A program made the position numbers and the translations under genes. From positions 193,175 to 257,174 of the forward strand of contig QPMI01000526.1 in assembly GCA_004431415.1 (NCBI GenBank): a stretch of 64,000 bases of DNA. The letters run 5' to 3'. Each line of letters begins with the position of its first letter. Positions within the stretch are counted from its first letter, which is position 1. Below are positions 1 to 64,000 of the stretch, in pieces. The stretch comes from Cyanophora paradoxa CCMP329 (lineage: Eukaryota; Plantae; Glaucophyta). Under the pieces are notes generated by a model. The model ran no database searches and was not told the origin of the DNA. It was given only the letters and a program-made list of their open reading frames with translations.

Positions 1-1780
1 CCCAGGCGCACCCGCAGCCACAGCCGCAGCAGCAGCCCGCGGCCTCGTCCTCGTCCTCGTCCTCGGCCTCGGCGGACCCGGCGGGCGAGTACGACTCTCT
101 CTTCGAAGGCATCGACTTCGGCGAGCCGCTCCCCAGCGACTCGCCCGCGAAGCCCTGGCCGCCCCCGCAGCAGCCGCAGCGGGAGGCGGGCGAGTACGAC
201 CACCTCTGCGAGGGCATCGAGTTCTCCCAGTTCTTCAAAGAGCCGGAGCAGCACCAGGAGGCGCAGCAGGAGGCGCAGCGGGGGCAGCCGCGGGTGGCCA
301 TCGACCCGCCCCTCTTCGACGAGCCGGCCCCCAGCGACTTGCCCGCGAAGCAGCAGCCGCCCCCGCAGCAGCAGCAGCAGCAGCAGCAGGAGACGCAGCA
401 GGGGCAGCAGCGGGTGCGCCCGCCTGCCCGCGGGGCGACCCCGCAGGGCCCTCGCTGACCGGACGGGGCGCGCGCGGCAGCCAGCGGTCGCGGAGGGGGC
501 CGTCCCGCCTTCGGTGCGCCTTCAAAGGGGCCCGGCCAGCGGGGCCCTCGAGCCCGGCGATCTGAGGCGCCGGCGCAGGGCCCAGGCTCGGATGAGGATC
601 AGAAGCCGGCGGCCGCGGCGGGCGCCGCCGCCGCGTCCTTTGATCCTCCGGTGCGCCCGACGCGAAGAACTGTTCAGAGCCGGGCCTTACTGGCGCCGAC
701 CTCAGGGGCGGCGGCGCGCGGCGGCGGAGGAGGAAGAGGAGGAGGCTGCGCAGGAGCGGCGCCGGCGGGAGGGGGAGGCGGAGGAGGTGGAGCAGAAGGG
801 ACCGGAGCGGGAGGAGGCGGCGGCGGCGCAGGCGGAGCGGCGGCGGCGGCAGCAGCAGCCGCGCGCGGCGCGTCGGGCCGAAGAGGAGAAGCAGAAGGAG
901 GAGGAGCTGAAGCGCGAGGCGGCGGCGCAGCGGGCAGAAGTAAAGGAGCGGGAGGAGCAGCAGCGGCAGCAGCAGGAGCAGGACAAGCTGAAGGCTCAGG
1001 GGGGGAATGGGAAGGCTCCGAAGCGCACGGCGCCGGCCCCGGGGGCCCCGGAGCCGCTCTTGGCCCCCGCCCCGGCCCGGGCCGTCTCTTCCAGCCCGGA
1101 GCGCGATGCGCTGGCGGCCCCGGCTCCGGGGCAGCTGCAGCTGAAGCATCCGCCCCGGCCGGCCGCGGGGCAGGCGGCTCCCGCCCCGGCCCGGGCCACC
1201 GCCGCAGCCTCCTCCTGCTCCTCCCCCAAAGCCAAGAAGCCGCGCCCCAAGTGCGCCCCTTTTCTCTCTTTCCCGTATCCCGCACCCCGCCCTCCTCGAA
1301 AAGTCTGACATGCCCTCGCAGCCCGCCGGCCGAGCGGCAGGTGCAGGCGGCGCCGGCGCCGGCCGCGCCGGCCGCCTCGTCTCCCGAGCAGCGGCCGGAC
1401 TTATCCGTCCGCGTCCATCCGGAGACAAAGGTCGGTACCCCCCTCCCGCGCTTCCCCCCCTTTCTCTCTGACGCCTACTACGTACCCCCCAGCTCTGGTT
1501 GAAGGGTGACATCCGGGTGGCGGCGGAGGAGCCGGAGGGGCCGGGCTGGCAGGCGTTCATCGTACCCTGGGGCCCGCGGGGGGAGCTGCAGCAGTGCTGG
1601 GTCGAGTCCGAGTCCGGGCGGCGCGAGTCCTGGGAGATCGTCATACCCCCCTCGCCGCCGGCCGCGGCCGCGGCCGCGGGGCTCCAGGCTCAGGTCGACT
1701 TTGTCGGGCCGCGCCAGGCCGGAGGGGTACCCTCGCTTCCTCGGAGCTCGAGGCCGGGGGAGACCCGTGCCCGGGCCTAG
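1..1780 (+). CDS. 3' part of a spliced host gene encoding a low-complexity Ala/Pro/Glu/Gln-rich protein (exon structure approximate, function unknown)
   Basis: GC3-rich coding-like segments bounded by GT..AG, e.g. aa|gtgcgc at ~1250 and cgcag| at ~1321; repeated peptide GEYD(S/H)L(F/C)EGI(D/E)F; E/Q/R-rich coiled-coil in ORF 514..1308. Confidence 0.35.
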
Positions 1781-2683
1781 GCCTGGCGCCGCGCGGCCGC
1801 GGCAGTGGCGGATGGCATGGTATCCTCGAGCTCGAGCTCGCCTGACGCCGGCGTCGCCGCCCAGCCGGCCTCGCCTACAGCTGACGCCGCCGCCCCGGCG
1901 CTAGCCTGCAGCGACGAGCTTGCTTGCAGATGCCGTATACGTAGTACCGTTAAACCGAGTTTGTACAAACCTTCGAACCACATGTTGAAGTTTCAGTCAC
2001 GCGCGCAATTGCAAGACTCTGAGATCGACCGAGGCCAGGTACCGCGGCCACTTGGCAAAGCCACGGATCTAGAATTCGTTGACGTCGACGTTGACGTTAA
2101 CGTTAGCTGCGCTTGAACCCTTAAGCTTAAGCTTGCACGCGCAATCTGTGCGGCGAACAGGCCGGGGGTACATGTACAGCGCCGCAGCGACGTCGGGCAA
2201 TCAACGTTCGGCAGTTCACGGTTAGCCCGGAGTCCCGGCCGCGGACGCCTCCAGCTCACAGCGCCATCAGCGGAGCGCCGGACAGCCCAGGGCGGCGCGG
2301 AAGGCCTCGAGCTCGGGGCGAGCGCGGCGCGCGGCGAGCATCGGCGGTTGGCGTCATCGCGCACATCGCTCGTCGTGTGCGGCTCGGCGAAAGGGACGAC
2401 CGTCGGACGGCCGCAGACTGTCGGCTGTCAGCGCGCGCGCTCGAGCGGCCGCGGAGCGCGCCGCGGCCGAACGGCGCTCGCGATCCATCGATATCGCCGT
2501 GACCGCAGCCGGCCGCGGGCCGCGCGCGCGCGCGGCGCTTCCGAAATCGCCGGCGCCGCGTCCGGCAACAGCTCCGGCTGCAGCTGCGGCCCGGCGGGCT
2601 CGCGCGTGCAGCTGAGCGCCGCGGCGCCCGGCCCTGAGCGGGCGCCGGCTGTGCACGCCACAACCTGGCAGGTCCAACGTTCG

Positions 2684-5600
2684 ATGTGGAACTCGAGCCC
2701 ATTCGGATGGCTGGCGCCGGCGCCGGCCAGCGCTCCGACGCCGCGGCCGGCCGCGGCCGCGGCGTCGGTGTTTTCAGCAGCAGCCGCAGCTCCTGCAGCT
2801 GCCGCGGCCGCGCCCCCGCGCGCGCAGGCGGCCGCGTCCGGCGCCGCTTCCGCGGCCCGGCGCTCTCACTCTCTCCTTTCTTTATGGCCCCAGCAGGAGC
2901 CGCCCCATGCATATGGCATGCCCAGCGCCGCCCGGCCACCACCTGCAGCTCCGGATCCGCATCTACTGCAGAAGCTAGCAGATCAGGAGCGTGAGGTACG
3001 CCTAAGCCCTGCCTTCAGTGGCAGGCCTAGGCCTTCATTGGCAAGCTCTAGATCGTTTCTGGATCCGGACCCGGGAGATCTAGACTAAAAGTCTTGCGCA
3101 GCTCAAAAGCCTGAAGGAGCAGAGGGAGAAGCTCAAGAGATTGCTCGCGAGCGCGGAAGACGACCTGTACGGCGCCAGGACGCGGGAGGGGGAGCTGGAG
3201 GGGCGAGTCCGGGAGCTCGAGGGGCGGGTCTCCGGGCTCCAGGCCGAGCTGGAGGGCGCGCGGTGGGAACTCCATCGCGCCAACGATCACTCGCGCTGCA
3301 AGGGCAGAGAAGAGCAGCTCAAGAAGAACATCCGGGGCATCGAGAGGCGGTTCAGAGAAGTGAGCGATATCGATCGACCTTCTTTTCTGAACTCATAATT
3401 AGCCTAGTAGCTATAGCTTGCTTTTTTTGAAATTCTGAAACTCTTCCTGAAGCTGACCCATGCTGACCTGGTGTGGCGCAGGCAAGACAGGCGGAGAGGG
3501 ATGCAAGAAGAAAAATTGAAGAGGTGCGTGTGCAGGTGGCCGGCCGCGGGGCGCCTCCGAGCCATACCTTGATTATATATAATTATAATCTTTGAACTTT
3601 CGGACTCACTCTACCCCCGCCTCGCTCCCTCCCCCAGCTGGAGTCGCGCCTCTCGGATCAAGACGCGTACAATCGCGACTGGGGCTCGCGGACGGACGCG
3701 AACGAGGAGGAGGAGCGGTCGGACTACGAAAGCGGTCACGAGAATGCGGACTACGATCGTGACTATGAGGAGGGGGACTATGATCGCGAGGAGGGGTACT
3801 GCGATCGCGATCGCGAGGAGGGGGACTACGATCGCGATCGCGAGGAGGGGGACTACGATCGCGATCGCGAGGAGGGGTACTACGATCGCGATCGCGACGA
3901 GGCGCGGTCGCATAGGAGCTCGGGCTCGGCGGACTCGGGCTCGAGGGAGCTTCGGGACCGCGTGAACCAGCTGCAAGACGAGGTGATGGATTTAAGCTGA
4001 AGATCTAGATAAGACTTTAATGACGCCGACCTGTACATGTTTAACGGTTGATAAGAATACCGCCTGAACCTAATATCGATCCGCCTGATCGCTACGCCTG
4101 ATCCGTCTAACCTAATCAACTCTCTCGCCACGCCTGATCCGCCGGCGCCTTCCAATCAGGTCGCCGACCTCGAGGCGCGGAACAGCGGCCTGCGGGGGCG
4201 CGTCGACGAGCTGGAGAGGCGCTGCGGGGAGCTCGACGAGTCCAACGAGCAGCTGAGGCTGCGCAACGGCGAGCTAGGGCGGTCCGCCCTGTAATCCTCT
4301 TTCGTTTATCATATTTATAATTACTGTGTTCATGTAAACTTCTCTTCAATCTAGCTGCAACGAGGACCTGATCGATCGGAACAAGGAGCTCAAGAGCCGC
4401 ATCGACGAGCTCCGAGACCTCAACGACGAGCTCAGCGAACGAAACAACAAGCTCGATCGCGATCTCTCCGTGAGCTATACATTGGAAATTGGCAATGCTT
4501 ATTTAAACGCAATCTCGGGAGAAGTATGCGCAGCATTATGAACGGCATTAAAAATCCAGAGCTCAAGTGTATATGCTCTTCAATGAGCTCTTTCGCAGAT
4601 TAAGGCGACAGAAATTGATCACGAGCGTAAGAGGGCACGACTTTTGTTTATTCTTCATGATCAGTATTTTGTGCGCTCTGATTTGTTTCCGAATTCGAAG
4701 CTTTCGCAAGACATTAAAGAGGTTTGCGGTCCTTCCCAGATCAAAACACACATCGATTGATGCCCTGAGACAGATGAGTGACAAGCTTGAGGATTACCGC
4801 ATTCAAAGGATTGCTGATCGTTCTGCTATCGCGGTAATTATAAGCCACGACCACGTTCAATATTTCATTAACGTCGTTCAAAAACGGATCCTTTTCCGTT
4901 TCCTAATGTGTTTTTGCCGCTGGTGAAGATTGATCATATGGTTGGACATTGCAACGAACGCGCAAAAGTGCATGGTCTTTCGCGCGCATCCTGGCAACAG
5001 TTGATATCTATGTTAATATTTTGATCAGACCCTCGAAAAAGCGAACGGCGAACTCGAAGAGGAGCTGAGGCGGGCCCGCGAGGACTCGGCCGTGGTGGGG
5101 TCGCGGGAGCAAACTCTCCAAAGTCTGGTGGAGACGCTCCGGGGCCAGCTCCAGTCCATGGCCGCCTCCGCGCTCGCCGAAGAGCTCAAGACTCTCAAAG
5201 CCCGGATCAAAGAGGTGCGCAGCTGCCATCTTACATTACAATTAGATCTGCATCGAAGCTGAAGGCGCCTGCATTTAAAGATCTATAACTGCTCCGGATC
5301 CTGCCATACTCCCGTAGTCCTGCCATGCTTGAGAGATCTATAATATATAGAAAAACTCATTAAAAGCTCTAACATTGCCTCGTTTGTAAATCCACCCGCT
5401 CCGTAATATTAAAAATAACGACCGTCGGACGTTTGCAATTGAAAAGGTACTGCGGCAGGTCGAGCTGGAAAATGCCGAAAAGGCGAAGGCGGAGCGCGCG
5501 GCAGAATCGCGCTGTGAACAGGTGCGCACGCGGCGCACATCCTAAAGCAAAAACAAAACACGATTCACTTCTGGCTTGAGGCTTCAAATCAATGCTCAAA

Positions 5601-8600
5601 CGGCAGGTAGAGCAGGCAAACGTGGTTCTTCTCAAGGAGGTGCGCACTGCGGCAGTGATTTCCTGACACTTATAAGTAATATAACACTATGTATTCTGAC
5701 ACTTATAATCAGTATAAACCCTGTCTACTATTCGTGCTCTAGCAGCGAGCTATAAAATTAAAAGGATCCGAGCTAGGCGGGGCCGGGGCGGGTTCCGAGG
5801 CGGGTTGGACGGCAGACGGTGCCGGGCCGGCGAATCGGATTTAATTATTCGAACGATTGGGACGGCAGGTGGAGCAGGCGAAGGCCGATCTGGGGATCGC
5901 CAAAGATGCTTTGAAGCGCGCCAAGGCCGATCTGGAGCGCGAGAAAGCGAAGGCCGAAAAGGAGCGGGAGCGGCGGCGGGAGGCGCAGAAGCCGAACTCG
6001 AAGGAGCTCAGCTTGGCGCGGGACGAGGCGAAGCGCATGGCGCAAGCAGCTGAAGCAGCGCGCAACGAAGCCAACCTGAAAAAGGAGAGGCTGGAGGCGG
6101 CAGAGAGCGCCAAGGAGGCGGCGGAGAAGGCGCGGGCGGAGGCGGAGGAGGCGGCCCGGTCCGCGAAGGCGGCTTTGGAGGCTGCGGAGGCGGCGGCCGC
6201 GGAGGAGCGGGCGCGGTGGGACCAGCTGTTGGGCGAGCTCGCCGAGCGCGCCGAGCGGGCGGAGCGGCAGCGCGAGGAGGCGCAGGCGCTCCTCGACGCG
6301 GTTCGTTCATCTGAGTCTGACTCTTGATTTGATGTGGCCTAGATCTCTGCCTGCGTTCATCCGCTGCAGATTCTGGAGAGGCCCGGGTCGGACCCCGAGA
6401 TGACCGCCCTGAAGGGGCGTGTGCGCTCACTCGAGGCTCAGCTCGCGGTGCGCTGACTTCGTAGCTCTCACTTAACAGTTGAAGCTCTTTGCGAATTCGA
6501 ATTGGCTAATTACAAGCGATCCGCTGGCGGAAAAGGAGAAGCAGAAGGCGGCCGCCGGGCTCTCGAATTCCTCGTCCCTTCCCGCCGCTGCTGCCTCGAG
6601 CGATGGGCCTGCCTCGAAGATCCGCACCCTTCGGAATGCCTCGTGCGCTTTTTCTGCTTTTGGCCTTTTATTATGCTGCGCTAATCGATAACGAAGGTGC
6701 AAGCTCGTCCAAACGATCGTGAAGCAGGTTGCGTCCCCGGCCCCGCCCGTGGCCACGCATCTGCAAGCGTGCCAAGGTGTTTGTTGTCTGCAGCTGGGTG
6801 CGGCTGATGCTTGCTGGCGCAGCTCCGCCCGGCGGGCTCCAAGGCTTCCAAGCCCATCGAAATCGAGGTAGGCATAGCAGCGGATGTCTCCTGCTCGTCG
6901 CTCCGGAGTGAAGGGAGCCCTGCAGGTGGACCGGGCAGCCGTCGTCGAGTCCGCCCTCCGGTCCTGCCTGGAGCAGCGCCTCCTCGAGCAGCTGCGGCAA
7001 CCGGCCGCCCCGCTGAAGATTGCGATGGAGTGCGCCGAGGACCGCAAGGGGCCATCGCGCGAGTTCTATGCGCTGGTGCGGGATCGGAATTCCACGGGAA
7101 TCTTTAATTTCTTCGTTCCTGTGGTCCTCATTATCGGAGTGTCGCCGCAGTTTTTCGAGGAGCTGGTAAAGAAGCAGCTGGTGGAGGAACCGATGCAGCG
7201 GGCACCGGGCGTGCTGCCGCCAGCTGCAGCCAGCGCTAGCGCTGCACCGGTGCCTGTTGTGCCGGCGCCGGCGCCGGCGCCGCAGCCGCGCCGCAAGCGG
7301 ACCGTCATCGTCGACTCTGAGGACGAGGACGAGAGCGGCGAAGACGGCGACGGCCGAGGCCCGCAGGGCGAGAATCCGAAGCGTGTTCGGCTGGAGGGCG
7401 GGCAGCCGGCGACGTCGGCGTCGGGCGGCGGTGGCGGCGGGCAGCGCCGGAGCGGGCGCGGCCAATCGAGCTCGAAGCGGGTCGATGTACATGTCGATCG
7501 TGCGCTGCTCACGAAGTACCGATTCATCGGTGCCATCATCGGCCGAGGTTTTTTGATTTATTAATGTATAATCGCGAGGTTTGCTCTGACGCGGTTCATT
7601 TAATTTCTAGCGCTGCTCGAGCGGATTCTCGACCCAAAGGGCACGGACCCCATCCCGGCCGCGTTCGTCCCCATGATACCTATGCTGTCCGGCAGACAGG
7701 TGCGGGCAAGAATATAAATTCCGAAGCCCACTTTCGTTCCTGGCTCTGATCGCTTGCCCCGGCCCGCATGCGCAGCCCGACTCGTGCGCCACAGCGGAAG
7801 AGGCGCTCGCGCTCTGGCAGCCGTTCCTCGACCCCGTAAGCAATATATATTTTCATTCGAACCTTTTATGAATTTTTTCGCCGGCGCGTTAACGCCGCCT
7901 CAGCAAGTACACGTCTCGATGACCAGGATCCTCGCTGAGCCGGTACGCGGCGCTGGTCTGAGCGCTAGCCGAGCTCCAGCCTGTGCTTGGCGCTGAAGTC
8001 TCTGCAGGTCTCGCCGGAGGCGCCCGTGCCTATGGACCCCTACCTCCAGGGCTGCCCTGGGTTCAGCGGCGAGGAGGCGCCTCACAATATTTATCTCTAA
8101 GCTTAAACCTATCGCCACTGACGTCCGGCAGCTGACGGAAGAGAACAAGCGGCATATGGTTCGGCTCGCCGCGCAGTGGCAGTGCGTGGGCCGGCGTCAG
8201 CCGCTCCTGGAGGCGATGCGAGTGCGTCGCGCTCGTTTCGTGTCAGCCGTCTCTAAGCGTCGCCGTTCTCCGCCCGCAGGAGGGGTTCCAGGGCGTCTTC
8301 ACGCGGCCGGAGGCGAGCAAGAAGGGCCCAGAGGCGGCGGCGGGCGCGGCGGACGCGCTGGAGGCGGTTGGGCTGCTGGGCGCCGACGACTGGGCCGCCC
8401 TCGTCGGCGGTGCGCCGCGCGGGGCCGCGGCCCCGCGCAGCGCGGCCCGCGTGCCCTCACGCTGCCCCCGCAGGCCAGGCGTGGACGGCCGAGACGCTCA
8501 TCGCAAACGTGCGCGACCGGCAGCACTTTAGTTCTCACCCTAGGGCCTCTTTTCCATTCACATTTCCGCTCTCAGATGCGATTCCACGGCGACTGGCGAA

Positions 8601-9240
8601 ATTTCGAAGAGGTGAACGACGATGACGATGTCTTCGTCCTCGACTCGTGCCCTGTCCCCTCTCACCCCGCGCGGCCCCTCCCGCCCCGCCCCGCAGGACC
8701 GGGCTCTGGTCGAGCGGTGGCTCTTCGGCGCGCTTCGGGCGGGCGAAGTGGACCCGTCGCAGTTCGCCCGCTGCATCGGTGCGGCTGCTCTTTCACGTCG
8801 TGCCGCCGCCTTTAATTTGTGTTGCAGGCCGCGCCTCCGCGCCGGCGAGCGGGAAGCTCGAAAGGTGGGCTCTAAAGAAAATTGTTTCTGAGACCGCCGG
8901 ACATTCAGATCGATTCGTCTCCGCGCGCGCAGGCCCCTCACCATCGCGCCGAAGACGAACACGGTGAAGGACGGGGCCGGGCGCAGGCGGGCCGTGCTGG
9001 TGCCCTGGTCCGACAAGGAGTGGGGCCTCGCCTTCCGCACCTGCTTCGACGAGGCCCGCCCCGCCCCCCGGCCCCCGGGCCCCGCCGTCGGCCTCGCGGG
9101 CTGAACTTTGGGGGCAGGTGGAGATCCCTGGAGTGCCATCGGCGGGGGCGGCGGGGGCGGAGGAGGAGCGGCGGGGGCTCTTCGTGCGGGCGGTCCGCAG
9201 CAGCGTCGAGGACCTCGCGCTGGACTTCAACGACGGCTAG
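2684..9240 (+). CDS. Multi-exon host gene, copy A: coiled-coil N-terminus plus divergent C-terminal HECT-type E3 ubiquitin ligase domain
   Basis: Hand-spliced exons give HECT hallmarks in order: LKIAMECAEDRKGPSREFY, KYRFIGAIIGR, LTEENKRHMVRLAAQWQ..LLEAMREGFQGV, FRTCFDEVEIPG (catalytic Cys codon 9042-9044), and LDFNDG* with Phe at -4. The start at ATG 2684 is inferred. Confidence 0.65.
3782..3896 (+). repeat. 27-bp coding tandem repeat, ~4 copies, encoding DRDREEG(D/Y)Y
   Basis: gatcgcgaggagggg(g/t)act(a/g)cgatcgc repeated inside an exon of copy A. Confidence 0.85.
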
Positions 9241-10262
9241 TCGAATTTCTTATCAAAGACAGCATGCCAACGCTTTGAATTTCGATATATGTCCATCGAT
9301 TCGACTTCAACGACGGCTATGCGCCCGCGATCCGCTGTGGACATCGATCTGCCTGTTGATTTGTTCTAGCCTAGTAGTAGGTTTCAATTTACTCCAGGAC
9401 GCCCATGGCCAGAAGCTTCCCCCCTGATCATGATCATCATCATGATGATCATGTAGTAAAAGGGGGGTCGCCAGAGCCTGTTTCAGCCTGATTTAAATCA
9501 GGCTAGCCTGTTTAAATTTATATAATTAGAAATCAGGCCTAGGCTTGAATCATGATCAGGCTGATCATGAGCCGGCGCCGTCAGCCTCTTTGAAAACTTT
9601 GAAACACGCTAGCCTGATTAGGAAGCAGGCTAGCCTGATTCCTACGCAGGCTGGATTCCAGCCAGCACCCAAGCCTGATTCCAATATTAATAGTTATCAG
9701 ACAGTTTACATTCGAATTTCCTTTCCAAGACAGCGGACCCGGACCTCGAAATTAGCTAGCTCTATCTCCGCAGCCTGCAGCTGCATCTGCTTTATAAAGC
9801 TGCTCATGTGGTTGTGGTTTATAAATCCGAATGAATGCGCGCACAGGAACGTCTTTCTAACTTCCGACTTCGTATCAGAATCGACTTCAAGGGGGCGGGG
9901 AGCGGGGGCGGGCGGGCCGGGGCGCTGCTGGCCGCGGCCTCGAGGGCGGCCCGAAGAGCGGCAGGCGCCTCCGGCGCCCTCGCTGGCGCCGGCAGCCCCG
10001 CGAGCGGCGGGCGCCGCGGCGGGGTCGACACCCGCCGCCTTTGCAGGCACGCCGCCAAAACGGAGTGAAGGGGTGGGGGAAGAGTCCGCCGGGGTACGGC
10101 GGCAGGGAGAGGGATGAAGGGCGCCGGGGGAGGAAGATCCGTCGGGGTACGGCGGCAGGGAAGGACGGGTCGGGGGGAAAGGTTGGGAGGGGGTAGACAA
10201 GCTCTAGGGACGCGGTCCTGCGCTGCGAGGGGCCCGAAATCTCAGCGGATATCGAATCGACT
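5020..10262 (+). repeat. Segmental duplication, copy A (partner ~15555-20025)
   Basis: Colinear near-identical blocks: 5860 vs 15960, 6884 vs 16940, 9224-9240 vs 19374-19390, 9705 vs 19411, 10200 vs 19970. Confidence 0.9.
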
Positions 10263-11640
10263 AGCAAGAGAGGCGGCGCCCGCCGCGGCACGGGGCCGCG
10301 CCGGCGCGCGCCGGCGAACGCCAGGCACCAAGGCACCCACACGGGGCGGCGGAGGGAAGGGGGGGAAGGATCGAGCCGGGGTACGCCGCTGAGTCTCCAG
10401 GTGCGCCACTGGGCGCCGGAAGGCGCCAAGCACCAGGCACCCTGCGCCGGGTAGAGGTTGAGGGGCGGCTGCCCTGCGCTGGGTAGAAGGTGAGAAGGGG
10501 GGGGGGGGGGGAAGGGGAAGGGAGCGAAGGGCGAGCTGAGGGGGGTACGGATGCAGATGCACAAAGTCTCTCCGCAAGGGGTTCTGACGGGTTCCGAGGG
10601 GTACCGGCAGCGGCGAGGCCGGCGAGGGGTACCGGCAGCGGCGAGGGGAGGAAGGGCGCCGCGGTACGACGGAACGGGTCGCGGGTGGAAGGTTGGGAGG
10701 GGGTAGACAAGCTGTAGGGACGCGTTCCTGCGTGGGGCCCGAAATCTCAGCCGAAATCAACTCGCCTAGCCAGGGAGGGGGTACAGGGGCGCACCTTCCC
10801 GGGAGGAGGGCGGCGCCCGCGGCGGCGCAGGGCTGCGGTTGCGGGCGCCGGCGGGCGCGGGAAGGGGGGGAAGGATCGAGCCGGGGTACGCCGCTGAGTC
10901 TCCAGGTGCGCCACTGGGCGCCAAGCACCAGGCACCCTGCGCCGGGTAGAGGGTGAGTGTGTGTGTGTGTGTTGGGGGGGGGGGGGGAAGGGAGCGAAGG
11001 GGCGAGCTGAGGGGGGTACGGATGCAGACGCACATAGTCTCTCCGCAAGGGGTTCTAGATCTGACGGGTTCCGAGGGGTACCGACAGCGGCAAGGCCGGC
11101 GAGGGGTAACGGCAGCGGCGAGGCCGGCGTTCACTGCGCCAGCGGGGAGAGGAGGCCGGGGGAGGGTCGGTGCTGAGCCGCCCCCGACGGAAGTCGGAGG
11201 GAGGGGGCTCCGGGGGTACCGACGAGGGGGAATGGGGGGAGATGCGGAGAATGCTACCCTGAAGCACGACTGCCCTGCGCTGGGTAGAAGGTGAGAGGAG
11301 AGGAGGGGGCAGGGGAGGGGAGTGAGCGGAGGGGGGTACGGAGGCGCACGGTCTTTCATTCTGCGCGCGGCGAGGGCCGGAGGGGGCCGGCCAAGCGGGT
11401 TCCGAGGGGTATTGACAGACTGCGGCGAGGCCGGCGAGGGGGTACCGCTGCAGAGCAGGGAGCGGAAGCTGGGGCGGGGAGGGTCGGCCCTGGGCCGCCG
11501 CCGTCGGAAGAAGGGGGCTCCCAGAGGGTACGGAGGTTCCGACGACGAGGAGGACGCCCCGCGCGCCGCGCCGGAGATTCACTGGCGAGGGGCGGGGAGC
11601 GGAGGGCCGCGGCTGAGAGAACCGGGAGAGAAGTCCCGCC
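10040..11640. repeat. G-rich degenerate tandem repeat region, unit ~0.5 kb
   Basis: ggaaggggggaaggatcgagccggggtacgccgctgagtctccaggtgcgccactgggcgcc at ~10355 and ~10860; cctgcgctgggtagaaggtgaga at ~10473 and ~11274; poly-G tracts. Confidence 0.8.
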
Positions 11641-11799
11641 CTCCCTGCTCGGGTGGCGGGCGGCGGGGGAGGAGGAGGCGAGGAGGCGGGGCGGGCGGGG
11701 CGGGGCAGGGGGCGCGGGGCGCGCCTTGCCCTGCAGCTGCGGGCGTACCCCGCCGGCCGCGCCTCTATCGATGACGCCCCGCCCCGTCGCCTACGATGC

Positions 11800-12670
11800 C
11801 CTGCGCCGTCCTCTCGCCGAGTCTTCTATGACGCGCTGCGGCGCGTCTGAGCGGCTGCAGGGCGGCGCGGCGCTGCGTCGGGCCGGGCGGCCGCCAGCGG
11901 ACCTGGCCGTGGAAGGCGGGCGAGGGCAGGACCGCGAGCTCGCCGGCCGCGGCGCGGCGCAGCCGCTGCTCTAGCAGCCGCTCGTAATGAATCGACCTGC
12001 AAGCGATGCGTGAGGCGCAACGCGACGCCGCCGCCGCGCGGGGGCGCCGCGCACTTGTGCACATAGTCTAAGTAGTCGTCCACGTCGATCTTGTAGTCGG
12101 TCTTGGGCCCCTTGAGCGTCGTCCCGTGCTGGATGTAGAGCGAGACCGCAAGGTCGCCCGCCTGCACCGCGGCTCGGTCCGCTCAGAGCGCCCCGGCCGG
12201 CTCGCGGCGCGGTTCGCACCTTTTCCTGCGGGATGCTCAGCCGCGTGGTCATGTATCCTCTTGTACACGTGCTGCGCATGCATATGGCAAGGACCGATTC
12301 GAACGGTCAACGCGCGCGGGGCAGACGAGAAGGCCCCGGCACCTTAGCAACGCCGCTTGAACTAGGATACAGCTGCGAGCAAGAGTTAGATATTCGACCG
12401 CGGCTAGCGCAGGGGTTGACAGGAGGCGGCTCGCGCGCGGGAGAAGTTCCAACTCCACGCGCGAAGATTCCCGCTTCGCACCGTATCATCCTGCGGAAGC
12501 AGCGTAAGATTGCGCAACACGCAGCTCGCATTGCCAGGCAGAGCCGGCAGGGCAGGAGGCGATATCGATTGAAGCCCTGTGCAGACGCGGATGCGGGGGC
12601 TGAGCGCACGAGGTCGAAGAACAGAGCTGCTGGAGGCGCCACGCTGGCGTTCGTCGATGCTGCGCATGCC
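11800..12670 (-). pseudogene. Sdt1/Phm8-like pyrimidine 5'-nucleotidase (HAD-IA), spliced, apparently frameshifted or degraded
   Basis: Minus-strand exons join as LFFDL|DDT|LYPSSSGVAK|HVYKRI..YMTTRLSIPQEK|AGDLAVSLYIQHGTTLKG..IDVDDYLDYVH (HAD motif I DxDDTLY). A frameshift lies in the ~12220-12270 exon, and no clean 3' exons were recognised. Confidence 0.7.
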
Positions 12671-13719
12671 GTGCGCGGGCCGGCTTCCTCGCGTAAGCGC
12701 GAATCCCGCCGCGTGCACACAGAAATCGATATAGCTAAAAAAATGATTCGGATCCGATGTGGCATGGCTGGCGGGCGGAAGGCAGCTTCCTCGATGGGGT
12801 ACAGCTGCAGCGCCCGAGTCGAGTACTAGCTAGTGCAGGGCAAAGCTCAGCCCGCGGCCGACGGCGTAGGGGCGCTGAAAGACGCACCGGTTGCGGGGCA
12901 CCAGCAGCAGACAGCGCGAATCAGGCGGCGCGTGTCGATCACACGGCGGATGCAGGGTTGGCGCTCATAATCCGCGCTCATCAAAGCTTCAGTCTTGTCG
13001 GCGTCGCAAATCGATCGCGATATCCACAGTCGAGCGGCTCTCGTTGCCCTTGCCCGCTGTACGTCCGTACGTATACGCGTTCTACGACGCGGCGCCCTTC
13101 AAGGCTTGAGCTGAAGATTGCAAACGCGGCGCCAGCGGTTATAAACCGACGCGGCGTCGCGATCGACAGACTGTCGGACGTCGCGACTTCGGGCGGGCCG
13201 GGGCTGTCGGCCGCGTACGTCGCGCGCGCGCGACTTCGACGCCGTCGGTGGTTCTGCTGGTTCCCAGTCTGTCCGGCGGTCGGGTTCCCAGTCGACGTCG
13301 AGCTACGAGACTCGAGTCGAAAGCGGCAGCCGCACGCGCGGCCACGGCGGCCGCGCGCGATATCAATAACGAAATCGATCTACTACCGGTAGTAGATCGC
13401 GGGCGCCGGCGGTCTCAATCTCGCGAATCGACGTCGACTCGGCGACGTCTGCGGCGAAGCCGTTGGAATAATATTTAATCGTACGCATGCGTCTTAAATT
13501 GCCTTCTTTTGCAATCGAGCTTTGCGCCGGCGCCTTAACACGCATACGGTGCCAGACCGACGATCATCGGATATCGATCTGATCATGGCCATGGTACCGG
13601 TGCGCATGGTCTGGCTGCGGCCGCTGTGCCGCTGTGCACGTTCCAGAGGTTCCAGATGTTCATGTCCTTCATTCGAATTCTCACACATGTACATGCACAC
13701 TTGGTTGAATCTGCGCATG

Positions 13720-16700
13720 CAGAGCCAAGACCGGCAGGAAGCGCTCCTGAAATCTAGAAACTTCAGGAGCATCCAGATGCGGCTTAAAAAGGTTAGTGTC
13801 ATGCGATTATGATCACGCTTCGATTTTAATTTTATATTGATATCGATTATGACGCTTCTTTTTGAAACCGTTGAACTTCGCTCCCCGGATCGCGACATGC
13901 GGGGCCCCATGCATATGGCCACTGATCATGATTATGATCATGACCAGGCAAGTGAAGACGAGAGGGCCGCGAACCAGAGAATCGGGGAGGTGTGCTGCTG
14001 TGATCCGATGATCTTTGAACTCAGAATCAGCAGGATTTGATCGATATCGGTACCTCTCACGGCCGCAGCTGGAGGGACAGCTAGCGCTCGCGGGCAAGCA
14101 GGGCGAGCTGGCGGACTCCCAGGCGCGGGCGGGCCGGCTGCAGGCGGAGCTGGAGGAGCCCCGCATGCAAGGCGTCGCGGCCGGCCATGGGAAGCCCAAG
14201 CTTAAGCACGGCGACGGCTTGGCTTCCTGCAGCGACGCTAGTGTCGACGTCAACGGCGAAAATGTGAGCACCTGCTTTTCTCCTTGCAATTGACTCGTTC
14301 AGCATATATACGCGAATTGACTTGAATTGTCTCCTCCTTGAACAGGTCTGCGTGCCGTCGCGGGTGGTGCAAGCGAGGGCACGTCGCGTCATAAGGCTTG
14401 TCTCCTCCGATTGTTCCCCCGGAGCAAACGTCAACCCTGGCCACGAGCGGCCGCCCGCAATTTCGATCGCGACCACGAGCTCGAGCCGACTTCAGGCACC
14501 AGATCTGTTGACACGATGCGCACAGGCAGTCGCAAAGGAAGCCGAGAGGGTCGCGAACCAACGAATGCGAATCGCCGATGTGCGGCTGAGAACGCGTTTA
14601 ACAGTTCCCTAAGTATGAGCATAATCGATATCTCCGCAGCTTGAGAGGCAAGTCTCGGATGCACGGAATGACCTGGCGAACGCTCAGTCGCAGACGAGAG
14701 AGCTACAGGATCGCGTCAAAAGACTGCAAGACGACGTAAACTACTACAGAACTCGAAAATGCAATCTAGAAGATGACCTGGCGAAAGCTCGAGCGGGTTC
14801 GAGAAAGCTCCAGGACGATGTAGGCTATTTCAAGACGCGCGAAAGAGATCTTAAAGATGACCTGGCGGACGCTCGATCGAAGTCGACTCAGCTCCAGGCC
14901 AGCGTAGACCAGCTCCAGGATGCCAACAACGAGCTCGAGCGCTCGGTGGGTTTTCATTGACAATCATGAATCATCGATTGCTGTCTCAGATGCAGTGTGC
15001 ACGTGTACATGTCCAGCTGAAGACGGAACGTGAACAGTGTTTGACGGTTTTCTACGAGAAACTGACGGTGCCCGAATTTCGTTCTATTGCCGAATCAGTT
15101 GACGTTGAAAGTTGCGCTGACAGCTGAGAGCTAATGTGGAGGCTGTTAGGCAACAGCACAACGTACGAATCTGGACCCGCGGCCACGCCTTCGATTTTGT
15201 TTTCTGTGTTGTTCACGAACTGATCATGATTCGCAGCTGAGAACCGCGGAACTTGAGCATGAAAGGGTTCGCTTAAATTTTTGTGGCCACTTCTAGTTCG
15301 AATTCTTTGTTCGCCCTCGCGCTCACAATCAGGTTTCGGTGCATATCAAAGATGATTGTGGCGCGAGTGGCACGGGAACGTGATGAGGTGTTTGGTTCTC
15401 ATCGATTGCTTTGGTTAATAATAACATGCTGGGCACAGTCTGATTCAGCCTTGGGTCGGTCGACGGCCGAGCTAAACAATGCACATAATCGCGTGAAGGT
15501 CGCATTCGAATTGAAATTCTTCATTAGGATATCGATCGCTCTGACCAGATCAATATTTCGATCAGGCTCTCGAGGAAGAGAACCGCAAGCTAAAGGACGA
15601 TGTAACACAAGCCCAAGAGGACTTGGCCGCCGCTGTCCGCGGCTCGCGGGAAGCGGCTCTGGAGAGTCTCGTGAAGACGCTCCGGGACCAGCTCCAATCC
15701 GCCTCTTCGCACGCCGACGAGTATCTGAAAGACAGAATCAAAGAGGTGCGCGGCGCTCTATGGTCATTTCTCCCAAATTAAAGCTGCAGAAGTTGAAGCG
15801 AAAACCCTGTTTTCGAGGCTCTGAATGAACGCTTTAACGGCAGGTAGAGCGGGCAAACGCGGTGCTTCTCAAAGAGGTGCACGGCGGTTCTGTATACCTC
15901 TATTATTCAAACGATTTATTCAATTGCCCGCCCCGCATTTATTCAAACGAATTCAAATTGAACGGCAGGTGGAGCAGGGCAACGCCGATCTGGAGCGCGC
16001 CAAGGCCGCTGTGAAGCGCGCCAAGGCCGATCTGGAGGGCGAGAGGGCAAAGACCGAAAAGGAGCGGGAGCTGCGGCGTCAGGCGCAGAAATCGAAGGAG
16101 CTCGGCTTGGCGCGGGACGAGGCGAAGCGCATGGCGAAGATGGCCGAGGCTGCGCGGAACGAAGCCAATCGTAAGGCGAAGAGGCTGGAAGAGGCGGAGG
16201 GCGCCCGGCAGGCGGCGGAGAAGGCGCGGGTGGAGGCGGAGGGGGCGGCCCGGTCCGCGCAGGCGGCCCTCGCGGCAGCGGAGGCGGCGGCCGCGGAGGA
16301 GCGGGCGCGGTGGGACCAGCTGTTAGGCGAGCTCGCCGAGCGCGCCGAGCGGGCGGAGCGGCAGCGCGGGGAGGCGCAGGCGCTCCTCGACGCGGTTCGT
16401 TGATTTAACTCTTGAGTCGATGTGGTTAAGATCTCTGCCTGCACCTGAGTACTAGTTCATCCTTTGCAGATTCTGGATCGCCCCGGATCGGACCCCGAGC
16501 TGGCCGCGCTGAAGGGGCGGGTGCGCTCCCTCGAGGCCCAGCTCGCGGTGTGTTGACTTCGTAGCTCTCACTTTGAAGCAATCTGCGAATTCGAGTTGGC
16601 TGAGTGACGCGCAGGCGGAGAAGGAGAAGCAGAAGCAGGCGGCCGCCGGGCTTTCGAATTCCTCGTCCCTTCCTGCCGCCGCCGCCTCCAGCGATGGGCC

Positions 16701-19390
16701 CAAGATCCGCGCCCTTCGCAACGCATCGTGCGCTGCTTTTTTAATTTTACAATTGCAAGTCCTTTCTCTGCGCTTATCGATATATTGAAGGCGCAAGCTC
16801 GTCCAAACGATCGTGAAGCAGGTTGCAACACCCGCAGCGTGGTTATTGTCTGCGTGCGGCTGATGCTTGCTGTTGCAGCTCCGCCCGGTTGGCTCCAAGG
16901 CTTCCAAGCCCATCGAAATCGAGGTAGGCGAAGCGGCGGATGTCTCCTGCTCGTCGCTCCGGCGTGAAGGAAGCCCTGCAGGTTGACCGGGCAGCCGTCG
17001 TCGAGTCCGCCCTCCAGTCCTGCCTGGAGCAGCGCCTCCTCGAGCAGCTGCGGCAGCCGGCCGCCCCGCTGAAGATTGCGATGGAGTGCGCCGAGGACCG
17101 CAAGGGGCCATCGCGCGAGTTCTATGCGCTGGTGTGGGATCGGAATTCCACGGGAATCTTTAATTTCTTCGTTCCTGTGGGCCTCATGATCGGAGTGTCG
17201 CCGCAGTTTTTCGAGGAGCTGGTGAAGAAGCAGCTGGTAGAGGAACCGATGCAGCGGGCGCCGGGCGTGCTGCCGCCGGCAAGCGTCAGCGCTAGCGCTG
17301 CACCGGTACCTGTTGTGCCGGCGCCGGCGCCGGCACCGGCCCCGCAGCCGCGCCGCAAGAGGACCGTCATCTTTGACTCGGAGGACGAGGGCGAGAGCGG
17401 CGAAGACGGCAGTAGCCCGCAGGGCGAGAATCCGAAGCGTGTTCGGCTGGAGGGAGGGCAGGCGGCAGCGTCGGGGTCGGGCGGCGGGCAGCGCCGGAGC
17501 GGGCGCGGCCAAATGAGCTCCAATTCGAAGCGTGCCAACGTCGTCGATCGCGCGCTGCTCACGAAGTACCGATTCATCGGTGCCATCATCGGCCGAGGTG
17601 CTCCCTCGTTCTTTATGGGGAAATCTATTTATGTGCCGATCTCATTAATTAATCTCATTTCTACTTTCTACTTGTGCCGAAAATCTACTTTTTAGGTGCT
17701 ACCTCGTTAATTTATTCGCCGATATCGATCGCGAGGCTTGCCTTGACGCCGTTCATTTTCAGCGCTGCTCGAGCGGATTCTCGACCCGAAGGGCACGGAT
17801 CCCATCCCGGCTGCGTTCGTCCCCATGATACCTATGCTGTCCGGCAAACAGGTGCGGGCAAGAATATTAATTCGGAAGTCCGCTTTCGTTCCTGGCTCTG
17901 ATCGCTGGCCCCGGCCCGCATGCGCAGCGGGACGCGTGCGCCACAGCGGAAGAGGCGCTCGCGCTCTGGCAGCCGTTCCTCGACCCCGTAAGCAATATAT
18001 ATTTGCATTCGAACCGGTACCCTTTTATGAACTTTTTTTGCGGGCGCTTCAACGCCGCCGCAGCAAGTGCACGTCTCGATGGCCAGGATCCTCGCCGAGC
18101 CGGTACGCGGCGCTGGTCACAGCCCCGCGCTAGATTGCTGCTGAAGTCTCTGCAGGTCTCGCCGGAGGCCCCCGTGCCGATGGACCCGTACCTCCAGGGC
18201 TGCCCCGCCTTCAGCGGCGAGGAGGTGCCTCGAGCTCGCCTCTCTAAGGTTAAGCTTTTCGCCGCTGACGTCCTGCAGCTGACGGAGGCGAACAAGCGAG
18301 ACCTCGTTCGGCTCGCGGCGCAGTGGCAGTGCGTAGGCCGGCGTCAGCCGCTCCTCGAGGCGATGCGAGTGCGTCGCGCTCGATTCGTCTTCAACCGTCT
18401 CTAAGCGTCGCCGTTCTCCGCCCGCAGGAGGGGTTCCAGGGCGTCTTCACGCGGCCGGAGGCGAGCAAGAAGGGCCCAGAGGCGGCGGCGGGCGCGGCGG
18501 ACGCGCTGGAGGCGGTCGGGCTGCTCGGCGCCGACGACTGGGCCGCCCTCGTCGGCGGTGCGCCGCCAACCGACCCCGCGCAGCGCGGCCCGCGCGCCCT
18601 CACGCCGCGCGCGCAGGCGAGGCGTGGACGGCCGAGACGCTCATCGCGAACGTGCACAACCGGCATCGCTTTGATTTTTTTCACTCGCTTCCATTCACAT
18701 GTCCGCTCTCAGATGCGATTCCACGGCGACTGGCGGCATTTCGAAGAGGTGAATGACGATGACGATGTCTTTGTCCTCAACTCGTGCCCTGTCCCCTCTC
18801 ACCCCGCGCGGCCCCTCCCGCCCCGCCCCGCAGGACCGGACCCTGGTCGAGCGGTGGCTCTTCGACGCGCTTCGGGCGGGCGAAGTGGACCCGTCGCAGT
18901 TCGCCCGCTGCATCGGTGCGGTTGCTCTTTCACGTCGTGCGGCGGCCGCTGCATGTGATTCGCGCTGCAGGCCGCGCCTCCGCGCCGGCGAGCGGGAAGC
19001 TCGAAAGGTGAGCTTTTCCAAGTTTAAACTTAGGTCATTTCATTGCCAGATTCATTAATATTCGTGGCCCCGCAGGCCCCTCACGATCGCGCCGAAGACG
19101 AACACGGTGAAGGACGGGGCCGGGCGCCGGCGGGCCGTGCTGGTGCCCTGGTCCGACAAGGAGTGGGGCCTCGCCTTCCGCACCTGCTTCGACGAGGCAC
19201 GCCCCGCCCCCCGCCGCCCCGCGCGCTCGCTCGGCCTCGCGGTTTGAACTTGGGGGGGCAGGTGGAGATCCCGGGGGTGCACGTGCCGTCGGGGGCGGCG
19301 GGGGCGGAGGAGCTCGAGGAGCGGCGGCGGCTTTTCGTGGGAGCAATCCGCAGGAGCGTCGATCTCGCGTTGGACTTCAACGACGGCTAG
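13720..19390 (+). CDS. Multi-exon host gene, copy B: coiled-coil plus divergent HECT-type E3 ligase (5' end uncertain)
   Basis: Paralogue of copy A with the same motifs REFY, YRFIGAIIGR, LTEANKRDLVRLA, FRTCFDE (Cys codon 19185-19187) and LDFNDG* (stop 19388-19390). Confidence 0.62.
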
Positions 19391-20025
19391 TTATATATAT
19401 ATAGTTTTAGTTTACATTCGAATTTCCTTTCAAAAACCTTTCAAAAACAGCGGGCCCCTACCTGCCCGCACCCTGCAGCTGCATCAGCTTTATTACGCTG
19501 CTCATTATTACCCTGCATCGCACCCTGCAGCTGCATCATCTGGTTTCTGTTCGAGATAGCTATAGACTCTACACAGGCAGCCCTGGCCATGGCAGAATTC
19601 AGACAGACTCAATAAATCCGAATGATTGTGCACACATGAACGCCTTTCTAACTTCCGACTTCGTATCAGAATCGACTTCATGGTGGCGGGGTGCGGGGGC
19701 GGGCGGGCCGGGGCGCTGGCCGAGGCATCGAGGGCGGCCGGAAGAGCGGCAGCGGCCTCTGGCGCCCTCGCTGAGCGCCGGCGGCCCCGCGAGCGGCGGG
19801 CGCCGTGCAGACTCCGGCGGGCGCCGCCCGTCGGGGGAGCGCCGCCAGAACGGAGTGAAGGGGCGGGAGGAGAGTGTGCCGGGGTACGGCGGCAGGGAGA
19901 TCTAGAGGATGCGCGCCGGGTAAGACGGGAGGGATCGGGGGGGGGGGAACGTTAGTAAGGGGTAGATAAGCTTTAGGGACGCATTCCTGCGCGGGGCCCG
20001 AAATCTCAGCCAAAATCGAATCGAC
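15555..20025 (+). repeat. Segmental duplication, copy B (partner ~5020-10262)
   Basis: Colinear with copy A, including introns and the 3' flank. Confidence 0.9.
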
Positions 20026-20026
20026 G

Positions 20027-20165
20027 AGGGGGGAGGGGCGGGGGGGAGGGAGGGGGAGAGGGGGGAAGCGGAGGTTGGAGGGGGGCGGGGGGTGAGAGAG
20101 GGGGAGGACGGAGAGGGGGAGGGGGGCGGGGGGGGGGGGGGGGGGGGGGGGGGCGGGGAGGAGGA
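20027..20165 (+). repeat. Poly-G / G-rich tract
   Basis: Nearly pure G runs, including one over 20 nt. Confidence 0.9.
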
Positions 20166-20480
20166 ACAAGTCTGAAAGGAAATGAAACTGAGAGGAATCT
20201 GAGCAGAAGGGATCGAGGTCTGTAAGGGTTTAATTAACCAGGAGAATAAGCGAAATCATGAGAGGGAACTAAAGCTTCATTATATATAAGGAGATTTGCA
20301 CGGACAGGATCGATAATTTAATTTGAGAAAAGAAAACATGTACGGAACGAACGTGAGTGGCGCGTGTTAATTGGAACGAAAAGGGAGCAGGCCGGACCCT
20401 CGCGATCGGACCGGAGTAGATTTGCGAGATCGACTTTCAGAAGCTGGCTTCTAACGTACCGTAGTAGTACGCCGCTGCTG

Positions 20481-20486
20481 GAGGCG
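20481..20486 (+). repeat. Left 6-bp target-site duplication GAGGCG of element 1
   Basis: GAGGCG directly precedes the left TIR and recurs at 31774-31779. Confidence 0.93.
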
Positions 20487-20843
20487 AAAAAATGTAAATT
20501 GGGCATACTGCCCCACGAAATTATATATGGTAATAAAATCGAATAAACTCTCATTTTTTCATGTTTTCAACAAACATTTCAACAAAACAAACCATTCTCA
20601 GTAACCCAATCACCAATCTCAGTAAATCTCAGTAAGCATCATTTACAAAATTCGATGTTATATCATTGGCATACTGCCCCACGAGATTATATATGGTAAT
20701 AAAATCGAATAAACTTTAAACTTTTCGATATTCCACAAACGTTTCGACAAAAACAAACCATTCACAGTAACCACACAAAACAAAACGTTTAATCTCAGTA
20801 AGCCTCAGTAACAACAATCGATGTTATATCATAATCTCGATTA
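20487..20843 (+). repeat. Left terminal inverted repeat (357 bp) containing two ~166-bp subrepeats
   Basis: Exact reverse complement of 31417-31773, compared line by line; ggcatactgccccacga..ttatatatggtaataaaatcgaataaact at 20502 and 20668. Confidence 0.96.
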
Positions 20844-20967
20844 ATTATATTTAATCGAAGTAACATCCTTTTTATCCGCCGTGTCTCCCATCAATTTTAA
20901 ACGTAATCGAATTTTACCCGATCCAAAAAATGACGACTGTTTTTAAATTTACCATATCGATCTGTAA

Positions 20968-21261
20968 ATGACAACCATAATACCCGAAGATGTTAAACAA
21001 ATTCTTCAAGATATGCCTTTAATTCCAGATGAGCAACAATTAAGCGAATTGATTGAGAAAACCGCTAATAGCGTTGGTTTAGATGTTAACAAACTTCCAA
21101 GTAAATATAAAACAAATTTTATGAAAGGCTTCGTATCTACCATGGAAACTTTGAACAGACACCAATACTCACAAATATTAGAAAATCGACATGATGTCAA
21201 CCATACACGCTGTAAATTACGTAGGAAATTGATTATGAAAAATGCAATGGACAAAAAATGA
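20968..21261 (+). CDS. Hypothetical viral protein, 97 aa
   Basis: ATG-initiated ORF just inside the left TIR with viral base composition; no motif recognised. Confidence 0.6.
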   Translation: MTTIIPEDVKQILQDMPLIPDEQQLSELIEKTANSVGLDVNKLPSKYKTNFMKGFVSTMETLNRHQYSQILENRHDVNHTRCKLRRKLIMKNAMDKK

Positions 21262-21282
21262 GTTTCAAACATTCCTTGTTAT

Positions 21283-22050
21283 CTAAACTGTTATTGTTGT
21301 GGGTTCATTACTTATTCTTACTGATTCTCTCTTTTTTATCGCTCTGCGCTTCACAAACTTCTTAAAGCCCTTTATATCATCATCTGTTAATATTGCCCGG
21401 TCTGTGTATACTTTTATATCATACCCTTGCAATCCAGTTATGACTGTTTGGTAGTTATAACCCCACAGTCTATGCAATTCCTTGTAGGTCTTTTTATCAA
21501 GACCCCCATTATACTCATCATAAGCGCAGTTAAACTCCTTCTCATTCCCGAGAATATTGAAAAATACTACGAACTCAACATTTCGACGAATCGTAGTAGA
21601 AATTGAGCATAAACGTTGAGTATTAATAATTACTGTAATCGAATAATGACGGGCTGTAGTGATCAATTTAGATAACACAGCCGAATTATGCATATCTAAA
21701 TTGGAACCGATCATATCATCAAGTATAATAACAAGATTGTTGCGTTTTTCATTATTTTCGATTCGTTTCTTTTGCATGCTAATGAGTTTCACTACTACAT
21801 TATCGTCCCATTCCTCATAGATATTATCAGGATGCGTTATATCTCTGAATTGACCTGTAAACGCAGTAGAACTAAATACTACAATCTGATCGATCTTATC
21901 CCTCAGTTCATAAAGTAGATATTTGCAGTAGGTTGTCTTACCAGAATTGCTGCGCCCACATAATAAAAACCGAGTGCTTAATTTAACTGTTCTTGCAGGC
22001 TCAAACTCCGGGATGTCATTCAAATCAATATCCATTCCTGTGTTATCCAT
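21283..22050 (-). CDS. A32-like (FtsK/HerA superfamily) genome-packaging ATPase
   Basis: Walker A GRSNSGKT, Walker B LVIILDD, A32 signature ARHYSITVIINTQ..IRRN. Confidence 0.93.
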   Translation of the reverse strand: MDNTGMDIDLNDIPEFEPARTVKLSTRFLLCGRSNSGKTTYCKYLLYELRDKIDQIVVFSSTAFTGQFRDITHPDNIYEEWDDNVVVKLISMQKKRIENNEKRNNLVIILDDMIGSNLDMHNSAVLSKLITTARHYSITVIINTQRLCSISTTIRRNVEFVVFFNILGNEKEFNCAYDEYNGGLDKKTYKELHRLWGYNYQTVITGLQGYDIKVYTDRAILTDDDIKGFKKFVKRRAIKKRESVRISNEPTTITV

Positions 22051-22096
22051 TACAGTAATAAGATAAAAAACAAAATAAATTACTCAGCGCATGCAA

Positions 22097-22116
22097 GGCA
22101 TGCTTGTCATGCCGAC
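22097..22116 (-). terminator. Conserved stem-loop downstream of the MCP gene (putative 3'-end signal)
   Basis: GGCATG-CTTGT-CATGCC-GAC; the same loop and GAC flank occur at five sites in element 2. Confidence 0.5.
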
Positions 22117-22160
22117 CCTACTAATTTTGAGCTTTCTACTATAACGAAAGAAAAAGAACT

Positions 22161-23386
22161 TTAGAAGTTCGAGACTTTCAGGGTAGAGATGTTGTAGCCA
22201 TTGAGGACCATAACATTGTGTCGTAGGGCATAGATATCAACCTGAACAGGAGCAGCATCAGTGCATCCCGAAACAGTGAGATCCATGTAACTGGAACTGC
22301 TGTTGAAGAAATCCTGGTAACCCATAACACTGTTCCGAAGCGAATCTTTTCCAGATTTGGAAAGAACGATTCCGTAAATATTTCCATTCTCGAATCCATA
22401 AGTAGTATTGCCAACAGTAACACCCTTGTAATGAGAAGGAATGTGATTGATAGCCGAGAGGAAACCAGAAATGGGTTTGTTGGAGATATCCAGGGAGCGA
22501 TTGTTGTGGAAGATCTGGAACTGATCGATCTTAACATCCGAAACATGACCACAGAAATCAGAGTGAGTGTAGGTGTTAAGTTTGTTCACCTCTCGAACTG
22601 TCATGAGAATCGAATGAACCAGACCAGAAACATTAGCGAGTGTCACCTCAACCGATTCACCAGCATCAGCGGTTTTGAGCGCTCGTGTCTTCTTGTGGAT
22701 GACCTCTGTGATCGGAATGCGAATGCCACCTTGTTCATTTGCCATTTTCAAAAGTGTCTCAGCCTCAGCCGAAGCGATGTTTACAAATTGACAGATTAGG
22801 GAGCAATCCGCAAATGTAACAGATCCACCAGCAGGAACTTTGACTATCCCAGCATCACGGAAATCAACCTCGATTGTTGGCATATCCGCCAGTGTGCATA
22901 GTGGGAAGTAAGCATCATCCCAGAAAGCAGCGGGAATTTTCACAATGTATTCCATAGCCTCATCTGTGCTTTCACGATCAAGTTCTTTGAAGTAACCAAG
23001 AGAAGCATACATGCTGCTCATGGTAGCATGATCATTATCAATCAGAGCGTTAACAGTTATCCAGTCACCAGGGATGATATACTTGAAACCACCATGAACA
23101 AAGCGGACCTCATTAATAAAGGAAGAACCACCATTGGGGAGGGTGCAGGCTACACCACCACCAGTGGCAATCTTGAAATAGAGCGAAACACCAGCAAGGA
23201 GTTGCTTGCGAGGTAGATCAAAGTAAGCGGTATTCTTAAAGCCAAAAGTATTGCCTCGGGGACGAACTTGCTCGAGGAATGGTTTGTACTTGGGGTTGGT
23301 TCCGATTTGGAGACCAGGGATAGATAAATTTGATCGGAACCGGGAGTTACGAGGAGTTCCTTAAGGGTAGTTCCAGTGAGTGCCAT
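22161..23386 (-). CDS. Major capsid protein (putative double jelly-roll), ~408 aa, with one -1 frameshift near 23325
   Basis: ATG 23386 gives MALTGTTLKELLVTPG. The adjacent frame is open from ~23360 through KYKPF..AYFDLPRKQLLAGVSL..YIIPGDW into ORF 22161..23021. It aligns by eye with the element 2 gene at 55602-56978, sits between ATPase and penton, and is beta-rich and of MCP size. Confidence 0.8.
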
Positions 23387-23438
23387 CTCTTATGTTTAAA
23401 ATACCAAAAGAAATTTTTAAAATGCTTTATTAAACAGA

Positions 23439-24338
23439 ATGACGCGTCATTACCTTAATATTGATTCCAGGGACCGAGATGATGGAACCCCAACGAACTT
23501 TACTTACAAAATTCCCCATGCAATCCAAAATGTGAGAGCCTGCAGAGTGACTAACTTTGAGATGTTCAATAACATTTACAATCTTAGCGAGAATGGAAGT
23601 TTGATTACAGGAACCTATGATGCTGGAGATGTAATTAAAACTAAGAATAACACTATTTCAAAAGGGACATATACTTCGGATAGTTTGGTGAATCTTCTAA
23701 ATGCCAAACTAGCTTCACAAGTGTATGGTGCAGCAGGAACTACCTATACTCGCCATTTCTACGTTACATATGATCCTGTCACCATGTTTCTAAGGTTTAT
23801 GTGCGATGCAACATTTACCCTCACCTTTGGAAGTCGGATCTTAGCAAACTTCCTTGGATTTCCAGAGCGCAGACCTGACAGTTCAGAAAATGGTTACGCT
23901 TCTGCCCTGCTGGATTCACCTGTAAAACTCGGAACTAATACTTATAATTACTACATTGACAGCGTTATACCGCTTGATCTTCTGTTCAACTCTTACATCC
24001 TTCTACATGTCGATCCACTCAAAGGCAATTATGTTAGCAAGAATACCAGTGATGATAAAGCCCTCGCAAAAATCGAGATTGATCAAACGGTAGGCAGTCT
24101 CTTAAAATATGATTCATCGAATAATTCCATGATCCTGCATGAGCAAAACGGTTTGGTGGAAGTTGAAACGCTAAAAGTTCGTCTCACATACTGGAATGGT
24201 GTTGAAACGGATATTACCACTGACTGGTCGATGACGCTTGAACTCATTACGGAAGATGATAAAGATCTGACCAAGAAAGCATTGAAGAATGTCATTAAAG
24301 AGTTGGAGGGACTCTACTTGCCGTTCTCACGGTCATAG
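23439..24338 (+). CDS. Minor capsid (penton) protein
   Basis: N-terminal YLNIDSRDRD..NFTY..IQNV..N.IYN and C-terminal LKVRLTYWNG..DWSMTLEL, typical of PLV/NCLDV single-jelly-roll pentons. Confidence 0.85.
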   Translation: MTRHYLNIDSRDRDDGTPTNFTYKIPHAIQNVRACRVTNFEMFNNIYNLSENGSLITGTYDAGDVIKTKNNTISKGTYTSDSLVNLLNAKLASQVYGAAGTTYTRHFYVTYDPVTMFLRFMCDATFTLTFGSRILANFLGFPERRPDSSENGYASALLDSPVKLGTNTYNYYIDSVIPLDLLFNSYILLHVDPLKGNYVSKNTSDDKALAKIEIDQTVGSLLKYDSSNNSMILHEQNGLVEVETLKVRLTYWNGVETDITTDWSMTLELITEDDKDLTKKALKNVIKELEGLYLPFSRS

Positions 24339-24374
24339 GAAATACTGTAGAATAAATTTGTCTCAATATTACAA

Positions 24375-25124
24375 ATGGCAACTCGAAAGACCCAACCAAA
24401 GAATTTCTTAGCCAAACCAGTTGAGCAAGCGGAACCAGAACGGAAACAGTTTAAGAAATCAAAAGGAACCGCTGCATATGGAACTGGTGATCTCGATAAA
24501 AATGTTCACCAGACCATGAATGCTCACACAATTGCGCTTACTTCAAACTCAAATGATGATAATGCCCTGGTTGACCAAGTCCCACTGAACCGCATGCCTG
24601 GAGCCAAACGAGGAATCAAGAAAGGACAGTTCAAATCATCGACAAAGGACAAGGTTGCCTCATCATCAACACTGCTGAAACTGCTTGATGGTGGTGAGCG
24701 ACTCTACTCAACCTATTCCGAGAAAGACCATCGCAACCGCTATTTTATTCGTTCAACCACTGGTGGACTGAAATCTGTGACATACCAGTATGCTAAGAGT
24801 CTTGTTGATGGCATTGCAGTAGAGACCAAAAACGAAAACAAGATCAAGGAACAGCCAATCACAAAGGAAAAGGTTGAGAAGAAACCAGAAGTAACCCATG
24901 AAGTCATCCCTGAACCTGTTCATGTCGTGAAAGAATCACCAGCCGAATTGATTGCAAAGACCATCGATTATCAAGAGTCCAACAAAACGGATTTGCCGGT
25001 CCTCAATAAATCGATCCTCCGGGTTGCCACTTCGCAGGCTGATCCAGTCAACTCGATTCCAAATGCTGCCCCAATGGTCTCAGGGTTTGCCAAGCTCGGT
25101 ATTAAACCTGGTTATCGCCGTTAA
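24375..25124 (+). CDS. Hypothetical Lys-rich viral protein, 249 aa (possible core/DNA-condensing protein)
   Basis: Intact ORF after the penton; basic composition; no catalytic motif seen. Confidence 0.7.
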   Translation: MATRKTQPKNFLAKPVEQAEPERKQFKKSKGTAAYGTGDLDKNVHQTMNAHTIALTSNSNDDNALVDQVPLNRMPGAKRGIKKGQFKSSTKDKVASSSTLLKLLDGGERLYSTYSEKDHRNRYFIRSTTGGLKSVTYQYAKSLVDGIAVETKNENKIKEQPITKEKVEKKPEVTHEVIPEPVHVVKESPAELIAKTIDYQESNKTDLPVLNKSILRVATSQADPVNSIPNAAPMVSGFAKLGIKPGYRR

Positions 25125-25488
25125 GGGACGGCTCACGCATCATTTCCGAATTAAAAAAATCTTGAACATTGTTAGCGCTACGTAACCATTCTTATCCCGT
25201 AGGCTCAAAACTTCTTCATTTTTATGGAGGCGTTGTAGAGCGAAGTGAATTATCCACAGATATCACTTTAATCACCCGTTCTACCGGGTTCAGTGGTAGA
25301 AACTTGCATCCGACAAGTGAACCTTTTTGGGTATCGGTGGCTTTATCATTTTTCCAGCATCTTCTTTCGTACTGGATGCAATGCGATTGGGACCAAAAAT
25401 TGATTGGGTTCTCACAAAGAATATATACACGACATAAAAACTACTTAAAGATTTCTTAACTTATATTAAGAGAGTAGAAAGGACAAGA

Positions 25489-25752
25489 ATGACGATCACA
25501 GAAGCCCAAAAGAAAGCAACTTACCGCTACCGTAAAACAGAAAAGGGTATGTTAGCGCTTGCTAGGATTAATGAGAAACGCAATGCAAAATGGAGCGAAC
25601 TCTATAACAATGATGAAGAATTCAGACAAGCTCACATAATGACTTCATGCAAGGCTCAATATGTAAATAACACCATTCTCTATGTAAAGTATCTATTTGA
25701 CGTTCCTCATACCAACCGTGGACGTCCATCAAAGTATGTTAATGCTTGTTAA
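25489..25752 (+). CDS. Small basic putative DNA-binding protein, 87 aa, with C-terminal AT-hook-like RGRP
   Basis: TEAQKKATYRYRK..YNNDEEFRQAH..RGRPSK; related to the element 2 ORF at 59294. Confidence 0.65.
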   Translation: MTITEAQKKATYRYRKTEKGMLALARINEKRNAKWSELYNNDEEFRQAHIMTSCKAQYVNNTILYVKYLFDVPHTNRGRPSKYVNAC

Positions 25753-25984
25753 TCGTTTTTCTCAGCGCGATTGCTCTGAGAACCCGCGGAAACCGCGCTG
25801 GAAGCAAAACTATAAATCTTTCTGTTATTTTTAGAGTTCGATGATCGAGCCAACCCTTTGTTATTTTTATGAATGCCCTCGACTGAATTAATTTTGTTGG
25901 AGACTTTTGGTTTTGCCGGTAAAATTTGACGCGAGTATAAAATGACTTAAGGAAATAAAATATAGAGTATATATAAAAGTGAAA

Positions 25985-28900
25985 ATGCCTCGCGCAGTAA
26001 GTATTCAGAATGCTAGAAAGAGACAAGGAATGTTAGCAAAGCTTGGTTACCTTCTTGGTGCTGGAATCATAAATGAAGAGCAATTTAACGCATTGGGTTA
26101 CTTTGCATTTATTAAGAGACTTCGATCTGCTGGTCTGAAGGACATAAGCGATACAATTGATGGTATTATTGCCAGGGGTGAAGGGAGACTGAATGAGCAG
26201 GATGAAATCGAGAGATTCGGTAACATTGAGGCTATTGAAGGTGGAAATAAGAAGACCAAAGCAGAGCGGGTCGCTGAAAAACGAAACAAGAGAGCTGAAA
26301 GAAAGCAGCAGAAGAAGCAGAAGAAAGCGGGTAGAACCGCTAAGAATGTTGAGAAGCAGAAGGTTAGAGAAAGAATAGCAAAGGAGGCGAAGAAACAGAG
26401 AGAGGATGAGAAGAAACAACGAGAGGAGGCAGAGGTAATGCAGGCTATGAATAATCTCGTGAGTGAAGTTACTTGGAGGAACCAGACCAAAGATAACATC
26501 GCTTCTGCCCATGAGTTTATTGATAGGGTTGTTCGTTGGGATCCCTTCTACAATCGTTTTCGAGATGCTCTTCGTAACAGACGAGGTATTAAGTATAACC
26601 TCTACAGCATGGCGAGATATGTGAAAGTGGCAACTGGAGAAATAAGAACCATGCAATGGACCACCCCGTTCTACCTTATTGTCAATGATCAAGAGATTGT
26701 TGATACTGTTGATGAATCAATTGATGCATTGCAGGAGGTTCTTACTTCACCTGATAGTTGGAAGCTAGAAAACATCTTAACAGTTCGCTTGCAGATTCTC
26801 ACATATCAGCCACTTGCTGGTAGCTCCTATATTGACCTCCCACCAGGAATCAAAAAGCGTAAAGCAGTGATCAATCCACAGAACAAAGATAATAAATGCT
26901 TTGCATGGGCGGTATCTATTGGACTGCATCAACATGAGCTATCTCATAAACACCGATATGATGTTAAACGCTACAAGAAGTATGAGAATGAGTTCAATTG
27001 GAATAAGTTTGAGTTCCCATTCAAGAATGATCCTCGTCAGTACGAACGAGCATCAAAAATGATTGGTCGACCAATCAATGTGTATATGGTCGATCGATCA
27101 CATATTGTTCCTGTACATATCTGCAAGGACCCTTCCAAGCAACATCTAACAATTGACATTCTTCTGTGGACTGTCAACGAGAAAACCCACTATGGTTACA
27201 TTTCTAGCATGTCAAGATTGATATCAAATTCACACCATGGAACTCGTCACTTCTGTAAAGCTTGTTTGAGAGGGTTCACCAGTGAAACGGTATTGGAGAC
27301 CCACATTAAACACAACAAGTGTTACGATCGACCAAATGCAACAGTTGACACAATGCCACCAAGCGGATCTAAGACCAAGTGGGACCCAAAGAGATATGTT
27401 GACAAGACTGTATGGCATCCAATGTTTGTTGTTGCTGACTTTGAATGTATATTGCAAAAGGTGGATGAGACACGAGGTGAAAACACTGCAGTCTACCAGA
27501 AGCACATTCCCAGTGGATACAAGATAATGGTGATCCACAACAATGAGATTATTAAACAGGTATTGTATCGAAAGGAGAACCCAGAGAACGATGATGATGT
27601 TACACAGCACTTTATGGAGACACTGAAAACGATTGAATCCGATTTACTTGAGAAGCTAAGACATGTTGCCCCAATGGTTATGGAACAATGGCACAAAGAG
27701 GATTATAGAGATTCTGTTGCTTGCTACATCTGCGGAGATGAGTTTGGATCTACTGTAACCGATGATAATGGTAACACATATCAAGTTAAAAAGGTTAGAG
27801 ACCACGACCACGTTACAGGAGATTACATTGGAGCAGCTTGCAATACTTGCAATCTGAAACGAAAGATCAATCCAAAGATCCCAGTTGTGTTCCACAATCT
27901 AAAAGGTTACGATGGACACTATATTCTGAAGGCTTTGAATTTCAATGAACCTGGCAAGGAAATGCGTTGCATTGCCCAGAATTTTGAGAAGTTCATAGCA
28001 TTCGATATGGGACCATACAAGTTCATGGACTCTTTGAATTTCATGGCTTCGAGCCTTGATGGTCTGGTAAAGAATCTCAGTAAGAATAATTTCAAATTCA
28101 CCAATGAGTGGTGTGATTCTGTAAATTATTCACAGGAACAGCGAGAGCTACTGATGCAAAAGGGACACTTCCCTTACGATTACCTGGATAGCTTCGAGAA
28201 ACTCAGTGAGACCCAATTACCTCCCAAAGAAGCTTTCTACTCGAAACTCAATGATACTGAATTGAGTGATTCCGACTACAAGCATTGCCAGATGGTATGG
28301 GATGCTTTCAACTGCAAGACTCTCGGAGATTATCACGATATCTATCTTGCTACTGATGTTGCTCTGCTTGCTGACGTTTTCAATACATTCCGCAATGTTT
28401 GCTACAGTAATTATAAGATCGATCCAATTCATTTCATTTCAGCTCCTCACCTGTCTTGGTTCGCAATGTTGAAATATACAGGTGTGGAGTTGGAGCAATT
28501 GAGCGACCCTGAAATGTATCGATTCTTTGAGCTTGGAATTCGTGGAGGTGTTTGCATGGTTCCCAATCGTTATGCAGAGGCTAATAACCCCTACATGAAG
28601 TCTTATGATCCATCAAAGTCAACAAAGTATATCACAACTTGGGATGCCAACAATCTGTATGGGAAAGCGATGAGTTTCAAGCTACCCAGAGGTGGATTTG
28701 AGTGGATTGATGACATCGAGAATTTTGATTACATGGGCTTTGATGTGGAAGGTGATAGAGGCGCAACTTTGGAGGTTAACTTTGAATATCCAGAACACCT
28801 ACATGATCTTCACAGTGATTTACCCCTTGCTCCCGAATCTCTTATAATCACCAAGTCTATGATATCACCAACACAACTTGAAATGATTGGTGATGAAAAA

Positions 28901-29947
28901 CTACCCCAGACTCGTAAGTTGGTTCCCAATCTGATGGACAAGACCAATTACATCCTACACATCAAAAACTTGCAGTACTACATCTCAAAAGGATTGAAGG
29001 TAACAAAGGTTCATCGTGGGATTATGTATGATCAATCCGAGTGGTTGAGACCATACATTGATTTCAATACCGTACTGCGGACGCAAGCTCGTAACGATTT
29101 TGAGAAAGACTTCTACAAACTCATGAATAACTCAGTTTTCGGAAAGACCATGGAGAACGTTCGCAAGCGAAGTAACATAAAGCTTTGCAACGATCCGAGG
29201 GTGCAGCTCAAACACAACAGCAATCCGTTGTTGAAGACAGTGAAGATTATCAATGAGAATCTTACTGCTTTAGAGTTCTATAAGGGTTCTATAATGTTGG
29301 ATAAACCCATTTATGTTGGTCAGGCTATCTTGGATCTGTCCAAACTAATCATGTATCGTTTCCATTACGATTACATCATGGTGAAGTATGGACCTGGATC
29401 AGCCAAGCTCCTCATGACTGATACAGATTCCCTGTATTATCTGATTGAGACTGATGATATCTACAAAGACATGATTGAGGATTCTCATTGGTTTGATCAG
29501 TCTGATTACAACAAATCCCACATCTGTTACAACCCTAAAAATAAAAAGGTTCCAGGTTTGTTCAAGGATGATTGTGGTGATTATCTCGTCACAAGGTTTG
29601 CAGGCTACAAACCAAAAGCATACTCCTACGAGAAGGAGTTGAATGTTAAGGCTCTTGGTCTTGAAGTTGCTGGTGATACAAAGACTGTGAAGAAGTTGAA
29701 GGGAGTTCAGAGGAATGTTGTTCAGAATAAATTGGAGTTCCAACAGTTCTACAACACTGTCATGAACCCCCAGGTTCAGCAAGAATCTGTAACAGTTAGA
29801 GGCTTCCGATCAAAGAACCACGAGGTAACAACGCAGGAAATGAAGAAAAGGGCATTTAATGCGCTCGACACTAAGCGGTATCTTTGTGAGGATCTCTATA
29901 CGACTCTTGCGATTGGACACTATAAAACAAAAACGACACTATTATAA
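25985..29947 (+). CDS. polB: Protein-primed family B DNA polymerase with N-terminal TP/vOTU-like region, C2H2 finger and endonuclease VII-like insertion
   Basis: NKDNKCFAWA..THYGYI; CKAC..H..C; ExoI ADFE; VRDHDHVTG..GAACNTCN; FHNLKGYD; KGHFPY; motif A WDANNLYG, motif B KLMNNSVFGK, motif C TDTDS; first ATG at 25985. Confidence 0.97.
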   Translation: MPRAVSIQNARKRQGMLAKLGYLLGAGIINEEQFNALGYFAFIKRLRSAGLKDISDTIDGIIARGEGRLNEQDEIERFGNIEAIEGGNKKTKAERVAEKRNKRAERKQQKKQKKAGRTAKNVEKQKVRERIAKEAKKQREDEKKQREEAEVMQAMNNLVSEVTWRNQTKDNIASAHEFIDRVVRWDPFYNRFRDALRNRRGIKYNLYSMARYVKVATGEIRTMQWTTPFYLIVNDQEIVDTVDESIDALQEVLTSPDSWKLENILTVRLQILTYQPLAGSSYIDLPPGIKKRKAVINPQNKDNKCFAWAVSIGLHQHELSHKHRYDVKRYKKYENEFNWNKFEFPFKNDPRQYERASKMIGRPINVYMVDRSHIVPVHICKDPSKQHLTIDILLWTVNEKTHYGYISSMSRLISNSHHGTRHFCKACLRGFTSETVLETHIKHNKCYDRPNATVDTMPPSGSKTKWDPKRYVDKTVWHPMFVVADFECILQKVDETRGENTAVYQKHIPSGYKIMVIHNNEIIKQVLYRKENPENDDDVTQHFMETLKTIESDLLEKLRHVAPMVMEQWHKEDYRDSVACYICGDEFGSTVTDDNGNTYQVKKVRDHDHVTGDYIGAACNTCNLKRKINPKIPVVFHNLKGYDGHYILKALNFNEPGKEMRCIAQNFEKFIAFDMGPYKFMDSLNFMASSLDGLVKNLSKNNFKFTNEWCDSVNYSQEQRELLMQKGHFPYDYLDSFEKLSETQLPPKEAFYSKLNDTELSDSDYKHCQMVWDAFNCKTLGDYHDIYLATDVALLADVFNTFRNVCYSNYKIDPIHFISAPHLSWFAMLKYTGVELEQLSDPEMYRFFELGIRGGVCMVPNRYAEANNPYMKSYDPSKSTKYITTWDANNLYGKAMSFKLPRGGFEWIDDIENFDYMGFDVEGDRGATLEVNFEYPEHLHDLHSDLPLAPESLIITKSMISPTQLEMIGDEKLPQTRKLVPNLMDKTNYILHIKNLQYYISKGLKVTKVHRGIMYDQSEWLRPYIDFNTVLRTQARNDFEKDFYKLMNNSVFGKTMENVRKRSNIKLCNDPRVQLKHNSNPLLKTVKIINENLTALEFYKGSIMLDKPIYVGQAILDLSKLIMYRFHYDYIMVKYGPGSAKLLMTDTDSLYYLIETDDIYKDMIEDSHWFDQSDYNKSHICYNPKNKKVPGLFKDDCGDYLVTRFAGYKPKAYSYEKELNVKALGLEVAGDTKTVKKLKGVQRNVVQNKLEFQQFYNTVMNPQVQQESVTVRGFRSKNHEVTTQEMKKRAFNALDTKRYLCEDLYTTLAIGHYKTKTTLL

Positions 29948-29949
29948 GG

Positions 29950-31008
29950 ATGGATCAGGTTTTGAGTTACACCAAGTATCGACAGAAATTGATTAAAGAA
30001 GGTGTCACATTTGATGAGGAAGAACTAAGAAAGCGTTTTAAAAATCAAGAGATTGAGCAGATCTTTAAAAAGCCCAGAAAGCAAAAGTCTTTCTTGCGGA
30101 TCGTTGCTCCACCCAATTCCTTTCAGGTTGATGTGATTTATTTCAAAAGCTACAAGACAGCAACACATGGAGTGGATAGGATGATGGGATTTGTCGATAT
30201 ATTGAGTCGGAAAGCATTTGTATACCCTTTCAAGCCAAAGGATTCGAAAATCGATATTTTCAACAGGTTCAAAGTTGAGGCAGGCAAGGTTAGTGCTATC
30301 TCAGGAGACAATGAGTTCTCTGCTGAGATTTATAGGAAATGGTGTGAGGAAAACAATGTAACTCTTTACACTGATGTAGCTAAGAATGACCACATCACAG
30401 TAGGTGATAAACTTGGTATTATTGATAGGTTTACCAGAACTTTCAAGCAATATTTGAGAAAAGCAATAGTTTCGAGTGGGAACCCCAAATGGACAGATTA
30501 TTACAAGGAAGTTCTTTCAACTTATAACAACAGCCCACACACATCACTTAAGAATGATCCTCCCAATGCAGTTTACGGGAATAACGAGAAAGAATCGTTT
30601 ATATATTTGCGTGATGCATTGCATAATAAGCGTGTTAAAGAAGGTAGCCCAACAGTAAAGGAGGGAGATTATGTTCGAGCTGTAACTGAAAAGAAGACTT
30701 TCGATAAAGAAGGAGCAAGATACAGCAAACAGGTGTATAAAGTAGCAGGCAAGGTAGGTAATCGATTCAGTTTGTTGGAAGAGAATGAGGGAGAGAGTCC
30801 AAAAGAAGTGAAACGAAACTTTAAACTGAACGAGTTGCAAAAAGTAGATAAGGCAGCAATTGTTAAGATTCCCACACAGAAGCGTGTGGAGCGAGTGAAA
30901 AAAACAACAAAGGTGAATAGATTAGTAGCAAAAGAGGGTATCAAGCCCAATAGGAGCAAAGTAGTTAGGAAGAGGTATAATTTAAGAAGCGGTTTGACTA
31001 GGCGTTAG
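29950..31008 (+). CDS. Retroviral-like (rve) integrase
   Basis: FQVD, VDILSRKAF, SGDNEF, GIIDRFTRTFK, YNNSPHTSL, and a Polinton-type C-terminal GDYVR..FDK..YS..VY. Confidence 0.93.
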   Translation: MDQVLSYTKYRQKLIKEGVTFDEEELRKRFKNQEIEQIFKKPRKQKSFLRIVAPPNSFQVDVIYFKSYKTATHGVDRMMGFVDILSRKAFVYPFKPKDSKIDIFNRFKVEAGKVSAISGDNEFSAEIYRKWCEENNVTLYTDVAKNDHITVGDKLGIIDRFTRTFKQYLRKAIVSSGNPKWTDYYKEVLSTYNNSPHTSLKNDPPNAVYGNNEKESFIYLRDALHNKRVKEGSPTVKEGDYVRAVTEKKTFDKEGARYSKQVYKVAGKVGNRFSLLEENEGESPKEVKRNFKLNELQKVDKAAIVKIPTQKRVERVKKTTKVNRLVAKEGIKPNRSKVVRKRYNLRSGLTRR

Positions 31009-31367
31009 GTTGTAAGGTATGAGCCATCTTTCGATTCAACAATTTTCGTGATAGGTCTAAACACTTTGAAAATTTCTTTATTATGGATTCCTTTAACATA
31101 CCAACCCTTATTAATGGGATCCCATCTGAGACCATAAGATTTCGCTAATTGGATATCTTTGAAAGCAACTTGACAATACATTTTAACATTAATGTATTTG
31201 ATTTCGTCTTCGGTTAGTTTTCGGAATTCTTTGAAGATCTCACTGTTTTCATCTTCAACAAACCATAGCTTCTTTTCAAAATCCCATTTTGCGCCTTTTG
31301 ATTTCACGGATTCACGATCATCATATCGAGAGAAAATGTAAAAGCGTTGTTGTGGCTTGGTTTCCAT
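31005..31367 (-). CDS. Protein with two DUF5710-like repeats
   Basis: YDDRESVKSKGAKWDFEKKLWFV and FKDIQLAKSYGLRWDPINKGWYV. Confidence 0.75.
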   Translation of the reverse strand: METKPQQRFYIFSRYDDRESVKSKGAKWDFEKKLWFVEDENSEIFKEFRKLTEDEIKYINVKMYCQVAFKDIQLAKSYGLRWDPINKGWYVKGIHNKEIFKVFRPITKIVESKDGSYLTT

Positions 31368-31416
31368 TTTTATTCAGATTATCAGATTATTTTTATATGA
31401 AACAATCAATGAGGAA

Positions 31417-31773
31417 TAATCGAGATTATGATATAACATCGATTGTTGTTACTGAGGCTTACTGAGATTAAACGTTTTGTTTTGTGTGGTTACTGTGAAT
31501 GGTTTGTTTTTGTCGAAACGTTTGTGGAATATCGAAAAGTTTAAAGTTTATTCGATTTTATTACCATATATAATCTCGTGGGGCAGTATGCCAATGATAT
31601 AACATCGAATTTTGTAAATGATGCTTACTGAGATTTACTGAGATTGGTGATTGGGTTACTGAGAATGGTTTGTTTTGTTGAAATGTTTGTTGAAAACATG
31701 AAAAAATGAGAGTTTATTCGATTTTATTACCATATATAATTTCGTGGGGCAGTATGCCCAATTTACATTTTTT
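31417..31773 (-). repeat. Right terminal inverted repeat (357 bp) of element 1
   Basis: Reverse complement of 20487-20843. Confidence 0.96.
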
Positions 31774-31779
31774 GAGGCG
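31774..31779 (+). repeat. Right 6-bp target-site duplication GAGGCG
   Basis: Matches 20481-20486. Confidence 0.93.
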
Positions 31780-31863
31780 TGCGGTGGCTTTGCATGAATG
31801 CGCCCCGCGGCGCCGCGCCGATATCATAATTAACCACGACCGGCCGCGGGAATTCGAATTCGA

Positions 31864-34406
31864 ATGAAGTGGGCCGATCCGTCCGCGTTCCTCGTCGGCA
31901 GCGCCGTGCTCGGCGGCGTCGTCGTCTTCATCGCGCTCGTCGACAAGCCCATCCGCAACAGCTTCTTCTTCACAAACGTGCTCCGCCTTCTTCCCTAGCC
32001 GGCACGCACGCGCGGGCCGGGAGAGAGCTCGAGAGTCGCCTCTGCGGTCTCTCTGACTCTGCACGGGATTTCGAAGATAATGGTGGCGACGGTGGCGGGA
32101 ATCGTCGTCTCGCCTCTCGTCTCGCGGCTGATCGACCTCGGCGGCGACTTTGGCAGCAATTTCTGGCCGGTCGCCGAGAGCGTTTCTCGGTTTCTCGTTA
32201 ACAGTGAGATATTCAGACGATCAATGCGCAAGATGAATTTCTGAAGTATACGCGCAGTGCAGCTCATCGCCACGGCGGTTCGGCTGCCGCACGATTATGT
32301 GGCGAGCACGCTTGAATTTTAATTTCGCACCTCACCTTGAAAGTTTTTGCTCTAACCACTGTAGTTCCCATATATACTCATACTTGCAGAACAGATGACG
32401 CATTGGAGCTCCCTCGCCATTGTCCGTGCGGTCTTATCTAAGCTTCGTATTCAGATGTAAAGTTAATTAGATTAGATTAAATCTTAGCTCCTTCTTCGAG
32501 ATCAAATTGAAAGGGGGCAGATGATGCTGGTCGTGATGCCCTTCATGTGGGTCGCGTCGTCCTTCCTCCTCTACGGTTCGAATCTGCTGGAATCGCTTCG
32601 TACTTAAGATCGGAGAATTGCTTTGATTACTTTGTGCTTACGGTCGTCGTGACGACGGCCGGCCGCCGGCGCCAGCGATCCTGGACGTGGGGGTCTGGGG
32701 GGCGCTGCTGATCGGGGGCGCGGTGACGCCGACGGACCCCGTGCTCGCCTCGACGCTCATGAGCGGCGACCTCGCCGAGAAGCACCTCCCCGTGAGCCAT
32801 AGATCTCGAGCTCCTCGAAATCGAAGACTGGGATCTAGATCCTGGCGCCCGAGTTCGAAGATCGAGATCTGGGCGCCCGGCGGAAGTGTATCTAGAACTG
32901 GATCTCGACGCCGAGCAGGGCCTCAGAATAGAAATTTGAGCTGGCTCTTCATAAGATGAGCCAGCTCCGTATACGTTTCCAGCTGCTTCCGGATTCAACT
33001 CAAGATCCGGATCGGGCGCTGGGCAGAAGTCCCTCAGGAATCTGATCCAGGCGGAGTCCGGGATCAACGACGGGCTTGCGTACCCCTTCGTCTGGCTCCC
33101 CCTCGCCGTCCTCCTGCACGAGGACAAGGGCTACGCGGCGGGGACCCTCTGGTTCGCCCACGTCATCCTGTACGAGGTCCGAACTCTAGATCGAAAAGCG
33201 TATTGTAATATATAAATTAAACAGCGATAGCACCAACAGCTCAATAGCACGAACAGCCTTTTGCAAAAACATTATCGATAGCACGAACAGCGTCGACGCT
33301 AGCGCTAGCGCAATCAGAGCATATATAACTGATCTTTCAATCGTCTTGGTCTCGTTCTAGATCTCTCCCTCTCCCTCTCGCCGAGCTCGAGCCGGGGCGC
33401 GGGCAGGTCTGCGTGGGGGCGCTGCTGGGCGCGGCTCTGGGGGCGGCGCTGGGCTTCGCCGTCCGCTGCGCCTCCCGCCGCCAGCTCGTCCTCGAGGACG
33501 CCTTGTGCCCCTCTGCTTTCCTTATCCGGCCCTCTTACGTATACAATATAATATAATATAGTGCCTCGCGACCTAATAGAATAAGTCACGAGATAGGCTT
33601 AATCTCGAGCTCATCATTCATCACGACCGCTCTAATTCAAGTACCGCCCCTCACTAAGAAGGATCTTAAGGACCATAAACAATGAAACCTGAAGGACCGC
33701 TCTAAACCTCACGATTATATATCCAATCACCATAAAATTAGCGGGCAGCACTGCGGCATGTCGATGTACGTGACGGCGGGCTTATATAATTAATTATAAG
33801 GACCATATGTATAAAAAATCAAACCTTAAGGACCGCTCTAAACCTTAAGGACCTCAAGGACCGACGTACTTAAGGTCGGGGGCCGGGCAGCATGTCGATG
33901 TACGTGGCGGCGGGGCTGTGGGTCTACGGCGTCGCCGGCCTCGTCGGCGTCAACGACTTCCTCGCCGTGCGTCCGCCCCCCCCCCCCCCCCCCCCATCCC
34001 TTCCCCCTCCCCCCTTGTGCGCAGCGCCCCGCCGACAACAAACGATCGGCTTTGAATTAGTTCATCGGCGATCACTGAATTAGATCATCGGCGATCCAAT
34101 AACATTAATGAAACGACTGGCCTCGAATTGATTCTCGGCGATCCGATTGATGGTCGCCGTGGTCGCCGATCGAATGATCGATTACTATTTCGAGTTATTT
34201 TGCGATCATTGAGCTCAGCGTCATTTCGATTCGCTTTCTCCTCCTCGGGCGTTGACTCTTTAATTTCTTAGCGTTCGATTATCGACTTTAGCTTCGAGTT
34301 CCCCCTATATAAAATATATATGTATAGTTATAATCTTGCGGGGTCGGCCCCCGGGCCAGGTCTTCGCGGCGGGCCTGGCAATCTCCTGGCTCCAGGGGCC
34401 CCACGG
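31864..34406 (+). CDS. Host Nha1/Sod2-like CPA1 Na+(K+)/H+ antiporter, 5' exons only (interrupted at ~34547)
   Basis: Exons: MKWADPSAFLVGSAVLGGVVVFIALVDKPIRNSFFF | IMVATVAGIVVSPL.. | QLIATAVRLPHDY | HWSSLAI | MMLVVMPFMW.. | GALLIGGAVTPTDPVLAS | AESGINDGLAYPF | VCVGALLG.. | ..GVNDFLA | VFAAGLAISW. TPTDPVLA and ESGxNDG are CPA1 signatures. Confidence 0.88.
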
Positions 34407-34547
34407 TACGCGCGAGTATGCATTTGACCGCATGATCCGGCATGATTCGTGACGGGCCGGGGGCATATATGCATGCGCAGACCGGCGGGCTCTAGTGAGC
34501 GTCGTCGCGGCCGCTGACGCGGTCCGGCCCCATCCCTCGCGCCCCAG

Positions 34548-37500
34548 TCTTAGATATAGATCTAAAGTATTTAAAGATTCATCTCCTTAAAATTCCTATA
34601 CGTCTAATTGTATAGGCTAAATTTACTGGCGACCCTCCAACTGATGCGGCAAAATCTCTTGCATTAGCACACAACACAACTACAATGAGTTTCACATCGC
34701 CCAATAAATCTCTCCGACTAGATACTATCGAGGACCGTCGTATGCTGTGCTTTAGAAAGTACAAAATGAACGAAAGGTTTGAAGGTTTCGTGTCTAGATA
34801 TCTAGCTAAGGAGGTTTCTAACTAATACTAATGATGTGGAAGCTAGCTGTATCGATTTCTAAACCAACCTAAACTCCCGGCTACGAGGTCCTATCTCTAC
34901 AAAAGACTCCCAATCATGGTATGTCCGCCGCCAGCGCTGCCCAAGGGCCTCGCCGCGCCGTGTGCCAGGCTCCTCGCCAGCCCCAGTAGATTGGGCTACT
35001 GGCCGCCTCCTGCCGTCGCCTCCGCCGCCTCCATTTGTTGGTGTTGCGTCCTCCGGCCCCGCCCCCAGACCGCAATCCCCCAGTGTCTCCCTCTAGCGCG
35101 GGCGCGCCCTCTGTGTGCCCACGCCCCAAGCATACCTGTTCGTATGGTCGTATACTTGCATGGCCGCTGAAGCCCGGACCCAGCCGTAGTCGTCTGGCGG
35201 GCAGCTCAGGTGTGAGAGGGCTAGGGTTTCCCCGCCTTGGTGGCGGGACTCGAGGGCACCGCACTCCCTGCAGCGTTCCCGCTGCCGGGGCTCCGGATCC
35301 GCGCGCTTCCTGCGAGCGTTGCCAGCCGTATCGTCAGGCGGCGCGTCGGCCTCGCGCCCGCGCGCCTCAGTGCGCTTCGCCTTGGCGCGACGTTCTTTCA
35401 TGACCTTCGTGATCCCGCACGCCTTCTCCCACTCCGCGTACGCCTGGCATCTGGCGGCCCACGTTTTATGGGCCTGCTCGCCTATGGCCGTCGTCAGCTT
35501 GCGCACGACCTGGGCAGCTTTCTTGGCGTCCGTGACGGTCTCGCGAATCATATCGGTGAGGCCCGCCGGGGCAGCCCCCGTAGCACGCACATCTGCGCCT
35601 GCCGTTCAGCTGCCGTGAGCGTCGGGTCGTTTACTCTCGTGACCTTCAGGGAGCTGGAGAGCGCGTGTGGCACTGACCGCTTCTGCGCGCCTTCGAGGGC
35701 CTCGCTGACCGTCGCTGCGATGCGTGCTTCCGCAGCGGTGCGCGCCTCCGTCGCCACCGCGCTGGGGCAGGTGAGGACGTGCTCCAGCGTCTCCTCGGGC
35801 CCAGTCACAAGCTGGGGCCGGCCGTCGCCATCGATTTCCCGTGTGCTGCAGAGCGCACAGAGTCCTGCCGGGTTCACTTCGCTGTAGAGCTCGGGCGCGT
35901 CTCGCTTGCGGACGAGGGCCGTCGCCACCGTACCCAAAACGAGTTTCATGTGCGTACCCCGGAAGCAGTTGCTCTCTCGGCTCACTCCGACTCGGCGGGC
36001 CCCATAGCCATCTGATCGTATACTGCGCCGTGATCCACTGGCAGCCGTAGCCACTCCCCGGCCTTGAGCTGGTTCGCCCACGCGAAGTGCGTGTGGTGCG
36101 CGTGAAGCACAGCGGCGTGCCGCCGAGGGTCGCCTTCGACTCGCCTGACTATCCCGGTCGGTCCCTCGATCGTCAGCACTGCCGGCATGCTGAACTCGGG
36201 CGGCAGGAAGATGTTCTCGTCCAGTTCCTCCTGTTCCAGGTGCGCGCCTTGATCGGCCGCTCTGTCGGCGGCGTCGTTTAGCTCGTGCATATCCTCGTCG
36301 CTGTGCGCCTTGACCTTGATAACCGCAGCCGGCCGCTGCCGATCCCGTCCCATCACCAGGGCGCGGAACTTGGACCACGCGTACAGCTCAGCGCTGCACG
36401 TGTTCCGGATGTAGTCTCGCATGTGCATATCGTGCGCATTCAGCACGAACTTATCGAACCACGTGCAGACGTTCTGACTGTCCGTGTGCAGGCGCACCCC
36501 CTGCGCCGCGAGCACGTCGGCGACGATCGCAGCCTGGAGCTCAGCCTTGTTGTTCTCTTGAAGCCCGCGCAGCCTGCCAACGTACGTGCCTGCCCATTCC
36601 GGGTGGTTCGCCACGGTCCCGTCCGGGAACTCAGCCGGGCTCACGACGCCGAGGCCCGCGTGCGCCCCTTCCGTTTGACCCTTCTTCAGGCTCCCGTCCG
36701 TCCATATCCACTGCTCGAGTTTCCCCGGGCGACGGCCGAGCTTCGCGAGTTCCGCCTCTTCGATCTGCTCCCAATTTGCCAGCATGTGCTGCCAGTAAAC
36801 GGTGAGGGTGACCCCTTCCTGCGCCGCCCGGGAGTCCCAGTGGCGCGGCGCTCCGCCCGCGTAGTAGAGTTCGCTCTGCTCTGCTGAATCTGACACAGGT
36901 TGTGCCTCGTCCCGCGGCTCGGCGCCCGGCGTCGCCGCCGCAGCCACTTCCAGCGCGGCCTGCAGCTCAGCCTCGGCCTCCGGGCTCAGCTGTTCGCGGA
37001 GGAAGCGCTCGTCACCATCCTGTACGGCTTTCACGCGGGCCTGGAGAAGCAGCGCCCTGCGTTTCTCGTCGTCTTGCGTGCGCAGGCCCGGGTCGTAGTA
37101 CTCCAAGGTCGGTCGCAGGGCGACCTGCTTGCGCCCGCGCTTCGACTTCGTCTCCTGACCCGCCGCTACCGCCGGCGTCTCCTCCGTCGGTTCGCCTTCC
37201 AAGGCGAGGAGGGTATCCTCCTCCTCCCACCAGCCCTTCCCGTGCGTCCACGAGCCGTCGCACTGACTCATTTCGGGGCAGCGCGATGGAGCATTGCGCG
37301 TGCACCGGTCGTCATGGTGCCAGTACTGCTTCCCTGTCCCCTGCACCGCCGTGTACGTGCTCGTCCGCCCCTCTATTTCGGGGTGCCGGCAGTGACCGTC
37401 GCACCGGCAGTAGAGTCCCTCTTTCTCCGCGTCGGGGTCCGCGCCCTTTGGCACCGGCACCCAGTGCTCCAGCAGGTACTCCGACGCTAATATGCTGCCC

Positions 37501-40500
37501 GTCTCGGATTTGAACGTAACGACTCGCCCCACGTGGGGCTCGGCAGATTCATCGTGCAGTTGCTCCGCCTCAAATACGGCTACGAACGCGTCCTTTGCCC
37601 ACTTCACCTTCCGGGCCCCGCCAGGAGCGAGGCCATGGCTGACGCGCGCTCTCCTGCCCGCCGCATCGGGTGCCGCAGCTGCTTCCCATCAACCGCGAGC
37701 GCGTTCGCTACCTCACGCCACCACGCAGGCTCGCTCTTCTGCAGCGTCCCCTTGGGCGCGCCCATGTACAGGTCCTGCCAGGTTCGCAGGGTCTCGCCGT
37801 CCGCTGCCGTCACCGCGTCCATGGTCGTCACGCCCGCCCCGTACAGGGCAGGGGCCGCGACGCTGAAGACGGATCTTGGGATGTGCATTGCCACGACGTA
37901 GCGCCGGTCGAGGCGCTCCGGGTCAGGCCAAGGCTCCGCCCGGGCAAGGTGCGGAACGCCGCATAGCGCGCGTGATTCGACATCAGCCGGTACTTACGGC
38001 GCTGCATTTGCGGCATGATCGCCGCCAGGGAGTTCCCGCGGGCGAGTTCGCTGGAGATGGGCGCGTTTAGGAACTCGGTCGGGAGCAGAGGCACCCCAAG
38101 CTTCTCCTGCAGTGCGCGCACCCGGTGCCGTACCCCCGAGCCAGCAGCGAGCCCTCGGGCGCGCAGAGCCGGATCTGAGCCTCTGTGATTTGCGCCTCCG
38201 CTTGCAGGTGGGCTGTTCGTTTGAGGCTGTACCCCCCGTGGCTCCAGATTGCGTAATTCGTCGTCGAGGCGGCGAGGTTCCCGTGGTGCTTGACGACCCT
38301 CATCCAAATACGATCGAGTTCCTGGCACTGACTCTCGCTCAGGGTCATGAGCTTCAGGCCGTACGAGATGCGGGCCTGCACTACGGCCTCGACAAGGTAG
38401 CAGGCCTCGTTCGCGGTGAGCTTCTTGCGTTCTATCAGCGCGACTGCGCCCCGCGCCTGATCGCAGATGTACTGCCACTGACGATCCCAGTTCAGGTTTG
38501 CGCTCATGTATACCCCGAGGAGCTTGAAGTGCTCTTGGGGCTGGCGGACAAGTCCGACGGGGGTACCGTTGATCTTCGGCGGGGAGGCTGCTTCTCCTTC
38601 TTCTTCGCGGCGGGGTGGGCCCCAGGTTTGCTCTCAACTTCGCGACGTGCGTTGTTCCACGTGAAGATCGTCTTCTTCGCGTTGACCTCGATATCGTGCA
38701 GGCGGAAGAACTCGCCGGCCACGTCGGCCTGGCCTGTAGCCCCCGCATGCTTCCGCTCATCCACTTCGTGTCATCGGCGTACGCCACGCCGCTGACGCGG
38801 CCCGGCCCTCGCGTTCCGCAGCATCGGTCTCCCTCGGGTTCCCCATCACGTACGCCGTGCCCGGCTCCTCCCAGCTCTCGGGGTGGGCATAGTGCTCTAT
38901 CGTCTTTGCCGTCTTCTTTCCGTGCTGGCGCTCGTGCTGATCCAGGCGCTCTTGCGCGCAGAGGAGGGCATCGTAGAAGATCAGCCAGTGCAGCGGCGAC
39001 TCGACACCGCCCTGCGGCAGCCCGCACTCGAGCTCGAACTCGTCGGAGAGGCCGTGACCGGAGATTGCCCGCGCCCTGCGGCGCCGGAATATGTTCCTGT
39101 GGAGCTCGATGTACCCCTCGGGTACGTTCAGCCTCCGCATCGAGAGCTCCATGCTCTCCCACGAGACGGAGTCGTACGCTCGCCTGATATCCTGCAGCAG
39201 GATGTACAGGGGCTTCTTGAACTCCTTCGCGTCCTCGAGGACTGCGTTAAAGACGTGGAGGGCGTCGTCCGTCGAGCAACCAGGTCTGAAGCCGTAGTTG
39301 GCCCCTTTCAGGAGCCCGTTCTGATGGATTGTCCGGGACAGGCGCGCGTTCAGGAGGCCAGTGGTCAGCTTCAAGGCCACCTCCTGCAGGGTGATCGGTC
39401 GCAGGTTATTTTCGATATCCCCGTCCCACTCCCGGCTCTTAGTAATGCCGAGAATGTTGCCCTGACACACGGCATCCGGCAGGTCCCGGAGGCGGATCGC
39501 TTCAGCCACCAGCGAGAGCAGCAGCTTCCGGCCCCAGTGTACGGGCTCCTCTTCCGTGGCCTCCTCGGCGCTCTCGTCGGCTGGGCTCGGCCCTCCGGCG
39601 CTGGGCCACCGGCCTCGTCGCCCTTACCGTCTTTGGGCTTCGGCTTGGGCACCGGCGCCCATAGGAACTTTACCATAGCATACGAGAAGTTCGACGGCCC
39701 GGCTGCCGTGTTTCTTAGCGTTTTAATGTAGTCGCCGAGCTCGCCTTCGCTCGGCACCGACATGTCGTTTCGGAATAGTTCAGGATCCGCGTATGCTTTT
39801 GGCTCGTATTCCAACCTCCAGAAGTCGAGCAGTTCTTTCCCCATGCTATCCTTCAGCGCGCTTTCCGGTATTGTCTCTGGGGTGCAGCCCACGCGTGGGC
39901 GTCGGCGCCGGCACCATTTCCGCCAGTGCTCTTTTAGGAGTCGTTTCACTTCCTCAGGCTCCGTGTAGATTTCATACGTTTTTCCGTCCTTGGACACACG
40001 CGTGATGTGCATGATCGGGCGGTTTCGCGGCTTTTCTAGCACCGCGGCTATATAGGATCCGAGCTGGCGGCCGTCCATGAACTTGTCTAGCCTCTCTTTT
40101 AATGCCCTCTCGACGTCCTCCGCCTGGAGCGCCCGGCGGATTTTCTGCAGGTCGTGCCGCGTCCGGTTTCGCCATACTTTCAGCTCCCGGAAGAAGGTCG
40201 CCCAGTCTTCTTTGAGCTGCCGCCGGTGCACCTCGGCCCAGTCCTCTTCCTGATCAGCCGGGGGGGTACCTGGGGACCGGGTACGGCTGGGACCGGCGCG
40301 GGGCTACCGCTGCGCGAGCCTTGTGAGCTGTGCGAGCTCGAGTGCGCATGTGGGGATCCGGGCGGCGGTGAGCCTTGCTCAGCCCTTGCTTGGCGCCGTT
40401 CAGCCGGACGGAGCGGGAAGGGTCGGAGGCCTTCCCTGGCGGTCACGTAGTGCAGCAGCTTCTCGATCGCCTGGACCGTCAGCTCCGACGGGATCCCGCC

Positions 40501-43300
40501 TGGTTCCTTCCTCCAAGCAGCGAGAATGCGGGCGACTCTGGCGTCGGCCTTCGCCTGCCACGGCAGGTTGCGCGGCTTGGTCGGCTTCCCCCCTCGGCCC
40601 CTCATGCATAGATGTTCCTTTGCCACCTCCTGAACAAGGCTCGCGCACGCAGCGTGGATGCGGCTCAGTCGTTCGAGACGCTCTTCCGGCGTGCCCTCGC
40701 CGACGGCGTCAAGGTCCGCCCCGACAGCTTCGCCGAGCTGCCTGTTTAGCTCTCTTTTCAGCTCATCTTTCTCGTTTTGTGTGCGCTTCAGGCCGTCCGG
40801 GTCAAATACTGGTGGCCCGGGTTTCGGTTCTGGCTTCGGTCCCACCGGCGCTGTCATGCCCGCCTCCTTCAGGTCGAAGTCCGCGAACGCTGGATAGTGG
40901 TCCGAGTCGTGCGGCGCATCGACCCACGCGGGGCACGTGTGCGCGCTGAGGAGCACGTGATCCAGTGATTCCGAGACCAGCACTGCATCGATGCGCGCCG
41001 CGTGCCAGAGCGCATCTTTTGGTAGGTCAGCCGGCGTTTCCTCCTCTGCTTCGCGTTCCGCGTCCTCTGACTCGTCTACGCCGTCTGACGGCACAGGTGC
41101 CGCCGCCGCCCCGACCGACGCCCCTTGGCCCTTGCTTCCGTGCGGGGTGCGGTGCGTGATCTCGCGTGCTCCGCAGAGAGTTCCGTCATCATGTTTCGCC
41201 GCGTGGGACATCCCGGCGTCGCGCAGGTCCCACGAGTCGATCATCGTGTGCCACCACTTCCGTTCGGCTTTGTGGCTCTGGGCCAGGGCGCCGTTTCGGA
41301 TGCGCGAGCTCGACGGGACCGGGACCGAGTTCCAGTCTCCCAGGAGCAGCAGGTGCGCGTTTTCACGCTCGTAGAAGTCGTCGTACATCTTCGTCAGTTC
41401 TTCGACGACCTTCTCCTGATCCTGGCGATGCGCAGCTTTGCTCTCGGACGCGGGCATGTACACGCTCGCCACGAAGAGCTGGAGGTTCCCTTTGAAGCGG
41501 AGCTCGAATCCGATCAGCCGGCCCTGGACCTCGTACTTCGTCGTGAGGTGCTTGACCCATTGCGGCGCGACCCAGAGAGCGGCGCCGCTCCCTCGCGTTC
41601 CGTCTCCTGATTTTAGCGTGTACAGGAGCTTTCCGTGCGTTATCGCGCCTTCCGGCTGGAGCGGGTCCTCCCCTCTCGACCTCAGGGCGGCGGCCATCTG
41701 GGGCCTTGTCATCGACAGCTCCTGCACGCCCGCTACATCGACGTCCCAGCGGCAGCAGAATTCTTCTAGCTGCTGCAGCTTGTAGGCGCTGGACCCTCTC
41801 GTGTTGAAGGTCATGGTCCTCAGCACCCCGTCCGGTTTCTGCTTCCTGATAGCCGGCTCGTCCCCTATGAAGTCGCCACCTTCGGGGAACAGTCTGGGGG
41901 AAAGACATTCTCCAGACGGAGCGTCGCAGCCGCCGCGGGTCCCGCGCCCCGGCCTTCTTGTTCAGCTGCAGCTTGGTTGCATTTTGTTTCTTTTGGCCCG
42001 TCGGCTTGCTGCCGGACGCCTTTGTAGGTGGGGCTGCTTTTGCCGCGGCGGGGGCCGCGGCCGCAGATTTAGTTTTCTTTTTCATTTAGTAACATTAGAT
42101 GCGTGGACTTTTTGCATCCCAGTGCCCCCGCGGATGTGCACGGGAAAGCTATGACCTGCGGGGCAGATACCGGTGGTGCGGTTGACAAGGCCTGAGCGGG
42201 GAGGTTACAGGCAAGCTTAAGCCTGCTAGAAGTGAAGGGATTCTCATTGTCAGAGCACAGAGCACAGAGGGAGCACAAAGGGCGGTGGCTAGCGATGCTC
42301 ATGATCAAATCTAGACGCCGGCTAGCGCTGCGGCAACGGCCGCTTGCTGGGGGCACGCGCATATGCAGCCGGGCGGAGCGCGGGCCAGCGACGAGGTCAA
42401 AAGGGCTTCCTCGGACAAGTCTTCGACTTGCAGGTCGTACTGGCTATGGTCTGATAGCGACGCATGCGCAGCTGGGCTGCTCTGCGCAACGAAGACGTGA
42501 ACGTCAACGTGCAATCTCGAGGGCAGCAGGGATTCGTCGGCAGCACTTCTTTCAGAGACTAAGGCGGCATCCGGGCGCGGCGTGGTCGCCGGCAGGAACT
42601 GGCATGGATCGTTTGCACTGCGGGCACGACTGAGTCGCCGGAGCTTGACCCGGGGCCGGGAAAAGCTCGATCGGCGAAGAGACATTCCGAATCACGACTC
42701 GAAAGTCGGAGATCAAATTCCGTGGGCGCCCGGCGGGCCACCGAGCAACAAGCGAAATCCCGGCGGGCCGAACGGACGTACGCGGCGGCGGCGGGGGATC
42801 TAAGTCTATGTTTTAGAGGGTCTGGGCATGTGCACGCCGCCGCGAGGGAGCTTGCGCAGGCAGCGGGGGCACGAGAACTATTCAAATTTCGGGAACCTGG
42901 CGCGCGCCAGAGGGCTTCCCCTGACTGAGAACAACTTCTATTCCATGGATTTGGTGGCGAAAGGTCCGATTTTAGAGCGAAACGCGAGAGGACGGCCGGC
43001 ATACCTCCATCTCCGGAATTCCGTTGATGTCGATACCACCGGGCGCGCCAGGGGCTACCGAATGCTTCTACGCTAGCTGTTGTATACGCATGGACCTCAC
43101 ACCCGGGCAATTCCGCTTCGCTCCATAGCCCCCGATTCCATGCGTTTAAAGTGATTACCTCTAGTAATTGCTAAGAATTTTCACCTCACACGTCTACCCC
43201 GCCGATCCAGCAACGTCTACCGGCCCACTCCCTAGGTGGAAGCCAAGCAATATCTGACGACTATACAAGGCAGAGGAGACAACAAGAATAGGCGAAGAGG
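34548..43300 (-). mobile_element. Non-LTR retrotransposon with APE endonuclease, reverse transcriptase and RNase H (ends uncertain)
   Basis: Intronless ~7-kb minus-strand coding region with LINE domain order. No TSD or poly-A tail was found, so the boundaries are estimates. Confidence 0.85.
35093..42085 (-). pseudogene. LINE ORF2 (APE-RT-RNase H-Zn finger), split by multiple frameshifts
   Basis: APE: TFNTRG, VAGVQE, LLGDWN, RIDAVL, SDH. RT: LRPITL, DIRRAYDSV, GLPQGGVESP, AYADDT. RNase H: WTDGS, NKAEL, TDSQ, VKAH..NDAAD. C-terminal CALC..ETLEHVLTC. Confidence 0.9.
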
Positions 43301-43347
43301 AGCGCTGCCCCCATGAGCGCGGTCTGCAGAGCAACGTGGCAGAATAG

Positions 43348-43604
43348 TCTAGACGATATTAATGTGTACAATGAAGCTATCAGAGGAAACACGTTTAGCT
43401 TAATTTTAGGCGAAAATGAAGTGTACATCGAAGCTAACAGAGGAAACACGTTTAGGTTAATTTTAGGCGATATAGATGAGTACGATGAAGCTAACAGAGG
43501 AAGCACGTTTAGGTTAATTTTAGGCGAAATGATGAGAACATTGAAGCAACCAGAGGAAAAGCGTTTAGCTCTATCTAGGCGATATGAATGAGTACATTGA
43601 AGCA
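43348..43604. repeat. 56-57-bp tandem repeat, ~4.5 copies, probably subterminal repeat of element 2
   Basis: gaagc..cagaggaa...cgtttag...taggcga recurs at 43373, 43430, 43487, 43543 and (partial) 43599. Confidence 0.88.
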
Positions 43605-43643
43605 CTTTGTGCCCAAAGAGCGCTCTGGTGCGGCCTCATCCAC

Positions 43644-43979
43644 TTAATCTGGCTGCTTTTCCGAAACTGGAGTCTTCTCCTTTCTGAAACTTGATAGCAA
43701 GGACTTTCTTCTTTTCATTGGCTTCGGGATATCTGGGGGAGGCCACGACAATCTTCGGCCTTCAGCATCAAGCCAAGGTACAGGTGAATCAGTTCGAGTA
43801 AATGGAGAATTGGACCTAGAAGTCCTGGGTGTGTTGATAGGCGAAGCCTGAGCTTCTGGGGTGCGAGAGCCCTCAGTGTCCGATATTTCGAGGTTAATGG
43901 TCGTCTCGCAGCAACTACAATTCAATTTGCTGGTGACGTTGAGATGGAACATATCCATGAATTTTCGAAGCAAATCCAT
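43644..43979 (-). CDS. Hypothetical viral protein, 111 aa, with CSCC motif and S/P/R-rich tail
   Basis: Intact ATG ORF co-oriented with the structural gene cluster. Confidence 0.6.
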   Translation of the reverse strand: MDLLRKFMDMFHLNVTSKLNCSCCETTINLEISDTEGSRTPEAQASPINTPRTSRSNSPFTRTDSPVPWLDAEGRRLSWPPPDIPKPMKRRKSLLSSFRKEKTPVSEKQPD

Positions 43980-44017
43980 CTATTAATGGAAAAATATAAA
44001 AAAACAAAGGAATGCGG

Positions 44018-44842
44018 CTATGGAGCCGTATCGCTGCCGAATATAGGAAAATACCTGTTTGTACCAACATATTCTGCATATGTGTTCTGTTTAGCAATAG
44101 CATCGGTTCTTTCAGCATAAAGGATGCATTTGTAGATACCAAACCTGGTTGCTCTCACCAAGAACTGGTAGTCTTCAAGGCCGAAATTTACACCATGATA
44201 AGCGATCCCGAAATTATCATAAGGAGTTATTACCACCGTAATATTGGGTGTCCCACCTTCTACTTGACAGAGTGCATAAATATCTGGTGGAATATCGACT
44301 ACTACCTTATAATGATCACCAATTTCAACCAGAGAATCAACTACTGATGTTTGCTCATTAACAACGATTGGAAAGATCTTTATAATATACGGTGCATTCA
44401 TACCGGGGACATACGTCCGAATCCGCGTCAGATTGTCGATCGGGTTTGGCGTGTCGTTTACGAAGAGAGGAGCTCCAATAGCTCCGCCAACACGAAGACC
44501 ATCACCAATATATGCGCCGCCATTTCGGCAGTTAATAGCTCCCAAACGAGATTCGAAAGAATAAGTCGAAAGAGGGGCGCCATAACTATCTGGATCGCCA
44601 TAATTTGCGCTAAAATTTGCATTTGTGACAAGAAGTTTCGTTGTCTTAACTATACCATTATTTTTATCACACCGGAGTTCCTGCAATCTAAGTTTATGTG
44701 TAGATCCAAAGGTATTCATGGTTGGTTGAACCTCTGTTGATTGTAGACCTTCCACATCGTCAAAAGTAGCGTGTTGTAAAACGTGGGTAGCTGGGGCGGC
44801 GAGTGAGAGCTGAGCTGTAAGGATGCGTTCAATTTCAGCCAT
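44018..44842 (-). CDS. Putative virion/fibre-associated protein, paralogue 1 (274 aa)
   Basis: Shares QH..D.V.GL.STE, ELR.DKN.G.VKTT.LLV.NANF, GGA.IG.G.R and G.Y...RTD with 44866..45720. Confidence 0.75.
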   Translation of the reverse strand: MAEIERILTAQLSLAAPATHVLQHATFDDVEGLQSTEVQPTMNTFGSTHKLRLQELRCDKNNGIVKTTKLLVTNANFSANYGDPDSYGAPLSTYSFESRLGAINCRNGGAYIGDGLRVGGAIGAPLFVNDTPNPIDNLTRIRTYVPGMNAPYIIKIFPIVVNEQTSVVDSLVEIGDHYKVVVDIPPDIYALCQVEGGTPNITVVITPYDNFGIAYHGVNFGLEDYQFLVRATRFGIYKCILYAERTDAIAKQNTYAEYVGTNRYFPIFGSDTAP

Positions 44843-44865
44843 TTTACATTAAAGTAATATAAATT

Positions 44866-45720
44866 TTACGGAGTAGGATCGTCAATAACATCTGGCTCCT
44901 GGTAAAATCCGGTTGTAAAGATATCAGCAACATTCACACCACGAAGTGCCGAAACAGCTGCTATATCTGTTCTGAGTCCCATAATCATAGTATTGTAAAC
45001 TCCTACATCAGTGACAAACAGATCATAAGTAAATGTCAAATTGTTATATACACAATATCCCCGACCGAAATGATTTGATGCTTGAACAAAGAAAAGGTAA
45101 TTGTGACCTGGTTGATTGTTGTTTGCTCTGCACATCGAAAGCATTGCTGTGGGAAGAGGAATATTCCTTCTCACACGATCAGTTCCTGTAATGGAAACCA
45201 ACTCTGAATTTTCAAGAGTGACAGATGATGCAACATAGAAGTGAAGAAAAGGTTGCTGTGCAACTGGTGTATAGAACCGAATTCGTTGTGGATTTTCAAC
45301 ATTTTGTTCAAGGGAATCCGGGACATCATTGTATGCAATCGAAGAAGAGAGTTGACCTGAAATTCTGCAGCCACCGCCAATAAAAGCTCCTCCTGATCTC
45401 ACAGTAACAGCAGCAGAATTCTTATCGAAGTCAAGGGCTTTCAGATCAACACCATAAGCATCAGGGCCACCATTAGTTGGTTGGAAGAAGTTGGCATTAG
45501 ATACGAGTAGTCGAGTTGTTTTAACCACACCTGAGTTCTTGTCAGCTCGAAGTTCTTTTACTCGAATCATTGAGTTTTTGTCAAAAGAGTTACCATTCGA
45601 ATTAGGTCGTTCAGTGGATTCCAGACCGCGAACCTCATCATTGACTTCGTGTTGGCGAAAATGATTTGCAGGGGATCCAAGTGAATAGATAGGTAACTGA
45701 ACCCGATTATATTCGCCCAT
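44866..45720 (-). CDS. Putative virion/fibre-associated protein, paralogue 2 (284 aa)
   Basis: Tandem paralogue of 44018..44842. Confidence 0.75.
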   Translation of the reverse strand: MGEYNRVQLPIYSLGSPANHFRQHEVNDEVRGLESTERPNSNGNSFDKNSMIRVKELRADKNSGVVKTTRLLVSNANFFQPTNGGPDAYGVDLKALDFDKNSAAVTVRSGGAFIGGGCRISGQLSSSIAYNDVPDSLEQNVENPQRIRFYTPVAQQPFLHFYVASSVTLENSELVSITGTDRVRRNIPLPTAMLSMCRANNNQPGHNYLFFVQASNHFGRGYCVYNNLTFTYDLFVTDVGVYNTMIMGLRTDIAAVSALRGVNVADIFTTGFYQEPDVIDDPTP

Positions 45721-45776
45721 TGCTTATTTTACTAAGAAGGAAAGAAAAAAAAGTCGGCAGACAAGCCAAACTACCA

Positions 45777-46085
45777 TCAAGCCAAAGTGATTAGATTCGC
45801 TCCAAGGGCTTGGTAAGCAACAGAAAGAGCTTGAATATTGGCTGTCATTGCTTTGATATTGCTATCGCACTCAGAGTATTTAGCAACAGGATCACCATAA
45901 GCCGATTGCGCAAGGACATTAACCAAGAGGTTTTTATATTCATGAACAACTGGGGACAGTTTGTTAGTTTGTTGTATCGTTTTTTCGACAGTTTGTAGTG
46001 CTGCTACAAGTTTGATAGTATCGAATGCAAGAGCGACAGGCTCAGAAGTAGTGGAAGGAGATCCACCGAGTGGATACGTCGCCAT
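45777..46085 (-). CDS. Hypothetical helical viral protein, 102 aa
   Basis: Intact ATG ORF in the co-oriented cluster. Confidence 0.6.
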   Translation of the reverse strand: MATYPLGGSPSTTSEPVALAFDTIKLVAALQTVEKTIQQTNKLSPVVHEYKNLLVNVLAQSAYGDPVAKYSECDSNIKAMTANIQALSVAYQALGANLITLA

Positions 46086-46149
46086 TTATTATACTGAGAC
46101 ATTTTTATTACGGCAGTTAAGCAGCCTGACCGCAGGCGAGCTAGCTTGT

Positions 46150-49100
46150 CTAGCGACTGCGCCATTGGTCTATTTGATCTTGTAAACTCTTGCATTTCTG
46201 GGATAATTCTTTAACGGCTTCTATGAGAACAGGAACCAATGCTGTGTATTCAATTGCTAACAACCCATCCTTTCCTTTTCCAACAACTTCTGGTATCACT
46301 TTCTCCACATCTTGTGCTATTAGTCCTAAACAGGTTCTACCATTTTGGGTATCTTTTTTCTTGTAAGACACCCCTTCTAATCTTTCAATTGCTGGCAACG
46401 CCCCTGTTAGCTTCTTAATATCTGTTTTGTATCTCCTATCACTTGCAAGGTATTGTGTCCTTACCCAAAATGTCCCTACATTATCCAACGAAGCCATATC
46501 CCAATCATTTGCATCTCTCCACACACAAACATATGTTCCATGTCCTCTTATATATGTTGTTCCATCACTGGAAAAATAGAAACGGGAATAGCCTTCTGTT
46601 GATGCTAACCATGTGTTATGCGACCATACTGCTGTTCCTGGTTTACTGAACACATTATCCCAACTGATCATCCCATTTGCTGGTGCTGTTCTTCCTACTT
46701 CTTTTGTCCATCCAATCATCCCAATGTGACATCTCCCCTTTCTTGCAATAAATCGAATATGTGAGAAATTCGCACAAAAGAAGGATGTCCATGTTAACCC
46801 ATCATGCCAATTTGAATCGGCTACATTTGAAATATTCTGATAGGTATTTACTCGCATTATGTGATTCCATCTATTGTTTCGATAACCTCCAATATCGAAA
46901 TATCTGCAATTTGTCCAACAGAAATATTGGACATGACATGTTCGCATTCCACTGGGAACTTCCATTTGCATGTAGTCACCACTTGTGGTATCATTTTCGA
47001 TGTTACTATAAAATCCTTCTACTGGATTGTCTGTTGTAGGTTTCCAACCTGTTCCCCAAGATCCTATAAAATAAACAGTCGCACTATTCCATCCTGAAAC
47101 CACATCAAAACTGGTAATATTTCCGATTGAATTAGTGACATCTGTTAACGACAGATAAGATGTAGGAATAGTAGGTTTACTATAAACTTTATTCCAATGA
47201 ATAAAACCGGTGTGTCCACCATATGAACTACTATTAGCTCGATCGTGTGTAAAACCTATTCCCATAATGTGAACTCTTCCAACTTTGGGATAAATACGAA
47301 TGTGAGTAAATCGACCGGCAAGGAAGATTGGGACATTATTAATTCCATTGTGGTAACCGTCGCTATTGCCGTCATGTGGCTGATAGTTATTAACTCTCGT
47401 AATAAATACAGTTGTTGCATTACTACGGACTCCCCAAATTTCAAAATAACGGCAATTATACCATGGTAAATGTGTAAGGAATGCTGTCCCATTTACTAAT
47501 GCTGCTGGGATTGTGTATTGAATCCAAGTAGTTGTAGGAACTGCTGTATCATCGGATTCACTGTTATATGCATAACTTCCATAATTATATCCTGGATCCC
47601 AAGAGTTTCCATATCCAACTATCCAAGTTCCGCTCGATAACTGATAAGCGCCACCTGCTACTGTGTCATCAAAAGCATAACATTTCGGAACGTCATAACC
47701 ATTTCTTTTTAGTGTTGCAACATCTATGGTTGTTGCATTTATAGTAGTTGCTGTAATTGATGCTGCGCTTACACTTGTAGTGACATTTAAACCTCTTCCT
47801 ATCCATAAATTACCATTATTATATGATTTTAATAATGCTAAATCGGAGCCATTGCGAAACTCCACACATACATTTTCAGAGTTTCCATATCCTCGTATAT
47901 ATGTGCAATCATTATTACCGAACCAAAATCTTTCTATATTGTCTGTTGATTTTAACCATGTGTTAGTTGTCCATTTTGCTGTTGCTGGAAGGTCTGCGGC
48001 TGAGTAAAATGACGGTTTGCTAAATATATTATCCCAAGAGATCATGCCCAATTCATTATCTGTTGCTCTCTGTCTGCTCCACCCAAAAACACCTGTGAGA
48101 TGAATGCGACCTTTTCGACCTTGAATATATATCTTTGTGTAAAATTCGCAATTGATAGAAGTGAACAAAATAGTATTATTGGTTCCATCATTATTAACTG
48201 ATTGGATTCCTTGATAATCATTAACTCGTTTTAAGAAATGTTGATATCCATTCACAGTTTGCCCGTAAATATCAAAGTATCTACCATTATACCACGGCAT
48301 GTGCTGGATGTAAAACGATTTCATACCTTCTGGAACTGTCCAACGCATAAAACAAGCGCTACAATCTTCATCATTTTGTGGTGTTGTATAACATCCTGTT
48401 TGTCCGGTTCTTGGTGTCCATCCTAAGTTCCAATTATTTGCGCTCCTGTCTGTCGAAACCACATCTAATTGGTCGAAATCGTAACCTTTTGGTATTGTGG
48501 TTTCACCAATTTGTAGAGTGGTAGCATTCACAGTTCCTGTAATAGTTCCACCTGTTAGAGGTAGATAATTAGCAAGAGCTGACGTTAATTCGGTATCTGT
48601 AACAAAATCTGTAACAGCTAATTGTAATTCTGTATTTGTAACATAATCTTTGTTTTCTAAATAATCATCTGTAACAACACCGGAAATGGTGGTATTGTGT
48701 AAGTTTTTCGCCGCCATTCTCTGATTGACTTCTAAGGCGCCACCTGATGTTGTTTTTATCCACGCCATCTCACATTTCCCGTGATCATCTGTGGGTTGTC
48801 CCACAACAGGAAGGTAGTTTACAACTTTCTCCCTTGTGAAAACTATCTTAGGTCTTGCTCCATCATATGCGCTTTGATCTGTTACATTTACTTGTATCGC
48901 TGCTGAAAAATCCGCTACTTGTCCTGTTTCACCCGGGTGATAATTCGTGACATAGATACTGGGGAAAGTATCATTAATTCCTACATTAAAATCGCCACTA
49001 TACACTCCATTTACGATTGGATCCCTGGGTAATCTTACTGCAAGAGTTCCCACCATCGGTGTGCCGTCTTGACCTGTAAATGAACCATTGAGACTAACAT

Positions 49101-51698
49101 AATGATCATTCAAAATAGCCTTTCAGGTGTATTACTCGATTGGTAAAGTGTGACTCCATTAAAAACGTTTCCGATTGCATTCAATTGGGCAAAAACTGGC
49201 TGTTCGTCTATTTCGTCCCAATTGTGCCTATGTGCAAAATCTGAGATATCCACTTTTGTGTGGGTATGTGCAAAATCTGTAATATCTGCTTTTAGGTGAG
49301 TATGTGCAAAGTCTGTAATATCTGCTTTAAGGTGGGTGTGTTCAAAATCTGTGATATCTGCTTTTGTGTGAGCATGTGCAAAGTCTGTAATATCTGCTTT
49401 TAGATGAGTATGGGCAAAGTCTGAGATATCTGCTTTTGTGTGAGTATGGGCGAAATCTGTAATATCCGCTTTGACGTGTTCATGTGCGAAATCCGTAATA
49501 TCGGCTTTGACGTGTTCATGTGCGAAATCTGTTATTTGATCTTTTGTGTGAGTGTGGGCAAAATCTGTAATATCGGCTTTGACATGAGTATGTGCAAAAT
49601 CCGTAATATCTGCTTTAACATGTTCATGGTCTGAGGGTGGGAATTTTTCGGGTGCGTCAGGGATATTATCCCATCTAAAATAATCTTCTGTTACGACTCT
49701 TGAAATATTTTCGTTATGAATGTTTTTCGCTGAGGCTCTCTGATTGATTTCTAAAAGACCCTCAGGAACTCCACCATTATAATTTGTTTTAATCCATGCT
49801 ACCTCACATTGTTTATAATCATCGCGATCTCCTAAAAGTGTTTCTGCTGCGAGTTGCTCACGGCTAAATATTAATTTTGGTCTTGATCCGTCTAAATCGC
49901 TTACATTAGTCACATTAATTTGTATTGTTGCATCTTTGTTATCATAGTTTGCTGGATCAGATGGTAGAGAAATAAATCCTGCTGTCATCGGGACATCATC
50001 GGGGTAGTAGTTTGTTAAGTAGATTCCTGGTTTTGTATTTTTAATTTCAATTCCACCACCAAGTGGTAATATTACATCCCTTGTGGGTGGTCTAATATAC
50101 AATTCACCGTCCATTGTGGTGCCTGCATCGATTCCCTGACGATTCACATAATAATCGTTTAATTGTAATCTTTCTGGTGTGTTTATATTTTGGTAGAGAC
50201 TCACACCATTGTTAATATCTCCTAATAATACATTTCCTGCTGATGCAAAAGTGGGCTGCTCTCGTATTTCGCTCCAAATATGTAAATGGTCTTCTGGCGG
50301 AAACTCAGGTGGAATTCCATCGATATCGCCCCAATCATGCCTGTGATCTTCAGGTGGATATTTCTCAGGTTTACCCAAGATCTCATCCCAATCATGGTTG
50401 TGATCCTCTGGTGGATATCTCGCTGGTTTGTTGTTGATCTGTTCCCAATCTGGAAAGAACTCAAAAAGCTCCGGTTGTAATCCATCTGGTAAAAACTCCT
50501 CATGGGGTTCATAAGGTTGCTCATAATCCACAACTGGTGGTTCGAGACCATCTGCTAAATATTCCTCATGGGGTTCATAATTCTGTTCATACTGATACTC
50601 TTGTGGATCTAAACCATCGGGTAAATACTCTTCCTCATTTGGGTCGAATTGATCATACTCATACTCTTGCGGGTCGAAACCGTCAGGTAAAAACTCTTCC
50701 TCATCTGGGACAAATTGGTAATCATCAAGCTCTAATATATCGATTTCAGGAGGTAAATACTGTTCATCTATTTGTTTTTTCGGTTCGAAGATAGGTTTAT
50801 TGCGAACTTGCTCCCAACTGACAATATGTTGACCGAAAGGAACTGTCTCATCAGCAACTCGCTCTCGACCAGGTCCATCCGGGATTGGCGGCTTTGGTAA
50901 CCCTGGAAGAGGTGGTATAGGGACAATAGGTCCGAAGTAGTAGTTGAAAATGTTGATAACCTGCTCTTCAGTGCTAACCTTCTTACCATCCTGATAAATA
51001 TTAGTTCCATGAATATTTCTCCACTGCCTGGTGCGAAGCCCTAGGTCATATCTATCATGCAATGCCGGGAGCAGGTGCCTGTCAGCCTCAATCAAGATAG
51101 AGCCGAAGGTGCATCCAGGAATATCGAACCTGGTGGCTGGCTCGGTATCGATTTGATTTACATCAAACCCGAAAAGAAGATTTGCTTCTCGTGCATCGGT
51201 ATATAGTAGATCCCAGGGGAACGGCTGAATTTGTGATGCAAGCACTGATATTGCAGCATCTTCGCCAAGGAGAATTCGCCCAGTGATTTGAGCCGCAGTT
51301 TTGTTTGCGACATCATTTGATTCATCAATTAGACGTAGAGCTGATGTATGGACCCCTCTATCATTTTGGAGCCTAAATATCAATCTACCAGAATCATACT
51401 TGGAGACTGTGCCTGAGGAGGCAATTCGCAGGTGTCGTGGCAACGCCCTGGACCCAATAATTTCAGCAACAAAGTTCTCAGTGGGACCAAGACAGAATCT
51501 CTGTGCAATATCTGGGGCACCAACGTGAGAGTTCCGCAGAATTAATGCAGCTGGTCGACTAAACTCGGTCCTGTGGATGTCACGATCAGCATTGAAGTCT
51601 GCCAAGATGCTTCCAAAAACGCGAATATTAATGAGTCGATCATCAACGAAATCTGGAGATCTACGAAGTGGCACTGGCTTCTTCAAGATGTAGGACAT
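46150..51698 (-). CDS. Giant tail-fibre-like protein (~1850 aa if one frameshift at ~49112 is corrected) with C-terminal peptidase S74 intramolecular chaperone
   Basis: S74: SDRRYKTDI..GLIAQDVEKVIPEVV..IEYTALVPVLIEAVKEL. Fibre motif YLPLTGGTITG; HxH repeats. The junction TPERLF/LNDHYV mirrors the internal copy TPERLQLNDYYV. Confidence 0.85.
49233..49628 (-). repeat. 11 x 36-bp coding repeat HxHxKADITDFA
   Basis: Eleven 12-aa units counted in the translation; 396 bp = 11 x 36. Confidence 0.92.
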
Positions 51699-51722
51699 TT
51701 TTATATAAGCCCCCTTTTAAAA

Positions 51723-53204
51723 ATGAAGGTCATTCTCTCACTATCAGGTGGAGGTGCTCGTGGCATAGTCATTGCCCGAATTCTACAGCGGATTGAGGCG
51801 ATTACTGGGAAAGCAATACCACAGCTGTTTGATTTCTTTGCAGGCACCTCAACAGGGGCAATAATAGCGGCCGGATTGGCGATCCCATCAACTCCAGGCT
51901 CTGTTCTTGCTTACCGATATTCTGCAGGTGATATCTTGAGTCTATATCAAACGAACCTACCTGTAATATTTGCAAATCCGAGATCACTCACAAGCTTGCT
52001 CTCAGGAAGCCGCTATGATGCAAACCCTCTAGAGTCGGTGCTCACAGACGTTGCCCTAGACTACACAATTGCAGAATCGACCAAAGACATATTAATTACA
52101 GCGTTTGATACAGTTCGGATGCAGCCCGTAGTTTTCACCAAAGATGGGCCATACTCGAGCACGCTGATTCGTGATGCAGTTAGAGCATCTTCTGCAGCGC
52201 CAACATTCTTCCACCGAAGGTTCTAGGAGACAAAAACCTTGTTGACGGGCAATTGCCTGTTTGAATAATCCCTCAGTTGCTGCACTCAGCCACGCCAGTA
52301 AAATTTACGATGCAGAAGATCCAATTGTTCTTGTGAGCATTAGCTGTGGTGAAGTCCAAGCCAGTGAGCAATTGACTGCAGGCTTTTCGAATTCGGAGAC
52401 GTCAGGCTGGGGCGCACTGGGCTGGATCCTATCCCTCTCAGGCAGCCCAATCATTTCTATGCTAATGGCTGGTAGCGAGCTGGAATCGCACTTTCAAATG
52501 CAGGAACTGCTTCCAGTTGATGCGGATAGGAATCTAACAAGATACTGGCGTTTAAGTGTTCCACTACCAGCTGCAGTCATGAGCAAGCTTGACGATGCCT
52601 CCCATCGAATATTTCTTATTTGATTTCCACGACTGATTTATGGCTGAAACAAACCGAAATAAATGCTAAAATAAATGCACTCTGCAGCTTTCTACTGGCG
52701 AACTACGACCTACTGAACGATGAGAGACTAATCATATCGTCTACTTTAACAGTTGAGCCGCCATTTGATGTCAACTGGTTTATAATTCCAGATGCAAACA
52801 TTACAAGCAACGACTTTGAGGAATTGCACCCACCTTCTCATGTGCGACCCAACTCAACAGGGTTCCAAGGTGGCACTCTACCTAATCCCTGGATTAAAGT
52901 CGAATTTCCAAAGCCTTTTGAGCTACATCAAATCATTATGTATGGGCCAGCCTTTGCTGCCGGAGTCCTATTTAATTTCAGCATTCTGACCAACTTAGGA
53001 TATGTCCAAGATGGGAGGCTTTTTGAAAATACGGTCCTAGCAAATGTGCTTGCTGCAAACCCATCTATGACAGGCTTCGATCTAATGCATAGTGACTCGC
53101 ATTTGTTCACCCCACAGGTATATAACTATGTGCAAATTATAACAAACGAATTTATAAATGTGAATGCATTCCGGCTTGATTTCCGGGGACGTTACATTAA
53201 TTAG
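51723..53204 (+). pseudogene. Patatin-like phospholipase, frameshifted, probably fused to a C-terminal discoidin/galactose-binding-like domain
   Basis: LSLSGGGARG, FAGTSTG, RASSAAPTFF, VDG..NNPS, YWRL; tail PWIKVEFPKPFELHQIIMYG; pieces 51723-52226, 52261-52623 and 52620-53204. Confidence 0.85.
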
Positions 53205-53347
53205 GCGGCGGCATGAATGCCCAGGAAATCAGAGAGAGTCCAAGACGTGTTGGAATAGTTCTGCCAGATTTATCTTTCTCCCAAAATGGTGCTCCATTAC
53301 GCCTCCCAGTCGCCTCTTAATGTAATTCTCTCTTCGCTGATACCAAG

Positions 53348-53652
53348 TTGGGCGCAGCCGAGGCAGCTTGTCTGCCGACTGTTTCTGGTTGCGAGCTCCT
53401 TTTTGATTCCGTCAGGACCAAATCGGCGGTAAGCTTGCAGAAAACCTAGGTTTGTTTGGGCGCAGCCGAGGCAGCTTGTCTGCCGACTGTGCTTGGCTTA
53501 TCTCCAATCGCAACAAGTGATACTTTTTTGTCCCGCATCAACGGTAAGTACTTTTCAATCTGAGCTATGGGCATCAACTGCGACATTTTTTATATATTGT
53601 GCCAAGAAATAAAACGGGGCGGAGGCACAGCCGAGACTGCTTGTCTGTCGAC
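53348..53652. repeat. Three copies of the conserved hairpin motif in the convergent intergenic region
   Basis: Identical 35-mer ttgggcgcagccgaggcagcttgtctgccgactgt at 53348-53382 and 53456-53490; variant at 53628-53652. Confidence 0.9.
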
Positions 53653-53655
53653 TTT

Positions 53656-54574
53656 TCAAATCAGTTTGAACTGGAGCTCCCCAGACCATGGCAATCCATT
53701 CAGTAATACATCATCACCATCTCTGTCTACAATGCGCAGTCGCAAGGAAGTCAGCACAAGACGCTCTTCGATGGGATCCATTCGCTTTGATGATCCTGAT
53801 TTATATAAACGAATTTGCCAACGTCCTGACTCATTTGAATTCGAGCAAGCCGTAGTTGCACATTGTTTTGGCCCCACGGCGAAGCTTTGAAGCAAATGGT
53901 CGAAGCTCTTCACAGACTAGGAATAGATACTGGTCGCTGTTCATGTCAATTATCTTTGGAAATTCGACAGCATAACCAAGTGGCTCACTCCGCATTCTTT
54001 CGGTGAAGTCCACGCCATATTCAGGGTGTGAAGGTGTTACTGGAATGCCAGCAACTTCGAGATATCGCTCAGCTGCAGTTACTGATCTTTGTCCTCCTTC
54101 AATCACGATAGGAGACAGCTGGAGGGGCTCATTTCGGTTCAGCCCTAGCAGATTCGATAGAGCTTTGAACTGGCAGGTCACTGTGCAGGAACGGTTGCAA
54201 TAAGCAGACATTTTCAGTGTCTCTGGGTCCCGAAACAATTTGAAATATGCTATTACGATTCCCCCCAGTTCAAACTTAAACGATAGGCCAAAGTTGTAAA
54301 GATCTGTTTCGCCCATATTTGCAGTAGTAATTATACCAGGCTCAAAAACTGCCAGATTTTCCGTCCAAATGTTGGGGAAGGTGATCGAAAGATACTCATC
54401 TCTAATGCTCGTGTAAAGGCTGTTTGCGAACTCACACTGGGTAAGTCGAACAGCAACTGGATTGATTATAGGTTCATTTATTTCTAGCACAAAGTTTGCC
54501 TCTGAATCGATTGGCCTTCTGTCTCTACTGTCAAAGCTGAGCCTGACGCAGCGTCGATGCTTGTCTTCGACCAT
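53656..54574 (-). pseudogene. Minor capsid (penton) protein 1 of element 2, frameshifted near 53890
   Basis: LSFDSRDRR..NFVL..IINPVAVRL..FANSLY; the C-terminus LRLRIVDRDG..LNGLPWSGELQF lies in ORF 53656..53913. Confidence 0.8.
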
Positions 54575-54601
54575 TTTTATTCTCTAACTGATATAAAAAA
54601 G

Positions 54602-55557
54602 ATGCCGACGGACTACGTCTGCATTGCAAGCCACCAAGCGGATGAGCTGACATCCACCTCAAAATTTAAAGTAAGACTGCCTAAAGTTTATCAGGATGTA
54701 AAAGCTGTGCGCTTGGTATCAGCTGAGATCCCCAACACAATGAGCACAGTTGATGCACTCGATCCAGCAGAGGATTTAGTGTTTGACACGTATATATATT
54801 GGTGCAAATATGATCCTGCAAATGAGGGACCCGACCCACCTCAGCCAGGTTTTGGAGCCTGGAATAACATTACAATTCCATCTGGAAATTACGACGTCAC
54901 CTCGCTTGTGACAAAGATAAACGAAAGGTTGACGGGGACTGGTATCACGTGCACGTATAATTCAGCAGTTAAATCAATAGGGTTCACAGCTAGCTTCGAG
55001 TTCTTTATTGCTCTGATGTTGGCACCGAACCTGGGTGGGCGGAAATCAGAAACTACCAGGCTGTTGCTAGGGCTCAGCGAACTGCAAAGCTGCTAGGCTT
55101 GCGATCAATTCTACCGATTCGGTCAAAGACATTATCTATAAATACTGAATATATAGCAGGCGCTTATGAGCCTGATGTCACTCCCGATGATCATGTGCTA
55201 CTTCGCATTCCTGAAATTGGTGACCTTGTCAGTATGCCCAATACTTCAATTCCTGGCTTTTTCTCAAAGCTCAGCATTCCCAGCGCCCTCCGTCCAGGCG
55301 AAACAGCCTACTATGATTCAACTGAAGCAACTCCTTTGTATAAGTATGTTTATTCAAAGCTGGACCTGTACTCTGTGACTATTGAGATATACGATTTTAT
55401 GCAGCGAATCGCTGATTTAAATGGAGCTCCTGTGTCATTTATTCTCGAAATTCGTTATGGTCCTGACGAACCCAATGGTGATGTTGTTTACGAACTTGCA
55501 AAACTTCAGCTACAGAAAAGATCGAAGACATATCCTTGGATCAATTCGTCAAACTGA
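54602..55557 (+). pseudogene. Minor capsid (penton) protein 2 of element 2, broken near 55090
   Basis: VCIAS..KFKVRLPKVYQDVKAVRLVSAEIPNT, IPSGNY, HVLLRIPE, VTIEIYD..DLNGAPVSFILEI. Confidence 0.8.
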
Positions 55558-55601
55558 GCTAAGCGGCAGAATTATTTTCTTTCACAGCAATTATATATTC
55601 G

Positions 55602-56978
55602 ATGGATGTCACTCAAAATTTGCAGCGGCTCGGCCTCAAAGAGCTCCTGACAACTCCGCAGGAAGCGAAGGACTTCTTTATGAACAATGAGCTTATGTTG
55701 GGTCTAACGAGCCAAACCAAGCCTGTTCGTGTTGTTGTCAACCCAAGCAATGACTATGGAGACTGCTTCGGTAAACGAGTCACCTACTTCCTTCCCAGAT
55801 ACAACTTCCTTCAGGGGCTCGAACTCCAGTTTACCCTGCCCGAGTTGACAGCATTTACTGGTGACACTGACCTGGTTCGCACTGGTTATTTGCGATCGGT
55901 TGGTGCTCTCGTAAAGCGAATCGAAATCAAATATGCTTCCTACAGCTACATTGTCCCCGAGGACTGGCTTGTTCACAGCGCTCTGATTTTCAATGATGAT
56001 GCTCAGCTTAAAAAGAAGTACCGATCCGGTGGCTGGCTCCATGGAACACCACCTCAGGGGAGCAATCGCACTGGAGGTATTTTCAGTGTAAAAATCCCCT
56101 GTCCCTGGGAGGGTTCTGTGCTTCCGATTGGTGCTCTATCTGGCGAGGTTTCCGTCGAGGTTTGGTTCCGTGATCGTGCCAGGGCTTCGTCGAAACCAGC
56201 TATGGTGGTAGGTTTGTAACAGAATATGCCATAGGCGGTGATGCTTCTAAAGAAGATGGACTTGGGAGCGTGGAGCTGCTGCTGCATCCCCTGCAAACAT
56301 CGGCCAGAATATAACTCCCAATGTTCTCAGTGTCACCCCTGCCAATCGGAGCTTTCGAATCCAAAGATTATTGCTCATTGCATCAACGTTGATGAGGCCA
56401 CTTTTGCCCAGGTGATTGAGAAAGTCAAAACGTCTGGAATCGCAATTCCCGCTACCGATGTCGGCTGGGTTGATGCTGATTCAATTACTTATGCAGGTGC
56501 TGGTGCGCCAACCCGGATTAATCTGTCTCAAATCAGTGGACTTTGCTACGGCCTGTTCGTTAGCATTCGCAAGCAGCCAAACATGAACCAAACTGATGGA
56601 AAACACAGTGTCCTCAAAACCGAGGCTAATGCTCGCGATATCACTATTTCCTGCGAATTGAATGGACAGCGGCTTTATTCAAATGAGCCTGTCCCTCTCT
56701 TGCAAGGTGCCGAACTCATCGCTGATGTCTTCAAGTGCTCCAATCTCGACGCACCTTTGAATAGGTACGTGCTGACTGGATTGCCATTTTGCATTAGTGG
56801 GGATAAATCGATTCGAAATGCTGCTCAAACTGGTTTCGTAGATCTGACGAACTCCAGCAGCTGCTTCCTGAATATCATGAACCCTGCTGCTTACGATGCT
56901 AACAACAAGATTTACGTCCAGGTTCGAGCTCTCCTTCACACTGTACTAATTGTTGATGCTGCGGGTCTCGTAAGGTGA
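55602..56978 (+). pseudogene. Major capsid protein of element 2, frameshifted ~56180-56340
   Basis: LKELLTTP, YFLPRYNFLQGL, YIVPEDW, VKIP..LP, GIAIPATDV, LSQISGL and GFVDLTNSSSCFL match the element 1 MCP. Confidence 0.8.
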
Positions 56979-57006
56979 ACCTCTAATTTCACCGACTATC
57001 TTTTTG

Positions 57007-57700
57007 ATGGATGGGTCAGACGAGCTCGCACAGTTCCAGCCTAGCGATATGAGGGTACCATTCAAAGCCCTATTTATATCGAAGTCCAATAGCGGCAAGT
57101 CTTTCTATTGCACAAAGCATTTACTTAGACTGTTATATCCAAAGATTAATCGAGTCGTTGTGTTTACCGCACCAAATTCAACGGCGAGTATTCTGCAATA
57201 ACTAAAGAGCTTTACGACGATTTTCAGCCCGCCATTGTTGCAGAAATCATTGATTCACAGCGCAATTTGATTGAAAACAAAAAGAAAGCGCCGCAGATAT
57301 TGCTTGTATTGGACGATCTTGTTGCTGCCTCTGAAACTGTTGATCTGCGAAATAGCAAGACTGTAAATCGACTTTTTACGCAGGGCCGTCATTTTAATAT
57401 CAACGATTCTTATGACCCAAAAACAGCATTGAGTCAATCTATAAGATCGAACTCGACTATTGTTTTTTCTTCAGTTATTCAAATCACACCGAACTGGAGG
57501 CAATTTATAGAGAGTTTTCACACCTTCCAAAGGATGAGTTCTTAGCCTTGTTGAAACTGGGCGCACGATTATCAGTGCTAGTCCTGGATGGAACAATATG
57601 ATACTGCCTGGTACGTTGAAAGCTGTGAAGATAAGAGTTTTCGTTTCTCTAAATGGCTAAGACAAGAAGAAGAGTCTAAAAAAGAAGAGTCTTCGCCTGT
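57007..57700 (+). pseudogene. A32-like packaging ATPase of element 2, frameshifted (3' end approximate)
   Basis: SKSNSGKS, ILLVLDDL, LFTQGRHFNI, IRSN across ORFs 57004, 57267 and 57588. Confidence 0.88.
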
Positions 57701-57743
57701 TCATCCAAAAAGAAGCGTTTTAAATCTTATCTTAAGAAAGAAG

Positions 57744-58372
57744 ATGGCAAAAGGATTCCTAAGAAGGGATATCGTGAAAGACGCAAGGTTAATGTTGTTG
57801 AACCACTAGTTGAAAGTGGGTCGACTGAAGGCGCAGCTGTTGCTAATCCTAGCGGGGAACTAGCTAGTGACCCCAAACTAAATGCACCCGTAGCGAAAAC
57901 AATTGCGTCCGCAGCAGCTAACGCAAGTGCGGTTGACGACCGACAAAGCCAGGCTAAAACTGTAAACGAAATGCAGTCTGATATTGATGATGATGCTGCT
58001 AGAATTATCCAAGCCATGGCATCTGAACCACGTTATTCAGGGCCAAAAATCAAGACAGCAACAGTATCAAAGAGTCAGATCGAGGAACTAACAGCTAAAT
58101 TGCGAGATCTCGAGGCTCGATCAGCTAATATCGAATCGTATGTAAAAGACAAGCAAGAAAGAGCTAAGATCCGCGAGATGTTGCGAAGCGAGATTTTTAA
58201 GCACAGACCTGTTGACGTACCGGATTTGCGGTATCTGAAAAATGAAAAAATAAAGGCTTCACAAGTTCTCGATTCTGCCGAAGTAAAGCCAGCAACTCCC
58301 AACGTTTCTGAACCAAATTCTACTGGGTCGCAACTGAAGGGTGCTCTTGGTGGGAGACGGATTCGTCTGTGA
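57744..58372 (+). CDS. Hypothetical viral protein with coiled-coil (probable 5' frameshift)
   Basis: ORF 57971..58372 is open upstream to ~57790; the ATG at 57744 (MAKGFLRR) is in another frame. Confidence 0.55.
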
Positions 58373-58889
58373 AATTTAGACGCAGGAATGGACGGTCCTC
58401 AGCTGAAGTATGTTCTAGAGCGTAAGCATCGCGGGCTCTCGCTGCTGCCTCAGCAGTAGTAAAGTATCCGATGTGCTTTTTGCGACCATTTATCCGATAT
58501 TCCGCCTTCCATTTACCACATCTCTGATCGAAGTAAACACCAATGAATCCTGATGTGTTATTTCGGAACTGTCCTCGGTTCAGCTGTTGCTGCCGCTTTG
58601 TTGCCAGTCGAAGATTTTCGCGGCGGTTATCAAGCTTGTTCAGATTTATATGATCAACAGTTAATCCGTTCTCTAATACGCCGCTGATGTAGTTGTGCAA
58701 GAACACGGTTTTTCCATTGATTAGGGTTCGAGCATATCCATACATCAAACACCAGCGGAATCCAAGCACTCGCACAGCATCTTCTGTGAAACAAGGGCGT
58801 AGGCGATAATTACTCGACGATGATTGCGGATTCCACCAAGCGCGAAGGATAGCAACAGCTCCTTCAGAGACATCTGGAATTGTCTCCAT
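58320..58889 (-). CDS. HNH homing endonuclease with C-terminal AP2 DNA-binding domain
   Basis: VDHINLNKLDNRRENLRLAT; NNTSGFIGVYF..KWKA..HIGYFTTAEAAARARD. Confidence 0.93.
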   Translation of the reverse strand: METIPDVSEGAVAILRAWWNPQSSSSNYRLRPCFTEDAVRVLGFRWCLMYGYARTLINGKTVFLHNYISGVLENGLTVDHINLNKLDNRRENLRLATKRQQQLNRGQFRNNTSGFIGVYFDQRCGKWKAEYRINGRKKHIGYFTTAEAAARARDAYALEHTSAEDRPFLRLNFTDESVSHQEHPSVATQ

Positions 58890-59293
58890 ATCTCTTCTTT
58901 ACAATCTGAGATTGCGATCTCTTTAAGACAAGTCCAAAATCGGGCAAATCTGTAAGATCTTCTACAGTTGGTTTCCTCTCTCGCTCTACATATTCAAGCA
59001 TCCCGTTTACTGTTGACAGATCGTTCGATTGACATATTTCAAAGCACGCTGCAATTGCCTCTTATCGTACTCACGCAGATGTTCCCAAGACATTAGCCAT
59101 TCGGCATATTTCGGATCGGTTAAAACAACCTTCAAATGAGTCTCACCGCGGTACTTTCCAAATCGAATTGTTTCCTGCGGCCATTCTTTGAATTATATCT
59201 CGGATTTTATGTTCGAAAATTTAACGCAACACAAACCTGCGATTTATGCCATAAAAGATTTCGCACCTTGTTTGTGACGAGAAAATCAAAGAA

Positions 59294-59580
59294 ATGGATG
59301 TTGAATCATCAACTAAACAGCGTGGTCGCAAACCAATTGTTGTCACCCCTGAAATCGCTGCTGCACGAAAAGCAAAGCGTGCTGAGAGCCATCGCCGTCG
59401 TTACAACGAAGATCCAAGAATTTCGCAGACGACACATAGAAGCCAGCTCGAGGTACCAGCAGAACAACAGCGAGAATCATTTAGAGGCCAATCGCCGCTA
59501 TCGCAGTCGAATTTACGAAAAGTTAGCGCTTCTAGAGTCCCTCCAACAATGTGTTTGTTATAGCCGTTTGACTAGCCTTC
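59294..59580 (+). pseudogene. Small basic putative DNA-binding protein, frameshifted; related to 25489..25752
   Basis: RGRKP..RYNEDP then, in the adjacent frame, EFRRRHIEAS.. Confidence 0.55.
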
Positions 59581-60690
59581 GGTCTTTGTTCTCTCTAATA
59601 TTCCACCAGGATTTAACTTGACAGTTCCAGCTGTCGCAAGTTGCTTTTTGAAGGCGAAGCAGCTTCTTATTTTTTTCAATGTCCACTCGATCTAAGTTCT
59701 CTCGCATCAGATTTAGCTCCTTCTTTCGTCGTTGCATTGCTCTCTGTGCTGCATTTCCCGCACGACGTTCCTCTGAATCTACTGGGACCTTTAAAAGTTG
59801 CTGGTAGTTCACCGCTTTGTTGTAGCCCGAAAGCGTAATTTGAGCAGCGGTCCAAAGCCACCTATCTCCATAATCGTATAGATTTTTTGAATACGTCGGC
59901 TTTGAAGATTTGTCGAAACGTTTTTTCTCTAGCTGCACCCGCACGCGATCGCCTACTTTAAATTCGTCCTCCTTCAGGTAGTGTTGCTGCTCGTACACTT
60001 CTCTCTGGTAGTCGTTGCGTGCAATAGTTTCCTTCGGATTCTCTGCTGCAGCGTTTGGCGATGTACCAATTGACCTATGCTCTGACGAATTATAATTACG
60101 CACAAATGCGGGCAGCTTGTCGATGTACCTATCCGTGTCATATGCCTCCATATACCGTGCAAAATTCGCTTCAAAGTTCCATTAAATCTCTCTATTTTGC
60201 CGTTGGCTTGCGGTCGATGCGCTTCCACAGCATTGTGCTTTAATTCCCTCAGCTTCTAACAAACTACCAGCTGAAGCTTTAAACTCCTGATCTGTCTGAA
60301 TAATATCCGGCTTGGCTGGAAACTATCTATGAGTTTCCGTAGTGTTGAAAGGAGTGTACTTCGCTCTTGTTCTTCATTGGAATGCTGTAGGCTTTCCGAG
60401 TCACTACGTCCACTGCGTTCATTATAAAGTGAATGCCGCGGTTTGTTTTGGCGTATGGAGTCACGTCGATTAGATCTACTTCGTAGTATATTTCTCTGCT
60501 TTGTCGTATGTTATACTTGTGAATGGTTTCTCTTTCTGCGGCCTCGCAAATCTTTGCGCTGTCGATAATTTCTCCAGCACTGCTCTTACTCTGGCAACTG
60601 GTATTTTCAACTTCTTGGCAATACGTGTGGCCGACTGAAGCCCTATTTCTGGATCATAGTATACCTCCTGAATTCGGGCTGATTACTCAT
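59558..60690 (-). pseudogene. rve integrase of element 2, frameshifted
   Basis: YYDPEIG, EVDLID, VDVVTRKAY, IQTDQE, ANGKIERFNGTLK, YNSSEHRSIG, FKVGDRVRV..FDK. Confidence 0.88.
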
Positions 60691-60699
60691 GGGGAACCG

Positions 60700-63600
60700 T
60701 GCTGTAATAGTCATCCGAAATTATCTTTCGCTTTGTGTATTCCGTCTTATTTAATACTCTGCTGAAGGAATCTGGATGATGAACTAAAGCCAATCCCTGC
60801 TCGCGTTGCTTTCCATTCGGTTTGAAGACACGAGAGCAAGTTTAGACTCAATTGTGCACTCTGGCTGATACCGGCTCTCGAGCAATCTGCTTGAACGCTT
60901 CCAAAGCGACCCGTGATTCGAGGTGCCCCTTCCTCATCTCCGGATCACTCGAAAAGCCAGTTCTCTTCTATCCAGCTCTTCGGTATTCCTTTCTTACGCG
61001 CACATGCACGTCAGACTCCCCATTTTGCCTTCACAAAACGACAGCAGTAAACCTTGGGTCCAACGAAATACGCCTCCACGATGTGCCCTCTGGATAGTAA
61101 TCTATTAGTTTTCCCAGCTCGTTCTCGCATATCGCCCTGTTTGCCTCCTCTTCTGACATCCCCTCCACAGAGTAAGGCCGCTTCATGCAATCAGTCACCA
61201 GCTCTGCAAATTTCTGTGCACCACAAGCGAGTCTGTGTCTGTGTAAAACGGCATGGCTTCGAGTCTTTTATAAGAGTTCATCTTTACTAGGAACCTGTCC
61301 ATTATCTCGCGACTGTAGGACAGAATAAATGCTCCAATAAACAGGGCTTCGACACACAAGCATCACGTTTGCTCTCAGGTACTTCATATGTCGCATACAT
61401 CCGTGTTTCACTCTCAATTTCGATGTCTGTAATCGTAGACGTCCGCTGTAGCTCCTTAAATCGGCGGTAATTAGAAACTAGCTCCGTTGTTTCAATCACG
61501 GGGTCGCTGGGCAAATTTCCCGTAAAGACCATTTAATTGAATCTTTGCTGTTGCGTACTGAGCTGTTTCCCTTCCTTGAACGTGCTTTCATACAGTATAA
61601 CTTCTCGATGTAATCTTTAAACATTCTCTCCTTTCCCTCAAATAAATACACCTCATGAACCTCTGTTATTTCAACCCCAAGCGCTATCGCCCTGTAGATA
61701 TCAACCGATGTATACATCTCGCGCTCGATCGGTTTCAGCGTTCGACCAGCCCAAATTCGACTCGTGACGAGGTAGCGGAGAAAGCACAAGGTCCTGAGGA
61801 ATTTTCGCACTGATGTTCGCAATGAACAGTTGCTCCATTTTTCGACTTAGCATGAACTTTTCTAAAACGTTCTAATGCCTCCGGTTCATTGATTAGCTTA
61901 AATTTACTGTAGGAAACTGGTTAAAGTACATCGCGGTCGGATATAGAGAGACCACATCCAGATCTACCAAGTAATCATCTGGACCCTTGAGACAAACTTG
62001 CGTTTGAATGGTAAACAGCGACCTCCGTAAATTGCTCTGCGAAAAATCTGATCTTCGGTGTATTTTGGAATTGCAGCTCTGTCTTCATCAGCTGCGGTAA
62101 TTCACATTTATTCCAAATAGCTCAAAGCTCGTACTCGAATATTTCATGTATAGCTCCGTCATTGATCGCACGTCGGCTCTAAGATATTCTCCCCATTCCT
62201 CCTTGTGTGTCTCAACGTCTGCCCACGTCTTGATCTTGCGATGGTCAAAGTCTCCTTTGATTGTCGTGCAGCCGTAGTCCTTTCCAGCCTGTTTTAGTGA
62301 ACCTTGAATATGTAGGCATGGGTCAAAACTCGTCAACTCTCCTCCTGCTGACGTCTTCCATTTCATACTCTTAATCTTGCCCGAGGAGCGCATGACGTTC
62401 ACCTGGCTGTCTGGCCGATTCTCAATCAGCCATCGGTATATGAATATCAGATCAAAACCCGCACCGTTGTAAAATACTACTGTGGTCTTCTCTGCCCAAG
62501 CATCCAGCCATTGCATGAATTATTTAATGTTTCAGGACCGTAAAACATCTTGGTTCCTACAATTTCGCCCTTGCAATTATGTCTGTGTCAACAGCATAAG
62601 GAACGTGGGTCTTGCCATCACAAGGAAATGTTTCAAAGTCAGCCCTATCACGCTATCCATCGCTGTAAATTCACTCTCCTTTTCGCAAGGGTAATCTTTC
62701 TTCCAATAACACCTTTGTTTCTGATGGCGCAACGCATTTGTTTGTGTGATCTTCAATTGGATTGTAGGCGCAACGACATCTAGCACAAAACTGACAGGTT
62801 AGCTTGTGTCTTTCCAGTTCGAACTGCATTTTCCCGCAGGCACTGCACTTCTCCATTCAGTCGTTCTTTTATCCTTAATCAGGTAGCAGTGCACATCGAC
62901 TATACAAAGGTGAGCACGTTTTTCAAATCCTAGATCGGTCGCAAAAAGCAGCTTAAACTTTCCTTGCGAAAACTCAAAAACGCTGGTGTCTATTCTGTAA
63001 AAAGCGCTCAGCTTTAATCGTTGGCACATCAACTGATATCATTCCTCGCCGCAGTCCTAGCTGTGTTCTAATCCCTCCGTAGTCCAGTCTCTGAAGTTGC
63101 TTGTAAATTCGATCAAGGCTTATTCTTCCAGGGTTTAGCTTCACATATTCAAAACACTCAAGCACACAGTTGTCTTCTGGTGAAATCGGACAGTAGATCT
63201 TATTCATGGTCAGGGCTTTGCCATTGAATGGGAGTTTGGTACGTTTCCAAGTGCGCCTGCAGCGTTCTCTGCAATGAGCACCTCTATTTTCACTACTGGC
63301 CAAGGTCGTTGTCTTCATATGGCTGCTGCGCTAGCATCCATTGTTCCATCTTTTCAGCCAGATTTGACAAGAGCGACTGCATTGTGCCCTCTTCGATTGT
63401 TGCTAGTTGAGTGCGATACATGCGAAAGTTATCGAAATGAAACCGAATTAGGACGCTTGATCCTATTTTCTCTGGAATTCGCAGCTCTCTCAGAAACTCA
63501 ATCGTGATCTCTTTAACCCGCTCAGGTATTGGAGTCGGATCAATATCCAAAATATCCTTGGTAAATAACAACCCCGGATATGCATAGTGAGTATAATTTA

Positions 63601-63931
63601 ACACGGTATCACCTCGACCTGTCTCGCGAAATAAATTCGAGATCCCATACTCTACAATTTCATCAAACTCTCGCGTGGCTTCAATTCGAGCATTGCGTTC
63701 GTTCTCAAAATGACTTGTTATCCATGACTGGTACAAAGGGCGCTGCGGCCGGTTCGTCTGTCTAAGTCTAAGCAATGTTGAAAGATTAGCTCGAAGATTT
63801 TGTGTGTGGGTTCCCCTCTGTGGGTCTGCTAGTCGCATCAGTGTGTTCAAATATGTTCCGTTAATGTACCTAAGATTGTGTAGCTCCTGCGCTAGACTCC
63901 GAATTTCAGCTCTCAGATTGTTCCTGTCCAT
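60700..63931 (-). pseudogene. polB: Protein-primed PolB of element 2, heavily frameshifted
   Basis: EDNCVLEC, VHCYLI, FYNGAGFD, KGDFDH, YLRADV, IYGGRC, motif A DVVSLYPTAM (~61940), motif B LNGLYGKFAQ (~61520), motif C TDTDSL (~61235), LGPKVY. Confidence 0.88.
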
Positions 63932-64000
63932 TATGAATAGGTCTCTACAATATTGGATGGCCGAAAACTTTTTGGCATTTAATCGCAGACAATCTCTGAT

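What the first reader, a model, noticed from the sequence alone, without database searches (positions are those of the whole stretch)
20481..31779. Complete, compact and apparently recent endogenous Polinton-like virus (11.3 kb)
Seen: perfect 357-bp TIRs, a perfect 6-bp TSD, and nine genes covering replication (pPolB), integration (rve) and morphogenesis (ATPase, MCP, penton), all intact except one frameshift in MCP. Known: Polintons/Mavericks make 6-bp TSDs, are usually ~15-20 kb or more and encode a cysteine protease. Inference: a minimal, possibly inducible provirus of an undescribed or poorly sampled lineage.
Basis: partly seen in the sequence, partly recalled or inferred. Interest (0 to 1): 0.85.

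Follow-up and report, generated by a model that had tools for sequence, protein, structure and literature searches.

The report
Minimal Polinton-like provirus in glaucophyte alga
An 11.3-kb, nine-gene DNA virus sits integrated, with perfect ends, in the genome of what is very likely the alga Cyanophora paradoxa; it is a small and likely intact member of a many-copy virus family whose coat protein was already catalogued but not classified.

Summary
In detail: 357-bp identical TIRs, a GAGGCG target duplication, 11,287 bp, nine ORFs. The capsid protein folds as a double jelly roll closest to giant-virus capsids. ATPase, rve integrase and pPolB are supported, the penton only weakly, and no protease was found. 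A near-identical capsid is listed for Cyanophora paradoxa in Bellas et al. 2023 (supplement), with 366 capsid hits in two new, unnamed clusters. So the lineage is catalogued, though I found no description or classification of it. The capsid frameshift lies in a homopolymer, and essentially all short-read contig depth across it carries one more base, so it is likely an assembly error. Depth suggests roughly 7-12 copies of this replication module and several times more of the capsid module, which elsewhere joins other sequence. Small size and a missing protease are both on record for PLVs. Inducibility is untested. The scan noted sibling Polinton-like viruses elsewhere in this genome, but not this sequence. 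Verdict: a real, small member of a known kind, from an unclassified host-restricted lineage.

The parts
20481..20486 (.). Left target-site duplication GAGGCG
20487..20843 (+). Left TIR, 357 bp; begins with six A; holds two 166-bp subrepeats (20502-20667, 20668-20833)
20968..21261 (+). 97-aa ORF, no function assigned; lower contig depth than the capsid genes
21283..22050 (-). A32-like DNA-packaging ATPase, 255 aa, Walker A and B present
   Evidence: Pfam Pox_A32 E 2.6e-14; alignment
22161..23386 (-). Double jelly-roll major capsid protein; one frame break at 23317-23319, likely an assembly error
   Evidence: model pLDDT 65.8, pTM 0.73; Foldseek PBCV-1 E 1.6e-17; VIA Z 28.9, rmsd 3.2, 341 aligned; near-identical entry in PMC10120064 Table S2
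23439..24338 (+). Likely penton (minor capsid protein), 299 aa
   Evidence: profile A3 hits PBCV-1 P1v1 at E 0.0014, and 4 of its 8 hits are penton-type; window-only profile hits only P1 and P1v1 at E 0.45 and 1.1; not folded
24375..25124 (+). 249-aa ORF with a basic N-terminus, no family; possibly a core or cement protein (inference from position)
25489..25752 (+). 87-aa basic ORF, no function assigned
25985..29947 (+). [quoted passage not shown]
   Evidence: 7,324 of 7,993 scored candidates at E<=1e-50; 42% identity over 1162 aa to P0002, which hits PF03175; tree
29950..31008 (+). rve-type integrase, 352 aa; acidic triad D61, D120, D159 (third position E, N, E in three relatives)
   Evidence: 27% to three IMG/VR proteins that hit Pfam rve; profile hits Ty1-type and foamy-virus integrases from E 4e-8
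31005..31367 (-). 120-aa ORF with two DUF5710 repeats
   Evidence: Pfam E 2.1e-15; also beside pPolB-rve in L002
31417..31773 (-). Right TIR, 357 bp
31774..31779 (.). Right target-site duplication GAGGCG
   Evidence: contigs run from the TIR end into the flank without differences in X1, X5, X9

Best explanation
This is a complete, integrated Polinton-like virus, very likely of the alga Cyanophora paradoxa and likely intact, that would copy its linear genome with its own protein-primed polymerase, insert with its rve integrase and package DNA into a double jelly-roll capsid. Shown: ends, 6-bp duplication, gene set, capsid fold, many related copies. Inferred: the integrase made the 6-bp duplication; the A6 ends and the polymerase's N-terminal part serve protein priming (recalled phi29/adenovirus model); the ATPase fills a capsid of MCP and penton without a virus-encoded maturation protease. 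It has no RNA polymerase and no recognisable fibre. It most likely lies silenced by host CpG methylation and needs an outside trigger, most probably a co-infecting giant virus (about 45%, against 30% autonomous and 25% genome-bound). It is one mosaic type of a family: the capsid module is several times more common than this pPolB-rve module.
For: Ends and genes. Capsid fold. Integrase. Polymerase. Host: near-identical MCP from C. paradoxa in PMC10120064 Table S2; homologue P0122 is a C. paradoxa EukProt protein and is 72% identical to the second capsid gene in this window. Frameshift: contig depth carrying one extra base equals all depth at 23321 in X2 (7779.4) and X5 (1914.6), and is 1944 of 1952 in X9. 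Copies: polymerase contigs at depth 554, 450, 337 against 83, 38, 31 for the right flank; depth falls about fourfold at about 26 kb, with loose ends at 25403, 25431 and 25955. Methylation of virus-derived genes and giant-virus insertions in C. paradoxa: PMC12344493 passages. Giant-virus activation of other endogenous PLVs: passage.
Against: No particle, free linear genome or transcript of this copy was seen: 0 of 183 contigs laid from the guessed-RNA run X15 are 99% alike or better. The left junction was not among the listed pieces (table cut). Right-junction contigs hold only 30, 30 and 14 viral letters, under the tool's 31-letter rule for bridging. The listed polymerase contigs differ from this copy by about 3% (75 of 2351 letters in X1), so this copy's interior was not confirmed letter by letter. 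Contigs drop rare variants, so a true frameshift in this one copy is not excluded. Summed contig depth is no true copy number. Nothing here ties the element to a giant virus. The penton call is weak.
Confidence: 0.8

Rival explanations
1. An autonomous temperate virus that is transcribed by host RNA polymerase II in the nucleus and needs no giant virus.
For: It carries its own polymerase, integrase, ATPase and capsid genes. Short pieces of a related capsid gene reach depth 11,000-16,000 in the guessed-RNA run X15. TsV was first described as a lytic nuclear virus (passage).
Against: Those pieces are 31-50 letters long, come from a paralogue, and the run's RNA status is a guess. No fibre gene is recognisable. 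Most characterised PLVs need a giant virus (passages).
Confidence: 0.3
2. A genome-bound self-synthesising transposon, or a defective copy that borrows capsid, fibre or lipase functions from larger siblings.
For: Frame break in the MCP as assembled. A larger sibling in the window has fibres, a patatin and two penton-like genes that this one lacks. No close relative in IMG/VR or JGI metagenome pattern scans.
Against: The other copies keep the frame open at the break, and capsid, penton and ATPase are all retained. The pattern scans find close relatives only.
Confidence: 0.25
3. An assembly mosaic of several near-identical copies placed between real flanks.
For: Many-copy family; no listed contig spans the element. 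Bellas et al. warn of false consensus and frameshifts in such loci.
Against: Matching 6-bp duplication on both sides, identical TIRs, right-junction sequence in three runs, and an interior that differs from the majority contigs rather than averaging them.
Confidence: 0.07

Closest known systems
Cyanophora paradoxa endogenous viruses of Bellas et al. 2023 (PMC10120064; MCP clusters 21 and 29 of Table S4, marked 'new')
   Same: MCP about 96-97% identical by eye over about 300 residues to the Table S2 entry from QPMI01000512 (HHpred 97.2% to an ascovirus MCP); same host; many copies (272 + 94 hits).
   Different: That work lists capsids and counts. In the four of seven main-text parts that I read I saw no description of gene content, size or class for these clusters. 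Which of the two clusters holds this MCP I could not see (Table S5 cut); cluster 29 and the blank group names are my count of columns.
Polintons/Mavericks and Gosseviruses (Polintoviricetes)
   Same: pPolB followed by rve integrase, TIRs of some hundred bp, 6-bp duplication, A32 ATPase, DJR capsid, penton. The polymerase is about 40% identical to invertebrate Polinton polymerases; IMG/VR contig L002 has the same DUF5710, pPolB, rve set.
   Different: No protease found; 11.3 kb against 15-20 kb; MCP shows no similarity to the likely capsid of L002 and has no animal hits.
Polinton-like viruses without protease (Aquintoviricetes and unclassified groups; cryptophyte and Halocafeteria PLVs)
   Same: Three-gene capsid module without protease, capsid fold nearer giant-virus MCPs than Sputnik or mavirus, mosaic replication modules, low GC against the host.
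   Different: About half the median size (medians 19-29 kb); nine genes; capsid with only five sequence relatives at 24-27% identity among 1.84 billion representatives.
Mavirus-type virophages (Virophaviricetes)
   Same: pPolB, rve, TIRs, integration in a GC-rich protist genome; possible model for induction.
   Different: No protease, no separate helicase; capsid matches Sputnik and mavirus at Z 17.0 and 16.3 against 28.9 for PBCV-1.

Membership tests
Polinton-like viruses in the broad sense (Polisuviricotina) | Double jelly-roll MCP | tested here: met
   HHpred row
Polinton-like viruses in the broad sense (Polisuviricotina) | A32-like packaging ATPase | tested here: met
   Pfam Pox_A32 E 2.6e-14
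Polinton-like viruses in the broad sense (Polisuviricotina) | Minor capsid protein (penton) | tested here: inconclusive
   Profile hits to PBCV-1 penton-type proteins at E 0.0014 and E 0.45-1.1; no fold made
Polinton-like viruses in the broad sense (Polisuviricotina) | TIR-bounded genome with replication and integration genes | tested here: met
Polintoviricetes (Polintons/Mavericks, Gosseviruses) | pPolB plus rve integrase, 6-bp duplication | tested here: met
Polintoviricetes (Polintons/Mavericks, Gosseviruses) | Adenain-like maturation protease | tested here: not met
   No protease hit in any of the nine ORFs or five gap frames; the protease-like protein of L002 does not match the 249-aa ORF. 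A protease too divergent for these scans is not excluded.
Polintoviricetes (Polintons/Mavericks, Gosseviruses) | MCP in the Mavpol or GKS1 clusters | tested here: inconclusive
   No reference profiles on hand. Bellas Table S4 puts Cyanophora capsids in clusters 21 and 29, outside the GKS1 columns and, by my column count, not labelled Mavpol; no match to the L002 capsid
Aquintoviricetes (TsV, PgVV, Dino groups) | MCP or ATPase grouping with TsV/PgVV-type references | not testable with these tools
   The curated MCP profiles and reference sets were not available; ATPase relatives were not recovered
Virophaviricetes (virophages) | Virophage-type MCP | tested here: not met
   Z 17.0 (rmsd 4.3) Sputnik and 16.3 (rmsd 4.8) mavirus against 28.9 (rmsd 3.2) PBCV-1; Cyanophora has no hits in the virophage columns of Table S4
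Virophaviricetes (virophages) | Dependence on a giant virus | not testable with these tools
   Needs a culture experiment

The most novel reading that the evidence does not exclude
The Cyanophora capsid family is a deep, unclassified lineage of small DNA viruses with giant-virus-like capsids. This nine-gene form is among the smallest self-sufficient jelly-roll DNA viruses of eukaryotes, and the family is active in laboratory culture (a sibling capsid gene at extreme depth in a guessed-RNA run). It would be a cultivable virus system of glaucophytes, in which an integrated Polinton-type element could be caught making particles.
Probability: 0.25. Interest if true: 0.7.

Novelty: new member of a known kind. 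Interest (0 to 1): 0.4.

Why it matters
Whether integrated pPolB-rve elements make virions, and what wakes them, is open for most lineages (passages). A likely intact nine-gene copy with unique flanks, in an alga that can be kept axenically, is a simple test object. It also shows how little such a virus may need (no protease, fibre or separate helicase). As a class of object it is ordinary: hundreds of such capsids are already counted in this host.

Tried and rejected
No whole genome was held, so copies could not be counted or aligned directly. Single-sequence fold of the MCP failed (pLDDT 30.8). Word-index search with the MCP: 0 of 4,222 candidates; with alignment A1 only its own member P0126. 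Of the 6 hits I dropped P0124, a repeat protein, as spurious. Pattern scans found no relatives: IMG/VR with MCP, ATPase, integrase and TIR, JGI metagenomes with MCP; phage records with the integrase. These reach close relatives only. The protein Atlas gave no answer. No RNA holder is on record, which is no evidence on expression. Empty allele: not seen; the X1 joint 19712 to 31798 has a 23-letter side and does not sit at the duplication, so I rejected it. Programmed -1 frameshifting in the MCP: rejected, because the other copies carry the extra base. No Rfam family in 20000-32500. The TIR start folds only modestly (z -2.6) and is not a terminal palindrome. The polymerase tree (quick method; 36 of the 120 listed hits, three IMG/VR rows and the window) has no named reference classes and a long query branch, so it does not classify. 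A promoter-motif comparison was not completed. Literature: six searches gave no paper devoted to Cyanophora PLVs; subscription papers, bioRxiv supplements and the cut part of the Bellas tables were not seen and may describe or class this element.

Full report
Observation. The element runs from 20487 to 31773 (11,287 bp). Its 357-bp TIRs are identical, and GAGGCG flanks both ends. It is 39% GC in 62-64% GC surroundings. Each TIR starts with six A and holds two 166-bp subrepeats. Nine ORFs fill about 85% of it.

Genes. The 255-aa ORF is an A32-like ATPase (Pfam E 2.6e-14). The 1320-aa ORF is a protein-primed PolB: 7,324 of 7,993 scored candidates passed E 1e-50, the best at 40-50% identity, and the named ones are invertebrate proteins. 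Its catalytic motifs read intact in the translation (motif names recalled). In a quick tree of 40 rows it groups with four unnamed proteins, apart from the named animal rows, on a long branch. The 352-aa ORF has no Pfam hit. It aligns at 27% with three IMG/VR proteins that hit rve, keeps D61 and D120, and has D at the third catalytic position; the joint profile finds retroelement integrases from E 4e-8. The capsid frame, folded on six sequences, gave pLDDT 65.8 and pTM 0.73. It matches PBCV-1 capsid (Foldseek E 1.6e-17; Z 28.9, rmsd 3.2, 341 aligned) better than Sputnik or mavirus (Z 17.0, 16.3). The 299-aa ORF is likely the penton, on weak profile evidence. No protease was found in the ORFs or gap frames. 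The 97-, 249- and 87-aa ORFs are unassigned; the 120-aa ORF has DUF5710 repeats, as does a gene beside pPolB-rve in L002.

Host and prior record. Earlier scan notes named Cyanophora paradoxa for this genome, and I tested that. Table S2 of Bellas et al. 2023 (PMC10120064; I read parts 1-4 of 7 of the text and parts of the supplement) lists a C. paradoxa capsid that differs from this one at about 10 of about 300 residues by eye. Table S4 counts 366 capsid hits in that genome in two clusters marked 'new': 272 in cluster 21 and 94 in cluster 29 by my count. One of five credible homologues among 1.84 billion representatives is a C. paradoxa EukProt protein, 72% identical to a second capsid gene in this window. 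Cyanophora PLVs also appear in passages and tables of PMC12220804 and one is discussed in bioRxiv 10.64898/2026.10.13.758929 (parts 1-4 of 5 read). bioRxiv 10.64898/2026.06.19.733378 (parts 1-3 of 5 read) does not mention Cyanophora in its main text. Six searches found no paper devoted to this family. The lineage is therefore catalogued but, as far as I could see, neither described nor classified.

Reads. Fourteen DNA runs of one organism hold half or more of the sampled words. In X1, X5 and X9 contigs pass from the right TIR end into the flank with no differences, though with only 30, 30 and 14 viral letters; the left junction was not among the listed pieces, and no empty site was seen. Polymerase contigs have depth 554, 450 and 337 against 83, 38 and 31 for the flank, roughly 7-12 copies. 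They differ from this copy by about 3%. Capsid-region depth is several times higher, and contigs leave the sequence at 25403, 25431 and 25955. The capsid module is thus shared with elements that continue differently, in line with published module swapping. These depths are rough and are not true copy numbers.

The frameshift. The break lies in a three-base homopolymer run at 23317-23319. All five listed DNA contigs that cross it carry one more base. Depth with the extra base equals all depth at 23321 in X2 and X5, and is 1944 of 1952 in X9. A single-copy variant would be expected near depth 38 in X5 and 31 in X9. An assembly error is the likeliest cause, a known problem in such loci, but contigs can drop rare variants.

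How it likely works. Inferred from the families involved: the polymerase, primed by a terminal protein at the A6 ends, copies a linear genome; the integrase inserts it with a 6-bp stagger; the ATPase packs it into an MCP-penton shell. With no RNA polymerase it needs host or giant-virus transcription. C. paradoxa methylates and silences virus-derived genes and carries giant-virus insertions (PMC12344493 passages). Several PLVs are woken by giant viruses, so I favour a silent provirus with giant-virus induction (about 45%) over an autonomous virus (30%) or a genome-bound element (25%). None of this was shown here. No contig of the guessed-RNA run X15 matches this copy at 99% (0 of 183). Short pieces of a related capsid gene reach depth 16,000 in that run, and one of their loose ends also occurs in DNA runs X5 and X9: a weak hint that a sibling is active.

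Comparison. It works like a Polinton (pPolB, rve, TIR, 6-bp duplication) but fails the protease feature and has a different capsid, so I do not file it in Polintoviricetes. It is not a virophage by capsid. Protease-less capsid modules are typical of many PLVs. At 11.3 kb it is about half the median PLV length in cryptophytes and ochrophytes (19-29 kb), but TIR-bounded PLVs of 6.8-12 kb are listed there; whether those are gene-complete I did not check.

Verdict. A real, complete and likely intact small PLV from an unclassified, apparently host-restricted capsid lineage already counted in print. New member of a known kind; interest 0.4.

Noticed in passing
window 43300-64000: A second, larger low-GC virus of the same broad family runs off the window's end: MCP in two frames (55602-56978; 72% to C. 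paradoxa P0122, 24-29% to the first MCP), broken ATPase, two penton-like genes, patatin, fibre-like genes (one with an S74 chaperone), HNH-AP2, rve pieces and pieces of a different PolB-like gene. Many frame breaks, possibly assembly errors too. 57-bp tandem repeats mark its left end (43350-43585).
   Followed up: partly
window 23196-23318, run X15: 31-50-letter contigs of a paralogous capsid gene at depth 11,000-16,000 in a run guessed to be RNA; the same variant is at low depth in DNA run X5. A possible sign of an expressed sibling virus.
   Followed up: partly
window 25125-25488: The 364-bp gap between the 249-aa and 87-aa ORFs differs from the majority contigs by small indels (25258-25261, 25326-25327) and has loose ends; it may hold a small tenth gene broken in this copy, or a module junction.
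   Followed up: no
window 20487-20494 and 31766-31773: The ends read A6 then TG, and CA then T6: a retroviral-type TG...CA sits six bases inside the integrated ends, so this integrase would not trim back to the CA.
   Followed up: no
window 35093-42085: A broken non-LTR-like retrotransposon on the minus strand, with endonuclease and RNase H domains, lies between the two viruses.
   Followed up: no
window 5967-10264 and 16061-20028: A dispersed repeat of several kb occurs twice about 10 kb apart (78-95% identical); the virus is inserted about 450 bp beyond the second copy.
   Followed up: no
L002:842-14955: An IMG/VR contig with the same DUF5710, pPolB, rve set but an unrelated likely capsid and a protease-like gene: the replication module pairs with different capsid modules.
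   Followed up: partly

What the first reader, a model, noticed from the sequence alone, without database searches (positions are those of the whole stretch)
43644..63931. Second, larger Polinton-like virus: same capsid module, different replication module, rich entry/attachment cargo
MCP, ATPase, penton and a small basic ORF are homologous to element 1. Its pPolB lacks the EndoVII-like RDHDH insertion and has different motifs (DVVSLYP, LNGLYGKF versus DANNLYG, MNNSVFGK), and its integrase is DDE with a YYDP N-terminus. It adds ~10 kb of fibre, fibre-like paralogues and lipase. Inference: one morphogenetic lineage has swapped replication/integration modules and spans minimal to cargo-rich genomes within one host.
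Basis: partly seen in the sequence, partly recalled or inferred. Interest (0 to 1): 0.8.

Follow-up and report, generated by a model that had tools for sequence, protein, structure and literature searches.

The report
Algal provirus pair with unrelated polymerases
Two DNA viruses inserted side by side in what is likely the genome of the alga Cyanophora have distantly related capsid and packaging genes but polymerases from different lineages, likely because one lineage swapped its polymerase, a pattern already published for this virus group.

Summary
Real, but a known pattern. Element 2 (about 43,342 to beyond the window end, at least 20.6 kb, right end not in view) is an endogenous Polinton-like virus. 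Its capsid protein, ATPase and penton-like genes are homologous to those of element 1 (11.3 kb, perfect TIRs, 6-bp TSD), but only at 23-36% identity, so it is not the 'same' module. All quoted motifs are present. The trees are incongruent: the ATPases are sisters (98), element 1's pPolB nests among group-1 Polinton pPolBs (100), and a clade of the two pPolBs is rejected (p-AU 7e-75). An integrase swap is not shown: both are rve/DDE-type, p-AU 0.13. The cargo (9.6 kb) is likely one long S74/PTR fibre, a patatin and two paralogues whose fibre nature is untested. The host is likely Cyanophora paradoxa. Both capsid types are in Bellas 2023, this alga's PLV gene content (several replicases, fibres, lipases) is tabulated in Bulzu 2025, and replicase swapping is reported as common in two 2026 preprints. 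The scan noted a similar case on other DNA of this genome (e1-10595630). What remains of interest: element 2's pPolB fits neither Polinton group in my limited sample.

The parts
43342..64000 (.). Element 2, endogenous Polinton-like virus; left end inferred, right end beyond the window
   Evidence: GC 43% versus 62-64% in host flanks; sequence turns AT-rich at about 43,342; no inverted partner of the left end in the window
43350..43603 (.). Subterminal tandem array, 57 bp x 4.5
   Evidence: TRF score 310
43644..43979 (-). Orphan ORF, 111 aa
   Evidence: no Pfam or PHROG hit
44018..44842 (-). Paralogue A (274 aa), possible short adhesin; fibre nature untested
   Evidence: 33.6% to paralogue B, E 4e-39; no family hit
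44866..45720 (-). Paralogue B (284 aa), predicted C-terminal beta-sandwich at low confidence
   Evidence: model mean pLDDT 36; best Z 5.1, lectin and pyocin-fibre hits at Z 4.2-4.5, inconclusive
45777..46085 (-). Orphan ORF, 102 aa
   Evidence: no significant hit
46150..51698 (-). Phage-type fibre, likely one gene of about 1,850 aa broken near 49,111: PTR repeats, internal duplication, C-terminal Peptidase_S74 chaperone
   Evidence: S74 E 6e-16; PTR E 4e-6; tail-fibre PHROGs; the two ORFs share a 40%/170-aa duplicated block; part of the run contigs differ by an indel at 49111
51723..53204 (+). Patatin-like phospholipase with a C-terminal extra domain; three frame breaks
   Evidence: PF01734 E 1.5e-20; GGGARG and GTSTG motifs; VDG motif at a break; the C-terminal domain has no Pfam or PDB hit
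53348..53657 (.). Three copies of a 35-bp intergenic repeat
53831..54574 (-). Penton-like gene A (label recalled from PLV minor capsids, no family hit)
   Evidence: 27.6% over 145 aa to element 1's 23439-24338, E 1e-5
54557..55557 (+). Penton-like gene B, one frame break near 55,040
   Evidence: 26.5% over 113 aa to the same element 1 gene, E 0.006; 0 of 200 shuffles as high
55602..56978 (+). Double jelly-roll major capsid protein, three frame breaks
   Evidence: 64% to intact C. paradoxa protein P0001; the P0001 model matches PBCV-1 MCP at E 8e-15
57007..57680 (+). A32-like packaging ATPase, frameshifted
   Evidence: 33% over 165 aa to element 1's PF04665 ATPase
57680..58372 (+). Basic ORF, up to 230 aa, possible core protein (inferred)
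   Evidence: no significant hit; not homologous to element 1's basic ORF beyond chance
58320..58889 (-).
   Evidence: HNH_3 E 1e-10, AP2 E 4e-6; phrog_99 E 3e-38
59291..59621 (+). Small basic ORF, broken; weak similarity to element 1's 25489-25752
   Evidence: 16 of 38 identities, guided alignment
59558..60690 (-). Retroviral-like (rve) D-D-E integrase with YYDP N-terminus; five breaks
   Evidence: rve_3 E 3e-5; read-through score 168 versus at most 22 for 5 shuffles
60690..63931 (-). Protein-primed PolB, about 1,080 codons, nine breaks in the catalytic part alone
   Evidence: PF03175 E 3e-11 and 1e-8; read-through score 216 versus about 19 for 5 shuffles; 80% to C. paradoxa fragment P0127
20487..31773 (.). 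Element 1 (comparator): 11,287 bp, 357-bp perfect TIRs, 6-bp TSD GAGGCG; ATPase, MCP, penton-like, group-1-type pPolB, rve-type integrase; no fibre or lipase found
35093..41961 (-). Non-LTR retrotransposon (endonuclease, RT, RNase H) separating the two viruses
   Evidence: Pfam E 3e-8, 1e-15, 8e-11

Best explanation
Element 2 is an integrated Polinton-like virus whose capsid and packaging genes are distantly related to those of neighbouring element 1 but whose polymerase comes from a different lineage, likely because the ancestor of element 1 long ago took up a group-1 Polinton-type polymerase. Likely working cycle (inferred from gene content and from what is known of Polintons): the integrase excises and inserts the linear genome; pPolB copies it from protein-primed ends; the A32 ATPase packs it into a double jelly-roll capsid with two penton types; the S74-matured trimeric fibre binds the algal surface; and the patatin helps breach a membrane at entry. 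Element 1 is a reduced relative without that entry kit. Shown here: gene content, homology, tree incongruence for pPolB. Inferred: direction and age of the swap, all functions, any activity.
For: Capsid: DJR fold. A profile from two element-2-type MCPs hits element 1's MCP at E 4e-24 and none of the ORFs from 140 other loci below E 0.98. An HMMER search of 1.8 billion proteins with the N-half returns 4 proteins only. ATPase sisters at support 98, path 1.44. Element 1's pPolB is 43-51% identical to the best 120 of at least 7,965 relatives, the named ones from animals, and sits inside that clade at 100 with nearest path 0.88, while element 2's pPolB has no row nearer than 3.5. AU rejects their union. 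One 16.6-kb run contig matches both element 2's ATPase region and its pPolB region, so this pairing recurs in a diverged copy (tables 5 and 8). At several breaks all listed contig depth in runs X2, X3 and X5 lacks the window's indel (e.g. 52208, 55040, 59252; 59836, 61739), so the family is likely intact and the breaks are likely assembly errors.
Against: Outgroup sampling is thin and motif-selected: 13 other ATPases, 4 other integrases, no labelled PLV references, and no outgroup for the MCP tree. Only quick trees finished (SH-aLRT, no bootstrap). Element 2's pPolB is a long branch that moves between trees: beside group 1 at 84-90, beside two phage-type enzymes at 96. If it is truly basal to group 1, unequal rates could explain part of the contrast. 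The integrase test is not significant (p 0.133). The element-2 ATPase read-through used a profile containing element 1, a mild bias toward the sister result. Contigs collapse the family, so decay of this particular copy is not excluded.
Confidence: 0.78

Rival explanations
1. The two elements are separate virus families that invaded the alga independently; their capsid similarity is only the deep kinship of a broader unclassified lineage, and the polymerase difference arose outside this host.
For: MCP identity 23-30%, path 2.3 changes per site; environmental P0006 is about equally close to both (scores 189 and 214); gene order differs; no DNA similarity. Bellas 2023 Table S4 splits this alga's 366 MCP hits into two 25%-identity clusters (272 and 94).
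Against: It is compatible with the swap rather than opposed to it; it changes only where the swap happened. The closest named relatives of both capsid types are in the same alga.
Confidence: 0.4
2. No swap: capsid and polymerase were inherited together, and element 2's pPolB merely evolved much faster (plus sequencing errors), hiding a sister relationship.
For: Element 2's pPolB joins the group-1 clade at 84-90 support in two trees; its read-through has nine breaks.
Against: Element 1's pPolB is nested inside a clade with animal Polinton enzymes, behind a stem of 1.7-2.9 changes per site; AU p 6.7e-75; the join is flagged as long branches meeting and element 2 goes elsewhere once group 1 is removed; the HMMER search with the capsid N-half returned only 4 proteins, where abundant animal Polinton capsids would be expected if related.
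Confidence: 0.08
3. Element 2 is a dead, one-off chimera formed in the chromosome (or a misassembly) by joining a virion module to a transpoviron-like pPolB-integrase unit at the HNH-AP2 gene.
For: Many frameshifts; the HNH-AP2 gene lies exactly between the modules; Barth et al. propose such tandem and endonuclease routes.
Against: All 30 bins are covered in 4 of 4 runs; a diverged 16.6-kb contig holds the same ATPase-pPolB pairing; GC is even across the junction (42.6% versus 44.6%).
Confidence: 0.1

Closest known systems
Cyanophora paradoxa endogenous PLVs, MCP clusters 21 and 29 ('new', no group name) of Bellas et al. 2023 (PMC10120064; passages and supplementary Tables S1, S2, S4 seen in part)
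   Same: Table S2 lists gene_49165, nearly identical by eye to element 1's MCP, and gene_47449, whose printed first 400 residues read as P0001, 64% identical to element 2's MCP.
   Different: The parts I saw catalogue capsids only; the main text does not name Cyanophora. Which cluster number belongs to which element was not determined.
Glaucocystophyceae PLV set in Bulzu et al. 2025 (PMC12220804; passages and Table S6 seen)
   Same: 156 elements: protease 0, PF03175 49, general PolB 21, primase COG3378 38, SF1 helicase 34, rve 85, HNH_3 40, Peptidase_S74 37, lipases 89. The text calls S74 fibres ubiquitous, reports PTR and patatin-discoidin fusions, and pPolB/MCP incongruence.
   Different: The pPolB tree described there covers cryptophyte and chrysophyte enzymes plus references; I saw no placement of the glaucophyte pPolBs. 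Zenodo files were not visible.
Polisuvirus replicase mosaicism (Barth, Ha, Aylward, bioRxiv 10.64898/2026.10.13.758929, parts 1-4 of 5 read; Bellas and Sommaruga as cited there, bioRxiv 10.64898/2026.06.19.733378, passages and section 9 read)
   Same: Replication modules reassort against capsid modules; pPolB stays paired with DDE integrase; tandem integration and nearby endonucleases are proposed routes; one example, EVE_QPMI01_83, bears the accession prefix of this alga.
   Different: Their most striking cases have 70-100% identical capsid modules with different replicase classes; here the capsids are about 25% identical and both replicases are pPolBs, a weaker case.
Group-1/Beta versus group-2/Alpha Polintons (adintoviruses; Starrett et al., PMC8502044, passages seen)
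   Same: pPolB followed by rve integrase, TIRs and 6-bp TSD (element 1); element 1's pPolB falls with animal enzymes of the group-1 type (group label recalled from motifs); Alpha/Beta polymerase-capsid mixing already reported.
   Different: No cysteine protease gene found in either element; capsids not detectably related to Polinton MCPs; element 2's pPolB is rejected from my four group-2-like rows (p-AU 0.003).

Membership tests
Polinton-like viruses (Polisuviricotina, broad sense) | Double jelly-roll major capsid protein | tested here: met
   Model of homologue P0001 (pLDDT 54) matches PBCV-1 and other DJR MCPs at E 1e-14 to 1e-17
Polinton-like viruses (Polisuviricotina, broad sense) | A32-like packaging ATPase | tested here: met
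   Element 1 PF04665 E 3e-14; element 2 33% identical to it
Polinton-like viruses (Polisuviricotina, broad sense) | Single jelly-roll minor capsid (penton) | tested here: inconclusive
   Two candidate genes homologous to element 1's; no Pfam or PHROG hit; not folded; label recalled
Polinton-like viruses (Polisuviricotina, broad sense) | 15-40 kb genome with TIRs and TSD | not testable with these tools
   Element 2's right end lies outside the window and no genome is held; element 1 has both, at 11.3 kb
Polintoviricetes (Maverick/Polintons) | pPolB plus rve integrase | tested here: met
Polintoviricetes (Maverick/Polintons) | Adenain-like cysteine maturation protease | tested here: not met
   No protease among element 1's 9 or element 2's 31 scanned ORFs; element 2 is incomplete at its right end; 0 of 156 in Bulzu Table S6
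Polintoviricetes (Maverick/Polintons) | MCP of the Maverick-Polinton cluster | tested here: not met
   No Pfam DJR-like hit for the window's MCP pieces although Polinton locus L126 hits PF21738; the profile does not find L126's MCP; Bellas lists the clusters as new
Group-1 (Beta) Polinton pPolB | Placement inside the group-1 clade, EndoVII-like insertion | tested here: met
   Element 1 only: support 100, PF02945 E 0.008. Element 2 lies outside and lacks the insertion
Group-2 (Alpha) Polinton pPolB | Placement with LNSLWGKF-type enzymes | tested here: inconclusive
   Element 2: AU rejects grouping with 4 such rows (p 0.003), yet two of its three best phmmer hits are such rows; long branch, small unlabelled sample
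Eukaryotic preplasmiviricot pPolB (TP-vOTU-Exo-Palm; Krupovic et al., 10.1101/2024.03.18.585575, passages seen) | N-terminal TP and vOTU domains | tested here: inconclusive
   Cys and His motifs visible by eye in element 2, but profile scores are at shuffle level (16.5 versus max 17.9; 20.0 versus 18.5)
Virophaviricetes (virophages) | Virophage-type MCP and cysteine protease | tested here: not met
   No protease found; virophage MCPs rank 48th and 50th in the fold search; Bellas counts 0 Cyanophora hits in virophage clusters
Aquintoviricetes (PLVs in the ICTV sense) | MCP/ATPase placement with TsV/PgVV-type viruses | not tested
   No labelled Aquintovirus reference sequences were obtained

The most novel reading that the evidence does not exclude
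The glaucophyte elements form an unclassified class-level capsid lineage in which element 2 keeps a third, deep-branching pPolB type close to the tectivirus-like root, while element 1 is a stripped 11-kb satellite that captured an animal-type group-1 polymerase and borrows fibre and lipase from cargo-rich element-2-like helpers in the same genome: a virus-satellite pair inside one algal chromosome, with the HNH-AP2 gene marking the exchange point.
Probability: 0.12. Interest if true: 0.65.

Novelty: new member of a known kind. Interest (0 to 1): 0.3.

Why it matters
As shown, it adds a worked example of capsid/polymerase incongruence in a glaucophyte, an early branch of the plant lineage whose PLVs were counted but, in what I could read, not placed. 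If element 2's polymerase proves to be a deep third lineage, it would bear on how eukaryotic protein-primed polymerases arose from tectivirus-like ancestors. A cultured host with many near-intact copies would let induction and helper dependence be tested.

Tried and rejected
No whole genome is held, so other copies and the right end could not be recovered. Word-limited search with element 1's MCP C-part: 0 of 547 candidates. The search for related loci in viral contigs found no relatives for element 1's MCP, the MCP alignment, an element-2 pPolB fragment or element 1's pPolB. The ESM Atlas gave no result. Paralogue B versus phage genomes: no match; its model is too poor and the fold search inconclusive. 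The domain after patatin looks discoidin-like by eye (recalled) but has no Pfam or PDB hit. P0003 is a chance repeat match and was left out. No RNA holder was listed. Contig depth: summed depth over 54.0-57.3 kb is 3.5-5.2 times that over 59.3-64.0 kb in 4 of 4 runs, which would fit more capsid-module than polymerase-module copies; contig depth cannot rank genes and overlapping short contigs inflate it, so it is not counted as evidence, and no loose end marking an alternative replicase appeared among the 24 shown of 595. The careful pPolB tree did not finish; quick trees were used (47, 25 and 22 rows; 17 of 120 group-1 homologues and 28 of 94 motif-bearing locus pPolBs in the largest). Rejected: 'integrase of a different kind' (both rve-type); 'two fibre genes' (likely one broken gene); virophage (no protease, capsid unlike); homology of the two long basic ORFs. 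Literature searches for a description of these two elements; none found in the listings, which were not all read (Haro et al. PMC12721341: abstract and outline only). bioRxiv supplements and Zenodo files were not visible and may already place these elements.
Full report
Setting. The window is GC-rich eukaryotic DNA (62-64% GC in the flanks) with two AT-richer islands. The first, 20487-31773, has 357-bp perfect terminal inverted repeats and a 6-bp target duplication. The second begins near 43,342, just before a 57-bp tandem array, and runs off the window. A non-LTR retrotransposon lies between them. The best database relative of element 2's capsid N-half (P0001, 71%) and of its polymerase exonuclease piece (P0127, 80%) are EukProt proteins; P0001 is named as Cyanophora paradoxa. 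Earlier notes on this genome name the same alga. The host species is therefore likely, not proven.

Observation. Capsid, ATPase and penton-like genes are homologous to element 1's, at 23-36% identity, with no DNA similarity. Corrections: there are two penton-like genes; the two fibre ORFs are likely one gene broken near 49,111; an HNH-AP2 endonuclease sits between the virion and replication modules; the small basic ORF match rests on 16 of 38 identities from a guided alignment; and element 1's integrase is also rve-type, lacking the YY-P start and with Asp at the third catalytic position (alignment). Most core genes are frameshifted. At several breaks all listed contig depth in three of four laid runs lacks the window's indel, so assembly error is likely, though contigs cannot clear this one copy.

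Capsid module. A model of P0001 (mean pLDDT 54) matches double jelly-roll capsids. A profile of P0001 and P0002 finds element 1's MCP at E 4e-24 and nothing else below E 0.98 among 2,918 ORFs. In a 15-row ATPase tree the two elements are sisters (98, path 1.44). In a 5-row unrooted MCP tree they are 2.32 apart, and P0002 is nearer to element 2. So they share a lineage, but a deep one.

Replication module. Element 1's pPolB core is 43-51% identical to its best 120 relatives, the named ones from corals and molluscs, and nests among them at support 100. Element 2's pPolB, read through with X at nine breaks, is a long branch with no row nearer than 3.5 changes per site. A clade of the two is rejected (p-AU 6.7e-75), and so is a clade with four group-2-like enzymes (p-AU 0.003). 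Its place is unstable: beside group 1 in two trees, and beside two phage-type enzymes, one from a PRD1-like contig, when group 1 is removed. Each integrase scores higher against Polinton-like locus L129 (292, 295) than against the other (173), but holding them together is not rejected (p-AU 0.133). The polymerase replacement is thus supported and the integrase replacement is only suggested. The short distance from element 1's pPolB to enzymes found with unrelated capsids points to element 1's line as the recipient; that step is inferred.

Mechanism. From gene content and established Polinton biology (Krupovic et al., passages), element 2 would excise and insert through its integrase, replicate by protein priming, package with the A32 ATPase, attach through the S74-chaperoned fibre and use the patatin at membrane entry. 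No maturation protease was found. None of this activity was tested, and no RNA holder was listed. One diverged 16.6-kb contig carries both an element-2-like ATPase and pPolB, which argues against a one-off chimera.

Comparison. Bellas 2023 lists both capsid types from this alga and counts 366 capsid hits in two unnamed clusters. Bulzu 2025 tabulates 156 glaucophyte elements with several replicase types, 85 rve, 37 S74 fibres, 89 lipases and no protease, and calls S74 fibres ubiquitous. The element works like a Polinton but fails two Polintoviricetes features (capsid cluster, protease), so it is best filed as a PLV of an unnamed capsid cluster.

Verdict. Observation partly confirmed, interpretation partly supported, new member of a known kind, interest 0.3. 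The open points are the placement of element 2's polymerase and whether the 11-kb element 1 depends on a helper.

Noticed in passing
window 20487-31773: Element 1 is only 11.3 kb, below the usual 14-40 kb for PLVs, with intact pPolB, integrase, ATPase and penton-like gene, one break in the MCP near 23,316, perfect TIRs, and no fibre, lipase or protease found; its integrase has Asp at the third catalytic position.
   Followed up: partly
window 58320-58889: An HNH-AP2 endonuclease lies at the border of the virion and replication modules, near where summed contig depth steps down in all four runs; depth not counted as evidence.
   Followed up: partly
window 53348-53657 and 45748-45766: Three copies of a 35-bp repeat between patatin and penton-like gene A, and a 19-bp inverted partial copy upstream of paralogue B; run contigs join 56968 to 53346 and 53384 to 57031, as if other copies carry the motif between MCP and ATPase. 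Possibly a promoter or terminator element.
   Followed up: partly
window 5967-9990 and 16061-19830: A roughly 10.1-kb-spaced duplication of GC-rich host DNA at 85-95% identity; its ORFs have no Pfam hit.
   Followed up: no
window 35093-41961: Non-LTR retrotransposon with endonuclease, RT and RNase H, its 5' side about 1.4 kb from element 2's left end.
   Followed up: partly
window 31005-31367: Element 1 carries a 120-aa protein with two DUF5710 repeats (E 2e-15).
   Followed up: no
P0002, P0006: Capsid relatives outside the named alga set: a Logan protein (41% to element 2's MCP, similar by eye to a third Cyanophora type in Bellas Table S2) and an ENA protein from an 11.9-kb contig, about 30% to both.
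   Followed up: partly
L133, L137, L140: Three viral contigs with 1,040-1,270-aa pPolBs and A32-like ATPases that form their own well-supported clade in both trees.
   Followed up: no
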